Source of the DNA: Escherichia phage ph0011
Length of the DNA: 64,000 bases
Direction: 5' to 3' (one strand)
Sequence record: OP557969.1
Shown: positions 1-64,000 of the stretch, one piece after another
Layout of the letters: every line of letters begins with the position of its first letter
How positions within the stretch are numbered: position 1 is the first letter of the stretch
Position numbers and translations under genes: made by a program
The notes under the pieces: model-generated
The model's database searches: none
What the model was told of the DNA's origin: nothing
What the model saw: only the letters and a program-made list of their open reading frames with translations

Positions 1-16
1 CCTTTTCAAAAAACTG

Positions 17-265
17 ATGTATGTTAATGATAATAATTATAGTGTTAAATTATCATTCGATATTGTGTTGGATAAATTAACATTTACGGAATACACTACC
101 AATAAAACTTCATTTTTACACAAGTATAATAGAAAGGTATATAATCATATTTCTAGTTATTTAAATGAAGAATATTACTTTCAACAATCTACAATAGAAA
201 AAGTATTATTCAGTACTGAAGAATTAAAAGAATTATATTATTGGTATGAGAAATTTACATCTTGA
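17..265 (+). CDS. small protein, C-terminal EExFFQxST motif family
   Basis: ORF 82 aa; motif EEYYFQQSTIEKV. Confidence 0.5.
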   Translation: MYVNDNNYSVKLSFDIVLDKLTFTEYTTNKTSFLHKYNRKVYNHISSYLNEEYYFQQSTIEKVLFSTEELKELYYWYEKFTS

Positions 266-320
266 CATTATGGTGGTTTCATCTTACAATACAAGATAAT
301 GATGCGTTGAGGACAAATTC

Positions 321-731
321 ATGAGTATAGATTTACACAATGAACTACAATATTTTTTTGATTTGGATATATCACGTTTGAACAGACATGTCAATCATAT
401 ATCCAGAACTATATGGTGGTCTGATGAGGCTGATGAACCAAGGATTCAGATTTGTGATAATTTGTCAGTTTTAAGATTGTATGTTCTTGATACCGAAATG
501 AATATTATGATAACATACGTACCACCCACAAACAAACTTCTAATCAACACACTAAACCCAGATACAGTACTGAAAATTTTTGATTTGGATACGATACAGT
601 CAAGCGAAACACTATTCCAACGTTCATTGGTTGATGATCTAGGGGGTATTTCTTTTGACGATATATTAAAATTGAAGAAGATGTATAATGAATTATTAGA
701 GATTAAAAATACCGTTCTAATGGGGATTTAA
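321..731 (+). CDS. EExFFQxST motif family protein
   Basis: ORF 136 aa; motif SETLFQRSLVDDLGGISFDDI. Confidence 0.55.
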   Translation: MSIDLHNELQYFFDLDISRLNRHVNHISRTIWWSDEADEPRIQICDNLSVLRLYVLDTEMNIMITYVPPTNKLLINTLNPDTVLKIFDLDTIQSSETLFQRSLVDDLGGISFDDILKLKKMYNELLEIKNTVLMGI

Positions 732-732
732 T

Positions 733-1137
733 ATGGTAAGTTTATTAGATATTGATAATACTAGTCTGGTTCTGGTGAAAAAAGGATTAATTCCAAATTC
801 TAACAAGATTGATTATGCTGTTATTGAAACAAATATTGGGAATATCTGGTACGACTCTGAAAGAGACATTGTGTTTAGCTGTGTAGATAGTGATCGTTCT
901 GAGTGCTGTAGGGTTGGGCATGACGGACAATTTATTTTCGAATTTCGTTTCTGGAAAGATTCCAGATTTCACCAGGAGCATGTTTCAATTACAAATGTAA
1001 ATTGTAATGAAGAATCATTCTTCATGGAAAGTACTATTAATGATTTTGGCTCAGTTACTTTTGAGTACTATAAAAAAGTATATAACTTGTACAGAGAAGT
1101 AATTCGAATCATAAGAACCTCTGAGGGTCAAGATTAA
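733..1137 (+). CDS. EExFFQxST motif family protein
   Basis: ORF 134 aa; motif EESFFMESTINDFGSVTFE. Confidence 0.55.
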   Translation: MVSLLDIDNTSLVLVKKGLIPNSNKIDYAVIETNIGNIWYDSERDIVFSCVDSDRSECCRVGHDGQFIFEFRFWKDSRFHQEHVSITNVNCNEESFFMESTINDFGSVTFEYYKKVYNLYREVIRIIRTSEGQD

Positions 1138-1138
1138 T

Positions 1139-1516
1139 ATGACTACTACCATATATAATATTTTAGGTAACTTGAATAAAAACATAGATAATGATTTTGT
1201 TATAGTTGAAAACACTAAAAATATAATTCATCTACCATTGGGTACACCAGATAGGTTAATTTTTAACATATACGCTAACACACTGACATACATACACGAT
1301 GGTATGGTTATCGTTGTGCTTGATATTAAAGAAAATACAATACGATATGCATATGACTTTAACGTTTATTGGTCAAGAACTCATAGTATTGATATTGAGG
1401 AAGATGAACTTTTTCAATTATCGTTAATTGAGAAAAATGTAATAGGAGTTACCGAGATTGGTATTGTTAAAAAAGCTTTGGAATATGCAAATAAAAAAAT
1501 AAATGGCGAACTATGA
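1139..1516 (+). CDS. EExFFQxST motif family protein
   Basis: ORF 125 aa; motif EDELFQLSLIEKN; ATGA overlap with next gene. Confidence 0.5.
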   Translation: MTTTIYNILGNLNKNIDNDFVIVENTKNIIHLPLGTPDRLIFNIYANTLTYIHDGMVIVVLDIKENTIRYAYDFNVYWSRTHSIDIEEDELFQLSLIEKNVIGVTEIGIVKKALEYANKKINGEL

Positions 1517-1977
1517 TGAACATTGAGGAAATAAAAAATCATTTTGAAATTGCATTGTCTTGTGATTTTGATAGTTGTTATGTTACTGAACCAGAAGATA
1601 TAATTAGAATTTCCACATCGTTTTCAGAAGAATACAATATACTCATTGAGAAATCATATGACAGAACCGAACTCTCATTTTACAATAAGGATTTACGAAC
1701 AACATCATTTATATTATTATATAACACAACATCGGATATAATAGAGATTATAACAAGTAAAACAGGTAAAACAAGTAAAGATGTACATTATGAGACTATA
1801 CCAAATGTAAGTTATTGTTCAACAGAAGAAGGATACTTCCAGGAATCACTTATTAAAAATTTATCAGTTAGCTATTCTGATTTAAGCATTATAGTCAATT
1901 ATGTGGAAAAGTTAAATGATTTCGTTCTATCGATGTTTGATATCACTGAGCAAAAACCAAAGGAAATCAAATGTTAA
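1513..1977 (+). CDS. EExFFQxST motif family protein
   Basis: ORF 154 aa; motif EEGYFQESLIKNL. Confidence 0.55.
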   Translation: MMNIEEIKNHFEIALSCDFDSCYVTEPEDIIRISTSFSEEYNILIEKSYDRTELSFYNKDLRTTSFILLYNTTSDIIEIITSKTGKTSKDVHYETIPNVSYCSTEEGYFQESLIKNLSVSYSDLSIIVNYVEKLNDFVLSMFDITEQKPKEIKC

Positions 1978-2426
1978 ATCCTGGACATTTTTTTCATTTA
2001 CTGGACATTACACCTATACCCGATTTGATCAGCGAGACTAATCATTATCGTGATATTGGAATTGTATCAATGGAATATGATTCACCTGACTTTAAATGTT
2101 ACGTAACATACGATCAGGTGGCTTATGAGTCAGAGCCTGAGATTAAAAAACCATCATATATTTTTGTGTTCATATATAATGATTATAGTGGTGATGTACT
2201 GAATGATGTTCATATTGACACATTTGAAATATGTGGTAATATTATATCAGATGATTCAGCATCCACATTTGATTTGGAATTAAACAGTACTGAAGAGTCA
2301 CTTTTTCAGTTGAGTACTATATGTGATACTATATTAACTCTAGATGACATTGAGAAATTTAAAGAACAGCTTGACGCAGTTCGTGAGATGTTCTATAATC
2401 ATTATCCAGAAGTAGAGTTCAATTAA
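1971..2426 (+). CDS. EExFFQxST motif family protein
   Basis: ORF 151 aa; motif EESLFQLSTICDTILTLDDIEKF. Confidence 0.55.
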   Translation: MLNPGHFFHLLDITPIPDLISETNHYRDIGIVSMEYDSPDFKCYVTYDQVAYESEPEIKKPSYIFVFIYNDYSGDVLNDVHIDTFEICGNIISDDSASTFDLELNSTEESLFQLSTICDTILTLDDIEKFKEQLDAVREMFYNHYPEVEFN

Positions 2427-2440
2427 CTAAAGGTAATAAA

Positions 2441-2701
2441 ATGACAAAAGTAGTTCGTAAACGCCACATGATGAATATGGATGAATTTCGTACATTTGAC
2501 AAATATCGTACTATGTTTCGTATGCTGTCACAGGGTCGCCCAATCGTCATTGTAACAGAGAATTACATGTCACCTGAGATTATGTTTGGTAATTACGAAA
2601 AGGTCTTCATGTTGTACGTGAAGCGTGGATTGCTTACAATCAAGACATTAGCTGAAGCAACTGATGATGATATGGATGGAGATAATACCTTTACCATGTG
2701 A
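2441..2701 (+). CDS. hypothetical protein
   Basis: ORF 86 aa in + strand gene train. Confidence 0.4.
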   Translation: MTKVVRKRHMMNMDEFRTFDKYRTMFRMLSQGRPIVIVTENYMSPEIMFGNYEKVFMLYVKRGLLTIKTLAEATDDDMDGDNTFTM

Positions 2702-2740
2702 GGAAATATATGTCTGAAAAACCAAAAGAACCTTTAGATC

Positions 2741-3031
2741 GTGATGATGATTTTTATGACGAACGATATGGAGATGATAATGAGTAAAAATAGTGCGGTG
2801 CTTAAAAAGATTTTAAAGGAAATTGATGGTGAATTTAATGTCACAGAAGAAGAATATCAGCATTGGAAGAAAGATTTCGAACAACTAACCGAGTATGATA
2901 AAGTGTTCAATATGATTGGCGTAATTAGCCAGTACTTACTTGGTGGAGGACGTGCAAGTGCTTCAATTCTGGCATCTGCAATCATCTGCACATCACGATG
3001 GTGTGATGAAAAAAGTTTGGAAGATTTCTAA
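2741..3031 (+). CDS. hypothetical protein
   Basis: ORF 96 aa; start uncertain. Confidence 0.35.
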   Translation: MMMIFMTNDMEMIMSKNSAVLKKILKEIDGEFNVTEEEYQHWKKDFEQLTEYDKVFNMIGVISQYLLGGGRASASILASAIICTSRWCDEKSLEDF

Positions 3032-3083
3032 ATAAGATGCTATAATATATCAGAGTACCTTAACAATATAAAAAGGATTTTAT

Positions 3084-4964
3084 ATGAAACCTATCCGAGT
3101 ACTATCTCTTTTTAATGGAATGAGTGTAGGATACATGGCATTAAAAGATGCTGGTATCCCTGTTGAAAAATATTATTCATCCGAAATTGACAAATTTGCT
3201 ATAGCTGAATCCCAAGCTAACTTCCCCGATATAATCCAATTGGGTGATGTAACTAAGTGGAGAGAATGGGATATTGAATGGGACAAGATAGATCTACTGA
3301 TGGGTGGTTTTCCATGCTTCCCAGCAGGAACTATGATAATGACAAATAAAGGTCATAAAGATATAAAAGATATAAAAATTGGTGATATGGTTCTTACACA
3401 CACTGGACAGTACCAAAAAGTATTGAGTACTGGTGTTAAAAAGGCTCCCACTCGTATTATTACGGGTCAAGGTCACCTTCCAATTGAATGTACCGATAAT
3501 CATCCATTTTGGAGTAGGGAACGTCTAGCCAATAAATGGAATAATCAACGCCGAAGATATGATTCTGTGTTTTCTGAACCGCAATGGGTAAATGCTATAG
3601 ATCTTACTAAACAAAGTTATATTTGTAATGTTAAAAATATTACACATAATACTGTAAGTGATAAAGATGAAAAATATTGGTATTTTGTTGGTCGTTTTAT
3701 GGGTGATGGATGTGCTAGTGTATCTAATAACAAATACAGTATTACTATTGTAGATTCATTAGATAAAGTTGATGAATTGAAAAAATGCTTTGATGATTTT
3801 GGATACAAATACACATTAGCTATTAAAGATAATCATGTAAGATGTGATATATATAGCAAAAAGCTTTATGATGAATTAATATGTATTGGGCATAAATCAC
3901 AAAACAAATGTTTACCACCTGAAATATTCAATGAAACTATCAATAACAAAGAAGCATTTATTAAAGGATACATGGATGCAGATGGTTGTGAGGATAAACA
4001 CAATAAAAAATACAAATTTACCACCACAAGTTATAAAATAGTTCTTGGTATGCAACAGTTAATCTTAGATACTTATCAAAGTCATTGTACTATTAGCCAA
4101 ACTGTTCCAAAAACAAAAAAATATATAAAAAATAAGTTGGTTAATCAGCTTCCGTATTGGAATGTTCATTTTAGCTATAATAAAATTAAAAGAGATGATG
4201 TAATATATGATGAAATTTATATATGGAATCGTGGTGTAAAAAGTAATGTACCAACCGGAGAATGGAAAACCGTTTACAATATTGAAGTTGCAGTAGATAA
4301 CACATATACAGCGAACAATATTGTAGTTCATAACTGCCAAGCGTGGTCAGTTGCAGGTAAACAGGGTGGAATAAATGATCCTCGTGGTATGTTATTCCAT
4401 ACAATGGTTGATATTTACCAGCACATAAAAAGTCTCAATCCAGACTTGAAAGTACTGTTCGAGAATGTTAAAATGAAAGAAGATTTCAAGCAATACATTA
4501 ATAGTGTTCTTGAGATGACACCAGTACTGATAAATTCCCAGCATTATACGCCTCACTTCAGGCAGCGATATTACTGGTACAGTACTGATAAACTTTTTAT
4601 ACCACCTGCATTATCCAATGCACCTAAACTTCAAGATATTATTGAAGATGGTTGGTACACTGACAGAACCGCTTCGTACTGTATAGATGCTAACTATTTT
4701 AAGGGTGGTGATTGTAACCAGTACTTTAATAAATCAAGAAGACAAATTGTTTTCAAAGAACCTGATATCGATAGGGATTTCCTTCTTGAACATGGTAAGC
4801 GAAATGTGGACTATCGTCATTTAACAGTACAAGAGTGTTGCATGTTGCAAGGAATTGATGTAAACTACTTCAAAGTTAGTAGTTCAACACAAGCATACAA
4901 AATGCTTGGGAATGGATGGACTATGCCAGTTATATCACACTTACTACGAGATATATTCTTTTGA
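3084..4964 (+). CDS. DNA C5-cytosine methyltransferase, intein-containing precursor
   Basis: 626-aa ORF. Exteins carry C5-MTase motifs: LSLFNGMSVGYMAL (motif I-like), GGFP|CQAWSVAGK (motif IV Pro-Cys split by the insert), DPRGMLF, VLFENV (motif VI), LTVQECCMLQGI, MLGNGWTMPV. Spliced product predicted ~286 aa. Confidence 0.85.
   Translation: MKPIRVLSLFNGMSVGYMALKDAGIPVEKYYSSEIDKFAIAESQANFPDIIQLGDVTKWREWDIEWDKIDLLMGGFPCFPAGTMIMTNKGHKDIKDIKIGDMVLTHTGQYQKVLSTGVKKAPTRIITGQGHLPIECTDNHPFWSRERLANKWNNQRRRYDSVFSEPQWVNAIDLTKQSYICNVKNITHNTVSDKDEKYWYFVGRFMGDGCASVSNNKYSITIVDSLDKVDELKKCFDDFGYKYTLAIKDNHVRCDIYSKKLYDELICIGHKSQNKCLPPEIFNETINNKEAFIKGYMDADGCEDKHNKKYKFTTTSYKIVLGMQQLILDTYQSHCTISQTVPKTKKYIKNKLVNQLPYWNVHFSYNKIKRDDVIYDEIYIWNRGVKSNVPTGEWKTVYNIEVAVDNTYTANNIVVHNCQAWSVAGKQGGINDPRGMLFHTMVDIYQHIKSLNPDLKVLFENVKMKEDFKQYINSVLEMTPVLINSQHYTPHFRQRYYWYSTDKLFIPPALSNAPKLQDIIEDGWYTDRTASYCIDANYFKGGDCNQYFNKSRRQIVFKEPDIDRDFLLEHGKRNVDYRHLTVQECCMLQGIDVNYFKVSSSTQAYKMLGNGWTMPVISHLLRDIFF
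3315..4334 (+). mobile_element. intein with LAGLIDADG homing endonuclease domain inside the C5-MTase gene
   Basis: Starts Cys (CFPAGTMIMT, block A), block B TDNHPF, two LAGLIDADG motifs (FVGRFMGDGC, FIKGYMDADGCE), ends IVVHN followed by +1 Cys of CQAWS; in frame, 340 aa. Confidence 0.8.
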
Positions 4965-4966
4965 AC

Positions 4967-5446
4967 ATGAACAACTACCCCACTTATACAGAACGTGCAA
5001 TGGAATTTAAACGTCAGTTAGCCAAGGATGAATTAGAATTTAATTTGTATTATCCTAATATTGGTGATGAGGTATTGTATAGTTCTCATGCTAAGAATGG
5101 AACTTTACTTCATTCCGGTAAAGGTATTGTTGTGGATATGATTAGTACGTTTAAAGGAAAACTTAATGTAATGTACAAAGTACAAGATTCAAGTACTAAG
5201 TGTATTCATGAAGTGATGCATAATATACCTACATACCCAAAAGATTTTGTTGAGCTAATATCTCGAAGGGAGAAACCTATGTTCTATTGTGGTTACGACA
5301 AATTAACCAAACAAATTATTCCTAATACTATGGGAAAATTTAAAAGTGATGTAAAATCTGAACTTAATAAGAAATTAGGTTCTTCATGGGAAACTGAAAA
5401 CGAGTTTATCGAAATTCGTTTAATTGAAGTTACTATTCTTGATTAA
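4967..5446 (+). CDS. hypothetical protein
   Basis: ORF; start set at first ATG after MTase stop (MNNYPTYTERAMEF). Confidence 0.45.
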   Translation: MNNYPTYTERAMEFKRQLAKDELEFNLYYPNIGDEVLYSSHAKNGTLLHSGKGIVVDMISTFKGKLNVMYKVQDSSTKCIHEVMHNIPTYPKDFVELISRREKPMFYCGYDKLTKQIIPNTMGKFKSDVKSELNKKLGSSWETENEFIEIRLIEVTILD

Positions 5447-5447
5447 T

Positions 5448-5480
5448 TATAAATCCACGCATTGCGTGGATTTTTTCATA
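5448..5480 (+). terminator. rho-independent terminator hairpin
   Basis: AAATCCACGCATTGCGTGGATTTTTT. Confidence 0.6.
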
Positions 5481-5489
5481 GGTGCATAT

Positions 5490-6005
5490 ATGACAGTTCC
5501 GTATGTTAAAATTATTAACAATATCCTTGATTTATGGGAAGATGTTATTACCGGTAAAAAGAATCCAATACCAGTACACGTACTAACTGGAAGACTACAA
5601 TTCAGAATGTCTAACAAAACTGAAACGTTTAATAATCATGATATTTGTATTACATTAAAAACACCTGTTAGTATTGTAATTAAAAAAAATAAAGATGATG
5701 AATTGTCATTATCTATTGGTCGTGATAAAATTATTTTAAGTAATTTGTCTGAAGAAGAATTCTTTCAAAGAAGTACTATCATCGACATGAAAGATTTCAC
5801 ATATGAATCATTAGTAGAACTCAATACACGTTTTGATGATATTCAGGAACGATTGCGACCAATACTCCGTAGAGAAGAAGAAGCCTGGATTGAAAGTATG
5901 AAGAAGATGCAAGAAATGTTAAAAGAAAATATTAACAATCTTGGTAAAACAACAATGGAAATTGGTAAAACTTTAAAACTCAACTTTTCAAAGGATCGTA
6001 AATGA
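5490..6005 (+). CDS. EExFFQxST motif family protein
   Basis: start moved to MTVPYVKII after terminator; motif EEEFFQRSTIIDM. Confidence 0.5.
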   Translation: MTVPYVKIINNILDLWEDVITGKKNPIPVHVLTGRLQFRMSNKTETFNNHDICITLKTPVSIVIKKNKDDELSLSIGRDKIILSNLSEEEFFQRSTIIDMKDFTYESLVELNTRFDDIQERLRPILRREEEAWIESMKKMQEMLKENINNLGKTTMEIGKTLKLNFSKDRK

Positions 6006-6454
6006 AAATCGATGAACTGATTTATATTTTAGGTAACTTGCACAAAATATTGTTACATCGCAACGAGATGAATAAACTAGGGTATAATATAACTAATTTA
6101 AATGAAACATCATTTAAATATAACTCAATCACTGGTGGAAATTATAATATTGTGTATTGTCATGAAACTGACCCTGACTGCTATCAACTTACGTTATACT
6201 TTTATCCAACAAACCCTACCATTGTTCAAGACATATCATCAATATCACTTGACCCAGATGGTGAAATGAGTATAGAATATAGCTATGATTCTAAAAAAGA
6301 ATGTTACGTTGAAGATATGAAAAATATGTTTAACGATGCATATGTGTTCCAGCTAAGTACTGTACATGATGTTGGAAGTACTAATGGGCAATTTTGGAAT
6401 ACATGCTATTATCATATGATTGGAATTTGTAAATTACTAAAAGGCGATGATTAA
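6002..6454 (+). CDS. EExFFQxST motif family protein (divergent)
   Basis: ORF 150 aa; motif DAYVFQLSTVHDVG. Confidence 0.5.
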   Translation: MKIDELIYILGNLHKILLHRNEMNKLGYNITNLNETSFKYNSITGGNYNIVYCHETDPDCYQLTLYFYPTNPTIVQDISSISLDPDGEMSIEYSYDSKKECYVEDMKNMFNDAYVFQLSTVHDVGSTNGQFWNTCYYHMIGICKLLKGDD

Positions 6455-6837
6455 TGAAATACAGCATTGAAGTACATTACACTACTGGTGATACTGAAAA
6501 TCAATATAACATAGTTAAGACCATTGATGTTCAATGGGATACTAAAGAGGAAGCAGTTGCTGCTTTACAGTGTCTAAAAGAGCATTGGGTGTTTTATATG
6601 AAGCAAGATAATTGCCATACAAAAGAACGCGAAACTATCGTTAAAAATGCTAAACAAAAAGAGTGGTTTGACCCAATTTCACCAGAATATTCATTTTTGG
6701 TTAAAGTTGGTGGCGTGACAGTACCCTTACGAACACCGTGGAACGGCTACTTTGAAACTCTTCATAATGCACGAGTTGTCGCTGTTGACAATCCTGAACA
6801 AATCGATTTTGATTCATTGGACTGGAAAAAATTATGA
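6454..6837 (+). CDS. hypothetical protein
   Basis: ORF 127 aa, ATGA-coupled. Confidence 0.45.
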   Translation: MKYSIEVHYTTGDTENQYNIVKTIDVQWDTKEEAVAALQCLKEHWVFYMKQDNCHTKERETIVKNAKQKEWFDPISPEYSFLVKVGGVTVPLRTPWNGYFETLHNARVVAVDNPEQIDFDSLDWKKL

Positions 6838-7277
6838 CAGTACTGCACCAATTGAAGAAGGTTAAGCATCCAGTTGTATATGAGGACTGGAAACGTCAGA
6901 AGCTGATGGGTGACTTTTATTACCCAAAATCTAAAGTTCTTGCGAATTCAAGATGTACATATATCAAACATAACGATAAAGATACAGTATTTGTTGAAAT
7001 GGGGTTCAATCCATCAAATACAATGTTCAGTACTAACCAAACATTTTACAAATTTCATATCCAAAAAGATGTATTTTCTATTAAAATTATAAAACATTTA
7101 GTTGAAGATCTGGTATACAGTGAAGAAAGAGTTCCTTTATCATTAGTGGATATTCCTTATAATAATTTAGAGGAAATGTACTTCCAACAGTTGACAGTAC
7201 AAGAAAACTTTGGTATGATAGGACTTCAAGAGTTAGAGATGATTAAGCAAATTCGTGATATCTACTTTAAGGGGTAA
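6834..7277 (+). CDS. EExFFQxST motif family protein (divergent)
   Basis: ORF 147 aa; motif EEMYFQQLTVQENFGMIGLQELE. Confidence 0.5.
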   Translation: MTVLHQLKKVKHPVVYEDWKRQKLMGDFYYPKSKVLANSRCTYIKHNDKDTVFVEMGFNPSNTMFSTNQTFYKFHIQKDVFSIKIIKHLVEDLVYSEERVPLSLVDIPYNNLEEMYFQQLTVQENFGMIGLQELEMIKQIRDIYFKG

Positions 7278-7279
7278 CT

Positions 7280-7423
7280 ATGCCAGTACGTAACAGTACT
7301 TCACGCTTTACGCTTCAACAGAAAGCAGATCTTTTGAATATGGCAAACAAAGATTCTAATTATTACTATCTAGTACTCGGTGGTTCAGTTGAAAAGATTG
7401 ACCTACGTGCGTGTATGAAATAA
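7280..7423 (+). CDS. small hypothetical protein
   Basis: 47-aa ORF read from sequence (MPVRNSTSRF...). Confidence 0.3.
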   Translation: MPVRNSTSRFTLQQKADLLNMANKDSNYYYLVLGGSVEKIDLRACMK

Positions 7424-7436
7424 CAAAGGGGATAAA

Positions 7437-7607
7437 ATGAGCTTACGTGAATCATGGGAACAATTTAAAGAAGAGATTGGTTATCGTGGTGTTAAGATTG
7501 AACAAATCAATCGTACTGAAAGCATCAAAGCTAGTACTAATGGAACTACCTATGATCGTTATGATGAAAAGTATGGTTTACATTCTAAACCAAAGGATAC
7601 TGAATAA
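7437..7607 (+). CDS. small hypothetical protein
   Basis: 56-aa ORF (MSLRESWEQFKEE...), GGGG upstream. Confidence 0.3.
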   Translation: MSLRESWEQFKEEIGYRGVKIEQINRTESIKASTNGTTYDRYDEKYGLHSKPKDTE

Positions 7608-7750
7608 TGGTGTATACTAACATTTTTACTGGTATTATGCGTAAGTTTGTTAATGGTATTGGATATGTATCCAATGACAACGGTAGTACATGGGTAAAAA
7701 ATAATACGTCCGAATCTTTAGTGAAAAGTCTTCCGTATTATAAAGCTTGA
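7607..7750 (+). CDS. small hypothetical protein
   Basis: 47-aa ORF (MVYTNIFTGIM...). Confidence 0.3.
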   Translation: MVYTNIFTGIMRKFVNGIGYVSNDNGSTWVKNNTSESLVKSLPYYKA

Positions 7751-7775
7751 CACATGAAAATGGAGTATGTATAAT
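7746..7775 (+). promoter_or_regulatory. sigma70-type early promoter
   Basis: TTGACA (7746-7751), 18-nt spacer, TATAAT (7770-7775). Confidence 0.55.
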
Positions 7776-7810
7776 ACTCCAATATTAATCAAATGAGGAT
7801 ATGCGAAATG

Positions 7811-8380
7811 GCTGGTGTTGATAAAATTTGTGAATTCAGTGGCGATTATGAAGGTTACGAAATGTACAAGTCCAAGCGTAATCACATTCAAGTACTGTCA
7901 AAATATCGAAAACATTTTCGTGGACATAAAGCAACATTGTATATTTTTGAGAATGGATATTCTGAAGTTTTCACAAGTGGTGGGTACAGTACAGCTAATA
8001 TGGCACATATCAACCCAAACCCAACTGAAGATGATTGGAATAGTGGTAATGCTTTTCGTATTTCAATTTTGAATAAAATGAATCGATACGACCGTTATTG
8101 TACATTCTTTGAAAATATTTCAGAATACAAGCAAGCATTAAAGAAATATAATCAACGCTTACTAATGAATTATGATTACATTCTTCATGTACCTACTGTT
8201 CCAGGTCAGGTTAATGGTCTGTACACGAACAGTACACATGATTTAACTGCGGTGAAGCGTCGTCTTAAACGTATGTTGGGTCATGGAAAACTAACTATCA
8301 AGATTATGCGTAATGAATCTATGTATAACTTTTTAAATGTTCTTCATTACACATTAAAGGATAAAAATGGAAGCGATTAA
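7811..8380 (+). CDS. hypothetical protein
   Basis: ORF; start 7793 or 7811. Confidence 0.45.
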   Translation, partial: AGVDKICEFSGDYEGYEMYKSKRNHIQVLSKYRKHFRGHKATLYIFENGYSEVFTSGGYSTANMAHINPNPTEDDWNSGNAFRISILNKMNRYDRYCTFFENISEYKQALKKYNQRLLMNYDYILHVPTVPGQVNGLYTNSTHDLTAVKRRLKRMLGHGKLTIKIMRNESMYNFLNVLHYTLKDKNGSD

Positions 8381-8564
8381 GTTTATTTTTGAGGTACTTA
8401 TTGCATTCATCGTATGTACTGTATCTATTGCTATTTCTTTAATCCCAGTCATCATTTACCAAGTCTATGGTGGCACAGACCAAACAATTGATATGCTTCT
8501 TCGTTGTTTTGGTTTCTGTATATGGTTGATTATGTTTATGTACTATATGCATATTGAGGACTGA
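8367..8564 (+). CDS. small membrane protein
   Basis: 65 aa, hydrophobic. Confidence 0.4.
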   Translation: MEAIKFIFEVLIAFIVCTVSIAISLIPVIIYQVYGGTDQTIDMLLRCFGFCIWLIMFMYYMHIED

Positions 8565-8566
8565 TT

Positions 8567-9397
8567 ATGTCATTGGAAAAATTAATCATTTCCGAATTCC
8601 GAAAGTACATCATGGATTGTGATAGAGATATCCAGCGTAAATTCAATGAGTATCTTGACAAATATCCATATTTGATGTTTAATCCATTTGAAACTCAAAC
8701 CGATGTTAAACTTGGATTTTACATTGGGTTTACTCAACGAATTCTACAACAATATGAGATGAAACAGGCAGAGGTTTGGGTAGAAACTGATTCGAATGAG
8801 ACGAATGTTTTTTACCTGTACTCTTATTATGCGGAAATTGTTAGTTCAATGACACTAGAAGGGTATCTATTCGTCAAAACATCTGATATTGAAAAAATAT
8901 ACATAGAACCTGTATCTTTGGATATGGTTGCCCAGCTTCCGACTATCCAGCAAATGGATGCGAATGAATTGACATATTCAGTATTTGAGTACCTTAATAG
9001 AGATGATTTAACTCAAGAAATTGAGAATATGGTTGCATCATATACTTCAACTCTTATATCTAATGGTTCACTTAGAATAGAACTGATTTACGACGATACT
9101 AGTACTAATGCAGTACGAGGTACTCGAATTGGAAAAGTTACTATACGTGTTGTCCACAATGATGTAGTACTTGGTTATATTTCGAAACGTGGTCATGACT
9201 TGTGTATGATTAACGCATATGTTATTGACCGAAAAGAATGGAACGATTTAATGCAAAAAATCGTAGACGGAAGTGGAATTCGTGATATAATGAGTAATGA
9301 AACAGTGATAATTAATCCTGATATTGACTGTGATGTATATTTTCCAGTTCCTGGATTTACACTACGTAATTTTGGTAAATTAAAGGATACAAAATGA
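8567..9397 (+). CDS. hypothetical protein
   Basis: ORF 276 aa. Confidence 0.5.
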   Translation: MSLEKLIISEFRKYIMDCDRDIQRKFNEYLDKYPYLMFNPFETQTDVKLGFYIGFTQRILQQYEMKQAEVWVETDSNETNVFYLYSYYAEIVSSMTLEGYLFVKTSDIEKIYIEPVSLDMVAQLPTIQQMDANELTYSVFEYLNRDDLTQEIENMVASYTSTLISNGSLRIELIYDDTSTNAVRGTRIGKVTIRVVHNDVVLGYISKRGHDLCMINAYVIDRKEWNDLMQKIVDGSGIRDIMSNETVIINPDIDCDVYFPVPGFTLRNFGKLKDTK

Positions 9398-9684
9398 AAA
9401 TTTTAGAAGTTTTACTTGAAAAAGATGCATCTGGTACTCTTTATGTTGGTAATGATTTCAGTCCTGATCCAATTGATATGATACAGCGTATTCAATCACT
9501 GACCCAATCAATTTCAGTTAAACAACCTTTCCTAAAAGAATTGGAAATTCATTGCGATAAAGACATGGAGCAGCATGATAATGTTATTTCTGATATCAAA
9601 AATCTGTTGACAAAGAATGGATATGTGGAGTATAATCCTCCTATCGTAATCGTTATCCCTGACTTCATGAGAGGAACATTGTAA
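9394..9684 (+). CDS. hypothetical protein
   Basis: ORF 96 aa ATGA-coupled. Confidence 0.45.
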   Translation: MKILEVLLEKDASGTLYVGNDFSPDPIDMIQRIQSLTQSISVKQPFLKELEIHCDKDMEQHDNVISDIKNLLTKNGYVEYNPPIVIVIPDFMRGTL

Positions 9685-9953
9685 TGACGAAAGAAGAAAT
9701 GAAATCTCGCTTAAGCGAACTGAAGAAAGAACGCAAACTAGTCCGTTTGGACTGGGACATTCTTAACAAAAAAGATGAGCAATCATATGCTAACTGGAGT
9801 TCTGATAAAGTTCGCAATGAACGTAGTAAAGAAGACAACAAACAGTTTATGGCACTGTCCAAGCGTTTATCTTCATTGAACAGTGAGATTACTGGTCTTC
9901 AAAAGGAAATTATTTCAATTCTTCGAGCGGAAATTAACTCACTATATGAATAA
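9684..9953 (+). CDS. hypothetical coiled-coil protein
   Basis: 89 aa, K/E-rich heptad-like. Confidence 0.45.
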   Translation: MTKEEMKSRLSELKKERKLVRLDWDILNKKDEQSYANWSSDKVRNERSKEDNKQFMALSKRLSSLNSEITGLQKEIISILRAEINSLYE

Positions 9954-10242
9954 ACATGAAGTATTAGTATTAGATAATAAATTCTATGTACCAAATGATG
10001 ATAGTACTGAAACATATTATCTAATTAATAAAATTATGACTGAAACTAATACTTGTTGTCGTCAAATCCCAGGAAAATATGAGTTCAGTCAGTCTATTGG
10101 CTATTATCGTTATAATCCATTGGAATCATTTACAATTGACGTGTTGAAAATCATTGACATTCTTGTACAGAATGGGTATAATGAAAAACATGTAAATAAC
10201 TCAGAGTTACCAGTTTCAAAAATCGTTATTTCTAATAATTAG
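9946..10242 (+). CDS. hypothetical protein
   Basis: start at MNKHEVLVL overlapping previous stop. Confidence 0.4.
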   Translation: MNKHEVLVLDNKFYVPNDDSTETYYLINKIMTETNTCCRQIPGKYEFSQSIGYYRYNPLESFTIDVLKIIDILVQNGYNEKHVNNSELPVSKIVISNN

Positions 10243-10244
10243 AA

Positions 10245-10273
10245 TTGGATAATAACAGATGATGTGATATAAT
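10245..10273 (+). promoter_or_regulatory. candidate promoter
   Basis: TTGGAT-N17-TATAAT. Confidence 0.35.
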
Positions 10274-10356
10274 GTTTTTATCGGCAGATGTTAAAATGCA
10301 AACCATTCCTCAATGATGAGGGTTTTTTCATTAAAAAGAAATAAAAGGGTATTAAA

Positions 10357-10566
10357 ATGGCTAAAGAAATTCACGCACAAGTACTAGATATCACCGACTT
10401 CGACCGCACTGTGAACTACATTCAATTCCAGATTCATCAAGCTGAAGAAGCTCTTGCTGCATTCCATGGTACTGGTGCAAGGCCAATCCGTTTTGCTCAC
10501 CTAGTTGCATGGAAGAAAAGTCTACAAGAAGAACTGTCTGAAATGCGTAAAGCAAATCGTAAGTAA
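10357..10566 (+). CDS. small hypothetical protein (GC-richer than neighbours)
   Basis: 69-aa ORF between two hairpins, AAGGG RBS. Confidence 0.45.
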   Translation: MAKEIHAQVLDITDFDRTVNYIQFQIHQAEEALAAFHGTGARPIRFAHLVAWKKSLQEELSEMRKANRK

Positions 10567-10574
10567 TCTGTTTT

Positions 10575-10605
10575 CGCCCCATCAATTTTGGTGGGGCATT
10601 TTAAT
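10575..10605 (+). terminator. rho-independent terminator
   Basis: GCCCCATCAATTTTGGTGGGGCATTTT. Confidence 0.6.
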
Positions 10606-10629
10606 CACATAAATCAAGAGGATTAACAC

Positions 10630-11136
10630 ATGAGTATCGAGTATTGGTTTTTGTTTGTGTGTATTGGAACACTTGCATTAATTACAATTGGATTAATTTT
10701 TAATACAATGATTACTGGAAGTAAGTACTTTAAAACATTCCAGCTTTTAATGTCAGCTATGCCATATAGTGCAGAAGCCGAAAAAACAATTTCTCTAATT
10801 TTAGATAAGTTCGATGCAAATCTGTTAGTTGCGAAAATTTCGGATTGTAATACAAATATGGTATTTTATTCTACCGTCGATGAATCAGGTACAAAATATG
10901 ACAAATGTACATCTCCTATAGTTGCTGAAATTTTTATTGGTTCAAAATATTATGCTTACGGGTATGTAAGAAAATATTATTCTGAAGCAAAAGCTGAGTT
11001 AACGAAGAAACGCCCATCGGTAAAAACATTAAAACGTATCATTGCGTTGGAAAATAAACTTCGTGGCGAAATTAATACAAATGAACCACCATCAGTAATT
11101 AAATCAAAAAATAATATTGTCGTGGAGTTAGAATGA
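10630..11136 (+). CDS. membrane-anchored hypothetical protein
   Basis: 168 aa, N-terminal TM. Confidence 0.5.
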   Translation: MSIEYWFLFVCIGTLALITIGLIFNTMITGSKYFKTFQLLMSAMPYSAEAEKTISLILDKFDANLLVAKISDCNTNMVFYSTVDESGTKYDKCTSPIVAEIFIGSKYYAYGYVRKYYSEAKAELTKKRPSVKTLKRIIALENKLRGEINTNEPPSVIKSKNNIVVELE

Positions 11137-11137
11137 G

Positions 11138-11425
11138 ATGCACCCTGAAAAATCAAAACAAATCCTTATTGATGTACAAGCTAAATTATTAGATGTTATG
11201 AAAATCATCGATGAGTTACCACAGGGTTATAAGTACAAAGTTCGTGAGATGTTATCGTGTGCCGAAACTGTTGTTTCTATGTATGATGATGTACAGAACG
11301 GAATTATTCCTGATATTTTAAACGATGATGTTAATAATACCGAAGTGAAAGAGACTATCACAGAAACAGAAAATGTATCTAATAAAAAAGTTCTTGATAT
11401 TAGTGGTATAAAAATTAATATCTAA
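11138..11425 (+). CDS. hypothetical protein
   Basis: ORF 95 aa. Confidence 0.45.
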   Translation: MHPEKSKQILIDVQAKLLDVMKIIDELPQGYKYKVREMLSCAETVVSMYDDVQNGIIPDILNDDVNNTEVKETITETENVSNKKVLDISGIKINI

Positions 11426-11553
11426 AATATTCAATAAGAGAATTAATGAATTATTAAATAGTTAGATATCAAAACACATACATTCGTAGTTACGTCCAAA
11501 AAATCACTTTATGTTACCCAGTCATGTACTGGGTATTTTTTTAAGGAAATAAA

Positions 11554-11946
11554 ATGACTGAATCAGAACTACATGAAATGATAGATTTCATTTATGAAAT
11601 GATACAAGATAAAAATATCATTAATACAATTACTTCTGGTCCAAGACAAATTGGTAATCAAATGACATATTCTTTATCTTTATGGATAAACCAGAACTAC
11701 AAAGTTGATTGTTTGTATTTCCGTCCTGATATTGATGCTTATTATTTTGTCAATCATGATGCATTAATGAAACCACATAAGCGTCCAGTTGATGATAACT
11801 TTGTGACACACCCATTTTACCTTGCTGAATCAGAGGAAGATGAGTTTCAAAAGAACACAACGTTAAGCCCAGGTGAAATTTGCATCCCTTACACACTAAA
11901 AGATAAAATGATTTACATCACAGAAGTTATGAAAACATGCTGGTAA
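11554..11946 (+). CDS. EExFQ motif family protein (divergent)
   Basis: motif EDEFQKNTTLSPGEI. Confidence 0.45.
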   Translation: MTESELHEMIDFIYEMIQDKNIINTITSGPRQIGNQMTYSLSLWINQNYKVDCLYFRPDIDAYYFVNHDALMKPHKRPVDDNFVTHPFYLAESEEDEFQKNTTLSPGEICIPYTLKDKMIYITEVMKTCW

Positions 11947-11993
11947 GTGCAATGAAACTCAGATATAATACTATGACTTACTAAGGAGAACAT

Positions 11994-12563
11994 ATGAACT
12001 TTATTAAATTCAACACATCTGAGTCAGAAGCATACTTTAATACAAATAATAAATTTAATATTATTCTTAAAGACGGAACGGTTGTTATCGGAGTATCATT
12101 GCTTTCATTTGATGGCGAAAAACTCGAAACTGTTTATAAATTCACCAATCTTGATGGTGATTATTGGGATACATCAGATGTATCTAAAATTTGCACACAT
12201 TATGTATTTGAATCTATTGAAGTTGGTGATGGCTGGGCATTGACCTGCAATGGTAATAAAGTATTTTCTGGTAACATATTTGGGGTAATTTCCAGTAAAG
12301 AAATAGTAGACCATCATCTTCATGTTCTCAATAATAACGCCAACACTTATACACCTGATAATATCAAAATTCACGATATTGTAACATATATTGATTATAA
12401 TGGTTTCAGACATAAAGCAATTGTAACTGAAATTAAAAAACCAAAAAATTATTTCGATCACGGTTTGATTGAAGTATATATGGTAGGTGGCGAAAAACAA
12501 TACTTTGAACATTTCACTTATACTGGTTGGGATAGATTCCTAACCGTTATTGAGGAATACTAA
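11994..12563 (+). CDS. hypothetical protein
   Basis: ORF 189 aa, AGGAG RBS. Confidence 0.5.
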   Translation: MNFIKFNTSESEAYFNTNNKFNIILKDGTVVIGVSLLSFDGEKLETVYKFTNLDGDYWDTSDVSKICTHYVFESIEVGDGWALTCNGNKVFSGNIFGVISSKEIVDHHLHVLNNNANTYTPDNIKIHDIVTYIDYNGFRHKAIVTEIKKPKNYFDHGLIEVYMVGGEKQYFEHFTYTGWDRFLTVIEEY

Positions 12564-12564
12564 C

Positions 12565-13053
12565 ATGCCGATTCGTGGTGTACCAGACCCAATACGTGAA
12601 ATTCTTAAGCACATTCGCATTGAAACACTAGAAGTTAACATGCGTCGTTATAATATATATTACTTTAAAACTTCCGAAATGAGTTCTGTACAGATTGTCA
12701 TTGGTACATCTATTAAGATTACTCGTGTACTTGATGGCAGTACTGACTTTGTTGAATACAACGTACTTACTAATAAAGTAACACATACATATAAATGGAG
12801 TGGATATAAAACTATTAAATATGAGTTTGACTTAGCTAGAACCGAAGAAGAACGATTCATGTTGAGTACTATAAATCCAGAAAACTATCCTGACATTGAT
12901 ACATTTTTGCTAATTTTAAAATTGTATAATAAAGCAAATGAGAAAGCTAAAGAGTACAATAGAATCATGTATGAACGCAAAAAAGAACGTGTACAAAAAA
13001 GTTATGATCTGTATGATAACCCATACGTGAAATATAGTAAGGGAAAGAAATGA
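12565..13053 (+). CDS. EExFFQxST motif family protein
   Basis: motif EERFMLSTINPEN; start at MPIRGV. Confidence 0.5.
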   Translation: MPIRGVPDPIREILKHIRIETLEVNMRRYNIYYFKTSEMSSVQIVIGTSIKITRVLDGSTDFVEYNVLTNKVTHTYKWSGYKTIKYEFDLARTEEERFMLSTINPENYPDIDTFLLILKLYNKANEKAKEYNRIMYERKKERVQKSYDLYDNPYVKYSKGKK

Positions 13054-13454
13054 ATAATGAAGTTCAAATTATCATTACTCCACCTATACAAAGTCTGGAT
13101 GTAACCATTAGCGATTTTTTGGAAAAATACTATGAATGGTTTAATGAAGATTCAGTCATTTATAACCATTCATTAACGGATGGTTTTGTTGAGCTTATTG
13201 AATTAAATTCCAAATCGCTATATTTCTGTGTCGAATACAATGATTATATGACCGATGAAGCATATCGCTTTCGTTGTACATTATATCCTAACCATTTTTC
13301 TATTGGTTATAAAGACTATCAGTACTGTACCACTAACTATAGTGAAGAGGAAGAATTTCAGTACAATTTACTTTATCCAGATTTGGATTATACTATCGCA
13401 GTACTGTTGTCTAAAATCATGGATTTTTATAAAGGTAAATGTAATGCAACCTAA
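13050..13454 (+). CDS. EExFQ motif family protein (divergent)
   Basis: motif EEEFQYNLLYPDLDY. Confidence 0.45.
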   Translation: MNNEVQIIITPPIQSLDVTISDFLEKYYEWFNEDSVIYNHSLTDGFVELIELNSKSLYFCVEYNDYMTDEAYRFRCTLYPNHFSIGYKDYQYCTTNYSEEEEFQYNLLYPDLDYTIAVLLSKIMDFYKGKCNAT

Positions 13455-13625
13455 AACATTCGATGAGTGGTATCAAATACATTACAATATAAATGCAGCA
13501 GATATATACTATTTTAAGCTTGAATTGTATATATCATTGCGTGACCCAGTTGAGTACTATAACAACATTATCAATTGTGATGATTTTGGTACATATTTTA
13601 GCATTGCAGTTATGGATAAAATAAG

Positions 13626-13808
13626 ATGACACACAAAGAATGGTTAGATGAACTAAAGTTCAAACATGATCATTTTGGTCTTGGTATACGCCAGGGTCAT
13701 TATGATGTGTTAAAAGATAAACAACTTTTCAAATCATTTGTACTTGATGAGGATAGTAATCACTGGTACATCTATGAGCTTGCGGTTAGAGACAAAAAAA
13801 TTGACTAG
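13626..13808 (+). CDS. MTHxEW small-protein family member
   Basis: MTHKEWLDELKF...YIYELAVRD; paralog of 14354/15611/15772/15933. Confidence 0.5.
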   Translation: MTHKEWLDELKFKHDHFGLGIRQGHYDVLKDKQLFKSFVLDEDSNHWYIYELAVRDKKID

Positions 13809-13853
13809 TACTGATATATATGCTATTGTTTTGTTTTAAACAGGAGAACAATA

Positions 13854-14357
13854 ATGCTCATTACGCATGTACCGGAAAGTATTACTGAGATTTTAAGTAA
13901 AATTAATGTTAATGAATTTGAACGAACAGTTCGAAAACAAGGTACTTATCACTATAAGCACAAAGATGGTGAACATCAAATAAGCTTAGATCAGAATTAT
14001 CAAACTCTAACAATTAAAATGGTTACTCGCTGGAATTTTATTCGTAAAGATACTATTATCTGTGATTTTGGTAAAAGACTACTTAGAAAATGTTTCTCTG
14101 AAACAAATGGTATCTATCCAAACCCGAATAGAATTTTCACATATAAATACATCACAGATGAAGATGTACATTTTCAAGAGAGTTTGGTATGTGATAATAA
14201 GTACTTTCCCGCATTTTCAGATAATTTGAAGTTAAAAGAACTATATAACTATTTCTTAAACGACAATATTCAGTGGGATGAAGAATTAAAACAACGACAG
14301 ATAGAACGTGAAAAGAAAAAAGTCTGGACTGGTTCACATTGGATGCAACGTAAATGA
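13854..14357 (+). CDS. EExFFQxS motif family protein (divergent)
   Basis: motif DVHFQESLVCDNKYF. Confidence 0.45.
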   Translation: MLITHVPESITEILSKINVNEFERTVRKQGTYHYKHKDGEHQISLDQNYQTLTIKMVTRWNFIRKDTIICDFGKRLLRKCFSETNGIYPNPNRIFTYKYITDEDVHFQESLVCDNKYFPAFSDNLKLKELYNYFLNDNIQWDEELKQRQIEREKKKVWTGSHWMQRK

Positions 14358-14524
14358 CACATGAAGAATGGATGTCTATTATGAAAGAACGATATGATCT
14401 GTTTGGGAATGGATTTCGTGATGGTCATTACGATATTTTACGAGACAAACAACAGTTCGATTTATATGTACTAGATGAGGATGGAAATCGATGGTTCATA
14501 TATGAGCTTGCATTTAGGGAATAG
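14354..14524 (+). CDS. MTHxEW small-protein family member
   Basis: MTHEEWMSIMKERYDLFGNGFRDGHYDILRDKQQF...FIYELAFRE. Confidence 0.5.
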   Translation: MTHEEWMSIMKERYDLFGNGFRDGHYDILRDKQQFDLYVLDEDGNRWFIYELAFRE

Positions 14525-14534
14525 AAGATATATT

Positions 14535-14827
<293 letters not shown>

Positions 14828-14834
14828 TTTTTCA

Positions 14835-14862
14835 TTGACAACCTCAGTATATTTGCTATAAT
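14835..14862 (+). promoter_or_regulatory. sigma70-type early promoter
   Basis: TTGACA-N16-TATAAT. Confidence 0.55.
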
Positions 14863-14897
14863 CACTTCAGATGAATAAATCCACGAGGTATCCAAAA

Positions 14898-15098
14898 ATG
14901 ACCAAAGCAGAACTTGTTGCATTATTGGAATCATACCCTGATGATGCATGTATTGAAGTTGTACATACTGCACGACATTTTGACATTGAAGATGTAGTAC
15001 GTTATAATGATAAAGGTGTACCAATAATGGAACTGTGTATTGGTGAAGTGAAAACTGTACCTGAATCGGAAAAACGTAAAAAAATTAATCAGGAGTAA
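14898..15098 (+). CDS. hypothetical protein
   Basis: ORF from MTKAELVALLE. Confidence 0.45.
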   Translation: MTKAELVALLESYPDDACIEVVHTARHFDIEDVVRYNDKGVPIMELCIGEVKTVPESEKRKKINQE

Positions 15099-15102
15099 TA
15101 TT

Positions 15103-15375
15103 ATGCATTTTGAAAAATTCAACACAAGTCGTGACACACGCATTGATGCTCTTTATGAAACCCAAGACTCAATTAGTATTCGTACATGTAGTGGTGATGT
15201 ATATCATGACTGTACTATTGGTTGGGAACAGGGAAGAACACGTAGTGCAGAATTCGATAACTATCGCTTCTACCAAGGGGACACCACAATCTGGCCTGAA
15301 GACGTAGAAGATATTGCAATTGAAGATGAACATAAAGATGAATTTATCAAATTTAATCCCGAAACCGAATCATAA
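15103..15375 (+). CDS. hypothetical protein
   Basis: ORF 90 aa, GGAG RBS. Confidence 0.45.
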   Translation: MHFEKFNTSRDTRIDALYETQDSISIRTCSGDVYHDCTIGWEQGRTRSAEFDNYRFYQGDTTIWPEDVEDIAIEDEHKDEFIKFNPETES

Positions 15376-15389
15376 ATAACGGGACAACA

Positions 15390-15506
<117 letters not shown>

Positions 15507-15511
15507 AAAAG

Positions 15512-15585
15512 ACGGGGTATAGCACAATTGGATAGTGCAAGAGAATTCTAATCTCTAGGTTGGGGGTTCAAGTCCCTCTACCTCG
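15512..15585 (+). tRNA. tRNA-Arg (anticodon TCT)
   Basis: acceptor CGGGGTA/TACCTCG (one G-U), D stem GCAC/GTGC, anticodon stem AGAGA/TCTCT loop ATTCTAA, T arm GGGGG-TTCAAGT-CCCTC. Confidence 0.7.
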
Positions 15586-15610
15586 GCCTACTTTAATTAA
15601 AGGTTAAACC

Positions 15611-15775
15611 ATGACGCATGAAGAATGGATGAATGACATTAATTTTAGATATGCAGGTATCGGTAACTGGAGAAAGTATCATTGGGAAATCATATCAGAC
15701 CCAGCAGAATACGATAAACTTATGAATCATGAAGTGTATCCGTGGTTCTTTATTGAAATAATGGTACGATTATGA
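15611..15775 (+). CDS. MTHxEW small-protein family member
   Basis: MTHEEWMNDINFRYAGIGNWRKYHWEI...; ATGA overlap. Confidence 0.45.
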   Translation: MTHEEWMNDINFRYAGIGNWRKYHWEIISDPAEYDKLMNHEVYPWFFIEIMVRL

Positions 15776-15932
15776 CACATGAAGAATGGATGAATGACAT
15801 TAATTTTAGATATTCGGGTATCGGTAAATGGCTAAAGTATCATTGGGAATTCATTTCAGAGCCACATCTGTATGATAAACTTATCAACGATTCTGCATAT
15901 AAAATGTACTTAATTGAACTACTGGTACGAAT

Positions 15933-15936
<4 letters not shown>
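15772..15936 (+). CDS. MTHxEW small-protein family member
   Basis: MTHEEWMNDINFRYSGIGKWLKYHWEF... Confidence 0.45.
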
Positions 15937-16105
<169 letters not shown>

Positions 16106-16108
16106 AAG

Positions 16109-16553
<445 letters not shown>

Positions 16554-16581
16554 GTATCTTAATAACAGAAGGTATATTGAA

Positions 16582-16821
16582 ATGAGTAAGTATTTTGTGA
16601 GTTATAGTTATAATGTATCACGAAAGATTCCACGTGGTGACGGAATGGGATGGTCTTATGATGCATATACTTTAAATGAGTCATGTATCATCGAATTAAA
16701 AGAAAAAGACCTTGACATTTTAAAAATCAAACAATATATTCTTGATGTTGAATTGGCACATCGTACTGATATCTATCCAGATGTAAATAACATCAGCATC
16801 TTAGTACTAACCAAAGTATAA
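16582..16821 (+). CDS. hypothetical protein
   Basis: start MSKYFVSY after AAGG. Confidence 0.45.
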   Translation: MSKYFVSYSYNVSRKIPRGDGMGWSYDAYTLNESCIIELKEKDLDILKIKQYILDVELAHRTDIYPDVNNISILVLTKV

Positions 16822-16827
16822 GATAAA

Positions 16828-16861
<34 letters not shown>

Positions 16862-17215
16862 GAATTCCACAATCAGACGTATATGGTGTAAGTTACGTCG
16901 ATGCAATCCAGAACAAGATCTCTGGTACTCTAGGAAGTGGTTAATGTTAACCTAGACGGGTTTGATAATTGGACGATAGGCAATTATTACTTGACTAGCA
17001 GGTTTAAACTAGAGGTGACTATCCTTCACCAAACTGGAAAACCGGATGGACTTTTATTTAAAAGGGTAAGGCGTGGAAATATGTTTACAGTAGTTGCTTT
17101 TAGTAGCCTGTACGCCCCACGTCAAGGTAGCCGAAAGGCAAGTTAAAACGGGTGGTTATAAAGCTGAATTAACAGCGGCGTTTAAAAGCGTCACCATCCA
17201 TTTTTTTTAATTAAA
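16862..17215 (+). ncRNA. candidate structured stable RNA(s), unclassified
   Basis: ~350 nt directly downstream of an early promoter, ending in a T-run, with no RBS-associated ORF and locally higher GC; sits in the tRNA cluster. Confidence 0.35.
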
Positions 17216-17224
17216 GTTGGTGAT

Positions 17225-17863
<639 letters not shown>

Positions 17864-17882
17864 CTTTTTAATTTAAAAGTAC

Positions 17883-17910
17883 TTTACTGTAGTGTTTAGT
17901 ACCGTATAAT
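17883..17910 (+). promoter_or_regulatory. candidate early promoter
   Basis: TTTACT-N16-TATAAT. Confidence 0.45.
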
Positions 17911-17936
17911 GTAAACAAAAGGATAAAATAAAACTC

Positions 17937-18461
<525 letters not shown>

Positions 18462-18483
18462 TTAAAAAATCAGTACTTTATTA

Positions 18484-18697
<214 letters not shown>

Positions 18698-18720
18698 TCA
18701 TTGCACTCTTCTCTTGTAAT

Positions 18721-18868
<148 letters not shown>

Positions 18869-18889
18869 TTCACATGATATAGGGTACAC

Positions 18890-19147
<258 letters not shown>

Positions 19148-19163
19148 ATAAAAAGAACGAAAA

Positions 19164-19205
<42 letters not shown>

Positions 19206-19215
19206 GATTCCCGAT

Positions 19216-19342
<127 letters not shown>

Positions 19343-19361
19343 AGAGGTACTTCGAGTATGC

Positions 19362-19417
<56 letters not shown>

Positions 19418-19436
19418 AACTACTTTTTAATTGACG

Positions 19437-19487
<51 letters not shown>

Positions 19488-19504
19488 TACAACCGACAAT
19501 GACT

Positions 19505-19571
<67 letters not shown>

Positions 19572-19746
19572 GAAGAAACTGCTAAACAGCTTGAAGAACT
19601 TTGTAGTGCTGCACCGATGCCGACTCTTGGCTTAATCAAGTTGATGCGTCGAAATAAGAAAAATTTAAAATAATACAGTAAGATGGCCTCCCCTCCATAT
19701 CATGAGAGTATAGAGACTTGTTGGTTATCTTACTTTTAAACAAACT

Positions 19747-19820
19747 GCCTCAATAGCAAAATTGGTAATGCACACGTTTTGTAAGCGTGAGATTTTTCCG
19801 TTCGAGTCGGAATTGGGGCA
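19747..19820 (+). tRNA. candidate tRNA-Thr (anticodon TGT)
   Basis: acceptor GCCTCAA/TTGGGGC (one U-G), anticodon stem CACGT/GCGTG loop TTTGTAA, T arm TTCCG-TTCGAGT-CGGAA; 6-nt variable loop is atypical. Confidence 0.5.
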
Positions 19821-19837
19821 CAAAATAAAGGCACACT

Positions 19838-20254
19838 ATGACATACAATATTGTTAAAATGGTGAACTATGTATTAAAAAACAACTCATGGTCACTGCAT
19901 GATGTACAATTAGAAGATATTGGTGAAGTTAGAGTATTTTGCTATGATGAAGAATTGAATGAAACCACTGATTTGAATAAATGTTTTAATATTTTTCTTG
20001 GTTATGAAATCAATGATCATTTTTATTCATTTGATGTGTATTTTGAAAAAGTTAAAATCAGAATTTCTAATGTAAATAGTGATTATTTTGACACTAGAAT
20101 TGAATTGAATTTTGACGATATTGATACTGAAGAAAAATTCTTTCAGTACTGCCTCGTAAACGACCTAAATGGCTTGACATTTGAGGACATTAGTGCTATA
20201 CTTAAAGTTCAAAGATTGATTCCAGAAGAGGTTTCAAATCCGTTTAATGACTAG
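19838..20254 (+). CDS. EExFFQxST motif family protein
   Basis: motif EEKFFQYCLVNDLNGLTFEDI. Confidence 0.55.
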   Translation: MTYNIVKMVNYVLKNNSWSLHDVQLEDIGEVRVFCYDEELNETTDLNKCFNIFLGYEINDHFYSFDVYFEKVKIRISNVNSDYFDTRIELNFDDIDTEEKFFQYCLVNDLNGLTFEDISAILKVQRLIPEEVSNPFND

Positions 20255-20612
20255 TTTAATAACTCGTATAATGCAAGATGTTCATAGGAATCTTTATACT
20301 GGTAATTTTGATGATCCTAACATAAAAATATTATGTTATGATGGGTTCACACTAGTACACCCATTAGAATCTAATAATATATACATAGCATATAATTCAC
20401 CTAATCTTTTGTATCAATTTGATTTATATAGTACATTAGCGAAAGTAATCTTAGATGTTTCTAAGGAGCCATTTTTTATTGCAGTACGTGATTTTGAGTA
20501 CACAGAAGAATCATTATTCCAGTACTCGATGATAAATGATATTGGTGACTTGACATTAGAAGAAATAAATGCAATAGTTGGTGTGTGTCGTTTGATTAAT
20601 ACCCACAATTAG
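20247..20612 (+). CDS. EExFFQxST motif family protein
   Basis: motif EESLFQYSMINDIGDLTLEEI. Confidence 0.55.
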   Translation: MTSLITRIMQDVHRNLYTGNFDDPNIKILCYDGFTLVHPLESNNIYIAYNSPNLLYQFDLYSTLAKVILDVSKEPFFIAVRDFEYTEESLFQYSMINDIGDLTLEEINAIVGVCRLINTHN

Positions 20613-20621
20613 GAGATTCAT

Positions 20622-20813
20622 ATGTTCTGGAATTTATTATGCTTGTTTGGTCGTACATTAGTTCTTGCAATTATTCATACACCTGGCATTCGTAATTATG
20701 TTTCTTATGAATTTAAGAAAAATTATCACAACAATACTGAAGATCGTGCAACTAAGATGTGCAAAGACTTCAATGTAGATGTTCCACCATTCAAGAAGTA
20801 CGAGGATGAATAA
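20622..20813 (+). CDS. small hypothetical protein
   Basis: ORF 63 aa. Confidence 0.35.
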   Translation: MFWNLLCLFGRTLVLAIIHTPGIRNYVSYEFKKNYHNNTEDRATKMCKDFNVDVPPFKKYEDE

Positions 20814-21097
20814 TGGAATTTATTGTTGCACCTGATGAACTAAAAACATTCACGTTCCGAGACAATAACAATTATCCTTATACAAATCATTCATTGAATT
20901 CATTACATGTTATTTCAATCATTGCATCTGAATACAGAGACAATCCATGTATTGATTTTAAAACCACTGATGGTGAATATACATGGGTGATCCCAAAAGA
21001 TAAATATAGTTATCAAGGGGCAGTAGAAATTCGCGACTCGATTCTACAGCAAATTGAAGATGGACATACTCATCCTAAACTAAACATTCAGTACTGA
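20813..21097 (+). CDS. hypothetical protein
   Basis: ORF 94 aa. Confidence 0.45.
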   Translation: MEFIVAPDELKTFTFRDNNNYPYTNHSLNSLHVISIIASEYRDNPCIDFKTTDGEYTWVIPKDKYSYQGAVEIRDSILQQIEDGHTHPKLNIQY

Positions 21098-21214
21098 AAT
21101 CGCTTATCAGAATAACTTCTAATAATAATTATTTTTCTCTACTATCTAACAGTATTTTACAAGAATTCTGTATTTTTGAAGTTGATTTTTGAACTTCTTA
21201 TATGTTATACTTAC

Positions 21215-21245
21215 GGCTGATTCAATTATGAATCAGCCTTTTTTC
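21215..21245 (+). terminator. rho-independent terminator
   Basis: GGCTGATTCAATTATGAATCAGCCTTTTTT. Confidence 0.6.
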
Positions 21246-21262
21246 TTATGAGGATTAATATA

Positions 21263-21679
21263 ATGAATAGAGAAGTTATTAGTTTAATGGATGAGTATAT
21301 AAACCAAACGCATCGTTTGATATTTTTAAATGAATTCGAGTCCAGAACAACGTATTATTCTGGAGAATATGAGATAACGACTGGTTCATTTCTGAACGGA
21401 TATATGGAGTTTTTTGAACAAAGCGATAATGTTTTTATTTCCATATCTGAAAAACATGGTGATGGTTGTGTTATTGATGTATGGCCCAATAAAGTAGAGA
21501 TTGATACTTCACACAAAATTGTAATTGATGTAGACGAATCATTATATGATTTAACTGAAGATATGTATATGCAGCTAAATTTTGTATATGACCTAACTAA
21601 TATAAGTTATTGTAATTTAAGTAAATTATTTTATATTTGTGGCGTATTACATAATAATACACAACAAAATAAAGGATAA
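21263..21679 (+). CDS. hypothetical protein
   Basis: start MNREVISL after GAGGA. Confidence 0.45.
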   Translation: MNREVISLMDEYINQTHRLIFLNEFESRTTYYSGEYEITTGSFLNGYMEFFEQSDNVFISISEKHGDGCVIDVWPNKVEIDTSHKIVIDVDESLYDLTEDMYMQLNFVYDLTNISYCNLSKLFYICGVLHNNTQQNKG

Positions 21680-21687
21680 ACATTTAA

Positions 21688-22092
21688 ATGTTGAAAATTC
21701 CACAACAGGCATTATCTATACTAATTGAAAATGGTGTAATATTTTCTGAAGGATGTAGTTCATTCTATACATGTGATGTGGACCAGTACACATTTGAATA
21801 CCGTTCATTTAAAAATACATTGAGTGTTTCATGTGAAGCTTCTGACAACATTGTACTTGTCGTTTCTTTCTATGGTGTACCAAAATTCTTCATTGATATA
21901 TATTATGATTCTTTTAAGATACAAACATACGACCATTTTCTTGGTGAAGTGCTCTTGCAAATGCCAATTGAACATGTTACTATAAATGAAGATATGTTCT
22001 TTCAGCTATCTACTGTATATGATATGTGTGGTTTGACATTTGACAACATTAATGGTATTTTTGAAATTGCCAGAACCCTACGAGGAAGATGA
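21688..22092 (+). CDS. EExFFQxST motif family protein
   Basis: motif EDMFFQLSTVYDMCGLTFDNI. Confidence 0.55.
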   Translation: MLKIPQQALSILIENGVIFSEGCSSFYTCDVDQYTFEYRSFKNTLSVSCEASDNIVLVVSFYGVPKFFIDIYYDSFKIQTYDHFLGEVLLQMPIEHVTINEDMFFQLSTVYDMCGLTFDNINGIFEIARTLRGR

Positions 22093-22093
22093 T

Positions 22094-22501
22094 ATGGTCA
22101 AAATTTTAAGTGACAATACAGTTGATATTGTTATTGATGTACTTGAAAACAGTAATACATTTGAGAAGAAACACAGTACTGTATACTTCGGTAAAGATTG
22201 TTGGCTGAACTATACATCTGATAGTTCATTTATAATTCATGTTGAAAAGGGTGATATTGGATTAACGATACATGCTTCCTATAATAAAACAATCACTGTT
22301 ATTGCCAACAAGCCAAGTACTTCTGATTTCTGGGATATAATTGATGATTGTGATCATTTCATGTCAACATTCTATAAAACAGAAGAAGAACATTTCATGG
22401 ATAGTACTGTTCGAGAATTACAAATTCCATTTAAATTAATGAAAGCGGTAAGGGATTTTATTTCAAAATACAAAAAAACAGGAGTATGTGATGCAATTTA
22501 A
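22094..22501 (+). CDS. EExFFQxST motif family protein (divergent)
   Basis: motif EEEHFMDSTVRELQ; start at MVKILSD. Confidence 0.45.
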   Translation: MVKILSDNTVDIVIDVLENSNTFEKKHSTVYFGKDCWLNYTSDSSFIIHVEKGDIGLTIHASYNKTITVIANKPSTSDFWDIIDDCDHFMSTFYKTEEEHFMDSTVRELQIPFKLMKAVRDFISKYKKTGVCDAI

Positions 22502-22952
22502 TGGTAATGTTTCTAAAGTTGCTTTAGTATTTGAAAATTGTGAGTGTGTGTATATTGATGTAAAAGATGTTTTATGGATGCATATTGGTGATGAGAAGAC
22601 ACTTTGTAGTCGTTTTTCGAATGGGCTGACAATTAGTACTGGTATTGGTGAGTTTGGTATTGCGTTGCGTAGTAATACCCCAGCGGATTTCATGGACAAC
22701 ACCACACTGTTGGAACGTTTAAAAATGCGTGACGTTACACATGTTTATCTATATGATAATCAAGACGTAGAACGTCATTATGTTGTTGAATGGTCAGATT
22801 ATAACATGAATGGGCAATATTCAGTAAACCAGCGTGTACAAATTACGCCAGGTGGTAATATTGTATTTGTTAGTACAACAGGTAAATTAATCAACGTAGA
22901 TGATAAAAATATCGATCTATTTACATCATACGATAGTTATAATTTGAGGTGA
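22488..22952 (+). CDS. hypothetical protein
   Basis: ORF 154 aa. Confidence 0.5.
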   Translation: MMQFNGNVSKVALVFENCECVYIDVKDVLWMHIGDEKTLCSRFSNGLTISTGIGEFGIALRSNTPADFMDNTTLLERLKMRDVTHVYLYDNQDVERHYVVEWSDYNMNGQYSVNQRVQITPGGNIVFVSTTGKLINVDDKNIDLFTSYDSYNLR

Positions 22953-22956
22953 TATT

Positions 22957-23319
22957 ATGAACTTGTGGATATTTACACTTATTTGTTGTATTACTATTGT
23001 ACTTTGTCGTCTAATTCATGTATACTCATATCATAAAGCGTTACGTATTGAGCAAGAGACTTACTTAAAAAAACAGCCACCGAAGAAGTTACCATCACCG
23101 TATGGGTTGAAACGTGAAATGCACTCCAAAAGCAAAGAGTGGGGATATGCAATCACAAAAAATGGGTATATTTACACAGCGAGTAATGGTTATTTTCAAA
23201 TTCACCACAAATTAGAGGTAGCAGTTAAGATTTTGTGGGAAATGGAGGATATTGGTGGTTATGAGCGTACTAAGTTTGAATACATATCAGATGATCCAGG
23301 AACTTCACGAGAAACATGA
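22957..23319 (+). CDS. membrane-anchored hypothetical protein
   Basis: N-terminal TM (LWIFTLICCITIVLC). Confidence 0.45.
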   Translation: MNLWIFTLICCITIVLCRLIHVYSYHKALRIEQETYLKKQPPKKLPSPYGLKREMHSKSKEWGYAITKNGYIYTASNGYFQIHHKLEVAVKILWEMEDIGGYERTKFEYISDDPGTSRET

Positions 23320-23466
23320 TATAATTATCGATGTTAAGAAGAAGGAAGTTGTTATGAAAAAACAAGAATATCGCATATTAGATCACTTCCATCTAAAAGC
23401 ATTTATAATGAAGTTCTGTACAGATGAACATCTTACTGGACGAGTAATACGTAAGGAGTTGTAAAA

Positions 23467-23808
23467 ATGAACTTAAGTTCAACAATTCAGTTTTTGAGCA
23501 ATAACTTTGATAGGATCATATCTCGCGGTGGGATGATTGTACATCCTGATACAGACGAAATGTACATCATTGGATTTGATAAAAATTCTTATGATCAAGT
23601 GCTTGTAATTTCAAAGTTAGAAAGTTATAATGAAGTCGTTCAGTTTTGTTGTACCGAATTTGGTATATACATTAAAGATGCTGAAACAAATACGATTTCA
23701 CATTATTTTTATCACACACTGATGGGTACTAAAGACTTCGGATTAAAGTTTGATGATTTAGTACAATGTCATTATATGTTTAAAACCTTCCCTGTTAGTG
23801 GTCACTAA
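23467..23808 (+). CDS. hypothetical protein
   Basis: ORF 113 aa. Confidence 0.45.
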   Translation: MNLSSTIQFLSNNFDRIISRGGMIVHPDTDEMYIIGFDKNSYDQVLVISKLESYNEVVQFCCTEFGIYIKDAETNTISHYFYHTLMGTKDFGLKFDDLVQCHYMFKTFPVSGH

Positions 23809-23822
23809 GGAGTGTATCAAAT

Positions 23823-24608
23823 ATGAACAACATTTTCTTCAAAACTATTTCTTTCAAAAAAGAATCTTACTCATATTCCTATGTTGATGGTAATGTGCTT
23901 AATATTGTTCTGAATGGGGTAGATGTTCCTGTGAAATTCGACTCACATGAAGAAGCAGTCGATGGGGCAAAAGAATTGAATTCAATTCTCAATGGTGAAG
24001 ATAGTCAAAAACAAAAGGTAAAATCAGATTTAGATGCACTTTTGGAAAAAATCAAAAGTGGTGAAGTTCTTGAAATTTTAGAAAACTGTAATGAAAAACT
24101 ACGTAAAGTAGTCAATGATGTTCATGACCAGATTCAAGAAAAAGCACTAGACCAAGCCTTTAAGCATGTATCTAAAAAAGCTGAATCACGTATTGATAAT
24201 ATGGTCAAAAACATTGATGATGTACTTTCACATCTCTTTACCAAAGAATACGAATGTGACACAGACGAGCCAGTTACTGAATCTAAAAAAGAAAAACGCA
24301 ACTTTGGTTCAAGTGATGATGTATTTGGTTTTTCTAATGTACGAACAAGTGCAGATGAACCAAAGGAAATCAGTGAGATGCTCATTGGTGACATGACAAC
24401 AAAGCAACTTCGTAATGAAATTGACAAGTTTGTTACTACATCTATCAAATCTGAACGTGCACAAAATATGTTCAAAAGTATCAGTGCTAATTTTGGTACT
24501 GAAGCCACCGAACAAGCACTAAATGCATTTAAAGAATTGATTTATAATGTTGCCATTCGCAATCCAGAAAAAACACTCGAAGAAGTCCTACGAGAAAATT
24601 TCAAATAA
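23823..24608 (+). CDS. hypothetical protein
   Basis: ORF 261 aa followed by terminator. Confidence 0.5.
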   Translation: MNNIFFKTISFKKESYSYSYVDGNVLNIVLNGVDVPVKFDSHEEAVDGAKELNSILNGEDSQKQKVKSDLDALLEKIKSGEVLEILENCNEKLRKVVNDVHDQIQEKALDQAFKHVSKKAESRIDNMVKNIDDVLSHLFTKEYECDTDEPVTESKKEKRNFGSSDDVFGFSNVRTSADEPKEISEMLIGDMTTKQLRNEIDKFVTTSIKSERAQNMFKSISANFGTEATEQALNAFKELIYNVAIRNPEKTLEEVLRENFK

Positions 24609-24620
24609 TTAGATAAAAGT

Positions 24621-24649
24621 AAAGCCACTACACTGTAGTGGCTTTTTTT
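24621..24649 (+). terminator. rho-independent terminator
   Basis: AAAGCCACTACACTGTAGTGGCTTTTTTT. Confidence 0.65.
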
Positions 24650-24816
24650 ATTATTCGTTGTAACCATCAAATACAGGTGAAATAATATTATCTATATCAT
24701 AAACGATAATACTACATCCACTAAGCTTATATCTTCCCCCGATATAATTGTTCTTGACATTTATTCCACCATTGGTATAATTATTATAACATATTTATTA
24801 GGTATAACAAAAAAGT

Positions 24817-24845
24817 GCTTGACTGGTGCATGACAAAATGCTACT
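24817..24845 (+). promoter_or_regulatory. candidate promoter
   Basis: TTGACT-N17-TACTAT. Confidence 0.4.
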
Positions 24846-24877
24846 ATATAGTGAATGAATAAATGAGGTGTTTTTTT

Positions 24878-25462
24878 ATGAATGTTATTGACGATAGACT
24901 AGTACTGAAAAATGGAAAAATGACTGTTAAGTTATATAAAGACGAAGCTGATTCATTCATGGCAAAAGCTATTGAAAAATCAGAACGATATAAATTATTA
25001 GCACCTGCTAGTAAATCACCGTATGGTTTTAATCATGCCCATAGTCATTTTGTAGGAATGGTTTGTGAACATGCATCTTTAGTTCTTTTTAATGAAATTG
25101 AAAATAATACTGGTATTAAACTTAATATTGATCCTGCATTTCAAAATGATGCACGCGATGGGGAGTGTGATATTAAGGTAAACAACCTTCGTATCGAAGT
25201 CAAAGGTATTAAGTATAAATCATGGACCGACTTTGGACCATGTGTCAGTACTCGACAGTTGAAAAATATCCAAAAAAAAGCTGACGTAATATTATGGGTA
25301 TTGTATAATGAGAAAAAACAAGAGTTCACTTTTGAGGGTTTCAACTATGTGAAAGATATTAGTTCTATCCCAGTTGTACTCACGGGTGTCCCAGGCAGAC
25401 CAATGATTGAAAATCATCCAGTACTGAGTATTATCAAACCACTTCAGGAGTTACCGTTATGA
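24878..25462 (+). CDS. hypothetical protein, possible PD-(D/E)xK-like nuclease
   Basis: GECDIKV...RIEVKG resembles D...E-x-K nuclease motif; weak. Confidence 0.35.
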   Translation: MNVIDDRLVLKNGKMTVKLYKDEADSFMAKAIEKSERYKLLAPASKSPYGFNHAHSHFVGMVCEHASLVLFNEIENNTGIKLNIDPAFQNDARDGECDIKVNNLRIEVKGIKYKSWTDFGPCVSTRQLKNIQKKADVILWVLYNEKKQEFTFEGFNYVKDISSIPVVLTGVPGRPMIENHPVLSIIKPLQELPL

Positions 25463-25686
25463 TTACAGCCACTGTATACCAAGATATCAATGAAAAGTTT
25501 AATTCCAAAATTGCATTTTTACAATTCCCAGTTATCCCACCAGTTGGGGCAACATTAAATCTAACCATTTGTGGGTTTGAAAAATATTACGAAATTCTAG
25601 ATATTGAGTACTGTGCTGATGTGTATTCATGTAATAGTGAATTTGCCATTCCGGTATCAATCGATATTATCGTTAAAGAGGTTTAA
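25459..25686 (+). CDS. hypothetical protein
   Basis: ORF 75 aa. Confidence 0.4.
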   Translation: MITATVYQDINEKFNSKIAFLQFPVIPPVGATLNLTICGFEKYYEILDIEYCADVYSCNSEFAIPVSIDIIVKEV

Positions 25687-25689
25687 AAT

Positions 25690-26145
25690 ATGTTTAAAAA
25701 TTTTATTGTTATTGTAGCAGTACTGTTTGGTGCATCATGTTTTATTACACCAGTACATGCAGAAGAACAACGTCAAACTATTAAAACTATTGGTACTGGT
25801 AAAACACCACCTAAACGTACTGCGGAAGAATACATGCCGGAAATCCGTGAGCGTTATCGTCAGACATACAGGGAAAAACATGCAAATGACAAACCAATCA
25901 AAAAGCACAAATGGGAAGTAGTTAAATCCCCTTCATTTTGTGCTGGTTATGCAAAGGTAAAGGTTGAACAACACAACAACCAGTACTATAAGGATATGTA
26001 TTACTTCTATGACTCCAGAATTTCTGACACTGATTTGATGGCAGGGAAGGTTGATAAAGAAGAATTTCTTCAAGGTTATGATATGATGGATGATGCTAAG
26101 ATCATGGAATGTGTAGATGTGTATGAAAAATATAGAGGGTTCTAA
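25690..26145 (+). CDS. secreted/periplasmic hypothetical protein
   Basis: signal peptide MFKNFIVIVAVLFGASCFITPVHA. Confidence 0.5.
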   Translation: MFKNFIVIVAVLFGASCFITPVHAEEQRQTIKTIGTGKTPPKRTAEEYMPEIRERYRQTYREKHANDKPIKKHKWEVVKSPSFCAGYAKVKVEQHNNQYYKDMYYFYDSRISDTDLMAGKVDKEEFLQGYDMMDDAKIMECVDVYEKYRGF

Positions 26146-26606
26146 TGATACTACTAGTATTATTATCAAGCCCGTTTGCTTATTTTATTCTGTATAATAT
26201 TTTTAGTAATGCTCATCATTTTAAATACGCACAAACAATTGCAAAACATGAAGGATGGTGGCATTATTTTCCAGCACTACTGTGTTCATATATGTTCAAT
26301 GAACGCTATTTTATTTTTCCAGAATATACAAAGCACTATTATGATACTAAAATAAATGGCATAATTGAGTACTGTCTACGTAATTATCTGAATAATACAG
26401 ATAATGTTAAAGTGAATTTATTAAATGGAAATTCACCAAGAATAGTCTGTACGTCTTACATAGAAGACCCCATTTACTTATATCTATATGATCATAGTAT
26501 TTCGGTTCGTTGTTCTATGCGTAGTAGTTGTGAGTACTTTATCTTACCACCTACACAAATAAGATTAATAGAAAAATACTTGAAATTGATTGACAAAAAA
26601 GATTAG
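26145..26606 (+). CDS. hypothetical protein
   Basis: ORF 153 aa. Confidence 0.4.
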   Translation: MILLVLLSSPFAYFILYNIFSNAHHFKYAQTIAKHEGWWHYFPALLCSYMFNERYFIFPEYTKHYYDTKINGIIEYCLRNYLNNTDNVKVNLLNGNSPRIVCTSYIEDPIYLYLYDHSISVRCSMRSSCEYFILPPTQIRLIEKYLKLIDKKD

Positions 26607-26650
26607 TAGTGTTATAATCACAAGACCAACCGATAAAAGAGGAACTGAAA

Positions 26651-27109
26651 ATGGACGTATTGGCTACCAATTTCAAACGTAACACAGAAGAGCGTGAAGG
26701 ATACCTTAGTATTAGTGATGTAGTTGCTGATAACTTCAAACAATACATTTTTAATAGTGCGATTAAGTTAAAATGCACAAAGGATGCTCCAGACCGTAGT
26801 TTTACTAAATGGATTGCATATTGGGAAGATTCACCAATTGCAATTGAAATGACAGTTATTACAACAGTTCTGGAAACGGGATATATCAAAGCTATTGTAG
26901 TTGATAAGAAAGTCAGATCTCTTGATGAAATTAACCCATATCCAGCCCGAAATTCTAAAGTTTTTGGGTTTTTGGTTGAAGGTAAGTTTATGATTGAAAA
27001 AGATGCAAAAGAATATGTAATTAATATGCTACAAACACCAACCGAGAAAAAAAAGGTCGTTGACCAGAATGCTATTGATTCAATCAAGAAAGCATGGGGA
27101 CTTAAGTAA
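26651..27109 (+). CDS. hypothetical protein
   Basis: ORF 152 aa, AGAGGAA RBS. Confidence 0.5.
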   Translation: MDVLATNFKRNTEEREGYLSISDVVADNFKQYIFNSAIKLKCTKDAPDRSFTKWIAYWEDSPIAIEMTVITTVLETGYIKAIVVDKKVRSLDEINPYPARNSKVFGFLVEGKFMIEKDAKEYVINMLQTPTEKKKVVDQNAIDSIKKAWGLK

Positions 27110-27110
27110 C

Positions 27111-27533
27111 ATGTTCACACTAAGTAATACAAAATATCTTTTTCTTATTAGTATTATTGGTTGGGTTATGGCTCCAGTGCTTAATGCACTGGGGATTCCA
27201 GAGGGACACAAACTTGTCAATATTTCAGGTTTAATCCAAGCTATTTCGTGGTATTCATTAATCATATTTTTTGTGTGTATTAACACATTTGCACGCGAGT
27301 ATCGACGCTTACTTTATTTTAAAGTTTTCGGAACTACATACTATAGTTTTCTTTATACATTTATTTTAGTTCCATGTGTAGTATATGCCTTTGTTTATGA
27401 TTACTATACATATATGTGGGTGTGTAGTACAATGTTTGTTATGTTAGAATATACAAGAACTGTTCAAAACTCATATGCAGAAGAGTTTCATGATCAAGAA
27501 GTTAAACGCAAATTAACGGAGCTAAACAAATGA
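27111..27533 (+). CDS. multi-pass membrane protein
   Basis: start MFTLSNTKYLFLISIIGW; several TM segments. Confidence 0.45.
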   Translation: MFTLSNTKYLFLISIIGWVMAPVLNALGIPEGHKLVNISGLIQAISWYSLIIFFVCINTFAREYRRLLYFKVFGTTYYSFLYTFILVPCVVYAFVYDYYTYMWVCSTMFVMLEYTRTVQNSYAEEFHDQEVKRKLTELNK

Positions 27534-27955
27534 GAGTATATAATAAAATTTGTATTTTTGTATTTTTAGTTTGTGCGTTCAATTCCTTTGGTTATTACTG
27601 CAACGAAAACAATATTTCATATGGATTAAATCCTTTGTGGTTTTCAATTTCAAATGTAGTTCAAATTGGTATTGCTATTATGTCTGCCCTTATGTTCTGT
27701 CCAATTGTCACAATGGATACTGATCATGAAAGGCTTGGATTTATCCGTGATACTGGTGACGAACCTTACAGTAGATTGATTGTGTTGTATCCATTTGTTG
27801 TTATATTAGGTACTAATATCCAACTTGGGTCTTTATCTAATAGTATTACTTCAGCAGCCATTACCATCTTTGCATTCACATTTTTTATTGTACACAAATC
27901 AGTACTTAAATGGTATATCACCCAATTGGCAGAGAAGGGTACGGAAATCAGTTGA
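27530..27955 (+). CDS. multi-pass membrane protein
   Basis: 141 aa, hydrophobic. Confidence 0.45.
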   Translation: MRVYNKICIFVFLVCAFNSFGYYCNENNISYGLNPLWFSISNVVQIGIAIMSALMFCPIVTMDTDHERLGFIRDTGDEPYSRLIVLYPFVVILGTNIQLGSLSNSITSAAITIFAFTFFIVHKSVLKWYITQLAEKGTEIS

Positions 27956-28014
27956 CGTGATGTATCGAGTCATATATAATTATTACATCAAAACGATCAA
28001 ATGGTAAGGAACTT

Positions 28015-28266
28015 ATGAACATTGATAAGGTCAAAGAACTTAGTGCAGCACTAATTAAGAACGAAGAAGTATGTGAAGAACTTCGCAGTACTATCAAAGT
28101 GGAGTATGCACGTCTTCAAGCTATGCTTCAGGAGTCAGAATGGGTTGTAACAAAATCTATCGAATCCATCTATAAGGATATCGAATCTCTTTTCAACAAG
28201 AAAAGTAAAATCGAATCTGATTCATATAACAAACGCAAAGAATTAAATTCAGTACTTGGAATCTAA
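28015..28266 (+). CDS. hypothetical coiled-coil protein
   Basis: ORF 83 aa. Confidence 0.45.
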   Translation: MNIDKVKELSAALIKNEEVCEELRSTIKVEYARLQAMLQESEWVVTKSIESIYKDIESLFNKKSKIESDSYNKRKELNSVLGI

Positions 28267-28342
28267 AAAAAGTAGTTGACATAAAACAAAATATGGAGTA
28301 CAGTGTGCTCCATAATTAATTATAAGATAAAAGGAAACCGTT

Positions 28343-28603
28343 ATGAAATCTATTCTCGTTGCAGTTAACCAGATTGCTTCTCCATCTTTCAACTTCAAAC
28401 AAGCTGTTGCTGATAAATTGAAGAAAATCTGCCCCAACGCTGAATTAACGTTCTGTGTGTTTGATTCTGAAAAAGTATCAACGGTTGATCTAAACTATAT
28501 CATCAACGACATTAAAAGCATTTCAGGTGAAAGTAATTTAAACTTACTAAATGAGATTGCTGATGATTATGATCATACACTAGTAATTTCGGAGAAATAT
28601 TAA
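28343..28603 (+). CDS. hypothetical protein
   Basis: ORF 86 aa, AAGGAAA RBS. Confidence 0.45.
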   Translation: MKSILVAVNQIASPSFNFKQAVADKLKKICPNAELTFCVFDSEKVSTVDLNYIINDIKSISGESNLNLLNEIADDYDHTLVISEKY

Positions 28604-28608
28604 ATTAA

Positions 28609-29028
28609 ATGATTAGATTAATTCAGTACTTAATCATTAAATTTTTTGGCTGTCATACAATTGAAGGAAAAGCTTCACTTGCACATAAAATTTTTGTAGC
28701 ATTGTGTACAGGTGATTATGACGTATTGAATAAGTACTGTAAATCTCAAGCATGTATTGATATAATGGCACTTCGTATCTATGAGTGTCAATTCAATAGA
28801 TATAATTTTTACCAGTACAGATATGATAAACAAGAATTTGATAGTTTTGAAATGTTAAAAAATTTATGCAACAATAAAAAGAATATGCATATATCTGAAT
28901 TTGTTGCTTTGTATTTTTATTTAAAAAGTTCATTGTTCATAACCACGAGTCAACTTTTTGATACTAGATTTAATGCATTCAAAGGTAAAGAATTTTACAT
29001 ATATGATAAATTCTTAGATAAGGTTTAA
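28609..29028 (+). CDS. hypothetical protein
   Basis: ORF 139 aa. Confidence 0.4.
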   Translation: MIRLIQYLIIKFFGCHTIEGKASLAHKIFVALCTGDYDVLNKYCKSQACIDIMALRIYECQFNRYNFYQYRYDKQEFDSFEMLKNLCNNKKNMHISEFVALYFYLKSSLFITTSQLFDTRFNAFKGKEFYIYDKFLDKV

Positions 29029-29029
29029 T

Positions 29030-29527
29030 ATGACAACAGTTTACATTGATAAACGATTAAATTTATTGATTACTGATTCTAGAGTTACATTAACCATACC
29101 ACGAAACTTATTTGGTATTTTCCCACTAAAACCAAAATATCAATATGGAGTTGTTAATCAAAAAACTTTATATGTACATGACCGTTTATTCAGTGCTAGT
29201 GGGGCAATAAGTGAAATTGATAAAGTACTGAATTGGTTAATTAACAAAGAACCTGTTATACCGCATAAAAAACTAGGTTGTCATTGTGTTCTACTATCCA
29301 AAGATTATATCATTCACATGAATATATCTAATGGTAAGTTCACTAAGAAACTTCAATATCTTCATAAAGACTATACTTTCTTTATGGGAAGTGGTGGAGA
29401 GTATATGGTAGATGCAGCAATACATGAAGACACTACGACTTTATGTAATAAAGTTTTTAGTACATTCATGGACGTTCATAACCATGATTCTTTTACCGAT
29501 AGCAATATTAATGTGTATAAATTTTAA
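29030..29527 (+). CDS. hypothetical protein
   Basis: ORF 165 aa. Confidence 0.45.
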   Translation: MTTVYIDKRLNLLITDSRVTLTIPRNLFGIFPLKPKYQYGVVNQKTLYVHDRLFSASGAISEIDKVLNWLINKEPVIPHKKLGCHCVLLSKDYIIHMNISNGKFTKKLQYLHKDYTFFMGSGGEYMVDAAIHEDTTTLCNKVFSTFMDVHNHDSFTDSNINVYKF

Positions 29528-29548
29528 TTTCGTCAATAGGAGAAGTAG

Positions 29549-30514
29549 GTGAAAAAACTTGATTTGAATACAATTGCAGATGAAGTTCTGGATGAATGCT
29601 TTGGTAATGAAGAAGTGAATACGCTGGATGCGTTAGAACCAGTTCAAGAAAAAGATAACATTGACGAGAAAAATAATGGTAATTTCAAGTTTAATATTAG
29701 TCTTAAGCGACCAGCAAATGTAACAAATGAAGATATTATTCGTGATATTCAAGCAGGTATTAACGTAAAGAAAAATACTGAACTATTAGTTCGTTATAAT
29801 TACGGCTTGATTATTGATGTTGCAAGTAAATGCACGTGTTATATTCCATTTGAAGATAAGATTTCATATGGTATCGAGGGATTCATGCGAGCATTAAAAA
29901 CATTTGACCTTAGTAAGAATGTAAAGTTCGCTACGTATGCATCGTCAAGTATCTATATGACTGTATACAATGAAAGTTCAGATGCTAATCATCTGGTCCA
30001 TTTCCCTCGTTACATGAGTGTTAATAAGATACAAGTGAAACGCTTCTGTCATAATTATGAGCGTCAGCATGGTTGCCGTCCTACACCAGAAATTATTTCT
30101 GAAGAGACTGGTATTGAAATCCAGCACGTTAAGAATTGTTTATTATTCCAAAGTGAATATACTTCACTGGATGCACCATTGGATGGTGTTTCTGATGGGA
30201 CGATGAGTGATATTCTGCATTCATCTGAAGGTGATTATAATCTTAATGTTGACAGTATTCGTGCACCGTTGCGTTATACCATCAACGAACTAACTAATGA
30301 GTTGAGTGCTAAGGAATGTGAGATTATTCAACGTGTTCATGGGTTAGGTGAATTTAATCCTGAAACACTACGTGAAATTGCTGATAGTGGTTTTATCGAT
30401 GACAACGGTAAGTGTGTAAAATCCAGATCTTCGGTTCATCGTAAATACAGTGATGCTCTTAAGAAACTCAAGAAATTAGTGCTTGCTAAAGGGTACGAAT
30501 ACGAAGATTTCTAA
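29549..30514 (+). CDS. sigma-70 family RNA polymerase sigma factor
   Basis: GTG start after AGGAG; region 2-like LVRYNYGLIIDVASK, GIEGFMRALKTFD...KFATYA; region 4-like C-terminal TLREIADSG...KYSDALKKLKKL. Confidence 0.7.
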   Translation: MKKLDLNTIADEVLDECFGNEEVNTLDALEPVQEKDNIDEKNNGNFKFNISLKRPANVTNEDIIRDIQAGINVKKNTELLVRYNYGLIIDVASKCTCYIPFEDKISYGIEGFMRALKTFDLSKNVKFATYASSSIYMTVYNESSDANHLVHFPRYMSVNKIQVKRFCHNYERQHGCRPTPEIISEETGIEIQHVKNCLLFQSEYTSLDAPLDGVSDGTMSDILHSSEGDYNLNVDSIRAPLRYTINELTNELSAKECEIIQRVHGLGEFNPETLREIADSGFIDDNGKCVKSRSSVHRKYSDALKKLKKLVLAKGYEYEDF

Positions 30515-30520
30515 ATTGTA

Positions 30521-30547
30521 AAGGTTGGCATATGCCAACCTTTTTTA
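30521..30547 (+). terminator. rho-independent terminator
   Basis: AAGGTTGGCATATGCCAACCTTTTTT. Confidence 0.65.
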
Positions 30548-31194
30548 TTGGGACAAAGCATAAATATATGATATAATAATTATGTACAATCCTGTTGAAT
30601 GCAGAAATGCATATAAATTAGAACCTGATCCTATCGAAAACGTAGATGGCAGATGAGCAGTTCAGCAGTGCGATGAGCAGAAGAAACCCGTCAGAAGTGG
30701 GCATAGTTTGAACCCCTCACGGCAATGCGGCTCAATAAAGAACTCCGATAAGCATACAGAGAGTTCCTAGATAGACATATAAGGAATCACACCTTACCAG
30801 ATTTGCTAAGGGAGTCTTGAAATAAGACAGCTTGAACTTTGATTGTATAGAGTTTCAAGTGAGTGCTGGGATGAAAAGACCAGTGACCGTTGCATATGAC
30901 CGTGATAGGGAGAAACAGAGCAACCCGCTTCCGTTTGTGATTGATCATTTTTACAATATAGATCCGTCCAAAATTCACGATACAATAATATCCGATGCCA
31001 TCAGCGTCAAGAAGAGACTTAATTGTCTCTTTTTTATTACTTTCATTCCCCTGTGGGGGATGAAATAGTCCTCAACAAATCCCGTCAAGTATTAAAAGTC
31101 CTAGACAGTTATGAAACATTCGCGTATAATACGTAGTATTAGAAGCGAACAGACATCTCGAAGAGATGGATGATTAACTATTAAGGAATATCCA
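30548..31194 (+). other. GC-elevated noncoding island, candidate large structured RNA or decayed foreign gene
   Basis: ~650 bp without a credible ORF; composition clearly less AT-rich than flanks; internal hairpin TTCATTCCCCTGTGGGGGATGAA. Confidence 0.3.
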
Positions 31195-31404
31195 ATGAAT
31201 TCAATCATATTTTTAGTAGTAGCTTTTTCTGTTAATTCCGGTGTACAAATAACCCCAATGAATTCCATGAATCAATGTATAGCAGTTCGTGATAGTACAT
31301 ACGAACAAGTAAACAAAAATATTAGAATGACAGTTAGTAAAGAACAAATGTGGTGTTACAATAGTAATACTAACGCAAAGCTTATTGTAGGACAAACTCA
31401 ATGA
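31195..31404 (+). CDS. small secreted/membrane hypothetical protein
   Basis: 69 aa, hydrophobic N-terminus. Confidence 0.4.
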   Translation: MNSIIFLVVAFSVNSGVQITPMNSMNQCIAVRDSTYEQVNKNIRMTVSKEQMWCYNSNTNAKLIVGQTQ

Positions 31405-31631
31405 GTTATGGTGTTCGTTTTGAGATTCGCTCTATTGTTATTAATGATAATAAGAAAGCATCGTTAGATAGTGACATACGTGAAATTTATCTATCATGTA
31501 TCCGTGCAAAATCTGAAGCAGATGCATTAGCACAAATGTATATTTTTAACTTTTCAAACGGATTTAATTTGGAACGAGTTATTGAAGTGAAAAAAGTACT
31601 TATAGGTTGTAGCATAGAAGGAATCGTGTAA
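31401..31631 (+). CDS. hypothetical protein
   Basis: ORF 76 aa. Confidence 0.4.
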   Translation: MSYGVRFEIRSIVINDNKKASLDSDIREIYLSCIRAKSEADALAQMYIFNFSNGFNLERVIEVKKVLIGCSIEGIV

Positions 31632-31632
31632 A

Positions 31633-32421
31633 ATGTGCACTATAGATGAATTAATTAGACGGAATTCAAAATACTACAAACCATCAGAAATTGTAGGCAA
31701 CATTACTAAATCAGAGTTCGGACCAAATACACGAAAACTCATTCATGTAATGTTACGTGATGGCTTTAAATGTGATTGTTGTGGTGAATCCAATGTGGTA
31801 TTCACTTTACATAAGCACAGTACTAAAGAACGTTATAAATTCAGACCTTATGTACTTAAAGGGAAACGCCTTGTACGCATGACGTTAGACCATAATGTAC
31901 TGGACTGTCTTCAGGGTGGTAATGACAAAGAAAACATGACTGCACTGTGTGAGGATTGCAATGCATTACGCCAGCATAAATTTGCTGAGTACAGTGAGTT
32001 TAAGTTCTGGTATCATAACGCAGATCGTTCCATTGAACCTGACGTTAACTACTGCTTTATTGAGTACATTAAGAATGCAAAAGATACATACATTCTTAAA
32101 TCAATGTCACCTATTACAGTGTTTCCTGAGAATCTATTCACTACATTAAAGAATAGTTTTATGGTAGGTGATATTGATGCATTCAAGTATTTTGACAAAG
32201 GTGCAAAACATTTTGAAGTTCAATGTCTTAGTACTGCACTATGTGAACTTATTAAAATTTACATAAAAGATTATTTGGGTATTGACAATGTACGCGTACC
32301 AGAGTATACTTTTTCTATTGATTTCGATTGTGAATCAATCAAAGAGTTTGGGATTCTTTTCAATAAACAAATAGAACTTGCAATTCAAAACGAAATCAAG
32401 TACTATAATACTAACATTTAA
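31633..32421 (+). CDS. HNH endonuclease domain protein
   Basis: CDCCGES...HKH...LDHNVLDCLQGGNDKENMTALCEDCNALRQH. Confidence 0.6.
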   Translation: MCTIDELIRRNSKYYKPSEIVGNITKSEFGPNTRKLIHVMLRDGFKCDCCGESNVVFTLHKHSTKERYKFRPYVLKGKRLVRMTLDHNVLDCLQGGNDKENMTALCEDCNALRQHKFAEYSEFKFWYHNADRSIEPDVNYCFIEYIKNAKDTYILKSMSPITVFPENLFTTLKNSFMVGDIDAFKYFDKGAKHFEVQCLSTALCELIKIYIKDYLGIDNVRVPEYTFSIDFDCESIKEFGILFNKQIELAIQNEIKYYNTNI

Positions 32422-32436
32422 TCAGAGGAAATTATT

Positions 32437-32619
32437 ATGCAAATCATCATTCTTATCGTAGGTATCATTCTTGGTGTATATGGTCACTCCTGGATGAACG
32501 AGAAGTTCCCTAATACCCGTCCTGAGTATTGCAGTACGAATGTATACCAGAATGGTGAGAAACCAAAGGAAAGTATTGGTAAAAAGCTGGACAAAGTACT
32601 TGACGTTATCAACGAATAA
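32437..32619 (+). CDS. small membrane protein
   Basis: 60 aa, N-terminal TM. Confidence 0.4.
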   Translation: MQIIILIVGIILGVYGHSWMNEKFPNTRPEYCSTNVYQNGEKPKESIGKKLDKVLDVINE

Positions 32620-32628
32620 GGGTAAAGT

Positions 32629-32829
32629 ATGTTTAAATCAAATACAAATGTTGGTAAGAAGGTTCAATTACTTGAGGATGTATCCACCTTGAGTGGAATT
32701 TTCCCAAGAGGTCACATCATGACTATTATTGCCGAAACATCCCGTGGCTGGGATTTGGAAGATGCTGATGGTAATCGCATCCTTGAGGCTGGATTCTATG
32801 GTCATCGTGAATATAAAATCATTGATTAA
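32629..32829 (+). CDS. hypothetical protein
   Basis: ORF 66 aa. Confidence 0.4.
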   Translation: MFKSNTNVGKKVQLLEDVSTLSGIFPRGHIMTIIAETSRGWDLEDADGNRILEAGFYGHREYKIID

Positions 32830-32838
32830 GGATGCAAC

Positions 32839-32922
32839 ATGACTTTAGAAATTGTCTTTGGTATTCTTAGCTTAGTAGTCTGTGTGGGTTGGTTTGGGTA
32901 TCTGATGATTTTTGGTGATTAA
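32839..32922 (+). CDS. 27-aa hydrophobic peptide
   Basis: MTLEIVFGILSLVVCVGWFGYLMIFGD read from sequence. Confidence 0.3.
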   Translation: MTLEIVFGILSLVVCVGWFGYLMIFGD

Positions 32923-32925
32923 TAC

Positions 32926-32952
32926 TTGACACAAGATATCAGTACTGTATAA
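32926..32952 (+). promoter_or_regulatory. early promoter
   Basis: TTGACACAAGATATCAGTACTGTATAATG. Confidence 0.65.
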
Positions 32953-33046
32953 TGTTTATATCAAAGGGAATGCAGTGAAAGGAAAGACAGCATAATCGTA
33001 CTCGTCACTGTGTTCCTGTACTTTTAAATTAAATGAGGAATTAACT

Positions 33047-33355
33047 ATGTTTCAAACTAACACTCAAGGTTTTGTAATCATTGATTTGAATCAAAACAGC
33101 GGTAATTGGATGAAACCTACTGACGCATGTATGCAGTTTGATTTCTTAGGTTACAGAATTAGTGTAAGTACTGGTGCTTCTGTACTGAGTGGTGGTTGTA
33201 TCGTCGAACATCTGGTAACTGATCCAGAAGGTCGTGAGTATGAAATTGCAGGTTCAGTACAAGATGCCATTATGTTTGTATGTCAGCGTGAAATGAATGG
33301 TTCGAATTCAAATGCACTGACTTATGCTCTTTCTCAAGAAGTGGAGATTCGTTAA
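33047..33355 (+). CDS. hypothetical protein
   Basis: ORF 102 aa. Confidence 0.5.
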   Translation: MFQTNTQGFVIIDLNQNSGNWMKPTDACMQFDFLGYRISVSTGASVLSGGCIVEHLVTDPEGREYEIAGSVQDAIMFVCQREMNGSNSNALTYALSQEVEIR

Positions 33356-33606
33356 TGAAATACATTGTAGCAGTACTCGTCGCATTTTTACTCACTGCAT
33401 GTGATGCTTCAACCAAAGAACGCACAAGTGATTTTATTCTCCCGACTGAATTAAAAGAAGCCGGATGTAAGATTTATCGTATGCAAAAGGACGGTGCTGA
33501 TGTAACCTTGTATACAGTCTATTGCCCTAATGCAAATACCAGTACTGGATACACTAGCGGTAAAACACGAGTCAATACTTCAGTGATTAATGGAGCACAA
33601 CAATGA
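33355..33606 (+). CDS. putative lipoprotein
   Basis: lipobox LLTAC in MKYIVAVLVAFLLTACDAS. Confidence 0.55.
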   Translation: MKYIVAVLVAFLLTACDASTKERTSDFILPTELKEAGCKIYRMQKDGADVTLYTVYCPNANTSTGYTSGKTRVNTSVINGAQQ

Positions 33607-33971
33607 GCCTTGATACAACCCGTACATCAGATTTATTAACTCGTCTGAATGATGAAGAATATCTTGCTGAAATAAAGTACAAGCTTGATAAACTGGTTCG
33701 AAGTGCTGAAGTAATTGAAGTTGAAGGTCACTTACCAATGGATCAATTCCATACGTTCAACGAAGATATGGTTTATTATCCTAATGAAATTTGGATTGAG
33801 TGGCAACATTGGACTGGTAAAACACTACGTATTGAAGGGTATTGTGTGAAGTATGAACGTGATCCTGGTTATGTGACAAAAACTTTGTCAATTTGGTGTA
33901 CAAAAACACATGAACTCGTTGAGGTGAATTTGAATTATATGAATGGCTTCCGTTGGGGTGATGTTCAATGA
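33603..33971 (+). CDS. hypothetical protein
   Basis: ORF 122 aa. Confidence 0.45.
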   Translation: MSLDTTRTSDLLTRLNDEEYLAEIKYKLDKLVRSAEVIEVEGHLPMDQFHTFNEDMVYYPNEIWIEWQHWTGKTLRIEGYCVKYERDPGYVTKTLSIWCTKTHELVEVNLNYMNGFRWGDVQ

Positions 33972-34243
33972 TTAAAAAACTATTGACAGTTGTCTTTGTA
34001 TTCTGTACAATGATTCTTACAGCATGTAATGATGACGGCAGGTTTAGTGCAAAAGACTTAGTTCGTCAGGATTGTACATTCACAGGTAAGTCTTTTATTA
34101 ACGAGTATGAAATATGTACACAATCAGGTCGTATCTGTGGTGGTTGGGAAAAACGTCAGGAGCGATTGTATGTATATGAATGCCCTGGACATCACAACAA
34201 AGTACTAAGCACACACAAACTTGTTTATGATAAGGTTGAATAA
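33968..34243 (+). CDS. putative Cys-rich lipoprotein
   Basis: lipobox ILTAC; 7 further Cys. Confidence 0.55.
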   Translation: MIKKLLTVVFVFCTMILTACNDDGRFSAKDLVRQDCTFTGKSFINEYEICTQSGRICGGWEKRQERLYVYECPGHHNKVLSTHKLVYDKVE

Positions 34244-34458
34244 TGACTACCAATGAAATGATGCAGGTTATTTGGGATAAAGGTTGTGATATTAAAATCA
34301 CTAGTACTGATGTTCGTGTATTCAAAACTGAATATATGGAATACTTGGACCTTGATACTTATAATAATATTGTATCAATTGAACACAAAGGTGCAGTACT
34401 TGAAACTATTGATGTGGTTCTGAAGAAAGCAACAGACCTATTAGGTGCGTCAGTGTGA
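34243..34458 (+). CDS. hypothetical protein
   Basis: ORF 71 aa. Confidence 0.4.
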   Translation: MTTNEMMQVIWDKGCDIKITSTDVRVFKTEYMEYLDLDTYNNIVSIEHKGAVLETIDVVLKKATDLLGASV

Positions 34459-34609
34459 ATAATAAAGAGTGGGAAGAATACCGAAAAAAATGCCGAGAGT
34501 TTGATAAAGAACTAACTGGTACTATTAATGCAGTAATGGGTGTATCTGTTTTTATTTCAGTTGTGTCATTATTTGCTGTTATTATTAATAAATTTTTATA
34601 GGAAATCCC

Positions 34610-34807
34610 ATGTTTACTTTATATCTCGCAGTGGTTCTTACTAATGGTGAAATCACTCGTACTATTGGTGAAGGTGTATATAAAACGCCTGAGCAATGTT
34701 ACTCTGCTACACATTGGCCTCGTGATAGTGATGATACTCGTACCGAATTCAAATGCATGAAAGTAAAAGGTGATTTTGTTAACCTTAAAGTTATTGAGGC
34801 TAAATGA
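34610..34807 (+). CDS. hypothetical protein
   Basis: ORF 65 aa. Confidence 0.4.
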   Translation: MFTLYLAVVLTNGEITRTIGEGVYKTPEQCYSATHWPRDSDDTRTEFKCMKVKGDFVNLKVIEAK

Positions 34808-35322
34808 TGAATATTAATGAGTTGTTAATATTATTGTTTAATCGTGGAAATGATGTAAGACGTACTATATATCAAGACAAAATACACATTGAAACTGATA
34901 AATGCTATGGTAAAACAACTCATGAGATTTTAAAACCAAACGGTAAGCGATATGCCGACGTATGTTTTCATGAACGTAGTGATGGTAGTGACATAATCAG
35001 TACTGATATTGTGTTTTATGCTAGGTCATCGGCAGAATCTTATGAAATCGAACTTGTATATTGCCCTAGTTCAAAAGCACACAATAAGCGTCAGATATTA
35101 TATGATGTTTATTCACCACCAGGTGTAGCTGAACATTTTGTTATCGATTACAGTACTGAAGAAAGTGTGTTTCAACAGAGTTTGATTCATAACTTCCAGT
35201 TGAACGATCCAAATGTACCAAAGATGTTCAATCTACTCGATGCAATTGATGTTGATTTTGAATTTGTTATGTGCATCAGAACTTCTTTAATCGATGAATT
35301 TATGGAACTACTTAATATATGA
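34804..35322 (+). CDS. EExFFQxS motif family protein
   Basis: motif EESVFQQSLIHNF. Confidence 0.5.
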   Translation: MMNINELLILLFNRGNDVRRTIYQDKIHIETDKCYGKTTHEILKPNGKRYADVCFHERSDGSDIISTDIVFYARSSAESYEIELVYCPSSKAHNKRQILYDVYSPPGVAEHFVIDYSTEESVFQQSLIHNFQLNDPNVPKMFNLLDAIDVDFEFVMCIRTSLIDEFMELLNI

Positions 35323-35540
35323 ATCGTTACTACATTGTTTATGAGCATGTATCTGAGTTTAATAATATACGTGGATATAAGAAAGAAGTTCAGAAGATTG
35401 ATGTATTTGTACGTGCTTTAAATCCTACTCATGCACTAATGAAACTTTTTGATGAAGTAACTAAGTACAACACACCGAAAACACAACGCTATGTTGAAAC
35501 TGTACATTGTGTAATGCTTACTGAATATGATGGAGAATGA
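35319..35540 (+). CDS. hypothetical protein
   Basis: ORF 73 aa. Confidence 0.4.
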   Translation: MNRYYIVYEHVSEFNNIRGYKKEVQKIDVFVRALNPTHALMKLFDEVTKYNTPKTQRYVETVHCVMLTEYDGE

Positions 35541-35543
35541 CAA

Positions 35544-35762
35544 ATGAATTTATATCTTGTTGAAGGGTCAGTGCAAGTGTACACCGTAGATGGTGAAGGT
35601 TATCGCTTTTCACATGTAGAAGATTTTAAGTACGTTGTACAAGCGGAAGGTCAGTATGACGCAGAAATTCAGGTTAAAGAATCATTCCGTAATAAGAATG
35701 CAATTGGAAAATTCAAATACCAGAACTTACAATTCATTGTATGGCCCAGCATTAATGACTAA
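35544..35762 (+). CDS. hypothetical protein
   Basis: ORF 72 aa. Confidence 0.4.
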   Translation: MNLYLVEGSVQVYTVDGEGYRFSHVEDFKYVVQAEGQYDAEIQVKESFRNKNAIGKFKYQNLQFIVWPSIND

Positions 35763-36001
35763 GATGTGGTGGTGTCATGGTGTCTATAACGTGTATGTAA
35801 ATGGTCGATATAAAATGTCTAGTACCTATGCTAGACGTGTTCATGCGAAGAATAAAGTTGATGCGGCGTGTGATATCATTGAGTGGTATGCTGGGTTTAA
35901 TACATTTGACTATATGTACGAAATAATCACAATAAATGTTGTACAAATTGACACGTCTTTGATATAATAACTTTATCAAAACAACTTCATCTGAGGATTT
36001 T

Positions 36002-36664
36002 ATGTTAGTAAATCTTAATTTCATCACATCTCCTGATTGGGCATTGCGTGGTGTTTCTTTGAACTTTAAAGAAACTAATTTCGACCACATTGGTGATTGT
36101 ACTTTAGTTAATGCTACATTTGATCCACATCATCCTTTTTGGGCTAAAATTCACGATCCAAATGTAAACAATAGTACATCAGTCATGACTATTGTTCAAA
36201 CGAAACATCCTGGTATTCTTGCAGGATACCGTCCTGAACATGCAATTGAACACTTCACTGATTACGATGTGGTTGATGAATATCCAATGATCCATGAAGA
36301 TGGAAGTTTATACACATCCGAAGACTTCCGTGCTATATTTAATAGTACTGATGATATTCTACCAAGTGGTCGTCCACGCCCTGAGACTTATTGTATGCAC
36401 ACATCATATGGTGTTGCAGATACACTTGAACAGATTTTAACGAAGTACAAGAACCTTATTGAAGGTCCAGAAGAAATTGTTTTATGCTATCATCCAGTAC
36501 TGAAGTCTGACCAACCAGAGAGTGGTGGGTGGCGTTGGCATAAGAATGGGGAGTACATCGGTACTAAGCGTAGTAAAGAACGCTTTGAGTACTTGTATGA
36601 TGAGCCAGATGTTGATGTTGTTTTGTGTTATAATTTTCTTAAGGTGAAAAAGAAATGTATCTAG
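36002..36664 (+). CDS. hypothetical protein
   Basis: ORF 220 aa, GAGGA RBS. Confidence 0.5.
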   Translation: MLVNLNFITSPDWALRGVSLNFKETNFDHIGDCTLVNATFDPHHPFWAKIHDPNVNNSTSVMTIVQTKHPGILAGYRPEHAIEHFTDYDVVDEYPMIHEDGSLYTSEDFRAIFNSTDDILPSGRPRPETYCMHTSYGVADTLEQILTKYKNLIEGPEEIVLCYHPVLKSDQPESGGWRWHKNGEYIGTKRSKERFEYLYDEPDVDVVLCYNFLKVKKKCI

Positions 36665-36879
36665 TATTGAATTTTGTAGTTGTGTTTTTGTTTATGTTCT
36701 ACCCTACACTAGTAGCATTAGCCACTAAACGAACATGGACACATATTATTACTGTTTTCTTTCTTAACGTTGTACTTGTATTTGTGTCTATTATTATTCC
36801 AATAAGCTTTACATATACTGACATTGTATTGGTATTCCTCTTTGTGTTCAGTTATCTTATGCTCATTGATGAAAAATAA
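36655..36879 (+). CDS. small membrane protein
   Basis: 74 aa, two TM. Confidence 0.4.
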   Translation: MYLVLNFVVVFLFMFYPTLVALATKRTWTHIITVFFLNVVLVFVSIIIPISFTYTDIVLVFLFVFSYLMLIDEK

Positions 36880-36882
36880 TAT

Positions 36883-36909
36883 TGACAAACGTTCTTAGAA
36901 CTGTATAAT
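36883..36909 (+). promoter_or_regulatory. early promoter
   Basis: TTGACAAACGTTCTTAGAACTGTATAATA. Confidence 0.6.
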
Positions 36910-36954
36910 AGCTACTGTAGTTTAAAAAAACACTTTATTTTGAGGATATGAAAT

Positions 36955-37275
36955 ATGTTATCAGTATTGTTTTCGATTCCATCCCTAGTTCTGATTTGGC
37001 TTATTGTTTACGAATTCTTTATCACTGATGTTAATGATAAAAAAGAGTTTGTACAGTTGTTTCTGCTAGATTCACCGATTGTCCGAATTTATTATACTAT
37101 CGTTTGTGTTTCAGTACTTGTATGGATTGTGAGTTTTATTTTCCCATTGGGTTCATTAGTATATACGTTGAATTTTATGGAAAATGTAGTTGCTATTCTA
37201 TGGCTAATTGCAGCATGGTATACAGGTAATGTTAGTATTTGGATTGATATTTTAAAATCTAAATTCACAAAATAA
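36955..37275 (+). CDS. membrane protein
   Basis: 106 aa. Confidence 0.45.
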   Translation: MLSVLFSIPSLVLIWLIVYEFFITDVNDKKEFVQLFLLDSPIVRIYYTIVCVSVLVWIVSFIFPLGSLVYTLNFMENVVAILWLIAAWYTGNVSIWIDILKSKFTK

Positions 37276-37358
37276 TATTTAATAGTAAAAAATACCCCCT
37301 ATGACATTAAATACTTCTATACTATATGTACAAATGTATTTTTCTATAGGGGTTTGTT

Positions 37359-37718
37359 ATGGGTAGATATATAAAATTAATAGCATTTGTTTGCTTATTA
37401 TTTTCATGTTTTAGTTATGGTTCGTCATCTGTAACACAATGTCGTAGTTCAAATGGAACTATATATTCATTGACAAACGATCCGAATAATGGTAAAAACA
37501 TTGTTATCAATGGTGTAACTTATCGTGTTAAAGCTCAGAGTACCATCGGTAATAAAAAGATAACGACTTATGTAAATGATTCTGGAACAATTGCGAATGT
37601 TATATTAATCGTTAACCCAATAACAGGTAATGGTGATATCTATATTGTGATTTATTTGGATACAGCATTACAACGAGAACTAAATTTGGATGAATTAAAT
37701 CTGCACTGCAAAATATAG
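37359..37718 (+). CDS. secreted protein or lipoprotein
   Basis: signal peptide MGRYIKLIAFVCLLFSCFSYG. Confidence 0.45.
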   Translation: MGRYIKLIAFVCLLFSCFSYGSSSVTQCRSSNGTIYSLTNDPNNGKNIVINGVTYRVKAQSTIGNKKITTYVNDSGTIANVILIVNPITGNGDIYIVIYLDTALQRELNLDELNLHCKI

Positions 37719-37728
37719 GATATAATAT

Positions 37729-38106
37729 ATGCTCAATTCTATTGTGATTTGGTTTTTAAGTATTCCAATTATTTTATCTTTTGTAATTTCTATTTGTATG
37801 ATTTTATATTTTATTTTTGCTGGGGTGTATTTTATTTTTACAAACAAAGATATTTTTATTTCTAAGCTTGATTCTATATTTGCATGTGAATCGTTAGCTT
37901 ATAATTTGTGGATAATTTGTTCTTGTATCATGGGCATGGCATTCCTACTACACGAATTTAATGTCATTGATGATAATGTTGTATATATTAGTACTGGGTT
38001 AGCATTATATCCAGCTACATGGTACTTGATTTATGTTGTCGATATATGGTATAGTACTTACAAAGAATACCATTGTAAAAAATCAGCAAAAGATGAGGGA
38101 AAGTGA
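37729..38106 (+). CDS. multi-pass membrane protein
   Basis: 125 aa. Confidence 0.45.
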   Translation: MLNSIVIWFLSIPIILSFVISICMILYFIFAGVYFIFTNKDIFISKLDSIFACESLAYNLWIICSCIMGMAFLLHEFNVIDDNVVYISTGLALYPATWYLIYVVDIWYSTYKEYHCKKSAKDEGK

Positions 38107-38459
38107 TAATGAAAATTATTTTGTTTTTTGTATCTATGTTAGTTTGTGGTTTAGTGTCAGCAGAACCGTTGGCAGGTGTTATTTGTACTGATGGAAATAC
38201 CAAACACACATATCAAGGTGATAGCTATGACCGCGATATCGTTTATATTGATGGTCAACAATACAGCTTTGTTAAAGAACATACCATTGGTGACATTAGC
38301 TTTACTGAGTACGCTAAAGATAAGAATCCGAAGGAATTAGCATTTATTGAAGTTGATTTGTATGAAGACAGTAATGGCTCTCAATATGCTAAACTTGTAT
38401 TGATGCGTCGTGGTGCAAAAGAAACAAGTTTTGGTGGTTTATGTAAATACAAGGACTAA
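38103..38459 (+). CDS. secreted hypothetical protein
   Basis: signal peptide MIMKIILFFVSMLVCGLVSAEP. Confidence 0.45.
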   Translation: MIMKIILFFVSMLVCGLVSAEPLAGVICTDGNTKHTYQGDSYDRDIVYIDGQQYSFVKEHTIGDISFTEYAKDKNPKELAFIEVDLYEDSNGSQYAKLVLMRRGAKETSFGGLCKYKD

Positions 38460-38464
38460 ATTTT

Positions 38465-38656
38465 ATGTTGATTTATCAATGTGACGGTATTCGTGTTCTA
38501 CAACATCCTTATCTTCAAATCTTTCATGTTCAGATGTTTATGGAAGGTGATAATCCGAGAACTTATGAACGCACATATGATTATTTCACGGTCAAAGAGT
38601 GCGACAATATCGATGAAGTACGACGATTAGTACATGAACTCCAAAACAAAGGTTGA
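38465..38656 (+). CDS. small hypothetical protein
   Basis: 63 aa; stop codon lies inside the PeSL-like element. Confidence 0.4.
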   Translation: MLIYQCDGIRVLQHPYLQIFHVQMFMEGDNPRTYERTYDYFTVKECDNIDEVRRLVHELQNKG

Positions 38657-38682
38657 CTTCGGTCAGCCTTTTTTGTTATAAT
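38649..38682 (+). promoter_or_regulatory. PeSL-like terminator-promoter module (copy 1)
   Basis: AGGTTGACTTCGGTCAGCCTTTTTT hairpin with UUCG loop containing TTGACT, then TATAAT 18 nt downstream. Confidence 0.7.
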
Positions 38683-38711
38683 TATTTTATATTCTAATGG
38701 AGTTTAAAATT

Positions 38712-39152
38712 ATGTTAGTATATCGTTTTGAACTTAAATTTAGTTACATTGAACCTGATTTGAAACCAGCAACAAATGTTGGTCCATTTGCACGGTATTC
38801 TTCAAAATACAGTACTAAAAATGGTTTTGACCGTTTGTATATGTCTACGCCTACTCAGTTCCAACCTGAACCAACTGATGATGGAATCTATTCAATCAAA
38901 TATGGATGGGCATTTGGCTGTCAAAGTTTGAATGATTTGTTTCGGTTCTTTACTATGGACTTGGGAAAATTACATCGTGCTGGGTTTGCTATTTCCGTAT
39001 ATGACGTACCTGATAATCATGTGGATATTGGTCGTAATCAGGTTCAGTACTATTGCGGTAGTGCAATATTGGTTCGTATCATGTCAGTTAAGGATGCAAA
39101 GGTGGTGAACCGTCAAAGTAAAAGAGTAATACATGAGGTTCTATATGGATAA
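38712..39152 (+). CDS. hypothetical protein
   Basis: start MLVYRFELKF after GGAG. Confidence 0.45.
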   Translation: MLVYRFELKFSYIEPDLKPATNVGPFARYSSKYSTKNGFDRLYMSTPTQFQPEPTDDGIYSIKYGWAFGCQSLNDLFRFFTMDLGKLHRAGFAISVYDVPDNHVDIGRNQVQYYCGSAILVRIMSVKDAKVVNRQSKRVIHEVLYG

Positions 39153-39489
39153 GACACAAATAGAATTGAAAAAATTTGTATCATTTTATCTACCAAATGA
39201 TCCACGTATGTCACAAAAAGATTTGGAATATTATAATATCCTAAGTAAACAGCTAATGAGAAAGTTTCAACAGTGTTTAAGTATATTCAATACTGATGGT
39301 AGACGTAGATACCGAATCATTTCAATGAATGATGAAAACGCAAACTACTTTGATTATGATGTTGTTTTTAGAGCATATAATGATGACCGAATTAAATTAA
39401 ATTATGATCAAATAATATTTGATCTAAGTGCTATATCTGTTATAATTACTCACATCGCCGAGATTAATGGTTTTAAAGAGTGGTATTGA
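39145..39489 (+). CDS. hypothetical protein
   Basis: start MDKTQIELKK. Confidence 0.4.
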   Translation: MDKTQIELKKFVSFYLPNDPRMSQKDLEYYNILSKQLMRKFQQCLSIFNTDGRRRYRIISMNDENANYFDYDVVFRAYNDDRIKLNYDQIIFDLSAISVIITHIAEINGFKEWY

Positions 39490-39503
39490 ATAGAGGACAA
39501 TAT

Positions 39504-39770
39504 ATGAAGCTTAAATTGCAATATAATGGATTTACTTTACGTAATGATACTGAGTTTGTCAATCGTTCACCTGGTGCTGAACTTTTTTTGCGAGAGATGA
39601 ACATTCCTTTCATTATCACTACTGTAGGGGATCGTGAAGTTTTACAATACGCAGAACATCCTATTATTGATGTTCCTTGGTACTCTGAACATATGTACAT
39701 GGATATGGCACGTCGCTACAACTGTAAGTTCATAGTAGAAGGTGATAAAATTACAGTACAATTTAAATGA
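39504..39770 (+). CDS. hypothetical protein
   Basis: start MKLKLQYNG after AGAGGA. Confidence 0.45.
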   Translation: MKLKLQYNGFTLRNDTEFVNRSPGAELFLREMNIPFIITTVGDREVLQYAEHPIIDVPWYSEHMYMDMARRYNCKFIVEGDKITVQFK

Positions 39771-39823
39771 TCATTTAAGCATCATTGCAAATGTAGAAAT
39801 GGTGTACATGAAGTATAATATAA

Positions 39824-39855
39824 AAAGGGAAATCATATATGGCTTCCCCTTTTTC
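39824..39855 (+). terminator. candidate rho-independent terminator
   Basis: AAAGGGAAATCATATATGGCTTCCCCTTTTTC. Confidence 0.45.
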
Positions 39856-39896
39856 TTATTACGTACAATTAAGTACATATATTAATTGGGGAAATT

Positions 39897-40469
39897 ATGA
39901 ATCGTAAAGGTCGTTTTAAGGTATCAAAGAAGAACAAAAGTTCTAGATTTAAGCCTATAGTTTTAACCGTTAAAGCCAAAGCGGAATTAACTGCACTTAG
40001 TAAAAAGATTATTTCATCTAAGATCAAAATATCATATATAAATTCAGTAAAATATCATAATGTCAAACCACGAGATCAACTTATTTCACTCATATTTAAA
40101 CGTAATGATTTTGAGATATCAGTGGATGATTATAGAGCCTATAATGCTGGTTTCATTAATGTTATTTGTACTACAGAACTAACTGAATTAGAACATTTGT
40201 CATGTATAGTAAATCTCGATAAAGGTGTAGTGAAATACCACTTTGTACATTTTACTAATATTAATGATGGAAAGGGTGTACAATCCAGAACTATAGTACC
40301 TACATGTGATGTGACTAAATTATCAAAGCTCAATGACGAAGAATATTTTCAAGAAAGTACTGTAACTGAATATATAGATGAAATTATAGCAACTTACAAA
40401 GAATGTATATGGGTTTTAAATGCAATGAAGCCTAAATTATGTTTGATGAATATTGTACGTGATTTATGA
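39897..40469 (+). CDS. EExFFQxST motif family protein
   Basis: motif DEEYFQESTVTEYIDE. Confidence 0.55.
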   Translation: MNRKGRFKVSKKNKSSRFKPIVLTVKAKAELTALSKKIISSKIKISYINSVKYHNVKPRDQLISLIFKRNDFEISVDDYRAYNAGFINVICTTELTELEHLSCIVNLDKGVVKYHFVHFTNINDGKGVQSRTIVPTCDVTKLSKLNDEEYFQESTVTEYIDEIIATYKECIWVLNAMKPKLCLMNIVRDL

Positions 40470-40482
40470 ATAAGGAATTGAA

Positions 40483-40926
40483 ATGTGTTGGGTAAATGTA
40501 AACAGTATTGAACTTAATGAAAAAGATATTTTTGCATTTGTAAATTTAACAAATAATACAGTTCTAAAAGGTCGATTGTTCAGTTCCAGTACTGGTGAAA
40601 AATGGATTTCATTGATGAATGATTGTGGTGAGATTTATAATGTGATGTCTTTACCACAATGGGTCTATAGTAACACTGCGGATGATGTTCTTGCAGCAGT
40701 TATGCGTGAGTTTGAAAAACTTCCCGGTGGTGATATCAAAAACAAAGTTTTTAATGCCGAGCGTAAAAATTATACAGCACAACAATTAGAATCACTCGCT
40801 ATTGCTGCATATCAAGCTGCTATTAAGAAGCCCGAATGTGTTATTCTTAAGTATATTCCAGACTTAAAACTCACGTTGGAAGATATGGACGCATTCATTT
40901 TTACATCTGAACTGGACCAGTACTGA
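40483..40926 (+). CDS. hypothetical protein
   Basis: ORF 147 aa. Confidence 0.5.
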   Translation: MCWVNVNSIELNEKDIFAFVNLTNNTVLKGRLFSSSTGEKWISLMNDCGEIYNVMSLPQWVYSNTADDVLAAVMREFEKLPGGDIKNKVFNAERKNYTAQQLESLAIAAYQAAIKKPECVILKYIPDLKLTLEDMDAFIFTSELDQY

Positions 40927-41039
40927 TTTAACTTTGGGACAAACCTTCCTATAATGATATAATTTTTTTGTCAGTTTATTTAAATGACATATGAAATATA
41001 AATATTATTGTAAAGTTTATCTCTTATAGGAGTTATAAA

Positions 41040-41423
41040 ATGGTTGATAAATGGAATAAGAAAGAACCATCTCATGATGTGGATATTTCTGACCTAGATA
41101 ATGAACATAAACACAAGTACCTAGATTCACTAGGTCTACTAAAGCCGGACCAAAGTATTGCACATGATCGTCCTTCACGTGAAAAAGCATTCAGTCTGGA
41201 ATCTCTAGGTCATGAGCTAAATCGTGTGTTTGAAGAACACCCAATCTATGTACGTGATATTATTGAGAAACTTAAAGTAACTCCTAAAGAGCACTTTAAA
41301 GCAACTGTACACTCTGCATTCAATGCATTACATGAAGCACTTAAGAAAACTCACAACCTTCGTAAGATTCATGATGATATTGTAAATGCAATTGAAAGTG
41401 AAAAACATAAATTCAAGAAGTAA
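41040..41423 (+). CDS. charged hypothetical protein, paralog of 41489..42760
   Basis: shares KYLDSLGLLKP and LKVTPKEHFKA-type motifs with next gene. Confidence 0.5.
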   Translation: MVDKWNKKEPSHDVDISDLDNEHKHKYLDSLGLLKPDQSIAHDRPSREKAFSLESLGHELNRVFEEHPIYVRDIIEKLKVTPKEHFKATVHSAFNALHEALKKTHNLRKIHDDIVNAIESEKHKFKK

Positions 41424-41431
41424 TAGAAAAG

Positions 41432-41466
41432 AGGTTGACTTCGGTCAGCCTTTTTTATATATTATA
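41432..41466 (+). promoter_or_regulatory. PeSL-like terminator-promoter module (copy 2)
   Basis: GAGGTTGACTTCGGTCAGCCTTTTTT + TATATT/TATAAA. Confidence 0.65.
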
Positions 41467-41488
41467 AATATAGTCATAGAGAAAAAAC

Positions 41489-42760
41489 ATGAAATCTATG
41501 GAGAGAAATCAAATGCCAAGTAATTTTACTGATAAAAATGGTGGTAACATGGCAGGTCACTCGGATAAATGGAGTGAACGCAACCGCCGCCCAAATAGTT
41601 ACCAAGCAGGTCAAGGTTCCCGTGGCTCCAGAAACCAAGGAACTGGTCTAGCTGGTAAAGCAAATGCTGAACCAGGTGAAGTTAAAAGTACTGAGAACAT
41701 GACTGAGCTAGAAAAGCTACGTTATGTTAATTCATTAGGACTTCTTAATGCTACACAAAAACAACGTCTAGCTGATATGGAACGCGAAGAAAAAGAAAAA
41801 ACGACTGCTAAAGAAGAACCAAAACAGGAAGCACCGAAGCCGTCTAATCCTGTCAAAGAACTGTCTGATAAGTTAGGTAAGATCTTTGCAAATAAACCCC
41901 AACTTATTCAAGGTATTGTCAAAGAATTGCAATCTGTACCTAAAGAAGAATTAAAAGTCAAAGCACAAGCTGTTCTGGATGCAATGAAAGGAAATACCAG
42001 CACTGAGCCAACTGAAGTGTTCAGCACTATTATGCGTGCACTGGAAGGTAAACAACAAGGTGAAGAACGTGGTGATGAAGTAAGTCTTGAACGTGTTCTT
42101 AAAACATTTGATAGTATTGGGAAAGAAGACCGTGTTAATGCACAACAGGTTAAAAATGTACTAGCAAAATTGGAAAACCGTCTAGAAGGTAAAGATGATA
42201 AGATTAAATTGGTATCTGATGCAGTTGACAATGCACTTAAATCTTATGTACAAGGTGAAAAGAGTCGTTTTGTGACCGCGATGGATGTAGCATTCAATAC
42301 AATGAAAAAGTATGAAGCTGACCATGGTGAGAAGGTTACACCTGATGGTTATCTGATGCGTGATGATGAAGAAGGTGCAGTAGAACAGAATGATGTTCAT
42401 TCTGACGAAGATATTGATGATATGGAAGCTGAACTGTCACAAGATCGCCAAATGACTGAAAAATCACACAACGAACTAAAGAAATTAATGCAGTGGGTCG
42501 CTGATGTTGGAGAAAAAGCGGGTGCTGATAAGAAAAGTATAAACCGAAATCTTAGTTGGATTAAAGATAAAGTAGGTAACAACGCTCGTAAACTACAAAA
42601 AGCATGGACTGATGTAGTGAATGGTGCAGTAGATATTGACGTTGAATCTGGTGAAGCATATGATTATGCATTGACTACACTTGATGATTCTTTTCGTGAC
42701 TACGAAAAAGGAAACGTAACTCCTTGGGAAAAGGACATAATGAGCAAATACGGCAAATGA
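41489..42760 (+). CDS. large K/E-rich hypothetical protein
   Basis: 423 aa; LRYVNSLGLLNATQ, ELQSVPKEELKVKAQ motifs. Confidence 0.55.
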   Translation: MKSMERNQMPSNFTDKNGGNMAGHSDKWSERNRRPNSYQAGQGSRGSRNQGTGLAGKANAEPGEVKSTENMTELEKLRYVNSLGLLNATQKQRLADMEREEKEKTTAKEEPKQEAPKPSNPVKELSDKLGKIFANKPQLIQGIVKELQSVPKEELKVKAQAVLDAMKGNTSTEPTEVFSTIMRALEGKQQGEERGDEVSLERVLKTFDSIGKEDRVNAQQVKNVLAKLENRLEGKDDKIKLVSDAVDNALKSYVQGEKSRFVTAMDVAFNTMKKYEADHGEKVTPDGYLMRDDEEGAVEQNDVHSDEDIDDMEAELSQDRQMTEKSHNELKKLMQWVADVGEKAGADKKSINRNLSWIKDKVGNNARKLQKAWTDVVNGAVDIDVESGEAYDYALTTLDDSFRDYEKGNVTPWEKDIMSKYGK

Positions 42761-42768
42761 TAACAAAA

Positions 42769-42801
42769 AGGTTGACTTCGGTCAGCCTTTTTTGTTATGA
42801 T
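42769..42801 (+). promoter_or_regulatory. PeSL-like terminator-promoter module (copy 3)
   Basis: AAGGTTGACTTCGGTCAGCCTTTTTT + TATGAT. Confidence 0.65.
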
Positions 42802-42829
42802 GGTGCTATCCACTATTGAGGCCAGAGAG

Positions 42830-43453
42830 ATGACCAAGCAAGAAATATTCAAAACTTTAATTGATATATTACGTCCATCTAAATTACGGTGTGCAATGGA
42901 GTTTGATATTCCTTATGCTGAACAGGTAATCTTTCCACAAGTGAAATCAGCAGGACTTACGTTGCTTGGTATGGGAATGTACTCTGTTGTAGTTGAACAT
43001 GAAAACTATCCTGGGCGAGCATTTAAAGTGACAACATCACGCTGGGATGGCTTTCGTGCATATGCAAAGTACTGCATTGAAAACGCAGGAACTAAATTTC
43101 TTCCTGTTATATACAGTGCAAATGAGCAAGGAAACTTCGGCTGGTATGAGATGGATAAGTATTACCCTATAATTAAACAAAAAAATAATTACGATGATTT
43201 TGTGAGTACTAAAATTGGTGATTTATATTCGTATGCACATGCTGGACAGTATGCTTCATCACTATCTACTATGTGTGGTAGCCCAGAAGAAATTGCTATT
43301 GCAACAGTTGTTGCGAACATAATGAAAGAGTTTCATGGTCGTTTTGTACCAGACATTCATTCCAGAAATGTAATGATGGACAAAGATGGCAACGTATACA
43401 TCACAGATCCTATTTCATGTGATGTACGGCGAGAAATACCAATCACACAATAA
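42830..43453 (+). CDS. hypothetical protein
   Basis: start MTKQEIFK, downstream of the module -10 (track ATG 42797 lies inside the -10). Confidence 0.45.
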   Translation: MTKQEIFKTLIDILRPSKLRCAMEFDIPYAEQVIFPQVKSAGLTLLGMGMYSVVVEHENYPGRAFKVTTSRWDGFRAYAKYCIENAGTKFLPVIYSANEQGNFGWYEMDKYYPIIKQKNNYDDFVSTKIGDLYSYAHAGQYASSLSTMCGSPEEIAIATVVANIMKEFHGRFVPDIHSRNVMMDKDGNVYITDPISCDVRREIPITQ

Positions 43454-43467
43454 GACCCAGTTTTTTG

Positions 43468-43496
43468 TTGACAGAACTTTAATACTGTTATATTAT
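43468..43496 (+). promoter_or_regulatory. candidate promoter
   Basis: TTGACA ... TATATT/TATTAT. Confidence 0.4.
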
Positions 43497-43534
43497 TTAA
43501 AAATGATAAACGAATTACATCTAAGGGTAAAATC

Positions 43535-43816
43535 ATGCGTTCATTTGAAAACTTAATCGGAAAAAACCGTTTAGCAGAAATTGAAGCAGATGTAAAAGAA
43601 TTGTCACAATCAAAAAGTTATATTCACTTAGATGAACTTTTTATTAAGTACGGTGAAATTGGATTTAAGACGTTATTTGTTTTTACTTTTAAAGTTCACA
43701 GTTTAAAGTACTTCGATTTAAGTTATAAAAATGGTCAACCGAATCTATATCATATGTATTATCTCAAGAATATAGAAGAGGCTCATTCCTTATTTTCTGA
43801 ATATCTGAAGGTATAA
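43535..43816 (+). CDS. hypothetical protein
   Basis: ORF 93 aa. Confidence 0.45.
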   Translation: MRSFENLIGKNRLAEIEADVKELSQSKSYIHLDELFIKYGEIGFKTLFVFTFKVHSLKYFDLSYKNGQPNLYHMYYLKNIEEAHSLFSEYLKV

Positions 43817-43817
43817 A

Positions 43818-44156
43818 ATGGAACAATATTTTGAATTAATTAATAAAGTGTCATTCTATGTAGTGTCATTGACGTGGGTTTATTTCATGTTTTGCTACAT
43901 TATTGCATTCTTCCGATATACTACTTTATATGAACGTATCTATTATGATGCACCAATTTCATTCTTGGTGTTCTGTGCATGTACGTGGGGAATATTAGAA
44001 GTACTGATATGTGGATATAGAACTGATGAATTAAATCTGGTATCGGTATTGACTGGGTTATCACTTGGTGTTATGATATCTTTCTTTCCAGTATGGTTGT
44101 TCTTTGAACTGATCCATCGCATTGATGTATGGCGTTCTAATATCCCTGAAAAATAA
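43818..44156 (+). CDS. small membrane protein family A, member 1
   Basis: TM-rich; C-terminal IHRIDVWRSNIPEK. Confidence 0.5.
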   Translation: MEQYFELINKVSFYVVSLTWVYFMFCYIIAFFRYTTLYERIYYDAPISFLVFCACTWGILEVLICGYRTDELNLVSVLTGLSLGVMISFFPVWLFFELIHRIDVWRSNIPEK

Positions 44157-44159
44157 GGA

Positions 44160-44507
44160 TTGATAATGATTTTCTACACTAATTCGTTTGCTTATGCTAT
44201 TGCATCAATCTACATTGTGTACTTCTTATTTGGTGGAGTACTGTACTTCTTTAAGTACAAAACATTGTTTAACAGAATGTATCCAAATCACCCAATTGTA
44301 GTAGTACTTTTGATAATTTCTGTTGCTCATATCATTGTAGAAACAATAATGGGTATCAGTGCAGTACATTACAGTCTAGGTACTATTGTAATTATTACTA
44401 TGATCATAGCATACATTTTAGTAATGGGTTCTGGTTTATTTGGGAATGTAGCAATGAAAATGTATAATCGAATCAAAACATTACGTGATAATCTACCGGA
44501 GCGTTGA
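44160..44507 (+). CDS. small membrane protein family A, member 2
   Basis: C-terminal KTLRDNLPER. Confidence 0.5.
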   Translation: MIMIFYTNSFAYAIASIYIVYFLFGGVLYFFKYKTLFNRMYPNHPIVVVLLIISVAHIIVETIMGISAVHYSLGTIVIITMIIAYILVMGSGLFGNVAMKMYNRIKTLRDNLPER

Positions 44508-44508
44508 G

Positions 44509-44853
44509 TTGTATAATTTAAATTTAATATCATATATCATAACAACAATGTTTACTTTCTATGCCTTTGTTGGTATAATCCTACTGTACTTTAAATTTTA
44601 TAAAGTCTTTGACCGTTTATTTCCATCATTGGAACATGAATTCTTATTGGTGATGTACATCTGTTTAACGTGTATGTCTACATTTTTCACTGTATTTGAT
44701 GGTATCATTGGTATTAAAGCTGAATATCCAAATGGAAGTACACTTGTTGCCTTTATACTGGTAGGATTCTTCGGTACTTATATCACTTTCATTTCAACAT
44801 GGTCTGTGGTTGATTATCTCATTAGATTACGAAATAAAATGCCAAATCGATAG
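44509..44853 (+). CDS. small membrane protein family A, member 3
   Basis: C-terminal IRLRNKMPNR; start uncertain (TTG 44509 after GGAG, or ATG 44548). Confidence 0.4.
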   Translation: MYNLNLISYIITTMFTFYAFVGIILLYFKFYKVFDRLFPSLEHEFLLVMYICLTCMSTFFTVFDGIIGIKAEYPNGSTLVAFILVGFFGTYITFISTWSVVDYLIRLRNKMPNR

Positions 44854-44862
44854 GGGATTGCT

Positions 44863-45120
44863 ATGTTTGCATTGCGTAATAAAAATACAAAAGAGATTCT
44901 ATGTATCTCAGCAGTATGGGATTGTGCAGGAAGTGAAATGATCCTCGAAGAAGGTTCAGGTGATTGTGTTTATGTTGTTCAGGATCGTCGTGAACTTGAA
45001 TCATTACTTGATGAATTTAATGCTGGTGGTAATCCTAAAAGTACTGAATTCCCTGTGATTATTAATCCAGCATCACCTGGTTCTTATGAAATTCTACAAC
45101 TGTGGGAGATGGATAAGTAA
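44863..45120 (+). CDS. hypothetical protein
   Basis: ORF 85 aa. Confidence 0.45.
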   Translation: MFALRNKNTKEILCISAVWDCAGSEMILEEGSGDCVYVVQDRRELESLLDEFNAGGNPKSTEFPVIINPASPGSYEILQLWEMDK

Positions 45121-45500
45121 TGCGTCAAATGTACAAAGTAACCGAGCTAAACAAGCGTCTGATTAAACAATCAATGTTCGAGGACAAAGAGTCTTATTAT
45201 AACTTTAAACGTGCTGTAGAGGCTGCTATCCATATCCAGAAGCTTAAAGATAGTGGTTGTATTATTCTCGAAAATGGTTCTGATGTTGTAACGGATGACT
45301 TTAGTGTAGCGTTTGATGTTTCACCAGATGGCACACTATCAATGCCACGATTAGGAACTGGAAACATGACTGTTTGGGTCGGCTTCACTATGGGTAATGT
45401 ACCAGACACGGTGTATGTAGATGATATTGAGTTGAAAGAAAGCTTCAAAAACTTATCTTATCTTGAACCACAATACGCACATGAAATGAATTTATTTTGA
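45120..45500 (+). CDS. hypothetical protein
   Basis: ORF 126 aa. Confidence 0.45.
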   Translation: MRQMYKVTELNKRLIKQSMFEDKESYYNFKRAVEAAIHIQKLKDSGCIILENGSDVVTDDFSVAFDVSPDGTLSMPRLGTGNMTVWVGFTMGNVPDTVYVDDIELKESFKNLSYLEPQYAHEMNLF

Positions 45501-45501
45501 G

Positions 45502-45529
45502 TTGACAAACAGATTTAGTACTGTATAAT
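45502..45529 (+). promoter_or_regulatory. early promoter
   Basis: TTGACAAACAGATTTAGTACTGTATAATG. Confidence 0.65.
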
Positions 45530-45576
45530 GTTTACCAACGGGATGAATTTCCCATCCCTACTATCGAGGAATTACC

Positions 45577-46131
45577 ATGATTACTTTTAAGAAAACAGCT
45601 AACCATATCCATGAAATTTACATTAACGGTCATAAAGCTGGGCTTCTTCGCTTACTGGCACATCATCCTAATGTAGACGTATCTGATAATGAACCTAAAG
45701 ATTGGCGTGTCTTTTTCTTTGGAAAGTACAGTGATTTTCAAGTATCAAATCTGAAGAATATTCGTTCAGTATGCACGTTAACTGAAATTAAAGAAAAGTT
45801 AGCAGAAGCACTGAAAACCAATCCAAATGGAATCCTTCCTCCTGATAACTTTGTAGATAAAGGTTATGCTTTAGCTCATTTCAAAGATGGTACTATTCAA
45901 TCTATTAGTACTGAATATGAATATCACTGGACTGAGTACTTCACTTATGGCTCACCTAATACATTGATGGCTTCACGTAGTAAATTGGAAGAAGTACTGA
46001 CGCGTATTAATGAACGCGAGCGTCAGTTCTATGACAAACCAGAAATGTGGAGTTCAACTTACATTGACCGTATTGACTATGTTATTATGACTCCAATCTT
46101 TAACACTGCTTACTATGATTCTTTGAAATAA
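45577..46131 (+). CDS. hypothetical protein
   Basis: ORF 184 aa. Confidence 0.5.
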   Translation: MITFKKTANHIHEIYINGHKAGLLRLLAHHPNVDVSDNEPKDWRVFFFGKYSDFQVSNLKNIRSVCTLTEIKEKLAEALKTNPNGILPPDNFVDKGYALAHFKDGTIQSISTEYEYHWTEYFTYGSPNTLMASRSKLEEVLTRINERERQFYDKPEMWSSTYIDRIDYVIMTPIFNTAYYDSLK

Positions 46132-46142
46132 GGATAACTTAT

Positions 46143-46319
46143 ATGAAACTACGTACTCGTAATCGCCTGATGGATGCACTGTATCATGAACAGTATTCAT
46201 TAAATGAAGTAAAGCGTCAGCTAATGTATACATATCAGTTACCAGCCCGTACTGCGAAACAGCGTGCTAAAGAATTACTGAAAGAAGCTATCGAGTACTG
46301 GGAATCCGATTCGTATTAA
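46143..46319 (+). CDS. small basic hypothetical protein
   Basis: 58-aa ORF read from sequence (MKLRTRNRLMDALYHE...). Confidence 0.35.
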   Translation: MKLRTRNRLMDALYHEQYSLNEVKRQLMYTYQLPARTAKQRAKELLKEAIEYWESDSY

Positions 46320-46358
46320 TATTACGTGATATGTCACATTAATTAAGTGAGACGATAA

Positions 46359-46610
46359 ATGAAAATTTTATTAGTTCTAATACTACTAATTGTTTTACCA
46401 TTTACTTTAGTATCTCCTGAACTTGCATGGAATGTGTTTGTGTACTTGGTATGTACTATTGCGGTAAATGGTATCTTGTTCTTAGTTCTATTCATAAATG
46501 GAATAGGACACGGTGGTGGATGGACCAGTACTGCTAATATTGTACATAAAACCACTATGTCTTTATTTGTAGTGTGGAATTTATTCTGGACTTGGTTTGT
46601 GTTCTTCTAA
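46359..46610 (+). CDS. small membrane protein
   Basis: 83 aa. Confidence 0.45.
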   Translation: MKILLVLILLIVLPFTLVSPELAWNVFVYLVCTIAVNGILFLVLFINGIGHGGGWTSTANIVHKTTMSLFVVWNLFWTWFVFF

Positions 46611-46618
46611 TTAAAAAT

Positions 46619-46990
46619 ATGAATATAGATTTGAAAGGTTCAACACGAACTGTTATCCTTATTGGTGATTATGCTATTAAGATTCCAACCTTTAAAAGTT
46701 GGAAGTTATTCCTAACTGGAATGATAGCGAACCTCAATGAACGTTCATGGATGCAGTACTCCAATCGTAGTGATAGTGGAATATCCCCTACGCTGTGGTC
46801 CTCTCGTACTGGTTTAATAACAGTACAGAAACGTTGTAAACCTGTACAACATAGGGGTTTATTTTGGGTTGAGTTGTGTGCGTTGGCATCAAAATCAGAG
46901 TTGAATACTGACTTCTTCTATTCAGATGCGAAGCCAGAAAACTTTGGGTATCTGTGTGGTAAGTTGGTTAAACTTGATTATGGAGATTAA
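46619..46990 (+). CDS. hypothetical protein
   Basis: start MNIDLKGSTR. Confidence 0.4.
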   Translation: MNIDLKGSTRTVILIGDYAIKIPTFKSWKLFLTGMIANLNERSWMQYSNRSDSGISPTLWSSRTGLITVQKRCKPVQHRGLFWVELCALASKSELNTDFFYSDAKPENFGYLCGKLVKLDYGD

Positions 46991-46991
46991 T

Positions 46992-47261
46992 ATGTACGCA
47001 TTGTATAATAAAGAAAAGAAACGATTTGCTAAGGTTGAAATTTCGATTGATACATTTGACATGTTGGAGTACTGTATTGTAACGGATTTATATGCTAACT
47101 TGTATTACGTTCTTGATGACGTATCAGTACTGCAACGATTGCTTGAGAATTCCAAAAGTCAATGCCAGGGCATCTATGATGGTTCATCTTATGAAACACC
47201 TGAGTGTTCCTACGGCTATCTGGACGGGTATGAGATTGTAAAGTTGGGGATTGTTGAATAA
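46992..47261 (+). CDS. hypothetical protein
   Basis: start MYALYNKEKK. Confidence 0.4.
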   Translation: MYALYNKEKKRFAKVEISIDTFDMLEYCIVTDLYANLYYVLDDVSVLQRLLENSKSQCQGIYDGSSYETPECSYGYLDGYEIVKLGIVE

Positions 47262-47273
47262 ATTGATTAAACA

Positions 47274-47687
47274 ATGAAGAAGTGTATCGCATGTAATATT
47301 GAAAAAGACATTAGTGAATTTGGTATAAGAAAAGATACTGGGAAACATAGAAATACATGCAAAGGTTGTAGTAATATTACCAGTAAGAAAACCAGAAATA
47401 AAAAAACTGATGTCAAAAAGCTTGAAGAAATCAAAAGAAAAAATAAAGATTTCATGACCAGAGTTAAATCATTTTATGGATGTAGTATTTGTGCGATGAA
47501 GTATCCAGAATGTTTAGACTTTCACCATCTTGACCCTAATACTAAAGAACATACACCAAGTTCTATGTTCAGTAAAAGTCGAGATGCTATCAAAGATGAA
47601 ATTCGAAAGTGTATGATTCTTTGTTCTAATCATCATCGCATGGTCCATTCTGGAAGACTATGTTTAATTGAAAGAAAAAAGGGTTGA
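47274..47687 (+). CDS. HNH endonuclease with zinc ribbons
   Basis: CIACN...CKGC; CSICAMKYPECLDFHHLDPNTKEH...CMILCSNHHRMVH. Confidence 0.65.
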   Translation: MKKCIACNIEKDISEFGIRKDTGKHRNTCKGCSNITSKKTRNKKTDVKKLEEIKRKNKDFMTRVKSFYGCSICAMKYPECLDFHHLDPNTKEHTPSSMFSKSRDAIKDEIRKCMILCSNHHRMVHSGRLCLIERKKG

Positions 47688-47713
47688 CTTCTGTCAGCCC
47701 TTTTTGTTATAAT
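47680..47713 (+). promoter_or_regulatory. PeSL-like terminator-promoter module (copy 4)
   Basis: GGGTTGACTTCTGTCAGCCCTTTTT + TATAAT; HNH stop codon inside. Confidence 0.7.
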
Positions 47714-47743
47714 CATTTCATCGAAGCTTGAGGATATTAAAAA

Positions 47744-48226
47744 ATGAACTACTTAGATTTGATTAACTCATATGTAATTAGCCCATATATTAACGATGAA
47801 AGTATTAAATGTGTAGTATCAGTTGAGGATCACCCAACTGGTGCATTAAAACTATTTGGTGCAGGTCAAATTAACAACCGCAACGGGTATACATTTGAAT
47901 ATTTACCATCAAGTGATAAGTTTGGATGTTATGACCACGAAACAAATAAGGGATATATTTGGGGAACACACTTAAGTATTGCACAATCTTCGCTTTTCGA
48001 AGACCATAATGGGTATATGTGGCGATATTTGGGTGCAGTACTGCTTGATATCGCCCGTAGGTATAAGAAGTGTATAACATTAACTTATACTCATACAAAT
48101 GAATATAAAAACGAAGTTCAAGTTAATGATGAGGAATTTTTTAAAAATATTCCTTATATTGATTTTAACTGTCAAAATGGTTATGCTACATACCCAGCAA
48201 GTTTTGAAGGTGAAAGATACTTTTAA
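47744..48226 (+). CDS. hypothetical protein
   Basis: ORF 160 aa. Confidence 0.5.
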   Translation: MNYLDLINSYVISPYINDESIKCVVSVEDHPTGALKLFGAGQINNRNGYTFEYLPSSDKFGCYDHETNKGYIWGTHLSIAQSSLFEDHNGYMWRYLGAVLLDIARRYKKCITLTYTHTNEYKNEVQVNDEEFFKNIPYIDFNCQNGYATYPASFEGERYF

Positions 48227-48319
48227 AAAAGAGTTGATTTAAAATGTATAAGTGATATACTTATCATATCAAGACGAAACAACAACCAACATGTAAACGC
48301 TACTAATTAGGAGACACAC

Positions 48320-48730
48320 ATGATCAACAAACATTTCGCAGTTTCCAAAACTGTAACCATCGATAATGAATGGGAAATTACCATTCTAAATGATACGGCT
48401 CGTGGACTACTGGCAGAGAATATTCTCCAGAAGTATATTGACTGTGAATCTGAGTTGATCATTCATGAACGCACTAAATTTCTTCTAATTGGTGGAAAGA
48501 AATGTAAAGTTCTGGTATTCACTGACAAAATGACCCGTGCAGATATCATTACTAAATTGGTTAGTTCTTCACGTCATCGTCCAGGTGTTAATAGATCAAT
48601 CGATGAGATTAAAGAAATGAAGCCAGGTGATTTATTCATTGTCGCGGGGTTTGATTCAAAAACGAGAAAAATGAGTATTTCAGAAATGTATACTAATGCT
48701 GAAATGCGTAATAAATTCTTTTCTAACTAA
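48320..48730 (+). CDS. hypothetical protein
   Basis: ORF 136 aa, AGGAGA RBS. Confidence 0.5.
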   Translation: MINKHFAVSKTVTIDNEWEITILNDTARGLLAENILQKYIDCESELIIHERTKFLLIGGKKCKVLVFTDKMTRADIITKLVSSSRHRPGVNRSIDEIKEMKPGDLFIVAGFDSKTRKMSISEMYTNAEMRNKFFSN

Positions 48731-48776
48731 TCAACCCGTGTAGTGTAATTTTATACACATTTTAGATGGATAAAAT

Positions 48777-49982
48777 ATGATCTTCGAAACTGAAAAAACA
48801 TTACTTGAAACTTACACTTTGGATAATCTAGTTAAACTTAACCTTGAACGACCAGATATCCAACGCAATTGGCAATGGAAAAATAATAACCAAAACAATC
48901 TTATTATTTCTATTCTAAAGAATTCTCCAATTGGTCAATTTTTGGTATGGAATGAAACTAGCTCGAATACTATGTACATCACTGATGGTCGTCATCGCTA
49001 TACAGTAATTTCAAACTTCATGAACAATAAATTTCCAGTCACTGTTAGAACTGAAGATGGGACTAAGGATTATTATTATGGTTCTGATGATCCAGTAGAA
49101 GAAGAAAACATTTCACTGAAACTTGGTGGAAAACGTAAAACATGGGATTTTTTATCTAAAGAAGAGCGTGATGCGTTTCGTGCAAAGGAAGTATCAGTAA
49201 CATTCGTTCATACCGACGATGCTGAAAAGATTTCAGATATGTTTATTGCAATTAATACTGCATCATCTAATCTATGTAAAGTGGATTTGTTAGTATGTAA
49301 GCACCACACAAATACATATATGAAACGTATTGATAAGCTATTTTCAATTGAGTTTGGTAAAGATGAACCCATGGCATCATTAGTTAGTGATTTTTACCGT
49401 GCAATCGGTCATTGTTGTGTTAATGGTAATCATGAGAAACACTTATCAAAGCTTAAAGCTAACCCTAAAGTACAGAAGCGTGAATTTTTTGAAATGTTCT
49501 TTATGGTCAAAGCGTTCGCGAAATTATGTGCTAGTGCACTAGATGGTAAGCTAAACTCATACCGTATGCCAAAGATGAACCAACAAATTGAAGAAGCAAT
49601 TATTAGTACTGAATCTCTTAGTGAGAAACATGCTGATGCTGATTTTGTTCAGTTTGTTAATGCAGTTCGTGAGATGAATTTAGTATCACCTGTAAAATCT
49701 GCACAAAAATTTCAATTTATCCATGAAGATATGAAGAATACCTTTAATAAGAGACTCTTTTGTATTTTGATGGGATTGTTTTATGCTTATGGTACAAGAT
49801 TGCCATTACATTTTCGTGATGTATGGGGTGACATTTATAATGAAATGTCAGAAAAAAGTTCAGAACTACCTACTAATGGAACCGATAGTCCTTCCGCAAT
49901 TTTAGCTGGCATTGAAATGATTGAACCATACTTTAGTTCAGCATTCAATAATATTCCATTGAGTGCTTACGTGGGAAAGTGA
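48777..49982 (+). CDS. DUF262-like (ParB/Srx-fold, GmrSD N-domain type) protein
   Basis: RPDIQRNWQW...LIISILKNSPIGQFLVW...YITDGRHRYTVISNF matches DUF262 pattern (P-x-FQR...W, DGQQR-like). Confidence 0.6.
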   Translation: MIFETEKTLLETYTLDNLVKLNLERPDIQRNWQWKNNNQNNLIISILKNSPIGQFLVWNETSSNTMYITDGRHRYTVISNFMNNKFPVTVRTEDGTKDYYYGSDDPVEEENISLKLGGKRKTWDFLSKEERDAFRAKEVSVTFVHTDDAEKISDMFIAINTASSNLCKVDLLVCKHHTNTYMKRIDKLFSIEFGKDEPMASLVSDFYRAIGHCCVNGNHEKHLSKLKANPKVQKREFFEMFFMVKAFAKLCASALDGKLNSYRMPKMNQQIEEAIISTESLSEKHADADFVQFVNAVREMNLVSPVKSAQKFQFIHEDMKNTFNKRLFCILMGLFYAYGTRLPLHFRDVWGDIYNEMSEKSSELPTNGTDSPSAILAGIEMIEPYFSSAFNNIPLSAYVGK

Positions 49983-50191
49983 AAAAACGTGGTGTACTAA
50001 ATACACTACAAAAACAATATCTTTTGAAAAGATATTCTTTGTGTTATCTTTGTGGACAGAAGATATCGGATTCAGATATACTACATTTTGACCATGTTCA
50101 ATCATTAAAAGATGGTGGTAGTAATGAATTAAGTAATATACGACCAACGCACTCCATTTGTAATTTACGTAAAGGTGCTAAGAGTATGTAA
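49979..50191 (+). CDS. small HNH nuclease
   Basis: CYLCGQK...HFDHVQSLKDGGSNELSNIRPTHSICNLRKG; ATGA-coupled to DUF262 gene. Confidence 0.65.
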   Translation: MKKRGVLNTLQKQYLLKRYSLCYLCGQKISDSDILHFDHVQSLKDGGSNELSNIRPTHSICNLRKGAKSM

Positions 50192-50240
50192 AGCTAATAC
50201 TCCCCAAAGATGGGGAGTATATATAATTAAAGGGATTTAT

Positions 50241-51077
50241 ATGAGTATTAAAAATAAATTAGATCAGTATTATACAAATCCAGAGTATGCTAAAAAATGT
50301 TATACTAAATCATTAGAGTTTATTTCGTCTCGAATGGACATTAATTCATCTTATTATATGGAGCCTTGTGTTGGGACTGGTTCGTTTTATCTACAGTTTC
50401 CTGAATCCCGTCGATTTGGGTGTGACATTGATCCGGTACATCTTGATGAAAATGTTATCCATTCCGATTTTTTACTTGAATTTGGTATCAATGCAAGAAG
50501 TAAAGGTGAACCAATACTTGTTATAAGTAATCCACCTTTTGGAAAAATTTCTTCTTTAGCCATTAAGTTTTTTAATAAATGTGCATCAATGCCTGAAGTG
50601 AAATATATTTGTTTTATTGTCCCTATGACATTTCGAAAAGCAGCAACACAAAATAAACTCAATGAGATGTTTCACCTGGTATTGGATGAAGATTCTCCAA
50701 ATGACGCTTTTATACTGCACGGAGAACCACATCATGTACCATGCGTGTTTCAGATATGGGAACGTAGGGATACAGTTCGTGAGAAACATGAGATTAAGAA
50801 CAAATCAGACTATTTCGATTATTGTACTAAGGAAGAGGCTGATGTTTTTATAAAACGTGTAGGAACCAAAGCAGGTGAGTATGCCGAGCCAGGGAAAGAA
50901 CACAAAGATGCAAGTATGTACTACATCAAAACTAAGTATGTTGATGAAATCATTAAGGTTTTGAAAAGTAAAGATTACCTTGATGAGATAAAACGTATAC
51001 GTAAAACCACAGCAGGGGTATACTGTGTGTCCAAATCTGAAATCGTTCTTAATATTGAAAAACGTTTGAATCTTTGA
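50241..51077 (+). CDS. DNA N6-adenine methyltransferase (gamma-class motif order), N4-cytosine not excluded
   Basis: YYTNPEYA (motif X-like), EPCVGTGSF (motif I), ISNPPFG (motif IV); start at MSIKNKLDQ. Confidence 0.6.
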   Translation: MSIKNKLDQYYTNPEYAKKCYTKSLEFISSRMDINSSYYMEPCVGTGSFYLQFPESRRFGCDIDPVHLDENVIHSDFLLEFGINARSKGEPILVISNPPFGKISSLAIKFFNKCASMPEVKYICFIVPMTFRKAATQNKLNEMFHLVLDEDSPNDAFILHGEPHHVPCVFQIWERRDTVREKHEIKNKSDYFDYCTKEEADVFIKRVGTKAGEYAEPGKEHKDASMYYIKTKYVDEIIKVLKSKDYLDEIKRIRKTTAGVYCVSKSEIVLNIEKRLNL

Positions 51078-51084
51078 AAATTAT

Positions 51085-51117
51085 AGGTTGACTTCGGTCA
51101 GCCTTTATTGTTATAAT
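51085..51117 (+). promoter_or_regulatory. PeSL-like terminator-promoter module (copy 5)
   Basis: AGGTTGACTTCGGTCAGCCTTTATTG + TATAAT. Confidence 0.7.
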
Positions 51118-51145
51118 CATTTTATATAAACAAGAGGATGATTAC

Positions 51146-51649
51146 ATGACACGCATTAATTTAGTACACGTTAAAGAGCTTGCTGACCAACATTTGATGG
51201 CTGAATATCGTGAACTTCCACGGGTGTTCGGTGCTGTACAAAAACACGTCCAAGCACGTAAGAGTGTCCGTAATTTCAAAATTAACAGTACTTATCTGTT
51301 AGGTTCAGGTCATGTGACATTTTTCTACGACAAGTTACTGTACTTACAAAAGCGTCATGTTGAGATTGTCAACGAATGTTTGCGTCGTGGTATGAAGATT
51401 CAAAACACAGAAGTAAACGACATTAGCAGCTTCCCTGATGAGTTTTGTAATGACTACGTACCTTCGGAGTCAGAGATTAAAATGTCTCGTGACCGTTTGA
51501 TTGAGAAGCTCCAGATGAAGCCTAAGTGGTATAAGTTTACTGCTGTTGAAATTCCACAGTACGTTAAAGATATGCAGAACGTAAAATCTAGTACTGATAT
51601 GTTCGAAGAAATTGAAGAGCAAATCAAAGATGAAATGAATAATTATTAA
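51146..51649 (+). CDS. denV: endonuclease V, pyrimidine-dimer DNA glycosylase
   Basis: [31 protein letters not shown]...[12 protein letters not shown] matches my recollection of T4 DenV nearly residue for residue over the N-terminal half. Confidence 0.85.
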
Positions 51650-51654
51650 AGGTA

Positions 51655-51688
51655 AGGGTTGACTTCGGTCAACCCTTTTTGCTATAAT
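51655..51688 (+). promoter_or_regulatory. PeSL-like terminator-promoter module (copy 6)
   Basis: AAGGGTTGACTTCGGTCAACCCTTTTT + TATAAT. Confidence 0.7.
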
Positions 51689-51716
51689 CATTTCATCAAC
51701 TACAGAGGGTAACGAA

Positions 51717-52490
51717 ATGAACCGTACAGAAAAAGCACTTCAAATCGAAAAAAACTTCAACTCTATGATGGCAGCACTGGAATGTCTTCTGGATACACAA
51801 ACCAACTCCATCAATTCTTTGATTGTATCAGGAAAAGGTGGTGTTGGTAAAACTTACAACGTTGACCAGCGTTTACGGAAAGCGGATGATAACTTTGAAA
51901 TTGACTACAAAAAAATCAGTGGTAAAGTAACTACTGTGGGTCTGTACGAAGCACTGTATCGTTCACGTCATGCTGCTTCTGTACTGTTGCTGGATGATGT
52001 TGATATCTTCTCTGATGAGACTAACATTGACTTACTCAAAGCTGTATTGGATACATCTGAAAAGCGTGTAGTATCATATGCAACATCTGCTAAGTACCTT
52101 GAACAGCAGGGTATTCCTAAGCAGTTTGAATTCCGTGGTAAGGTTATCTTCCTGACGAACAAAAACCTGTCACAGATTGCTAAAGGTAAAAGTAGTTTAG
52201 CACCACACATCGATGCACTTATTACTCGTAGCATCTTTGTTGACCTGCAACTGTTTACAAATGAAGAAGTAATGATTCACATTGAAAACATTATGAACAA
52301 AACAAACATCCTTGAAAACAATGGTGTTAACAAAAATGGTTGCAAAGCAATTCTGAATTGGATGCTGAACAATGAAGATCGTCTGCGTAGCCCATCACTG
52401 CGTATGCCAGTACTGATCGCTGGTTTGTATAATAAATTCCCATACGACTGGGAGTCAATGGCAGAGAATATGTTCCTTGAGAAAATTTAA
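51717..52490 (+). CDS. P-loop NTPase
   Basis: Walker A SGKGGVGKT, Walker B-like VLLLDDVD. Confidence 0.55.
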   Translation: MNRTEKALQIEKNFNSMMAALECLLDTQTNSINSLIVSGKGGVGKTYNVDQRLRKADDNFEIDYKKISGKVTTVGLYEALYRSRHAASVLLLDDVDIFSDETNIDLLKAVLDTSEKRVVSYATSAKYLEQQGIPKQFEFRGKVIFLTNKNLSQIAKGKSSLAPHIDALITRSIFVDLQLFTNEEVMIHIENIMNKTNILENNGVNKNGCKAILNWMLNNEDRLRSPSLRMPVLIAGLYNKFPYDWESMAENMFLEKI

Positions 52491-52552
52491 TTATATGTGT
52501 TGACGATTCTACTATAGTGTAGTACTATAATACTTCATTCTGGAGATACGAT

Positions 52553-52894
52553 ATGCTTGAGTTTTTTAATTCAAATACAATGCTTGGTATTACTTTAATT
52601 TACATGTTTGTATTTTTGTTTTATCATTCAATTGTAATTAGCCTGTGGTATTTTAAAAGGAAAGTTGTTTTTAAATTGTATTCGTATGATAATGTATTCT
52701 TAGTTGTATATAGTATTGTACAAGGTGGGTTTATTTTATTTGGTATTATGACTTATTTCATTTATCGATTGGAAATTGATAATACACCACACATTACACA
52801 ATATGTTGTGTTTTCTGGACTAATCGTGTGGTTGTTGACATGTGTCGTGTACTTTATTATTAAAGCTCGTGACAAAATTAAAGGGGAATTCTAA
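52553..52894 (+). CDS. small membrane protein family A, member 4
   Basis: LWYFKRK after TM1; C-terminal ARDKIKGEF. Confidence 0.5.
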   Translation: MLEFFNSNTMLGITLIYMFVFLFYHSIVISLWYFKRKVVFKLYSYDNVFLVVYSIVQGGFILFGIMTYFIYRLEIDNTPHITQYVVFSGLIVWLLTCVVYFIIKARDKIKGEF

Positions 52895-53232
52895 TGTTAA
52901 CATTTTTTCAGTCAGATACAATGATTAGTATTACGTTGATTTATCTGTTTGGATTTTTCTTTTATCATGCACTAGTTGTAGTACTATGGTATTTTAAAAA
53001 GAATATAGTTTTCAAACTGTATCCTAAAGGAAACGTTTCATTACTTCTTTTCACTATTATCCAAGGTATCTTTGCAATTTTTGGTATTACTGCACATTTA
53101 ATTTATTGTGCTAATCCACATTTGAACTCAATATCACAATACATTGTATTTTTTGGATTACTAATTTGGGTACTAATATACGTAACTAATCTCATCATTA
53201 ATGGTAGAGCTAAAATTCACGGAGACTTTTAA
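52894..53232 (+). CDS. small membrane protein family A, member 5
   Basis: close paralog of 52553 (MLTFFQSDTMISITLIY...). Confidence 0.5.
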   Translation: MLTFFQSDTMISITLIYLFGFFFYHALVVVLWYFKKNIVFKLYPKGNVSLLLFTIIQGIFAIFGITAHLIYCANPHLNSISQYIVFFGLLIWVLIYVTNLIINGRAKIHGDF

Positions 53233-53579
53233 TGTTTGAATCTTATCTTGACTTTTTAAGGAATAGTCCAGTAGCACACTCACTTGCTGGGATTGTTCTA
53301 TCAGGCTATATCACATTTTGGGTAGTTATGTTTCTAGGATGGTATTTTAAACGACAATTCTATAAGCGTAACGGTGAAGATTTTATGAATTCTGCTATTA
53401 ATCAATCGTTGTTTGCATCAACATTGATAGCATCAATTGTAGCAACACTCACTGGTGCAGTTCTATCAGCATTCGCCGCAGTTTACGGCACACTTGGAGT
53501 GGTATGTTTATCTTTAATATTGATCATTAAACTTTGTTGTGTTATGATTGAACTTCGAAATAAGATACCGGAGGAATGA
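53232..53579 (+). CDS. small membrane protein family A, member 6
   Basis: GWYFKRQ; C-terminal ELRNKIPEE. Confidence 0.5.
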   Translation: MFESYLDFLRNSPVAHSLAGIVLSGYITFWVVMFLGWYFKRQFYKRNGEDFMNSAINQSLFASTLIASIVATLTGAVLSAFAAVYGTLGVVCLSLILIIKLCCVMIELRNKIPEE

Positions 53580-53914
53580 TGGAGTATTTTATTGATTTAC
53601 TGCCGTGGTATATGAAAGTGAGTATTTTATACTATATTATTAGTACTGGATTCTACTTCCTGATGTGGTTTTTTAAACGACCAATTTCAGTGTACATTGC
53701 TGATAACATGCTGCAATTAAAATTACAAGCATGGTTTTATATGGCGATGTTTATGCCTATTATTCACTATTCAATGATTAGTCTAGGTTTACGTTCTAAT
53801 GGTGAACCAATTGTATTAGTATTCTATTGGACTTCAACTCTAGTATATGTCGGTTTGTTGTTATACCCAATCGTTCATATATTACGTGCTAAAGTTCCTG
53901 ATGCGAGGTACTAA
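53576..53914 (+). CDS. small membrane protein family A, member 7
   Basis: WFFKRP; C-terminal LRAKVPDARY. Confidence 0.5.
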   Translation: MMEYFIDLLPWYMKVSILYYIISTGFYFLMWFFKRPISVYIADNMLQLKLQAWFYMAMFMPIIHYSMISLGLRSNGEPIVLVFYWTSTLVYVGLLLYPIVHILRAKVPDARY

Positions 53915-54228
53915 TGGATATAGTAACATTGATTTACACGTTGTATTCATTCTATTTTATTATGTGTTGGATTGGATTTTTATTTGTACTGAAGACGTTT
54001 GATTATGTTGAAAGACAGATAAAAGAATTTTGTATTCCTTTTATTGGGTCAACCATAATTAGTATTACTTGTTTGTATTATTTGGTATGTGATCCACCAG
54101 ATAACACTGCAATGATTGACTTTATGTTAGCACCAACTACTGTTATTTTTTTATGTAGTCTGCTGCCACCTATTAGTCGTGGGTTAGCAGAATTTAGACG
54201 CAAACAAAAGCTTAAACGAGGGATGTAA
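53914..54228 (+). CDS. small membrane protein family A, member 8
   Basis: tandem position, TM-rich, basic C-terminus. Confidence 0.45.
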   Translation: MDIVTLIYTLYSFYFIMCWIGFLFVLKTFDYVERQIKEFCIPFIGSTIISITCLYYLVCDPPDNTAMIDFMLAPTTVIFLCSLLPPISRGLAEFRRKQKLKRGM

Positions 54229-54596
54229 TGGAAATCACACTTATTATATTAACTTCTATGTTGTTTATTAGTACAGTTGTTATTATTGGCAAGTTCTTCT
54301 GTGTATCCTTCTTGGAAACCGTATATGATGAAATTGCAGATGATTATGAATTAGAAGCAGGATTTTTTATTACGTATTGGGTTAGTTTATTACTGCTTAT
54401 CACAGTATGGGTTTTGCATATATTCCAATGGGGTATGGTTGGTGATGATCCATTACTGGGAATTATTTGTGCGACATTTGGGCTACTGACTGGTGCTGCC
54501 CACAATCTGATAGTAATTGTGCAAACTATAAAATGCGTATTAGTTCCACATTTTCAGAGAATGCACCAAAACATTAAACGCCGCAAACGAGGTTAA
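54228..54596 (+). CDS. small membrane protein family A, member 9
   Basis: tandem position, TM-rich, basic C-terminus. Confidence 0.45.
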   Translation: MEITLIILTSMLFISTVVIIGKFFCVSFLETVYDEIADDYELEAGFFITYWVSLLLLITVWVLHIFQWGMVGDDPLLGIICATFGLLTGAAHNLIVIVQTIKCVLVPHFQRMHQNIKRRKRG

Positions 54597-54597
54597 T

Positions 54598-54960
54598 ATG
54601 AACGGGATAGAGTTATCTGTGTTTGGTCAATCACTAATAATTATTAATACTTTCTTTTTCTCACTTAATTCATTTATGTGTATTGGGAAGTATTTTCATA
54701 AACGACCATTATCAAATATATATGATGTAATTCAAACGAGATATAGTCCAGCATATACTATAGTTATTAGCAGTTTCAATTTTGGTTTTGTTTTATTAGT
54801 AATTGGAATGTTAACATCAACGTTGAATATCATCACATTCGGTCTTATGATATGTTCATTGGCATTAACATTAGTTATATGTTGTTTAGTACTACACCTT
54901 ATGGTTCTATTATATTTAAAGATATATGAAATTCACCACCGCTTAGGTACGAGGAAATGA
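54598..54960 (+). CDS. small membrane protein family A, member 10
   Basis: GKYFHKRP; TM-rich. Confidence 0.45.
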   Translation: MNGIELSVFGQSLIIINTFFFSLNSFMCIGKYFHKRPLSNIYDVIQTRYSPAYTIVISSFNFGFVLLVIGMLTSTLNIITFGLMICSLALTLVICCLVLHLMVLLYLKIYEIHHRLGTRK

Positions 54961-54961
54961 T

Positions 54962-55333
54962 ATGAGTTATCGTGAAGTATTTTCTATAATTTCAATTATT
55001 ATGTTCAGTGCTGGAACATTGATTTGGTTACTATACTTTTTCTGTATTAATCCAGTGTATAATATGTTATGCAATATTAAATCAAGTACTGGCTATATGA
55101 CTTTTATGATCTTTATGGGATATTATTGTCTAAGCATTTTAGGTGTTTTTTTTGTTGTTATATTTGATATAGGGCCAAACAAGGACGGTCTACAAATGTA
55201 TGAGTTAATAACTATGTTTGGGTGTATGATACCAACCGCACTAATGTTTGTAGCTATTGGTTCTGGATGTATAAAGTTATACAATTATTTAAAATCCATT
55301 CATCATTACATTCATAATAAACGTATGTCCTAA
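54962..55333 (+). CDS. small membrane protein family A, member 11
   Basis: tandem position, TM-rich. Confidence 0.45.
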   Translation: MSYREVFSIISIIMFSAGTLIWLLYFFCINPVYNMLCNIKSSTGYMTFMIFMGYYCLSILGVFFVVIFDIGPNKDGLQMYELITMFGCMIPTALMFVAIGSGCIKLYNYLKSIHHYIHNKRMS

Positions 55334-55337
55334 TAAA

Positions 55338-55370
55338 AATCCAGTACTGAATAGTACTGGATTATTTGAG
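55338..55370 (+). terminator. rho-independent terminator
   Basis: AATCCAGTACTGAATAGTACTGGATTATTT. Confidence 0.55.
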
Positions 55371-55378
55371 GTAGAGCA

Positions 55379-56026
55379 ATGAAATCGAAATTAGGTTTGT
55401 TTTACAGTAATTATTTTGTTAAGCAGCGTAAATTTATAAAGAAATACTTCTCCACAGAGAAGTCCGGTCCTATTATTTTTAAAAGATCAAAATATCATAC
55501 TTACTTAGCTGGTGTTAAACAGTCTAAAAAATTTATTGCTCTATTAAATAAAAATAAAGTGAAAGCTTCTTATGTTGAAACCAGAAAGAATTCCCCTATA
55601 ACTCCTAGTGATTTTATTGAGTACGGGTGTTTTTATATTGAGAATAATGGTAACACCTATTTTATGGATATTGATTGTAATACATCGAATCTTTTTAACA
55701 TTGTAATAAAACCATCAAAACAATATAATATTTATGGTGATGCTATTATCAAATTGATCAAAAACAAAGATTGGTTTGATTTTGAAATAAATGTTTTAGA
55801 TGAAAATTTTGATGAAGTACCCATTAACCCTGAAATTTGTGATATTCTAAATAGTTTAAAAGGTAGTAGCTACAATATAACATCTGATTTAATGTTTCAG
55901 TACTCTTTAATACATAAAGATATTGAAGATTATATTGTGTGTGCTAAAATCTTGAATTATCTGTATGATGAATTTAAAAAGAGTTCTAAAATCACAGCAT
56001 TCACCCTTTATAATATTTCTGTATAA
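55379..56026 (+). CDS. hypothetical protein, distant EExFFQxST-family relative
   Basis: C-terminal SDLMFQYSLIHKDIEDY. Confidence 0.45.
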   Translation: MKSKLGLFYSNYFVKQRKFIKKYFSTEKSGPIIFKRSKYHTYLAGVKQSKKFIALLNKNKVKASYVETRKNSPITPSDFIEYGCFYIENNGNTYFMDIDCNTSNLFNIVIKPSKQYNIYGDAIIKLIKNKDWFDFEINVLDENFDEVPINPEICDILNSLKGSSYNITSDLMFQYSLIHKDIEDYIVCAKILNYLYDEFKKSSKITAFTLYNISV

Positions 56027-56037
56027 TTTAAAATATT

Positions 56038-56063
56038 AAAGCCAGTGCTCTCGTACTGGCTTT
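56038..56063. terminator. bidirectional terminator hairpin between convergent genes
   Basis: AAAGCCAGTGCTCTCGTACTGGCTTT. Confidence 0.55.
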
Positions 56064-56067
56064 AATA

Positions 56068-57213
56068 TTATTTTTTCCAAGGAAGTAACGAAGTTGGAAT
56101 TTTGATAGGTATATTTGATGAAACAACATCAGGAAAATTTGCATCCCCACAAACATACAAATTATCGTCTTCGTCTATCAACAATATATAGTTGTAACTT
56201 CTACAAAACCCATTTAAACTTCTTCCCTCTAATGCAGATAAATTTATTTCAGTGAATTGTGTTATATATGTTTCATTTGAACCAACACCACATTGACCAT
56301 TAGCATTTATACCACAAGTAAGCAATTTATTATTGTTTTGAATTATACATGATGGTCCAGCAAGGTTCGTACCTAGTTCACCTACAACATTAACCTCACC
56401 TTGTAATGATAAATTTGGAATCACTGTACTCATTGGGACACGAGATGTATTTCCAACACCGGCTTGACCTGAACCATTAGTGGATGCTACTTTAACAGTA
56501 CCGTCATTAAGAAAAATATAAGATGTTTCGATTGTATTAACTGCTTGAGTAGCTGATGTTATTGACGTATCCTGTTTGAAACTAAGTACATTTGTTGTTG
56601 TCGAACCAGAGATAAATGTAGCACCTGCGTACCAATATGTTCCATCCTGGAGTACTAAACCAGTACTTCTAATTGAACACCCAGCACTTCGAACATTTTC
56701 TATATGACTATATGTAAAGGTTGATACAATTGAAGATTCACCATTACCGAATACCCCACCAGTACCTGCACCACAGAAAAACCATTTGCCGTTTTTCAAA
56801 AATACACGCATACAAGCAGAAATAACCACACTATCAATATCACTTGCAGTTACACCAAAATCGGTAAAGAAATGAGTTATATCAATCCAATTGCCACCAG
56901 TATTTGATGGGAGATGTGGAATTACCACTCTAGTCCCTGTGTACCAGATTGTATCATCATCTTTAATAACAAGCGTACCTTGAACACCACCCCAATACCT
57001 GATTACATTAGTATTAACAAGTGTCCACTCAGTAGATGATTCCGTTGAGCCATTACCACCTTGACCATATGATGATGAACCACACCAGTATAAATCGCCA
57101 TTTTTATTTAAATAAAATTTTGCATCAGCCGAACATTGTAATCTGTATTTGAATACTGTTTTTGGTGCTGGTGCAATATTTGCATACTTAATCATTCTTC
57201 CAAAAGGTATCAT
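56068..57213 (-). CDS. beta-propeller (RCC1-like repeat) protein, MLPFGRM family paralog 5
   Basis: start MIPFGRMIKYANIAP after GGAGG; repeats like DLYWCGSSSYGQGGNG. Confidence 0.55.
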   Translation of the reverse strand: MIPFGRMIKYANIAPAPKTVFKYRLQCSADAKFYLNKNGDLYWCGSSSYGQGGNGSTESSTEWTLVNTNVIRYWGGVQGTLVIKDDDTIWYTGTRVVIPHLPSNTGGNWIDITHFFTDFGVTASDIDSVVISACMRVFLKNGKWFFCGAGTGGVFGNGESSIVSTFTYSHIENVRSAGCSIRSTGLVLQDGTYWYAGATFISGSTTTNVLSFKQDTSITSATQAVNTIETSYIFLNDGTVKVASTNGSGQAGVGNTSRVPMSTVIPNLSLQGEVNVVGELGTNLAGPSCIIQNNNKLLTCGINANGQCGVGSNETYITQFTEINLSALEGRSLNGFCRSYNYILLIDEDDNLYVCGDANFPDVVSSNIPIKIPTSLLPWKK

Positions 57214-57284
57214 ATTTCCTCCTTTATCCATTGTACTGTATTTAATCCAAATTAGAAAAGCCAGTATCAAGTACTGGCATTGTA

Positions 57285-58634
57285 TTATTGTAATGGAATT
57301 TCAGTGAGTGTTTTATATGTACTTCCGTTATACACCCCTCTCCAATATACTTTACCATCAGTGCTAATCACTAATAATCCATATGTTGTAAACCCAAGAG
57401 TACCACCAACATACATAGCATCTTTGATTCTAATACCAATGTCTTCATATGTAAATGACGCGACCGCACCCGCTTGCCATGAAGGACTAGCGTAGTAATC
57501 ACTATAAACACCATGTGCTTTATATATTGATGTTGTTCCTGGTTCAAAAATTACAGTTCCACAGTAGTTCATTCGTATTTTAGTACTGGATGACGTTGGT
57601 ACATTTATACCCACGTCATCTTTTATCCCTGTGGTTAGAACGTTAAAACCCCCCGCCACACGGTTGACATCATTCTCACCGATTGAATACATACCAACGT
57701 TGTAGCCCATATAATACACACTAGAACTTCCATTCCAGAAAGAAAAACCACCACCATTACCACAGCGATATAGTTGTGAATTTGAGCAGTACATCATACC
57801 TTCGTTTGTTGCATCAAATTCATCTGCTGTTCCGATCACAGCCACTGTAGTCCATGTTTTAATCACTTGGTTTGCACTAGCGGGTTTTTGAATACCATAT
57901 CGTATATTATATCCTTTACCGACTATTGTACCATCTTCTAATTTGGCATAAAGTACAGGTCTATTACCAACAAAATACATATTATTGTGTGACATGTCTA
58001 TTGTACGTCTTAATGAAACTACTTTTTTTGTCAATTGATTATCTTTAGTAAAAGACGTAAAGTAGTAATCCGATGTTGAATTGTTTATTAAACCTTGTAT
58101 TGACAACCCCATATACCAGATTTCTCCCTTACTATTCAAAGCTGCCAAAATACAACTATATTTTGAAGTGTATGTTGGGTTTACTGAAGTTGCTGGTCCT
58201 TTGTCATATCCACCACAGAATACCATCTCCACAACTTCACCTACGTTAGCAAAATAAGAAGATACGTTGATAAAACCATTTGTTATAAAAGGTGCTGTAT
58301 TTATACTTGAATGTGTGAATATCCCATTTGCATATACACCACAAAAATGATATGAACCATCATTATCTTGGACTATTATCCCATTTGATAGTAACCAAAA
58401 ATTGTTTACATTTTTTCTTACTAATTCGATTCCTGCCCCATTAGTTGGTGTTATACCAAAAGAAACATATTTTGTTTGACCAATTCCATATAAATTTCCA
58501 TTTGATGCTAATATTGCACCAAACCAATTACCACCACCATTCTTGTTATGACCCATGCCGATAGAATCGAATTTCTTAACAGTAGGAATTTGTACTTTAT
58601 TTCCATAATTCATCATCCTTCCAAAAGGTAACAT
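57285..58634 (-). CDS. beta-propeller-like repeat protein, MLPFGRM family paralog 4
   Basis: MLPFGRMMNYGNKV; GGAGG RBS; repeats NLYGIGQTKY, QLYRCGNGGG. Confidence 0.55.
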   Translation of the reverse strand: MLPFGRMMNYGNKVQIPTVKKFDSIGMGHNKNGGGNWFGAILASNGNLYGIGQTKYVSFGITPTNGAGIELVRKNVNNFWLLSNGIIVQDNDGSYHFCGVYANGIFTHSSINTAPFITNGFINVSSYFANVGEVVEMVFCGGYDKGPATSVNPTYTSKYSCILAALNSKGEIWYMGLSIQGLINNSTSDYYFTSFTKDNQLTKKVVSLRRTIDMSHNNMYFVGNRPVLYAKLEDGTIVGKGYNIRYGIQKPASANQVIKTWTTVAVIGTADEFDATNEGMMYCSNSQLYRCGNGGGFSFWNGSSSVYYMGYNVGMYSIGENDVNRVAGGFNVLTTGIKDDVGINVPTSSSTKIRMNYCGTVIFEPGTTSIYKAHGVYSDYYASPSWQAGAVASFTYEDIGIRIKDAMYVGGTLGFTTYGLLVISTDGKVYWRGVYNGSTYKTLTEIPLQ

Positions 58635-58705
58635 ACTTCCTCCTTATTCATCATACTATATTTAATACAAATAAGAAAAGCCAGTATCAAGTACTGGCTT
58701 TTACA

Positions 58706-59896
58706 TTACAATTGTCTAGGTGTATCCAGAACATATCTATTTGTTTTAGGACCACCATCATCATAAGTTCCGGTTGAATATATATTTTTCATATCAGCAG
58801 TTAGGAAAGTACGCAACGAACCGCGATATATTTTTATTTTATCATACATAGAATATGTTATTTCTGACGGCAATGGACATGCAGTAAATTTACCAATGGT
58901 AGCATCATAACCAACACCCAATGTGCCAGCATAACTACTCGCATTTAAACCAGTTGCATATACACCTGCACTCGTAACTAGTATACTAGATTGTGCTGGG
59001 TATCCAGTATGGATTGAATAATAAGTACCGGGTGGTAATGTAGCACTATTATTTCCTAAAACTCCATTAACATTGCTAGATGTAGTTTTATTTCCCCATG
59101 CTCCATTATTAGCTAATCCACCAACTAGAAACTGACGTGCTCCTGTACTTGGATTCTCTACTAAAGCACTGACAGCACCAAATGAACAAACAGTATATTG
59201 TAATGTTTTTGTATATGTGGTACTTGGCTGATATAAAGTATATTCATTAAATGGTGTCCATGTGGTACTAGTACTTATGCCAGATGTACTACCACCAATA
59301 TATAAATTATTTTGTGTATCAAAAAACATTGCACAGTAATTTGTTGACTGTATTTGTGCAATATCTACATCTGGTGTTACCGCTTTAACAAATGAACCAT
59401 CTGATATTTGATAAGTAGTTCCTGTACCATCTGCGAATTGTCTAGCACTATTCCACCCTGTACTCCATATTGTATTATTATCCATTAAGAAAGTAAACCA
59501 CGTAGTACCTGCATACATTTGTTTAATTGAAGTACTTGAACTTTGTTTGTACAAATTTTCAATATATTGGTTATAACTTAAAAACGTAGTAGTACTAGTT
59601 TCTAAACCAATATGACTACCATATCCACAATAAAAATAATTTAAGTCATTATCTTGAACTAACAAAGTTCCTTGTGTCATCCAGCAATCTTTGACATTTT
59701 CTCTAATTAATGTCCACGACCTTACTGCATTATTATTTCCTCTACCAAACTTCCCCCAACTATTACTGCCTCGTGCGTATAGTTGACCGTCGGTATAAAG
59801 TACAACAACCTCAGTATCAGTTGGTATTATTTTCTTAATTTGAAGTGGGACGGGTACAATATTCCCGTACTTAACTATTCTCCCAAAAGGTAACAT
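58706..59896 (-). CDS. beta-propeller (RCC1-like repeat) protein, MLPFGRM family paralog 3
   Basis: MLPFGRIVKYGNIVP; repeats QLYARGSNSWGKFGRGNNN. Confidence 0.55.
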   Translation of the reverse strand: MLPFGRIVKYGNIVPVPLQIKKIIPTDTEVVVLYTDGQLYARGSNSWGKFGRGNNNAVRSWTLIRENVKDCWMTQGTLLVQDNDLNYFYCGYGSHIGLETSTTTFLSYNQYIENLYKQSSSTSIKQMYAGTTWFTFLMDNNTIWSTGWNSARQFADGTGTTYQISDGSFVKAVTPDVDIAQIQSTNYCAMFFDTQNNLYIGGSTSGISTSTTWTPFNEYTLYQPSTTYTKTLQYTVCSFGAVSALVENPSTGARQFLVGGLANNGAWGNKTTSSNVNGVLGNNSATLPPGTYYSIHTGYPAQSSILVTSAGVYATGLNASSYAGTLGVGYDATIGKFTACPLPSEITYSMYDKIKIYRGSLRTFLTADMKNIYSTGTYDDGGPKTNRYVLDTPRQL

Positions 59897-59966
59897 ATTC
59901 CCTCCTTATTCATTATACTATATTTAATACAAATAATAAAAGCCAGTATCAAGTACTGGCCTATAT

Positions 59967-61136
59967 TTAAACTGGCGAATCTAATATAAATTCTAAACTA
60001 CTAATGCCACCATATGTGACATCTGTTCCCGTGCTATATACAAAATTACCATCAGTTATATAAGTTCGGTTATAACTACCTGCCATCTGTGACTTACTAT
60101 AATCAAACCCATCAGGTACGATTGCTTTGGTATATACTAATGCATTAGTAGATGTACCAATACCTAACATACCAGCTTGTGTAGATTGATTGTAGCCGCA
60201 ACAATATATACCATCTGTTGTAGCAATAACTTGGTTATAATTTGAAGTATTGTTAGCAATGCTTACTACATCACCAGGTGGCATTAGTGATGCTGTTTGT
60301 ACATCAAATGCTCTATAATCTTTGAGAGAACCATCTTTCCCATCTGCTTGTGCACCAAATATTCTTGAACCACCATTTGCGATGATAGTTTTACCAGTGG
60401 GATCAGTGCCTATTGCCATTGCCATTGAAGTACCATTATTCACATAGTACTTTATATTAATTGTATTACTTAAGCTGGTAGGAGCACCATAATATATATT
60501 ATATAACTTACTTCCTGAACTTGTAACTGCATTGACTCTTCCTGTATAAAATAACCATCCTTGGCTTGTAACATAACCGTGCATTAAATTACTTGCAAAC
60601 AATTTAACAGGTAATTGATTTGCTGCGGTAGGAACAGTACTTTTGACGAATCTACCAGAAACATTGTTAATTGTTGTCCCATCACCCAACTGACCATCCG
60701 ACCCTACTCCAGTACTCCATATTGTTTGGTCTGATAGTAACACACTTGTAGTCTGATAACTAACGGCTATATCTAATATTGGTAATGTTAATGTATTGAA
60801 TATAGGCATAGCAGATGTCCATATTGATACTCCTGACCCTTTCATACCAACAGTTGTTGAACTTCCACTGTACCATATTTCATTATTGCTTTTCTTAACA
60901 ACTATCGACGTGGCTCCCATCCAAAAATCTTCAACACCAGAAGTACTAAAAGTCCATGTAGTAACAGTATTTTTGTGACCTAAACCCAAAATACCATATG
61001 CATTATCACCACGCACATATAAATCACCACTGTTTGTTAAAACAGCAACATTATAGTTGTTAGCAAGTATTTTTTTAATATTTGGTTTAGCAGGTGCAAT
61101 ATTCCCGTACTTAACCATCCTCGCAAAAGGTAACAA
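59967..61136 (-). CDS. beta-propeller (RCC1-like repeat) protein, MLPFGRM family paralog 2 (TTG start)
   Basis: (M)LPFARMVKYGNIAP; initiation codon is TTG where paralogs have ATG; repeats DLYVRGDNAYGILGLGHKN. Confidence 0.5.
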   Translation of the reverse strand: MLPFARMVKYGNIAPAKPNIKKILANNYNVAVLTNSGDLYVRGDNAYGILGLGHKNTVTTWTFSTSGVEDFWMGATSIVVKKSNNEIWYSGSSTTVGMKGSGVSIWTSAMPIFNTLTLPILDIAVSYQTTSVLLSDQTIWSTGVGSDGQLGDGTTINNVSGRFVKSTVPTAANQLPVKLFASNLMHGYVTSQGWLFYTGRVNAVTSSGSKLYNIYYGAPTSLSNTINIKYYVNNGTSMAMAIGTDPTGKTIIANGGSRIFGAQADGKDGSLKDYRAFDVQTASLMPPGDVVSIANNTSNYNQVIATTDGIYCCGYNQSTQAGMLGIGTSTNALVYTKAIVPDGFDYSKSQMAGSYNRTYITDGNFVYSTGTDVTYGGISSLEFILDSPV

Positions 61137-61213
61137 AATTAAATCTCCAAAATTAAAATAATTATATAGTATTTACAAAAAATACTAGTACATATTTCAG
61201 TACTGGCCTATTA

Positions 61214-62335
61214 TTAAAAGGGCAACGGTAACTCAGTAAAAGTACTTACGTCCGGTAAACCATACATTGAATTAGCATCACCACAGTAATACCACTTCGT
61301 AGAATCATGTACCACCGATAAACGCTGTGCACATAACACTTCCTGTATGTCATTAAACACCATCGGGACTAACTCATATGTATCCGCAAATGAAGATACA
61401 CCACCACTCGCATGAAAAGTATTCGTCCCAGCATAAAATAACTGATTAGTGTTCTTACCCACAGCAAATGTCATCAAATCCCCATCATTCTCCCATAAAG
61501 AAGAAAACTTATCAACACTACCAGAAAGCTCTGTGTAAGTACTCGTAATGGCATTCGCCGCCGCCGCATTACCCATCTGTTTATTCAAGTTCTGTCCAGC
61601 AATAAAATATCTCGTTCGTGCACTAGAATCAGTATATAATAACCCAGTGTTCGTAGTCATCATTCCAATGTCCTTAATCGTCATACCAGTCTGTGAATAA
61701 CTTAGATACGAAGTTAAATTAACATTATTACCCAACGAACCGTTAGAACTCATACCACAACGATGTAATATACCACTTGTATCAACGTAGATAGTACTAA
61801 CTAAACTCGTATACAACTCTTGTACATTATTCGCAATAAACACAGCAGTCGCCTTATTACTAACCCCACCAAATGATAGGTTATTATCAAATCCCTTAGC
61901 GTATAATTGATTATTAGTAGTCAATAATCCAATCGTGTAATAAGACATTTTCATATCCCTTACTGTACTCAAATCTACTGCCCCAAATTGATACGTAACA
62001 TCTGTCCATTTGAAAATCTGTGCACTACCAACACCACCCGTTTCAAACCATTTGTCACCACAGTACAATATGCGATTATCCTTAGTAAAGATAACTGTTA
62101 ACAATCCACTACCACACGCAAACTTTACATCACTTCTAACCTTCGTCCAATCACGTACATAGGTAGTGGTGTTATTACCTATACCTAACTTGCCATAACG
62201 GTTATAACCACGCACCCATAAATCACCACTCTTAGTAATTAATAGTAATGCGTCTCCTGTACTTATTATTCGAAATCCCGATCTAGGATCAGGTACAATA
62301 TTCCCGTACTTAACCATTCTCCCAAAAGGTAACAT
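61214..62335 (-). CDS. beta-propeller (RCC1-like repeat) protein, MLPFGRM family paralog 1
   Basis: MLPFGRMVKYGNIVP; repeats DLWVRGYNRYGKLGIGNNTT. Confidence 0.55.
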   Translation of the reverse strand: MLPFGRMVKYGNIVPDPRSGFRIISTGDALLLITKSGDLWVRGYNRYGKLGIGNNTTTYVRDWTKVRSDVKFACGSGLLTVIFTKDNRILYCGDKWFETGGVGSAQIFKWTDVTYQFGAVDLSTVRDMKMSYYTIGLLTTNNQLYAKGFDNNLSFGGVSNKATAVFIANNVQELYTSLVSTIYVDTSGILHRCGMSSNGSLGNNVNLTSYLSYSQTGMTIKDIGMMTTNTGLLYTDSSARTRYFIAGQNLNKQMGNAAAANAITSTYTELSGSVDKFSSLWENDGDLMTFAVGKNTNQLFYAGTNTFHASGGVSSFADTYELVPMVFNDIQEVLCAQRLSVVHDSTKWYYCGDANSMYGLPDVSTFTELPLPF

Positions 62336-62384
62336 ATTTCCCTCCTTTATTCATCATCTCATATTTACCCCATAAAGAAAACAC

Positions 62385-62413
62385 TTGACACCCTTTCAGT
62401 ACTGTTGTACAAT
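62385..62413 (+). promoter_or_regulatory. candidate promoter
   Basis: TTGACA-N17-TACAAT; + strand resumes after the minus-strand island. Confidence 0.5.
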
Positions 62414-62438
62414 AGAAGGAATATAAGGAGAACTACAC

Positions 62439-62666
62439 ATGACAAATACACTTAAGTACTACATTAATACTCTGTCCGACCTAGAGTACGCGAAGTTTCT
62501 CGCGGATAGTTCGTGGTTGATTGGACTAAAAACACATAACAGCCCCGGATGCACCCTTATGATGTACAATGCTATTGATACCCTTATAGTGAGTATTTTA
62601 CATAGCAACATCTACGGGGATAACAATAAACAATTATCAAAAATCTTAGTACTGCTATCTCTATGA
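62439..62666 (+). CDS. small protein family B member
   Basis: YYINTLSDLEYAKF. Confidence 0.45.
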   Translation: MTNTLKYYINTLSDLEYAKFLADSSWLIGLKTHNSPGCTLMMYNAIDTLIVSILHSNIYGDNNKQLSKILVLLSL

Positions 62667-62875
62667 ACACTATGAGCACTGAACAGTTCTACATCAATGC
62701 ACTACCAACTAAAAGTCTTCAAGAAAGCCTACTGTATACACAAAAGAATCTTAAAAACTTCAAACATTGCCCTAAACTACTGAACTCGTACAGAAATAAT
62801 ATCATAAGTAATGTTTTACAAGGAGAAGAAAGTATGCAATACTATCACATCCTTATCCTTATATTGGAGTACTAA
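62663..62875 (+). CDS. small protein family B member
   Basis: FYINALPTKSLQESL...NVLQGEE. Confidence 0.45.
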   Translation: MNTMSTEQFYINALPTKSLQESLLYTQKNLKNFKHCPKLLNSYRNNIISNVLQGEESMQYYHILILILEY

Positions 62876-62876
62876 T

Positions 62877-63062
62877 ATGTATAAAGATTTCTATTGCAGT
62901 AAACTACACAAGCAATACAGGGATACATTCCCTAAAGAACCTATGCAAATGAATAGTCCCTTTTATAAATTTGACTTCAGACTGGAGACACGTTATGCAA
63001 TAGAACATCAATTCCATGAAACTAAGTACTTATCTATCATGAACCTCATCTTTAAGTTCTAA
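62877..63062 (+). CDS. small hypothetical protein
   Basis: start MYKDFYCSKLHK. Confidence 0.35.
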   Translation: MYKDFYCSKLHKQYRDTFPKEPMQMNSPFYKFDFRLETRYAIEHQFHETKYLSIMNLIFKF

Positions 63063-63073
63063 AAGAGTACTAT

Positions 63074-63286
63074 ATGAAAACTATGAACATACACCAGTAC
63101 TACTTAGATATTCTCCCTAAAGATGTACAGTTCATCCTTAAACAAGAATACAGTACTTTAAAAAACCTTAAAAGAACCGCACCGAATGCATTAATCCTGC
63201 ACCAAAAAAATGTAGTTGATAATATTCTACAAGGTGTACCAGGGACCGAGTACTTTAACATAATAAGGCTAATTACATTACCATGA
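63074..63286 (+). CDS. small protein family B member
   Basis: YYLDILPKDVQFIL...NILQGVPG. Confidence 0.45.
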   Translation: MKTMNIHQYYLDILPKDVQFILKQEYSTLKNLKRTAPNALILHQKNVVDNILQGVPGTEYFNIIRLITLP

Positions 63287-63468
63287 ATCATATATTATAC
63301 TATTACCAAAATCTATCCGACAGGGACAAGTACACCCACAACTCCAATGTATGGTACTACAAACGCGGTAGTATAAGAGACAAACAACATTACTTCTGTA
63401 TTGCTATAAAAGAAGCACTAACAACTAAGTACACGTACAGAGCAGTACTGAAACTTATTGATATGTAA
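63283..63468 (+). CDS. small protein family C member
   Basis: C-terminal KYTYRAVLKLIDM. Confidence 0.45.
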   Translation: MNHILYYYQNLSDRDKYTHNSNVWYYKRGSIRDKQHYFCIAIKEALTTKYTYRAVLKLIDM

Positions 63469-63478
63469 AGAGAATAAT

Positions 63479-63661
63479 ATGAGCATTGAATTGTACTTAA
63501 GTAAATTACAGCCTGGCGATAGATTCATCTACAATAAGTTCGAATCCAACTACAAGAACGGGAGCAACAAATATCGTCGAGGATACCTATATACAAGCAC
63601 AAGAGATGCACAAAACGAAAAGTACACATACAGAGAAGTACTAAAACTTATCTCTATATAA
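63479..63661 (+). CDS. small protein family C member
   Basis: C-terminal KYTYREVLKLISI. Confidence 0.45.
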   Translation: MSIELYLSKLQPGDRFIYNKFESNYKNGSNKYRRGYLYTSTRDAQNEKYTYREVLKLISI

Positions 63662-63669
63662 GGTAATAT

Positions 63670-63855
63670 ATGAACAATTTTGAGTACTATACCAATAAAC
63701 TATCTATGCCTGAAAGATCTCATCTCTATGTGTGGAGAAATGCGTATAAAAACGGAAATAAACTTATACAAAGAAATTCCCTTACAGTGTGTACCAATTT
63801 AATTAAAGCAGAGTACCGTACATATATTGAAGTACTGAAACTTATCTCTATCTAA
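63670..63855 (+). CDS. small protein family C member
   Basis: C-terminal YRTYIEVLKLISI. Confidence 0.45.
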   Translation: MNNFEYYTNKLSMPERSHLYVWRNAYKNGNKLIQRNSLTVCTNLIKAEYRTYIEVLKLISI

Positions 63856-63864
63856 GGTACTCTA

Positions 63865-64000
63865 TGCAAGAATTCTATATCTATAATCTCCAGCACAAAG
63901 ATAGATACAACTATAATCAATTCCAAAGGTACTACACAGTCGGGAACATCAAAGATAAAAAACGATACCTGTTATCATGTACTGTAGATGCACAAAACAA
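63865..64000 (+). CDS. small protein family C member (partial at window end)
   Basis: MQEFYIYNLQHKDRY...SCTVDAQN parallels 63479 protein. Confidence 0.35.

Follow-up and report, generated by a model that had tools for sequence, protein, structure and literature searches.

The window, a stretch of 64,000 nucleotides, comes from a 121Q/UE-S1/RaK2-type, Asteriusvirus-like phage of ~350 kb, which forms a separate species-level lineage with ~86–89% nucleotide identity to UE-S1. It harbors a sigma factor gene with the following immediate signals.

26590–26618: further-upstream sigma70-consensus site, TTGACA-N17-TATAAT, 12/12 match
27952..27980, + strand: class E (sigma70-consensus) promoter TTGACG-N17-TATAAT, heading a five-gene block of which the sigma gene is the last; use putative
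29536..29540, + strand: ribosome-binding site AGGAG, 8 nt 5′ of the GTG, read from the sequence
29549..30514, + strand: sigma-70-family sigma factor gene, 321 residues plus stop, GTG start
30520..30549, + strand: intrinsic terminator closing the sigma operon, with a 10-bp stem, a 4-nt loop and a T-run, the hairpin and T-run spanning 30520–30543

The open reading frame had been placed at exactly these positions in an earlier note on the DNA, and the peptides quoted there are all present in the translation (LVRYNYGLIIDVASK; GIEGFMRALKTFD...KFATYA; TLREIADSG...KYSDALKKLKKL). The GTG start gives the same first residue as in 18 aligned orthologues, and the UE-S1 record has a terminator annotated at the equivalent place after its sigma gene. 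The sigma70-consensus promoters upstream bear out the assignment of the gene to an early-type region. A further class E site of the window is at 32926. The 121Q counterpart of the promoter at 27952 is TTGACA-N17-TATAAT at nt 87695, 40 nt before gp163. It was likewise concluded for the CBB orthologue that the gene is placed early (PMC5259590).

The encoded protein matches the Pfam profiles Sigma70_r2 (PF04542; E=1e-5, 25.7 bits with a cutoff of 24, residues 80–141) and Sigma70_r3 (PF04539; E=3.5e-10, 40.3 bits with a cutoff of 25.3, residues 162–228). Sigma70_r4 (PF04545) scores 16.5 bits, in two separate stretches, and stays below its cutoff of 24.1 because a family-specific beta-hairpin splits the helix-turn-helix (HTH) of region 4. 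No precomputed PF04545 match exists among the phage family members. PHROG 351, "RNA polymerase sigma factor", matches over the full length (E=3e-53) and is the sole PHROG match, there being no gp55-type profile match for this protein. NCBIfam RpoD_Cterm matches with E=5.7e-24, and phmmer against the PDB retrieves RpoD, SigA and RpoS chains down to E=7.9e-16. The AlphaFold (AF2) model resembles sigmaS and sigma70 chains of RNA polymerase holoenzymes, with Foldseek alignments of ~250–265 columns and, for sigmaS 5ipl_F, E=7.7e-12 at a probability of 1.0. In the model, region 4 consists of helices 254–264, 274–279 and 293–314 (pLDDT 71–87), with the beta-hairpin inserted at 282–290. The alignment with regions 4.1–4.2 of RpoD and RpoS picks up after the insertion, where the equivalent of R584 and an ALKKL motif are kept. 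The profiles, phmmer, AF2 and Foldseek together demonstrate a genuine sigma-70-family factor with regions 2 and 3 and a divergent region 4. Of the two regions claimed in the earlier note, region 2 is supported by its HMMER profile, while region 4, which misses the Pfam threshold, is supported by alignment and structure.

Within the sigma-70 family the protein belongs to the phage group. The profile of the PHROG 351/RaK2-like family scores its members at 356 bits or more and the nearest bacterial sigmas at 114 bits or less. The marks of the RaK2-like family, namely the HTH insertion with G281/D284/G287 and the N-terminal MKKLDLN..F18 motif, are present. By sequence and structure it best matches sigmas of groups 1 and 2 (RpoD_Cterm, RpoS), and annotations name the factor RpoD or RpoS. 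Both facts would suit a general substitute for the host primary sigma, which would read the same TTGACA/TATAAT promoters without any new class and sustain phage transcription once host sigma70 has been inactivated, runs short or comes under attack from host defences. However, the protein lies far below the equivalog cutoffs for RpoD (RpoD_Cterm, 85 bits versus 354; PRK05658, 59.5 versus 555) and for RpoS (TIGR02394, 70.1 versus 378.7). Its base contacts and its divergence, described below, also speak against a substitute, and we regard that role as very unlikely.

The protein is organized as follows, the three sigma domains being delimited by Pfam, alignment and AF2.

29549..29716, + strand: N-terminal acidic region, residues 1–56, a conserved helix followed by a disordered acidic linker
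29717..29989, + strand: sigma domain 2, residues ~57–147, regions 1.2–2.4
30008..30232, + strand: sigma domain 3, residues ~154–228, regions 3.0–3.2
30266..30493, + strand: sigma domain 4, residues ~240–315, regions 4.1–4.2
30380..30421, + strand: family-specific insertion DSGFIDDNGKCVKS, residues 278–291, a predicted beta-hairpin within the HTH turn of region 4.2
30422..30448, + strand: recognition helix SRSSVHRKY, equivalent to sigma70 residues 583–591

The N-terminal helix, MKKLDLNxIxDEVLDECF, is conserved with L6 and F18 invariant, and pLDDT falls below 50 at residues 17–47. Region 1.1 and the non-conserved region are absent, and region 1.2 is vestigial. In sigma70 numbering, the equivalents of N383, D403, F419, F427, T429, Y430, P453, G564 and R584 are kept. 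Replaced across 19 orthologues are W433/W434, Q437, T440, R441, H455, E458, E585, R586, R588 and Q589. The positions of the W433/W434 dyad carry S, T or A; the TG-reading residues H455 and E458 become Y155 and V158; in the recognition helix, E585, R586, R588 and Q589 become S, S, H and R. Several residues by which region 2.2 binds core (L402, Q406, E407 and N409) are not conserved, a point against the function proposed below. With nearly all sigma70 base contacts of regions 2.4, 3.0 and 4.2 replaced and the HTH interrupted by an insertion, the protein would not suit the role of a substitute reading the host consensus.

The protein could also act as a competitor or decoy, occupying host core RNA polymerase and shutting off host transcription with no promoter role of its own. 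Early expression would agree with this, as would an acidic N-terminal region reminiscent of the autoinhibitory region 1.1 and the partial loss of melting residues. Yet the HTH helix, the G/D/G of the hairpin (G281, D284 and G287, invariant in 19 orthologues) and the pockets for −11A and −7T are strongly conserved among these orthologues even where identity drops to 29%, a constraint that a pure decoy would not be expected to show. The covariation of promoters with the recognition helix presented below also speaks against it. We give this possibility hardly any weight.

The sigma factor itself was already known. The identical protein (100%) is in GenBank as WAE77363.1, "RNA polymerase sigma factor [Escherichia phage ph0011]", and the gene, a hallmark of RaK2/121Q-type jumbo phages, is annotated in 88 phage records of this group. 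Its detection adds nothing new, being annotated for this very protein and a textbook feature of the phage group. The earlier note had called the factor unexpected in a T4-type genome; that premise is wrong, for the window is from a jumbo phage whose group universally has the annotated gene. The contrast drawn there with gp55 also falls away, since relatives have a gp55-like late sigma as well. In 121Q it is gp591, which is of the gp55 type by PHROG 12791 (E=2.7e-154) and phrog_234 (E=8e-18); Pfam returned nothing useful on it. Searches with the T4 proteins (tblastn, phmmer --max) found no AsiA or MotA homologue in 121Q or the window. 121Q gp502 gave a borderline N-terminal match to AsiA (E ~0.05) and was rejected, having no Pfam match.

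The amino acid identity of the sigma factor is 88% to UE-S1, 83% to 121Q and 29–46% to RaK2, Munch, CBB and XaC1. The sigma70-like factor diverges fast between clades (29–46%), while the gp55-like sigma is 68–78% identical. Rapid divergence between clades that have the same class E consensus is a further point against a substitute for host sigma70. No homologue of the jumbo-phage sigma70-like factor is detectable in PA5oct, where the gp55-like gene is preceded by a host-type promoter, TTGACT-N17-TAAAAT. Ecwhy_1, in which the fEgEco12 paper reports the sigma to be absent, was considered as a natural knockout and rejected: the DNA is present with 99.8% identity and a 1-nt length difference, so that, judged from the DNA, the absence is an annotation or frameshift artefact. 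A search of the literature, including the papers on relatives, found no expression, binding or transcription results for family members.

The earlier note had also anticipated a distinct promoter class elsewhere in the genome, and motif search identified one, GGGACA-N13-TGnTATAAT (class M), in both 121Q and the window. 121Q contains 16 strict matches, all on the coding strand, with 0.05 expected from 40 dinucleotide shuffles; the window contains 3, with 0 expected. The spacing is strict in 121Q, with 16 matches at N13 and 2 at N12 or N14, and so is the TG (16 sites with it, 3 without). In an unbiased count, a GGGACA-type hexamer precedes ~20 of the 38 intergenic TGnTATAAT sites and none of the 106 intergenic TATAAT sites lacking the TG. 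The class M sites of the window and the element after the second of them are listed below.

15381..15408, + strand: class M promoter GGGACA-N13-TGaTATAAT, leading the tRNA cluster, with 10 nt between its end and tRNA-Ser (15419); 121Q orthologue at 73453
30550..30577, + strand: class M promoter GGGACA-N13-TGaTATAAT, directly after the sigma-operon terminator; orthologues at 121Q 90268 and fEgEco12 L009:2524
30584..31042, + strand: candidate structured noncoding RNA, ~460 nt, ending in an intrinsic terminator at 31009–31034
40936..40963, + strand: class M promoter GGGACA-N13-TGaTATAAT, ahead of ORF 41040–41423; 121Q orthologue at 101440, preceding gp199

Class M sites are found upstream of SSB (two copies), primase, exonuclease, topoisomerase II, the DNA polymerase and ThyA blocks, ClpA/ClpP-like genes, tRNAs and a noncoding RNA. 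In 121Q, one lies 57 nt upstream of the gp55-like sigma gene, gp591. The same wiring was reported for CBB Porf_244 (PMC5259590). The third promoter class is the late-type motif TATAAATA, which is rarer than expected genome-wide (17 versus 67); 11 of the 17 are intergenic, 19–55 nt before structural genes. One copy lies between the class M promoter at 40936 and ORF 41040–41423.

The candidate RNA that follows the sigma gene is present in 4–5 copies per genome. The region is not a repeat within the window; the further copies are elsewhere in the genome. No Rfam family matches it at the gathering threshold, and at E≤1 only the terminator-like STnc390 and a spurious snoRNA match appear. The ~460-nt RNA occurs across all RaK2-like jumbo phages, and its conservation at the DNA level is above that of most of their proteins. 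In T4, R-loop origins lie at middle promoters. It may represent a structured RNA family not described before, with a regulatory or catalytic role, or possibly an origin-associated transcript like those of the T4 R-loop origins. It stands apart from the regulatory model set out below and could prove the more interesting of the two.

The −35 hexamer of class M differs between phage lineages. It is GGGACA in 121Q and the window (recognition helix SRSSVHRKY) and in Munch (SRTSLHRCY), TGAACA in RaK2 (VRGTLHYKF), G(A/G)AACG in CBB and Yen9-04 (SKATLSRRY), and GAAAC(A/G) in XaC1 (SKPTLSRRY). Cross-matches between the lineage hexamers are almost absent. Over these five lineages, and with residues and bases paired post hoc, the hexamer appears to track the recognition helix of the sigma. 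The Munch sigma is 45% identical to that of CBB and 37% to that of 121Q, yet it agrees with 121Q in helix residues and hexamer. XaC1 differs in the −10 element too, which is TATACT in 9 of 9 class M sites, preceded by TTC instead of TGn, unlike its other intergenic −10 boxes. Region 4.2 of sigma70 is near-identical among the enterobacterial hosts and the hexamers differ; therefore, a phage-encoded reader is implied. A one-residue code, in which the R588 position pairs H with G and S with A at hexamer position 3, fitted 121Q, Munch, CBB, Yen9-04 and XaC1; it was rejected on RaK2, which has H and TGAACA, and what is left is a correlation over several positions.

TGnTATAAT is the textbook extended −10 element of sigma70, usable by host sigma70 without a good −35. 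Class M might accordingly consist of host sigma70 extended −10 promoters whose hexamer is bound by another, MotA-like phage factor, the phage sigma being real but having other targets. Class M sites almost always carry a perfect extended −10, the TG-reading residues of sigma70 are missing from the phage sigma, and an HTH protein adjoins the sigma gene in the CBB and Kaldavass clade. However, neither MotA nor AsiA has a homologue in 121Q or the window, and 8-mer enrichment revealed no further over-represented class of promoters as a possible target of the sigma. The hexamer also follows the helix of the sigma, in Munch against the overall phylogeny, and the distinct −10 of XaC1 class M suggests that the domain 2 reader is a different one, too. 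We consider host sigma70 with a separate hexamer-binding factor unlikely. Reading of class M by the phage sigma is what the motif data favor; it assumes that this protein can use TGnTATAAT without H455/E458 as TG readers and without the W-dyad. Some other DNA-binding protein of the phage, co-evolving with the promoters, may conceivably be the reader instead.

Most likely, the phage sigma serves to redirect host RNA polymerase to a class of "middle" promoters peculiar to the phage. Host sigma70-RNA polymerase would transcribe the sigma gene early, from TTGACA/TATAAT promoters, at the end of a short operon. The product would take the place of sigma70 on host core RNA polymerase, and the phage holoenzyme would start at middle promoters of the form [G/T][G/A]GACA-N13-TGnTATAAT. 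The non-sigma70 −35 hexamer would be read by the altered region 4.2 helix with the conserved beta-hairpin insertion, and the TATAAT-like −10 by domain 2, in which the −11A and −7T pockets are kept. Class M would drive genes for replication and nucleotide metabolism, the tRNA cluster, the multi-copy structured RNA and the gp55-like late sigma gene, whose product would then activate the TATAAATA late promoters of the structural genes. Taken as a whole, the explanation that an early-made sigma-70-family factor redirects host RNA polymerase to class M is probably right. A bolder version is a naturally "programmable" sigma whose region 4.2 helix and beta-hairpin read the lineage-specific hexamer at a fixed N13 from TGnTATAAT by a simple residue-to-base code. 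The phage sigma70-like factor would follow host sigma70 and precede the gp55-like factor in a cascade of three tiers, with the ~460-nt structured RNA in its regulon; we put this version forward tentatively, as a proposal that could fall either way and perhaps slightly sooner fails than holds.

The value of the present analysis may lie in the regulatory model, that is, the middle-promoter consensus of Asteriusvirus, the covariation of helix and −35 hexamer, and the placement of the gp55-like sigma under class M. If correct, the model would account for expression timing in ~350-kb phages that have no RNA polymerase, AsiA or MotA of their own, and it would offer orthogonal sigma/promoter pairs for E. 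coli.

Among known systems, the closest are the sigmas of RaK2-like (group 2) jumbo phages, 121Q gp167, PBECO4, phAPEC6, UE-S1_148, RaK2 ORF244, GAP32 and CBB_513, which represent the same gene. They share the early-region context, the invariant residues and the region 4 insertion, with no substantive difference.

E. coli RpoS and RpoD have the sigma2-sigma3-sigma4 architecture and fold in common with the phage sigma, as well as the scaffold and pocket residues enumerated above (N383 to R584). In contrast to them, the phage sigma lacks region 1.1 and the non-conserved region and retains just a vestige of region 1.2; its W433/W434 and its −12, TG and −35 base readers are replaced, and a beta-hairpin of 9–10 residues is added in the region 4.2 HTH.

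In the Bacillus phage SPO1, gp28 is the middle sigma and gp33/gp34 the late sigma of the classical cascade, which is cited in PMC13401047. The proposed logic is alike, with host-sigma early promoters followed by a phage sigma with middle promoters of its own −35 type and then by a late phage sigma. The hosts are of different phyla, and the late factor is T4 gp55-like here, whereas in SPO1 it is a second sigma-70-family protein.

T4 AsiA/MotA serve a similar goal, a middle class combining a sigma70-like −10 with a new upstream element, and TATAAATA-like late promoters with a gp55-type factor occur in the jumbo phages also. The protein described here is itself not gp55-like. Unlike in T4, which remodels host sigma70, no AsiA/MotA homologue is present in 121Q or the window, and the −35 specificity is proposed to reside inside a dedicated sigma.

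The 321-residue protein described in the earlier note, referred to here as the sigma, is encoded on the + strand at the coordinates given there, and every peptide string cited for it occurs in the translation. The gene and its close neighbors are as follows.

29030–29527, + strand: gene directly 5′ of the sigma gene, 165 residues, beginning MTT; PHROG 24804 (unknown function)
8 nt 5′ of the GTG start, + strand: AGGAG ribosome-binding site, from the sequence
29549–30514, + strand: sigma ORF, 321 residues, GTG start, from the translation
30520–30543, + strand: 10-bp hairpin and then a T-run, six bases 3′ of the sigma stop, from the sequence
31633–32421, + strand: ORF of 262 residues, two to three genes 3′ of the sigma gene, with a weak HNH signature (Pfam HNH, E about 0.016, under the cutoff)

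The GTG start is upheld, since half of region 2 would be lost if the next in-frame Met were used; 18 orthologues share the same start residue in the alignment. The product of 29030–29527 matches the HslV peptidase family weakly (phrog_1040, E = 1.4e-4) and a Pfam search with it returned no match. In fEgEco12 the gene carries the label 'HslV', and RaK2 shows it in synteny with the sigma gene. The annotations of 121Q (gp170) and fEgEco12 call the counterpart of 31633–32421 an HNH endonuclease, and the product is probably a homing endonuclease.

The product of the sigma ORF is a bona fide sigma-70-family protein, as the earlier note held and as profile, PDB and structure matches together demonstrate. 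Two Pfam regions exceed their curated cutoffs, region 3 at E = 3.5e-10 and region 2 at E = 1e-5. PHROG 351 ('RNA polymerase sigma factor') gives an end-to-end match (E = 3e-53). In NCBIfam, RpoD_Cterm (5.7e-24) and RpoS rank at the top, with the sigma falling far short of every equivalog cutoff, and phmmer against the PDB retrieves RpoD, SigA, SigB and RpoS chains (best E = 7.9e-16). The AlphaFold2 model (mean pLDDT 70.7) is confident for the sigma2, sigma3 and sigma4 domains and of low confidence for the acidic N-terminus and the linkers; Foldseek aligns it with sigmaS and sigma70/SigA holoenzyme chains at probability 1.0 over about 250–265 columns. The protein lacks region 1.1 and the non-conserved region, retains only a vestige of region 1.2, and resembles group 2 or group 3 sigmas in architecture. 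The proposed profile check on regions 2 and 4 thus succeeded for region 2, but region 4 scored 16.5 bits against a cutoff of 24.1, in two separate stretches, because an insertion splits the helix-turn-helix.

This insertion, 9–10 residues at aa 278–291 in the turn of the region 4.2 helix-turn-helix, is modelled by AlphaFold2 as a beta-hairpin, with G281, D284 and G287 invariant. To place other residues, 19 orthologues with identity down to 29% were mapped onto E. coli sigma70 numbering. The scaffold and pocket residues N383, D403, F419, D/E420, F427, T429, Y430, A431, P453, G564 and R/K584 are retained. W433/W434, Q437, T440, R441, H455, E458, E585, R586, R588 and Q589, which we take to be the residues of sigma70 that read DNA bases, are replaced: the W433/W434 dyad by S/T/A in 19 of 19 sequences, Q437 by M, T440 by Y (18/19), R441 by N, H455 by Y, E458 by V, and E585, R586, R588 and Q589 by S, S, H and R. 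Taken together, the replaced base readers, the kept scaffold and the insertion predict a promoter specificity differing from that of host sigma70, at least at the −35 element. Separately, the N-terminal part (aa 1–56, window 29549–29716) has a motif, MKKLDLNxIxDEVLDECF, that all clades keep and in which L6 and F18 are invariant. A loose alignment pairs this motif with KVHDLNE...VEVFDEKAL at the start of E. coli RpoS; after it comes a disordered acidic linker. This end may serve in autoinhibition, in the manner of region 1.1, or in binding a partner.

The gene and its identity are already known, as seen from an annotated GenBank entry, 88 records and three papers. The sigma is 100% identical to WAE77363.1, 'RNA polymerase sigma factor [Escherichia phage ph0011]', of a 350,346-bp contig. 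The 88 phage records found by tblastn, most of which annotate a sigma factor, are jumbo phages of Escherichia, Klebsiella, Salmonella, Erwinia, Yersinia, Serratia, Cronobacter, Pectobacterium and Xanthomonas. The family is discrete in profile search, with members at 356 bits or more and the nearest bacterial sigmas at 114 bits or less. The CBB orthologue, CBB_513, was described with regions 2, 3 and 4 in a presumed early region (PMC5259590). Group 2 jumbo phages were reported to carry an RpoD-like sigma plus a minimal sigma (Iyer et al., PMC7824862), and the Sharanji paper names the sigma a hallmark of this group (PMC11895373). It was listed as absent from Ecwhy_1 (PMC13070987), but the sigma DNA is present there at 99.8% identity, so the listing is an artefact of annotation or of a frameshift. 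In nucleotides the window is 86–89% identical to Escherichia phage UE-S1, an Asteriusvirus; it is collinear with jumbo myophages of about 350 kb such as 121Q and PBECO4. The earlier interpretation is supported in part: it stands for the sigma-70 factor and, as described below, for a distinct promoter class; its T4-type genome is instead a UE-S1/121Q-type jumbo phage, and a gene that is group-wide, published and annotated is not unexpected.

Three promoter classes were recovered from the intergenic regions of the complete 121Q genome, whose sigma is 83% identical to that of the window. Class E, the early class of sigma70 consensus, reads TTGACA-N16-18-TATAAT, and an A-rich element lies upstream (32 exact matches, 0.85 in shuffles). 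It clusters in arrays of small early genes, including 5′ of the sigma operon (window 26590 and 27952). Class L, of the T4-late type, is TATAAATA, which is strongly depleted both genome-wide in 121Q (17 against 67 expected) and in the window (4 against 15); 11 of the 17 are intergenic, 19–55 nt 5′ of the scaffold, major capsid, baseplate and other structural genes. Such scarcity would be expected if spurious gp55-type late promoters were selected against.

Class M, the proposed middle class, is [G/T][G/A]GACA-N13-TGnTATAAT. The 16 strict matches in 121Q (0.05 expected) are all on the coding strand. The spacing is rigid, N12 or N14 giving 2 matches, and the TG is near-obligatory, 3 matches being found without it. 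Anchored on the −10 alone, about 20 of 38 intergenic TGnTATAAT sites have a GGGACA-type hexamer, as compared with 0 of 106 intergenic TATAAT sites without TG. In 121Q, class M lies 5′ of SSB (two copies), primase, exonuclease, topoisomerase II and the DNA-polymerase block, as well as gp11, the DprA/ThyA block, a nudix hydrolase gene, genes resembling ClpP and ClpA, four noncoding loci and the tRNA cluster. The gp55-like late sigma gene, gp591, has a class M promoter 57 nt upstream. The authors of the CBB and GAP32 work noted a 'divergent RpoD-like' promoter with one copy 5′ of the gp55-like gene, and CBB Table S6 gives T-G(A/G)AAC(G/A)-N13-TGnTATAAT, the same architecture with another hexamer (PMC5259590). 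The window has three strict sites, one of them at a tRNA cluster.

15381, + strand: class M promoter, ending 10 nt 5′ of tRNA-Ser
15419–19821: seven clustered tRNA genes (Ser-TGA, Arg-TCT, Ser-GCT, Ser-ACT, Met, Asn, Thr), led by the class M promoter at 15381
30550–30577, + strand: class M promoter, directly past the sigma terminator
40936, + strand: class M promoter, strict match

An anticodon ACT (A34) is unusual for a tRNA-Ser, and 121Q also has this tRNA annotated; a 161-nt tandem duplication lies at 15592–15913.

Whether class M is read by the sigma can be approached by comparing lineages, using the orthologous promoter of the gp55-like gene and the 50-kb replication blocks of Munch, RaK2 and XaC1.

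Class M −35 hexamers and recognition helices (sigma70 583–591)
121Q and window: GGGACA-type (23 and 4 sites); SRSSVHRKY
Munch: GGGACA-type (8 sites); SRTSLHRCY
RaK2: TGAACA-type (8 sites); VRGTLHYKF
CBB and Yen9-04: G(A/G)AACG (18 sites, from the paper); SKATLSRRY
XaC1: GAAAC(A/G) (7 sites), −10 TATACT; SKPTLSRRY

Each clade uses its own hexamer exclusively, with almost no cross-matches. Most can be learned from Munch: although its sigma is closer overall to that of CBB (45%) than to that of 121Q (37%), the R...H helix and GGGACA are both as in 121Q. The comparison covers five lineages only and its residue-to-base assignments are post hoc; one simple residue-to-base rule failed on RaK2 and was dropped. 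The main rival is that host sigma70 serves class M together with another phage factor. Sigma70 could use the extended −10, and the phage sigma lacks the TG-reading residues of sigma70 though class M has TGn. However, region 4.2 of sigma70 is essentially identical in E. coli, Salmonella, Klebsiella and Pectobacterium, so a host reader cannot explain lineage-specific hexamers. A phage-encoded reader is implied, for which we infer the phage sigma as the obvious candidate. In PA5oct, no sigma homologue is detectable by tblastn, and the gp55-like gene has a host-type promoter, TTGACT-N17-TAAAAT. Between clades the sigma70-like factor is 29–46% identical in amino acids, as opposed to 68–78% for the gp55-like factor; this fast divergence fits co-evolution with its own promoters.

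The class M promoter past the sigma terminator precedes a candidate RNA.

30584–31042 (approximate), + strand: candidate structured noncoding RNA of about 460 nt, with the class M promoter at 30550–30577 and an intrinsic terminator at 31009–31034

An ORF scan of 30584–31042 found no credible ORF. The element, mostly unannotated, occurs at 68–91% nucleotide identity in 69 jumbo-phage records, with 4–5 copies per genome, also where the sigma proteins are only about 30% identical. A class M promoter lies 5′ of all seven copies examined (window, four in 121Q, CBB and Serratia BF), in CBB and BF as the clade's own version. RNAalifold on five copies gave 94 pairs, 41 with compensatory changes. In the held-out CBB and BF copies, 85% of predicted pairs are canonical, versus 32–40% for slid partners; compared with the window copy, which folds at z = −3.7, they carry 15–18 double compensatory changes. 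An Rfam search matched no family. By its sequence conservation and predicted pairing, the element appears to represent a structured RNA family of RaK2-like jumbo phages that has not been described before. Separately, an abundant 451-nt ncRNA was reported in the related PA5oct (PMC7318152). Conservation extends beyond the terminator to 31046–31100, where TTCCCCTG(T/C)GGGGGATGAAA...CCTCAACAAATC(C/T)CGTCA(A)GTAT, common to the window, CBB and Serratia BF, includes a small GC hairpin and is adjoined by a TAGACA-N17-TATAAT site at 31102–31130.

Other repeated elements were observed. A terminator-promoter cassette occurs five times in 38642–51720 (38642, 42761, 47673, 51077 and 51648). Its hairpin, GGTTGACTTCGGTCAGCC, holds a TTGACT −35 box inside the stem, followed by the T-run and TATAAT, and is found in 121Q and in the CBB terminator table; termination and re-initiation appear fused into one module. 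GC skew reverses near 56 kb, and about 56000–64000 (− strand) holds RCC1-like ('regulator of chromosome condensation') paralogues in an array, with repeated intergenic modules between them. In 121Q, ...GTATTAAATATAGTATAATGAATAAAGGAGG with no recognizable −35 lies 5′ of each paralogue and may be a fourth promoter type.

A cascade in which host sigma70 would drive the first tier of transcription, the phage sigma70-like factor would take over as the second and the gp55-like factor would form the third is, in our judgment, fairly probable, with the phage sigma reading class M via its altered region 4.2 and hairpin insertion. T4 uses AsiA and MotA, whereas a search of 121Q and the window found no detectable homologue of either. 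The contrast with T4 gp55 drawn in the earlier note does not hold, because the relatives carry a gp55-type late sigma as well (121Q gp591 against PHROG 12791, E = 2.7e-154).

Follow-up and report, generated by a model that had tools for sequence, protein, structure and literature searches.

Large noncoding RNAs that are abundant and of unknown role have been described in lytic phages, in ICP1 (PMC7567579), in PA5oct (PMC7318152) and as GOLLD and ROOL (PMC12286853). GOLLD is reported to accumulate in lytic growth (PMC7567579, citing Harris & Breaker), and both GOLLD and ROOL form large RNA-only assemblies (PMC12286853). The RNA that we describe here is like them in its length of several hundred nt, its many helices and pseudoknots and its place in a free-standing phage gene, but it has no match to their Rfam models at E<=10, is not adjacent to tRNAs, and occurs as 3-5 diverged paralogues per enterobacterial jumbo phage and also on integrative islands. 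In the Pseudomonas jumbo phage PA5oct, ncRNA001-004 are ORF-less, sigma-70-promoted RNAs of 236-619 nt, defined by RNA-seq, whose function is unknown (PMC7318152). PA5oct is a distant relative within the same phage supergroup; a paralogue of its ncRNA004 lies unannotated in the terminal repeat, and ncRNA004 ends in a short box and a C/G-run hairpin, the latter resembling hairpin H of our element (Table 1). Homology to the PA5oct ncRNAs found no support, as nhmmer (E=1.2) matched just the H-like hairpin and a covariance model of the 3' core was empty at three ncRNA loci.

We analysed a 64,000-nt stretch of Escherichia phage ph0011 (OP557969.1), hereafter the window, in which a gene not described before occupies the gap between a sigma factor gene and the small genes that start at 31195; it encodes a noncoding RNA of roughly 450 nt that is rich in pseudoknots. 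The papers that we searched on RaK2, Asteriusvirus, UE-S1 and fEgEco12 do not mention this RNA, and neither does the text reporting a screen of 10,006 candidate viral RNAs. A first-pass annotation, made from the letters alone, had pictured a GC-elevated island without a plausible ORF, lying behind a sigma factor gene and its strong terminator, and this observation holds. The terminator scan placed the terminator at the end of the sigma factor gene, in which Pfam recognises Sigma70 regions 2, 3 and 4. The GC content of 30548-31194 is 0.391, at the 98.9th percentile of equal-length windows, and that of the RNA core (30586-31035) is 0.413, at the 99.6th percentile (window-wide mean 0.332, sd 0.03). 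From 30548 to the ATG at 31195, the longest ORF has 78 aa (30832-31068); stops or frameshifts interrupt it in every homologue, even in L002 and L021, which are the closest, and the indels among homologues are not in multiples of three. No reading frame is conserved even between copies 88-92% identical, and the three longest ORFs of the element gave no match in Pfam; the suggestion that a foreign gene had been pseudogenised here was thus not borne out. The plus strand folds better than its shuffles (z = -3.0, as against -2.0 for the minus strand). By blastn, nhmmer and covariance model, the window holds no further copy of the element.

Table 1. Features of the element and its flanks in the window
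Feature	Position	Strand	Details and evidence
Upstream sigma-70-family gene	29549-30514		Complete ORF; Sigma70 regions 2, 3, 4 (Pfam)
Intrinsic terminator of sigma-70-family gene, 5' boundary of element	30520..30547	+	Hairpin and T-run; terminator scan
Promoter (predicted)	30548..30577	+	-35-like TTGGGA/GGGACA (30548-55), TG (30569-70), -10 TATAAT (30572-77); promoter scan
RNA body, ~425 nt	30586..31008	+	5' domain (PK1 to P6), 3' domain (P7 to PK3, and tail); nhmmer, alignments, covariation
PK1	30592..30668	+	30592-99 (CUGUUGAA) x 30661-68 (UUCAGCAG); encloses hairpins P1a (30600-11) and P2
P2 hairpin	30625..30652	+	CUG...CUAUC / GAUGG...CAG, conserved 9-nt loop GAAAAYGUA; 86% cells paired
Stem S	30657..30671	+	GCA:UGC; 100% cells paired
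P3	30674..30734	+	UGAGC:GCUCA, encloses P4; 99.6% cells paired, 3/5 pairs covary
P4	30688..30722	+	CCGU:ACGG with variable inner hairpin; outer stem 99.5% cells paired
PK2	30725..30778	+	AUG (30725-27) x CAU (30776-78), crosses P3; 98.6% cells paired
P5 hairpin	30740..30766	+	GAACUC:GAGUUC; 97.5% cells paired, 6/6 pairs covary
P6 hairpin, junction, P7 hairpin	30780..30828	+	P6 30780-96; invariant junction CUAAGGGAG (30805-13); variable P7 30814-28; alignments
P8 hairpin	30831..30859	+	Loop AUUGUAU (30842-48) is PK3 5' strand; 9/10 pairs covary
PK3	30842..30986	+	P8 loop 30842-48 x 30980-86 (AUACAAU), 7-bp long-range pseudoknot; 99.1% cells paired
P9 hairpin	30864..30885	+	90% cells paired, 5/6 pairs covary
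Core pseudoknot PK4	30889..30932	+	GUUGC (30889-93) x GCAAC (30920-24), in loop of P10b
P10b	30908-12 x 30928-32	+	GGGAG x CUUCC; 100% cells paired, invariant G-U
P10	30901..30979	+	CGUGA:UCACG, encloses P10b and P11; 99.6% cells paired, 4/5 pairs covary
P11	30934-72	+	90% cells paired; optional module GAUUGAUC...UACAAUAUAGAUCCGUC at 30939-68
Box 1, 3' tail	31000..31011	+	AUCAGCGUCAAG; within small local hairpin, register differs among homologues
Intrinsic terminator	31009..31034	+	AAGAAGAGAC-loop-GUCUCUUUUU and U run; terminator scan
Hairpin H	31042..31064	+	UUCAUUCCCC-UGU-GGGGGAUGAA, G run invariant; 88% cells paired
Box 2	31077..31088	+	AAUCCCGUCAAG, direct repeat of box 1, then -10-like TATTAA
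Promoter-like site for small genes from 31195, 3' boundary of element	31102..31130	+	TAGACA-17-TATAAT; promoter scan, 11/12 matches
HNH-like ORF, 262 aa	31633-32421		CxxC...DH..N...CxxCN pattern by eye

The element opens with a conserved sigma-70 promoter of the extended -10 type. Across 47 distinct homologues its TGnTATAAT and the -35 G are invariant or nearly so, and transcription would begin at about 30584-30586. The intrinsic terminator behind the body is the likely main 3' end of the RNA; 31 of the 47 homologues have one (93% of cells paired, 5 of 6 pairs covarying). Both ends, 5' and 3', are placed by consensus signals only. Two paralogue types have no 3' terminator, and a terminator-like hairpin sits between promoter and body instead. 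A leader or attenuator accounts better for this arrangement than does a free-standing gene.

Promoter and terminator are both oriented on the plus strand. The alignment bears the same signature, with 382 G-U cells against 197 A-C cells and a G-U pair that is invariant in P10b, and hairpin H shows many U-G/C-G alternations, which are tolerated on the plus strand only. A promoter-like site on the minus strand at box 1 (31010-30982) was considered as a conserved antisense promoter and dropped: it takes its -10 from the PK3 strand, which is variable, and so it is not conserved.

About 20 helices make up the fold of the body, with four pseudoknots (PK1-PK4) among them. We tested 114 pairs in 22 helices over the 47 distinct homologues, using as controls the same pairs with partners slid by 1-3 columns and 500 shuffles. 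Paired cells make up 85.0%, as against 41-45% in the slid controls, and 77 pairs show changes on both sides that are compensatory. The covariation score is 0.391 (0.07-0.11 in the slid controls) and was reached by none of the 500 shuffles, a statistic that overstates independence because the homologous sequences are related. PK3, PK4, P3, P5, P10 and S each have 97.5-100% of cells paired with multiple pair types, and an independent scan of an L-INS-i alignment recovered the same helices. Compensatory structure on one strand, combined with transcription signals of its own, is what marks a structured noncoding RNA gene in general, and the sequences argue strongly that the element is one. The helices that the first-pass annotation had quoted are both real, TTCATTCCCCTGTGGGGGATGAA being hairpin H (31042-31064) and the stretch beginning AGCAGTTCAG covering the 3' strand of PK1, S, P3 and P4; its proposal of a large structured phage-associated RNA is strongly supported by the conserved promoter and terminator, the extensive covariation and the four pseudoknots.

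In the 5' domain, the L-INS-i scan shows PK1 as a stack of five columns that covary; in the MAFFT alignment, where the register is off by 1 nt, just 68.5% of its cells are paired for that reason, and its equivalent in GAP32 is CUGAUUGA:UCAAUCAG. The loop of stem S is the 3' strand of PK1, hence the pseudoknot. The inner pairs of P2 covary (AU 20, CG 15, GC 6), as do the middle pair of S (UA 19, CG 16, AU 12), one pair of PK2 (GC 31, AU 15) and the pairs of P5, which come in up to four types. The inner part of P4 has two alternative forms among paralogues, GGGCAUAGUUUGAACCC or a longer one. The low pairing percentage at P6 and P7 arises because MAFFT misaligns length-variable hairpins. P7 is a site of insertion of an optional module, which is found, according to the paralogue, in P7, in P11, in both or in neither. 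In the 3' domain, 6 of the 7 pairs of PK3 covary and its strands are matched to each other within each paralogue. Nowhere is the family more conserved than in the core formed by PK4 and P10b, both as a sequence pattern and in the covariance model: all cells of PK4 are paired, 5 of its 5 pairs covary, and the loop AAACMGA...CCG is invariant.

Conservation extends beyond the terminator, where hairpin H, box 2 and then a block rich in CGAA are also kept, and the functional unit may therefore exceed the terminated RNA. Hairpin H is kept in all members, islands and the divergent subfamily included. Boxes 1 and 2, which flank the terminator and the hairpin, evolve in concert: their hexamers are identical to each other in 47 of 47 homologues, though four variants occur. 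The box 2 motif is found in the window at the element only, and this uniqueness led us to discard the idea that box 2 marks phage promoters in general, in an ECF-like -35/-10 reading too. No stretch within the RNA that could guide by complementarity to the twin boxes was found, G-U pairs permitted. A three-way switch, with one 5' arm alternating between box 1 and box 2, was likewise rejected, because two close relatives (L002 and L001) pair the arm with a part of box 1 that is absent from box 2. Antisense targets of the conserved loops within the window do not rise above chance.

Comparison with related phages, which the first-pass annotation had advised, revealed a multicopy family spread throughout the RaK2/121Q/GAP32/CBB/BF jumbo-phage clade, with 3-5 homologues per genome at orthologous positions. 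By blastn there are 4 copies per Asteriusvirus genome, 5 in Munch, GAP32, CBB, Yen9-04, BF and XbC2, and 3 in RaK2; the four of 121Q are confirmed. GenBank has ~300 copies. The copies are dispersed and co-oriented within genomes of ~350 kb, and those outside the window are intergenic as well. Flanking genes are common to the 247-kb copy of 121Q and a copy of RaK2, and to the 311-kb copy of UE-S1 and a copy of Munch; paralogy within the family is ancient. The window copy resembles the syntenic UE-S1 copy in its flanks and 5' part and the 311-kb type of UE-S1 in its middle and 3' part, and is thus chimeric, from which it follows that paralogues recombine. Weak matches in Devosia, Saccharibacteria and two metagenome contigs (15-30 bits with the covariance model, no Rfam family) were treated as chance, the chance expectation for a 19-base pattern in 596 Gb being about 4 matches.

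Single copies, each with its own promoter, also lie on unrelated integrative islands of E. coli, Serratia and an Enterobacteriaceae MAG, and none was found in PLSDB plasmids. The E. coli island, present in 2 of 5,426 E. coli genomes, occupies the ffs-ybaA site, carries an integrase and defence-like cargo, and has three TTATCGATCG iterons ~500 bp further downstream of the element; EEC_W5 and LR-29-1 are strains that bear an island. Serratia has two islands with serine recombinases, and the MAG copy adjoins a CI-like repressor. Within the stretch seen, the islands combine an integrase or serine recombinase with defence-like cargo and lack structural genes. No partner protein accompanies the RNA in phages and islands alike; the candidates that we looked at, two island ORFs flanking the RNA, have no jumbo-phage homologue. 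Islands that pair an integrase with defence genes can be satellites of jumbo phages, the precedent being in Pseudomonas only (PMC12595487).

No Rfam family accounts for the element. Rfam 15 (4,227 models, including GOLLD, ROOL, HEARO, OLE, raiA, 6S, RNase P, tmRNA and riboswitches) found nothing but 7 tRNAs in the whole window at gathering thresholds; the same 7, all at 15.4-19.8 kb, are the sole tRNA or tmRNA reports of ARAGORN. At E<=10, 30400-31300 gave terminator look-alikes and noise, and eight homologous loci gave no match inside the element, so that the group I and II intron, GOLLD, ROOL and HEARO models put forward in the first-pass annotation stay silent even at this level. Neither the window region nor the family loci match the group I intron model RF00028 at E<=10 or the group II model RF00029, and an RT ORF is absent. 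Look-alikes of hammerhead, HDV and group I ribozymes seen by eye were dismissed, their helix order being unfit and without a model match. The RNA shares with RNase P RNA, tmRNA and group I introns (350-450 nt) its size, its multiple long-range pseudoknots, its A-rich conserved junctions and a variable modular periphery around a fixed core, but it differs in having no Rfam or ARAGORN match and, compared by eye only, a helix order unlike that of any of them.

We favour, at a probability of roughly 55%, the view that the gap is an autonomous gene for a large structured RNA acting in trans, a paralogue of an ancient multicopy family that is specific to jumbo phages of the RaK2, 121Q and GAP32 type. 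The host sigma-70 RNA polymerase would initiate at the conserved promoter, and synthesis of the RNA would therefore start within minutes of infection. The ~425-nt body would fold as two domains locked by PK1-PK4, the terminator would end most transcripts, and hairpin H and box 2 would be added in those that read through. The product may thus be an early, abundant and compact folded particle that serves as a protein-binding scaffold or decoy, or possibly as a ribozyme. It would act with a partner that Enterobacterales cells offer whether infected or not, and contact or processing may take place at the A-rich junctions and loops, which are conserved, and at the two CGUCAR boxes.

T4 has multiple replication origins, and several dispersed, co-oriented copies per ~350-kb genome, of a kind that small elements could borrow, would also be expected of an origin module. 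The structured RNA would then be a primer or R-loop former like ColE1 RNA II or those of T4 oriF/oriG, which are likewise promoter-driven folded RNAs of ~500 nt with a G-run element near the 3' region; hairpin H and the downstream boxes would be the priming or helicase-loading site, and each phage would have 3-5 dispersed origins. This is an improbable reading, although a copy would let the replisome of a helper phage replicate the island, the small islands without recognisable replication genes hold one copy each, and satellites of the integrase-plus-defence type have a precedent (PMC12595487). The conserved G6/C4 run, the direct-repeat boxes, the CGAA-rich repeats downstream and the iterons of the E. 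coli island could be accommodated too, but the terminator that lies before hairpin H in most copies would free the RNA ahead of the putative priming site. Furthermore, the cumulative GC skew has no inflection at the locus, the RNA-like strand is not strongly G-rich, a conserved antisense (RNA I-like) promoter is absent, and the four covarying pseudoknots and invariant loops far exceed the needs of known primer RNAs, whose tertiary structure is far less conserved. Slightly more improbable again is a cis-acting leader, either a riboswitch- or T-box-like sensor or a processive antiterminator like the HK022 put RNAs, gating read-through of the terminator into small early genes. Like put RNAs and riboswitch leaders, the element is immediately preceded by a strong early promoter and immediately followed by an intrinsic terminator, and co-directional small genes follow in the window, GAP32, Yen9-04, two 121Q copies and the E. 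coli island; paralogues without the terminator continue straight towards the next gene, and hairpin H followed by CUCAACAA may loosely resemble the boxB-boxA order of rrn operons. However, convergent genes lie downstream of the copies in UE-S1 (311 kb) and Munch, which therefore offer no cis target, and those of the window have a near-consensus promoter of their own (31102-31130). No alternative pairing of the body with the arms of the terminator shows covariation, the terminator is free to vary in sequence, and the element is 6-7 times larger than put RNAs and riboswitches; with its ~425 nt and four pseudoknots it far exceeds the known members of either class in size.

A functionless fold, carried by a DNA-level repeat such as a PeSL-like shuffled cassette of promoter and terminator or what is left of some small mobile element, seems very improbable. 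It would suit the chimeric window copy, the annotation of part of the element as 'repeat_region' in UE-S1 and the direct repeats that flank the terminator and hairpin H, but the compensatory changes in 77 pairs, long-range pseudoknots included, are unexpected for a DNA cassette, terminal inverted repeats are absent, and copies at orthologous loci across genera cannot have been mobile recently. That the element is a decayed protein gene or an intron remnant tied to the nearby HNH-like gene, as its composition, atypical for the flanks, might suggest, is effectively refuted by the lack of a conserved frame, of a Pfam match and of any group I or II signal at E<=10, and by the intact flanking genes; the element lies between two complete genes and inside neither, so it is not the remnant of an intron, as had been surmised at first. 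The HNH gene announced at 31633 has the expected pattern by eye but no Pfam match at E<0.01. It begins ~440 bp downstream of the element, behind two small ORFs and a promoter of its own. The 247-kb copies of 121Q and RaK2 have an annotated HNH gene ~800 bp upstream; most paralogous copies have different neighbours, and the association looks incidental.

Large, intricately folded RNAs of unknown function are rare in bacteria and phages, and the earlier ones (RNase P, group I and II introns, tmRNA, OLE, GOLLD and ROOL) each brought new biochemistry or architecture. The present family, left blank or given spurious small ORFs in gaps of ~0.6-0.9 kb in more than 70 GenBank genomes, is unusually tractable, with four well-supported pseudoknots and 3-5 anciently diverged copies per genome. 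The clade of ~350-kb phages that carries it infects E. coli, Salmonella, Klebsiella, Serratia, Yersinia, Erwinia and Cronobacter, and some of its hosts are genetically tractable, K-12 (phage Sharanji) among them. Its presence on unrelated integrase islands provides a testable lead into the interplay of satellites or defence islands with jumbo phages, a field opened in 2025. One might speculate, improbable though it is, that the RNA is a shared 'handle' of a jumbo-phage/satellite system, catalytic or competent for assembly, which the phage requires as several specialised paralogues (for instance in priming or organising replication, or in another early process) and of which small islands have captured one copy, either for replication or mobilisation by RaK2-type jumbo phages or for their sabotage, the twin boxes being self-matching sites of processing or recombination. 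If so, it would be a new functional class of RNA and the first cis or trans determinant of satellite parasitism on jumbo phages.

The first-pass annotation had described a GC-rich gap behind a sigma factor gene, and both its coordinates and its description proved correct. The upstream gene (29549-30514; Pfam Sigma70 regions 2, 3 and 4) is of the sigma-70 family and is closed by a strong terminator (hairpin and T-run, 30520-30547). The longest open frame before the RBS-preceded ATG at 31195 is 78 aa, which bears out the lack of a plausible gene, and a GC content of 0.413 puts 30586-31035 at the 99.6th percentile among windows of its length (mean 0.332). Helices had also been seen there; the G/C hairpin among them is hairpin H of the table, and folding of the plus strand is more favourable than that of shuffled sequence (z = -3.0). 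Scans found four plus-strand signals in the gap, which thus holds a whole unit, from promoter to terminator, of about 450 nt.

Signals, repeats and predicted pairings of the RNA gene (positions in the window; pairing counted on the 47-sequence alignment)
Feature	Position	Strand	Source or description	Cells paired	Covarying pairs
Extended -10 promoter, TTGGGA/GGGACA then TGaTATAAT	30548-30577	+	signal scan		
Box 1	31000-31011		in RNA tail; direct repeat of box 2		
Second intrinsic terminator	31009-31034	+	signal scan		
Hairpin H (G/C hairpin)	31042-31064	+	signal scan		
Box 2	31077-31088		direct repeat of box 1		
Separate near-consensus promoter, TAGACA-17-TATAAT	31102-31130	+	signal scan; for small genes from 31195		
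Stem S				100%	
P3				99.6%	
P4 outer				99.5%	
P5				97.5%	6/6
P10				99.6%	
P10b				100%	
PK1 pseudoknot			5' end pairs with loop of stem S		
PK2 pseudoknot			crosses P3	98.6%	
PK3 pseudoknot			P8 loop pairs with strand after P10; 7 bp; own matched sequence per paralogue	99.1%	6/7
PK4 pseudoknot			strand before P10 pairs with loop of P10b	100%	5/5

This unit is non-coding and conserved. The known RNA classes, intron remnant and pseudogenised gene that had been proposed for it all fell away: a scan of the window and eight homologous loci gave no Rfam 15 match at gathering score or E<=10, the 78-aa ORF is broken even where copies share 88-92% identity, Pfam matches none of the ORFs, and in all genomes inspected the element lies between genes and is therefore not an intron. 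ARAGORN found no tmRNA. As for the HNH gene placed downstream, the ORF exists (31633-32421, 262 aa) but has no Pfam match at E<0.01; it carries a CxxC...DH..N...CxxCN pattern, the UE-S1 annotation calls its orthologue a 'hypothetical protein', and its own promoter sets it apart from the element. Elsewhere in the window lie a seven-tRNA cluster (15419-19821; Ser-TGA, Arg-TCT, Ser-GCT, Ser-ACT, Met, Asn, Thr), with the unusual anticodon ACT in one tRNA-Ser, and 515 bp (7278-7792) without any ORF of at least 60 aa, in which relatives annotate several tiny ORFs. The latter stretch is 98% identical to phage BF17, and many T5-like phages have a segment with ~80% identity to a 69-nt piece of it (~7521-7589).

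The RNA has a richly pseudoknotted fold, which is under selection. Its alignment has the pattern typical of a structured RNA: unvarying single-stranded blocks (UCGAAAAYGUAGA, CAGAUGAG, GAAACCCGU, CACGGCAAUGCGGC, GAUAGACAUAUAAGG, CUAAGGGAG, GACCGUUGC and GAUAGRGAGAAACMGAGCAACCCGCUUYCG) are separated by helices in which the sequence shifts and pairing is retained, and there are optional inserted modules. When stacked, complementary column pairs that covary were sought without bias, local hairpins and four long-range pairings emerged. The fold model, fixed in window coordinates, has 22 helices and 114 pairs. Standard pairs fill 85.0% of cells (41-45% with the 3' partners slid 1-3 columns), both-sided changes occur in 77 pairs (749 cells; slid controls 111-224), and the covariation score is 0.391, as against 0.074-0.111 in the slid controls and reached by none of 500 shuffles; because the 47 sequences are phylogenetically related and the model derives from the same data, the slid controls are the fairer yardstick. 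Only P1a, P4 inner, P6 and P7 pair poorly (39-64%); these hairpins vary in length, and MAFFT misaligns them. The L-INS-i alignment gives PK1 good support, but only 68% of its cells pair in the MAFFT one. The excess of G-U over A-C cells (382 vs 197, with one G-U invariant), together with the orientation of promoter and terminator, points to the plus strand as the RNA strand. An optional module of ~35 nt (GAUUGAUC...UACAAUAUAGAUCCGUC; 30939-30968 in the window, at the P7 and/or P11 positions in homologues) sits on one or other of two hairpin tips or on neither; the E. coli island and the BF/Yen9-04 174-kb copies have it on both. It resembles a transposable motif for tertiary contacts or protein binding.

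Conservation runs on past the terminator, through hairpin H and a box CAAAUCYCGUCAR. Hairpin H tolerates alternation of U-G and C-G, and is thus read as plus-strand RNA or plus-strand single-stranded DNA. The two boxes flanking terminator and hairpin change in concert, their hexamers being identical in 47 of 47 members despite four variants: CGTCAG (28 members), CGTCAA (17), CTTCAA (RaK2) and CGACAA (a Serratia island with a 93%-identical sister that carries CGTCAA). A fifth, ACGAAG, fills both boxes of a divergent metagenomic subfamily (ENA contigs L061, L064, L078, L080 and L083); this subfamily keeps the 3' domain, hairpin H and twin boxes with a different 5' domain, and its contigs resemble uncharacterised large phages, with a Thg1-like tRNA-His guanylyltransferase close by. 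No guide complementary to the twin boxes was found. A motif search rejected the box as a general phage promoter, and close relatives do not fit a three-way pairing switch. In two paralogue types the 3' terminator is missing, and a terminator-like hairpin stands between promoter and body instead, as if in these clusters (1 and 10) the terminator module had shifted from the 3' to the 5' side; a U-run follows this hairpin in L009, L012, L020, L023, L024, L035 and L059.

The multicopy status of the gene is ancient in one jumbo-phage clade. By blastn against GenBank phages, the window groups with Asteriusvirus (121Q/PBECO4) and the core (30545-31100) matches 72 records: at four places per Asteriusvirus genome, at five in Munch/7t3, GAP32, CBB, fHe-Yen9-04, BF, XbC2 and Erwinia SNUABM phages, and more weakly at three each in RaK2 and K64-1. 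The records beneath are nearly always unannotated or have tiny 'hypothetical' ORFs; UE-S1 has a 'repeat_region'. A pattern of 19 bases, taken from the block where conservation is highest, retrieved 32 IMG/VR, 46 metagenome and 5 genome loci, each with one copy by nhmmer. Distinct full-length copies number 47, in ~11 sequence clusters, and the 64-kb window contains only the one element. In 121Q the four copies lie at ~90, 193, 247 and 327 kb, and copies within any one genome are all co-oriented. The copies are paralogues of ancient origin, and they occupy orthologous positions: the 121Q 247-kb copy and a RaK2 copy have a common neighbourhood (Rz-like spanin, HNH endonuclease, RNA, starvation-inducible regulator), as do the UE-S1 311-kb copy and a Munch copy (endonuclease VII, RNA, convergent baseplate-region genes). 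The window copy is a recombinant: it matches the syntenic, post-sigma UE-S1 copy in its flanks and over its first ~200 nt, and the UE-S1 311-kb type in its middle and 3' part (92% vs 75% identity). Such a chimera of two paralogue types (30545-31180, against UE-S1 copies L001 and L002) implies gene conversion between dispersed copies. The TH47 copy (an UNVERIFIED record) is without promoter and 5' hairpin. Outside the family, pattern matches in Devosia (L041 4484-4587), a Saccharibacteria MAG (L044 1353-1453), L053 and L069 show AUAG-GAGAAAC...CCGCUUYCG with P10-like pairing on either side, covariance-model scores of 15-30 bits and no overlapping Rfam family; they are probably due to chance rather than a minimal, more widespread form of the core pseudoknot.

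The RNA gene has also been captured by unrelated integrative islands, three of the five bacterial genome matches being true family members. In Serratia fonticola GTA-SR07 it lies in a 1.3-kb AT-rich gap adjoining a large serine recombinase and two ParB/RepB-like genes, at a locus that adjoins rof and tilS; two complete tandem rof (Rho-inhibitor) genes stand beside this island (L043, 4775-5038 and 5227-5490), one of which may be island cargo. It directly follows a serine recombinase in Serratia sp. 2723, lies between thiM/thiD and a CI-like repressor in an Enterobacteriaceae MAG, and occurs once each in 2 of 5,426 complete E. coli genomes. The copy of E. coli EEC_W5 (L091, NZ_CM130020.1 241.2-251.5 kb) is in a ~10.5-kb island between ffs and ybaA, with an IS3-disrupted tyrosine integrase, unknown ORFs, an mSLOG-DUF4326 / DUF488 / DuOB set, a resolvase and also DUF2188. 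It is complete (promoter, body, terminator, hairpin H, box 2) and closest (79%) to one paralogue of phages BF (Serratia) and fHe-Yen9-04 (Yersinia). Three TTATCGATCG repeats with GATC sites ~500 bp downstream (locus 20980-21030) look like iterons. PLSDB contains no plasmid copies, and the ORFs flanking the island RNA have no jumbo-phage homologues. One paper has shown that islands of this integrase-plus-defence kind in Pseudomonas are satellites of a jumbo phage, albeit a different one; it makes no mention of a shared RNA (PMC12595487).

Large, ornate phage ncRNAs of unknown function are an already known kind. The present family is absent from Rfam 15 and from the literature searched, with no mention of the element in the genome papers that were examined. 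A 2023 viral screen (PMC10690425) may have picked it up as one of its 10,006 unnamed candidates. GOLLD and ROOL differ from it in host range, and it differs in having multicopy paralogues and in occurring on islands as well. The literature yielded no transcriptome of a RaK2/121Q-type phage; a distant relative, PA5oct, has four RNA-seq-defined ncRNAs (PMC7318152), whose homology to the element is undetectable by nhmmer or a 3'-core covariance model. The long terminal repeat of PA5oct contains an unannotated paralogue of ncRNA004 (L092 ~5860-6500, L095 1617-2235), both copies having TTGACA-type promoters, and PA5oct thus has a multicopy large-ncRNA family of its own. The 3' end of ncRNA004 resembles hairpin H plus box, a likeness that is a lead, short of evidence.

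What the RNA does can be read in three ways, among which we favour action in trans as a folded RNA (probability about 0.55), because some copies are not followed by a co-directional gene, the selective signal is located in the fold, and the islands retain the whole gene with its own promoter. That it instead primes replication at an origin is unlikely: this would account for the dispersed copies, for islands that lack replication genes and for the region with the G-run and repeats, but the terminator ahead of hairpin H, the absent skew signal and the structure in excess strain such a model. Quite unlikely, too, is a leader acting in cis on downstream genes, which is at odds with the convergent contexts, the separate downstream promoter and the size of the RNA, although it suits the variants that lack the terminator as well as the order of promoter, leader, terminator and genes that most copies show.

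In the favoured reading, the host polymerase would transcribe the RNA early, and the folded particle would serve in trans as a scaffold, decoy or ribozyme. Its partner would either be found in Enterobacterales cells or come from the phage.

Follow-up and report, generated by a model that had tools for sequence, protein, structure and literature searches.

Terminator-promoter cassettes described in phages and bacteria

PeSL cassettes are known from the T4-like phages RB49/phi1, PST/T4 and nt-1/KVP40 (Arbiol et al. 2010, PMC2839356; Comeau et al. 2014, PMC4122927). For the PeSLs of RB49/phi1, both promoter and terminator activity were shown and mini-circles were formed (Arbiol et al. 2010, PMC2839356). 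In bacteria, a stem-loop acting as the -35 element, with a T-tract feeding the -10, has been shown experimentally (Fletcher, ..., Grainger, bioRxiv 2026, 10.64898/2026.08.19.745784). These promoter-coupled terminators are chromosomal and diverse in sequence, and phages, repeats and recombination are not mentioned in that report (bioRxiv 10.64898/2026.08.19.745784).

Judged by their sequence, the six cassettes found in the window (the whole 64,000-nucleotide stretch of phage DNA analysed) match both PeSLs and promoter-coupled terminators and are a known feature, not a new kind of system. They are probably dual-function terminator-promoter boundaries and preferred sites of module deletion, insertion and exchange. 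This reading draws on sequence, fold, covariation, promoter co-conservation, cross-genus position and the clustering of synteny breaks, and it is from these that we infer termination, initiation, expression timing and the recombination mechanism.

The original prediction had called the cassettes PeSL-like, and their architecture does agree with published PeSLs (PMC2839356, PMC4122927). Both are composite intergenic units in which an AT-rich stretch is combined with a sigma-70-like promoter, a terminator stem-loop, a ribosome-binding site and an ATG; both are repeated many times where small, mostly unknown ORFs are densely packed, border the insertions, deletions and replacements that distinguish close relatives, and include degraded half copies. 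A predicted -35/-10 promoter with a stable stem-loop was found in all six copies (the -10 is weak in one), together with the upstream AT-rich stretch and the 3' ribosome-binding site and start codon, and the PeSL stem consensus of nt-1, A3-4 G3-loop-C3 T3-4, fits the AAAGGG...CCCTTTT of the window cassettes. They differ in that the -35 is here built into the hairpin 5' arm and loop and is almost invariant, whereas the stem-loop of published PeSLs separates the -35 from the -10, covers the -10 (RB49) or directly precedes the promoter (PST, nt-1). The present cassettes are also known from sequence alone, whereas PeSL activity and mini-circles were measured. The carrier is another difference, one that is a property of the hosts studied and not of the element. 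The best matches of the window are Asteriusvirus jumbo phages, which places it in the 121Q/PBECO4/RaK2 group of jumbo coliphages, as part of an Asteriusvirus-like genome of about 350 kb, outside the T4-like subfamily and not strictly T4-type. This group is only distantly T4-related (PMC5259590), and the carrier genome is not T4-like (Tevenvirinae-type) like those in which PeSLs were first described. Our search of the literature on Asteriusvirus/RaK2-like phages found no description of such cassettes; promoters and terminators are listed there separately.

By sequence, the window cassettes also fall under the definition of promoter-coupled terminators. They share the T-tract directly upstream of the -10, the stem-loop DNA that doubles as -35, the position between tandem genes and the upstream A-tract. 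The gap between termination and start is predicted at about 13-15 bp here, compared with <=35 bp and a mode near 10 bp in promoter-coupled terminators. Unlike these, the cassettes are near-identical members of one repeat family that has an extended -10 and a standard leader, and are tied to gene-content variation.

The morons of lambdoid phages are extra genes lying between conserved genes, with their own promoter and terminator that allow autonomous expression. They were reportedly described by Juhala et al. and by Hendrix et al., both in 2000. Genes inserted between conserved genes and autonomously expressed from their own signals are what the two situations have in common; morons, however, have individual, unrelated signals, whereas the cassettes are one fused signal that is reused, also by conserved genes.

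Hairpin and predicted promoter elements of the six cassettes

All six predicted copies are present on the + strand, with hairpins starting at 38650, 41432, 42769, 47681, 51085 and 51656 (chance expectation 0). The positions originally given were right for 41432, 42769 and 51085 but one off for the other three (38649, 47680, 51655). The consensus is (A/G)GGTTGACTTCGGTCAGCC(T/C)TTTTT; the copies in map order have 0, 0, 0, 3, 1 and 3 mismatches to this 25-mer, which gave zero matches in 100 dinucleotide-preserving shuffles. A repeat finder ranked the cassettes first among the direct-repeat families of 36-54 kb, in register over 48-73 nt. The unit is ~60 bp long and near-identical between copies. 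All lie inside 13 kb, with none in the rest of the 64-kb window, and in 121Q, where as in the other relatives only exact 18-mer matches were counted genome-wide, 7 of 8 exact copies fall within about 14 kb of the 348-kb genome. Rfam covariance models matched nothing at the cassettes, their sole matches in the window being 7 tRNAs.

Every copy consists of an A-tract, a hairpin of 8-13 bp with a 4-nt loop, and a T-run. The UUCG loop that had been claimed is found in five copies but not at 47681, where it is UUCU. Hairpin free energies range from -11.6 to -21.3 kcal/mol (z-scores -2.8 to -6.8), and the copy at 51085 combines the weakest hairpin (z = -2.8) with a broken T-run, TTTATTG. Several cassettes scored as terminator-like in a pattern scan. 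In the GenBank records of UE-S1 and G17, the cassettes are labelled as terminators only, the orthologue of cassette 1 among them. Among 99 distinct copies from many phages, 97.2% of the hairpin pair cells are paired, the outer pair being GC in 71, AU in 17, GU in 8 and UA in 2. Across these copies the 5' arm TTGAC is near-invariant and the 3' arm varies only by wobble-compatible transitions, with U.G at one pair in 87 of the 99. This asymmetry would fit selection acting on RNA of the + strand, with the -35 under a constraint of its own.

The pairing pattern also bears on whether the inverted repeat could serve chiefly to bind a protein, as an operator, or to process or stabilize RNA (RNase III, 3' protective hairpin), and not as a terminator. 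The palindrome overlaps the promoter, the region encodes a kinase annotated (121Q, PHROGs) as positively regulating RNase III, and terminator palindromes can double as transcription-factor sites, as stated in part of one preprint (bioRxiv 10.64898/2026.08.19.745784). The DNA palindrome is, however, imperfect in 87/99 copies, the U.G pair working only in + strand RNA; the U-run of an intrinsic terminator is present in every copy and no candidate binding protein was found. We consider this explanation quite improbable.

In the DNA, the -35 box TTGACT is formed by the hairpin 5' arm and the first loop base, and the extended -10 (TGnTATAAT) follows 17-18 bp later. The claimed arrangement of TTGACT, 18 nt and TATAAT is present, with TG, in four copies (-35 at 38653, 47684, 51088 and 51659), where the 18-bp spacer is sub-optimal. 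It does not hold for the copy with its -35 at 42772, which has TATGAT after 18 nt and keeps TG, nor for that at 41435, which has only TATATT after 17 nt, without TG. Cassette 1 (38645..38690) has its hairpin at 38650-38669 (AGGTTGACTTCGGTCAGCCT) between A-tract and T-run, -35 at 38653-38658, TG, TATAAT at 38677-38682 and a predicted start site at about 38689. Cassette 2 (41427..41471; hairpin 41432-41451, -35 41435-41440, weak -10 41458-41463) lies between gp199-like and gp201-like genes, and cassette 3 (42764..42809; hairpin 42769-42788, -35 42772-42777, TG, -10 42796-42801) is 5' of a protein-kinase gene, whose true start is likely the ATG at 42830. In cassette 4 (47676..47721), the hairpin at 47681-47700 (GGGTTGACTTCTGTCAGCCC) has a G-C outer pair and is accompanied by -35 at 47684-47689, TG, TATAAT at 47708-47713 and a predicted start site at 47720 (CAT). 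Cassette 5 (51080..51125; hairpin 51085-51104, -35 51088-51093, TATAAT 51112-51117) contains the predicted denV promoter. Cassette 6 (51651..51696), between denV and a gp223-like gene, has an all Watson-Crick hairpin at 51656-51675 (GGGTTGACTTCGGTCAACCC), -35 at 51659-51664, TG, TATAAT at 51683-51688 and a predicted start site at 51695 (CAT). As had been noticed, two upstream TGA stops lie inside TTGACT: that of ORF 38465-38656 in cassette 1, and that of an HNH gene, ending at 47687, in cassette 4. From predicted start site to ATG the leader measures 19-24 nt and includes a ribosome-binding site, GAGG/GGAG.

The cassettes make up 4 of the 7 best promoter-like sites in 36-54 kb, with 11/12 consensus matches and TG. 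The -10 is kept in 124 of 131 distinct cassettes from many phages, at 17-18 bp in 120 and at 15, 16 or 20 bp in 4; TG is carried by 100 of the 124, and a CAT motif is found at the expected start site. When copies and homologues were aligned, the hairpin proved to be kept by compensatory or wobble changes, the -35 arm was near-invariant and the extended -10 was co-conserved, a pattern that supports the proposed terminator-promoter function.

If the cassettes were plain intrinsic terminators, their promoter likeness would be a side effect of the T-run and of the high AT content of the genome. This would agree with the terminator-only annotation in G17 and UE-S1, with the lack of any excess of promoter-like matches in the whole region (105 vs 93.7 +/- 9.8 in shuffled sequence) and with the identical hairpin being a plain terminator motif in bacteria. 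The bacterial copies nevertheless differ from those of phages: for the same 23-mer (hairpin and T-run), with 185,579 bacterial genomes as control, the -10 with TG is present at 63 of 69 phage loci vs 1 of 24 bacterial loci (Fisher p = 3e-15), which provides a clean comparative argument for dual function. In addition, the 3' arm drifts but the 5' arm does not, -35 and -10 are a fixed distance apart, and CAT, leader and ribosome-binding site keep a constant distance, leaving a terminator-only role improbable.

The 18-mer with T-run and extended -10 is found in RaK2-like jumbo phages, KVP40-like T4-type phages, Cronobacter phage CR3 and Brochothrix phage A9, and an identical 18-mer followed by a -10 is present in the KVP40-like Vibrio phage VH7D. 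Brochothrix phage A9 is one of the phages of Gram-positive hosts that have hairpin and -10. By sequence comparison, the same hairpin has an independent origin as a plain terminator in unrelated bacteria. Because it arises independently there and occurs in Gram-positive phages, copy identity is weak evidence of common descent or mobility. We think it unlikely that the cassette is a quasi-universal 'standard connector', kept so that unrelated phages can swap ready-to-express modules by short-homology recombination; a phage factor such as the adjacent HNH endonuclease may, as a related possibility, target the cassette. Alternatively, the identity across unrelated phages would be one optimal solution reached independently. 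If true, the standard connector would be a physical basis of cross-family modular evolution.

Gene modules and synteny breaks among relatives

The cassettes separate modules that are all on the + strand. Between cassettes 1 and 2 (38712..41423) are homologues of 121Q gp192, 193, 194, 197, 198 and 199; gp195-196 are missing from the window and from UE-S1. A single gene between cassettes 2 and 3 (41489..42760) codes for a gp201-like protein of 423 aa, for which the annotation in 121Q is virion structural protein. The genes at 41040 and 41489 had been termed charged paralogs, a relationship that amounts to only 23% identity over 106 aa (pairwise E = 1e-8). In the module of cassettes 3-4 (42830..47687), about 11 small ORFs accompany the protein kinase, annotated as T7 gp0.7-like, and an HNH endonuclease (47274-47687); two internal predicted promoters, at 43468 and 45502, have no hairpin. 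Cassettes 4 and 5 border a window-specific module (47744..51077). It has two ORFans, at 47744-48226 and 48320-48730, and encodes a DUF262/GmrSD_N protein (48777-49982) as well as an N6-adenine methyltransferase-like protein (50175-51077); these two proteins and the HNH endonuclease are the 'nuclease/methylase module' of the original prediction. A degraded cassette lies within this insert (48231..48290), consisting of AAAAAAGAGTTGATT, 16 nt, TATACT and the cassette-type leader CATATCAAGACGAAAC, without a 3' hairpin arm. The single gene between cassettes 5 and 6 (51146..51649) is indeed denV (pyrimidine dimer DNA glycosylase; Pfam Pyr_excise, E = 1.6e-15), and downstream of cassette 6 is the gp223-like gene (51717..52490), which has the cassette 5' of it in other genera as well. 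The description as single-gene and few-gene modules is thus partly accurate, failing for one module with about 13 genes.

Synteny was compared across nine related genomes, using loci from GenBank phage records; the CMSTMSU locus, of frameshift-ridden appearance, was excluded from the map, and a kinase-seeded protein search of IMG/VR gave two loci only. As had been anticipated, synteny breaks concentrate at the cassettes: gene-content breakpoints fall at 5/6 cassette junctions vs 5/27 other junctions (p = 0.005). Most gene gain and loss in the nine genomes is inside slots bounded by cassettes, the denV-gp223 slot alone having 8 states, and about 1/3 of the gene-content differences are away from cassettes (gp195-196, x22, gp214, gp216). 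Such cassette-bounded sites would account for where isolates differ in gene content. The claim of mobile modules stands for the variable genes in these slots but not for the units between two cassettes here (gp201, denV), which are conserved genes.

Several junctions point to exchange within the element. The place of cassette 2 is taken in 121Q-type genomes by two cassettes around a 37-aa ORF, gp200, and that of cassette 3 in 121Q, G17, JP4 and CRJP21 by two cassettes around gp202-204, both aligning to the single copy. At the cassette 6 position, five relatives (121Q-type) carry a half-cassette, AAAGGGTTGACTTCGGT|TACAC, directly after denV, with the breakpoint within the hairpin. The 3.35-kb insert has cassette 4 as its left and cassette 5 as its right border, and in each of the two a resident and a foreign cassette are joined, in reciprocal fashion. 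The half-cassette and this reciprocal crossover pattern favor the module-shuffling model originally proposed.

The insert (47.7-51.1 kb) is absent from 8/8 Asteriusvirus relatives compared. Cronobacter phage GAP32 and an IMG/VR contig of 355 kb also have its DUF262 and methyltransferase pair, followed by a cassette. A recent transfer is unsupported, the only match of a nucleotide donor search being GAP32, at 70% identity over the methyltransferase gene. Because GAP32 is syntenic with the window (HNH ... DUF262, methyltransferase ... gp223), the insert may be an ancestral module lost in other Asteriusviruses, rather than a new acquisition.

An HNH endonuclease gene adjoins cassette 4, and an HNH homologue adjoins a cassette in GAP32. 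Together with the numerous, near-identical copies, this is what could be expected if the cassettes were a small mobile element, either MITE-like or the target of a homing endonuclease, that is actively transposed or copied. That reading was rejected, and we hold it extremely improbable: terminal inverted repeats beyond the hairpin, target-site duplications and a transposase are all absent, and every copy is strictly intergenic and points in the direction of the genes, with its place before orthologous genes kept across genera.

A possible, though doubtful, reading is that the cassettes are functional but passive boundaries, as in the 'moron' picture. Every incoming module would carry its own signals and selection would keep only junctions that leave all genes correctly terminated and promoted, so that indels accumulate at the cassettes, with homology not mediating recombination. 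In other genera, with proteins only 50-69% identical, cassettes do hold their position 5' of the kinase, denV and gp223 genes; several indels have no cassette, unrelated phages and bacteria have arrived at this design independently, which makes similarity a reflection of function, and the conserved flanking genes could serve equally for exchange between close relatives. However, the precise junctions, where one short-genome cassette aligns to both long-genome cassettes, the hybrid borders of the insert and the breakpoint within the hairpin in five relatives all argue for recombination in the element, and PeSL mini-circles running from cassette to cassette were detected experimentally in RB49/phi1 (PMC2839356).

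Proposed working of the cassettes and its meaning

In the dual-function model, the RNA would fold into the hairpin GG-UUGAC-UUCG-GUCAG-CC, with A/U pairs extending the stem, and hairpin and U-run would terminate, or at minimum attenuate, transcription of the gene before them. In the DNA, these bases would also form a strong host sigma-70 promoter, in which loop, 3' arm and T-run provide the 17-18 bp spacer and TGnTATAAT the extended -10. Transcription would start ~7 nt past the -10, often at the A of the conserved CAT, giving the 19-24 nt leader with GAGG before the ATG, and the upstream A-tract could be both an UP-like element and a stem extension. If cassettes stop and start transcripts in this way, the region would therefore be cut into insulated, self-expressing modules. 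Near-identical direct repeats of roughly 30-60 bp would also be preferred sites for deleting, inserting and exchanging these modules, either by homologous recombination between copies or through selection for clean junctions.

These results would extend PeSL-type cassettes from T4-like phages to the RaK2/121Q jumbo group, where they are annotated only as terminators, and link the phage PeSL literature to the recent bacterial work on promoter-coupled terminators. The cassettes would be natural, very compact (about 60 bp) insulator-promoter parts, and gene-content variation between isolates is relevant to choosing or engineering therapeutic phages. The gene types of the region fit an early, host-takeover part of the genome, and for this large, poorly understood early region of 350-kb genomes the model would offer a simple reading as a series of insulated, self-expressing modules.

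Architecture of the six predicted terminator-promoter cassettes

A 25-mer search of the window, allowing up to three mismatches, returned exactly six matches to the cassette (a repeat of about 60 bp), all on the + strand and starting at 38650, 41432, 42769, 47681, 51085 and 51656 (copies 1 to 6). The same six sites were returned by a 16-nt core search, while 100 dinucleotide-preserving shuffles gave no 25-mer match. An independent repeat search placed these cassettes as the top direct-repeat family in 36-54 kb, in register over 48-73 nt, and no further copy or half copy was found elsewhere in the 64-kb window. All six copies of the original prediction are present, three of them one base downstream of where it had placed them.

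From 5' to 3', each cassette consists of an A-rich run, a 20-nt hairpin, (A/G)GG-TTGAC-TTCG-GTCAG-CC(T/C), a T-run of 5-6, usually a G plus one base, and a -10 hexamer. RNA folding gave a 4-nt loop (UUCG in five of the six, UUCU at 47681) on 8-13 pairs, with energies of -11.6 to -21.3 kcal/mol and z-scores of -2.8 to -6.8; the weakest hairpin is that of 51085, which also has an interrupted T-run. The 5' arm and the first loop base together form TTGACT. On the + strand, the -35 elements at 38653, 47684, 51088 and 51659 are followed at a spacer of 18 bp by TATAAT with a TG, and that at 42772 by TATGAT, also at 18 bp and with a TG; the -35 at 41435 has a 17-bp spacer, TATATT and no TG. In two cases the TGA stop of the upstream gene does lie within TTGACT, as had been proposed (ORFs ending at 38656 and 47687).

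The whole unit fills the intergenic gap, with about 60-68 bp from hairpin to ATG. The start codons backed by relatives (38712, 41489, 42830, 47744, 51146 and 51717) lie 19-24 nt past the predicted start site, with GAGG/GGAG ahead of them. Mechanical ORF starts at 38697 and 42797 fall inside or just past the -10; relatives and ribosome-binding sites indicate 38712 (gp192-like) and 42830 (MTKQEIF) as the probable true starts. The latter belongs to the ORF after copy 3, a T7 gp0.7-like protein kinase.

The window also carries a second strong sigma-70-type promoter family without a hairpin, TTGACW-N11-(C)AGTACTG-TATAAT, often identical over ~30 nt (16110, 16522, 16833, 17592, 18484, 32926, 36882, 45502 and 62385, also 43468 and about 52499). 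Several of these are predicted to drive tRNA genes, seven of which cluster at 15419-19821; one of the seven (18523-18614) was called as a tRNA-Ser whose anticodon, ACT, is unusual. The palindromic 8-mer CAGTACTG occurs 38 times in the window against 0.85 expected (for example at 16124, 16536, 16847, 17606, 18498, 32940 and 62397), in promoter spacers and within ORFs. Its AGTACT core turns up in terminator stems, and often too in the intergenic DNA of related RaK2-like loci; the 8-mer may serve for binding, modification or recognition. A different terminator family, with the stem AAAGCCAGTACT...AGTACTGGCTTT, is found on both strands at 56032-56075, 57260, 58702 and 59942-59962, where genes converge; its members probably terminate in both directions.

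Selection on the hairpin and on the predicted promoter

Cassette-like sequences pooled from the window, eight related GenBank loci and 47 IMG/VR loci gave 99 distinct 30-mers. Under an 11-pair structure 97.2% of their cells are paired, a value reached by none of 500 shuffles, and the pair just outside GG/CC is GC in 71, AU in 17, GU in 8 and UA in 2. One hairpin pair is U.G in 87 of the 99 copies and, because U.G pairs only in + strand RNA, the hairpin is selected in the sense transcript. The TTGAC of the 5' arm is near-invariant and the 3' arm varies only via transitions that preserve a wobble pair; this asymmetry suggests that the 5' arm is under a further constraint, which would be the -35.

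A -10-like hexamer was present in 124 of 131 distinct 70-mers, 120 of these with a spacer of 17-18 bp; TATAAT (44) and TATTAT (40) were the commonest hexamers, TG was found in 100 copies, and a CAT motif lies at the expected transcription start. Bacteria provided the decisive control: across 185,579 bacterial species genomes, the identical 23-mer (hairpin plus T-run) was found 24 times, against ~0.14 expected by chance (our own arithmetic). A -10 at 17-18 bp follows it in only one of these 24 (none with TG), whereas it does so in 63 of 69 phage loci, 58 of them with TG (Fisher p = 3e-15). In bacterial genomes the 23-mer is a plain terminator, and the contrast argues that the -10 of the phage cassettes is an addition kept by selection rather than something that the T-run brings with it.

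The exact 18-mer GGTTGACTTCGGTCRRCC was found in 47 IMG/VR loci, most of them in contigs of 345-378 kb that we take to be RaK2-like; only three matches (L025, L039 and L051), in GC-rich context without a T-run, look like chance. The 18-mer is also followed by a T-run and a -10 in Vibrio phage VH7D (KVP40-like T4-type), Cronobacter phage CR3 and Brochothrix phage A9, which has a Gram-positive host. Demanding a TTGACT -35, a C(UUCG)G tetraloop and two G-C clamp pairs fixes almost every base, so that independent convergence is plausible, and finding identical copies says little about descent or mobility. In relatives, a conserved non-coding motif, ...GGCAGATAAGCCGT TAGCCCAYWGGGTGC..., lies ~25-30 nt past the -10 of many cassettes and promoters (L023, which is 121Q at about 145-149 kb, and the loci L013, L027, L032, L033, L041 and L050). 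It is absent from the window, and its recurrence points to short promoter-proximal RNAs that form a repeated family.

Gene content around the cassettes

Matches to the region came from 43 GenBank phages, every one a jumbo myovirus of the 121Q/PBECO4/G17 group (Asteriusvirus), which has only a distant relationship to T4 (PMC5259590). None covers more than 74% of it, the best being UE-S1 at 89.8% identity. Cassettes have orthologous positions in all relatives compared, and in the GenBank records of G17 and UE-S1 they are annotated as terminators only. Where a relative has two cassettes for one in the window, both align to the single copy in overlapping alignments.

In a gene-family map of nine genomes (121Q gene numbers; x4, x5 and x22 are families without one), the window order, with slashes at the cassettes, is ...191 / 192-194, 197-199 / 201 / 205...216, HNH / x4, x5, DUF262, MTase / denV / 223... 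The identity of denV was confirmed by a Pfam Pyr_excise match. Upstream of it lie genes for an HNH endonuclease (47274-47687), a GmrSD_N/DUF262 domain protein (48777-49982) and an N6-adenine methyltransferase-like protein resembling that of Cronobacter phage GAP32 (50175-51077). The supposed charged paralogs 41040 and 41489 are only weakly similar (23% identity). Downstream, paralogous ORFs of ~112 aa form a tandem array at 52553-54228, in which 52562-52765 and 52903-53106 are direct repeats of each other (71% identity); some of the homologues in relatives are annotated "regulator of chromosome condensation".

Variation among the nine genomes is concentrated in slots at the cassettes. The 199/201 slot has three states (nothing, gp200, or gp200 plus two genes), as do 201/205 (nothing, gp202-204, or a variant without the kinase) and 216/denV (nothing, HNH, or HNH plus the 3.35-kb module of x4, x5, DUF262 and MTase), and denV/223 has eight different contents. 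Breakpoints fell at five of six cassette junctions versus five of 27 others (Fisher p = 0.005); indels occur away from cassettes too (gp195-196, x22, gp214 and gp216). The non-cassette break at 39768/39880, the place of gp195-196 in 121Q-type genomes, holds a different A5-hairpin-T5 terminator (AAAAAGGGAAATCATATATGGCTTCCCCTTTTTC, 39822-39860). These data are compatible both with a recombination role, which is likely, and with selection for clean junctions.

Breakpoints within cassettes and the age of the 3.35-kb module

In the five relatives with gp218 after denV, the denV stop is followed by AAAGGGTTGACTTCGGT/TACACAAAGG, which is the 5' half of a cassette broken off within the 3' arm; at this position the cassette is intact in the window and in fEgEco12. 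Among the nine genomes, only the window carries the 3.35-kb module. The cassette to the left of this module (47681) is of the same type as the resident denV cassette of JP4 and fEgEco12 through CATTTCATCGAA and diverges afterwards, and the right one (51085) looks foreign at first (outer A-T pair, TTTATTG, CATTTTATATAAAC) but resembles the resident type from about AAGAGGATGATTACATG onwards. A single crossover between two cassettes would be expected to leave such a reciprocal trace, whether a circle had integrated or, in the opposite direction, a deletion had taken place. Within the module, at 48231, lies a degraded cassette that lacks a 3' arm.

The DUF262/GmrSD_N nuclease-like and methyltransferase-like genes form a conserved pair in several RaK2-like genera (window 48777-51077; loci L049, 4830-7068, and L052, 791-3027), and may constitute a self-protecting nuclease/methylase module of defence or anti-defence.

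The fused terminator-promoter reading of the six copies is supported by the comparative evidence. The cassette fits the definition of PeSLs, the promoter-early stem-loop cassettes of T4-like phages, in every feature checkable in silico (PMC2839356, PMC4122927). Two points set it apart from published PeSLs: the group of phages that carries it, and a -35 with a constant place within the hairpin. It also matches the architecture of the "promoter-coupled terminators" of bacteria, in which experiments showed that the stem-loop DNA serves as the -35 and the T-tract supports the -10, and that termination becomes more efficient through the coupled promoter (bioRxiv 10.64898/2026.08.19.745784). Our literature search found no paper on such cassettes in RaK2-like or Asteriusvirus phages. 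From the sequence comparisons, the predicted dual function as terminator and promoter is well supported, and a role in recombination is likely.

GAP32 shows the arrangement HNH / cassette / cassette / ORF, DUF262 (22% identity), methyltransferase (69%) / cassette / ...gp223 homologue, and on a metagenomic contig of 355 kb a cassette likewise comes after the DUF262-methyltransferase pair. In other genera, where the proteins are 50-69% identical, cassettes are again found ahead of the kinase, denV and gp223, which argues that the cassettes are old, positionally conserved regulatory units. Rather than a recent gain, the apparent insert of the window may represent an old module that other Asteriusviruses have lost via cassette-to-cassette deletion.
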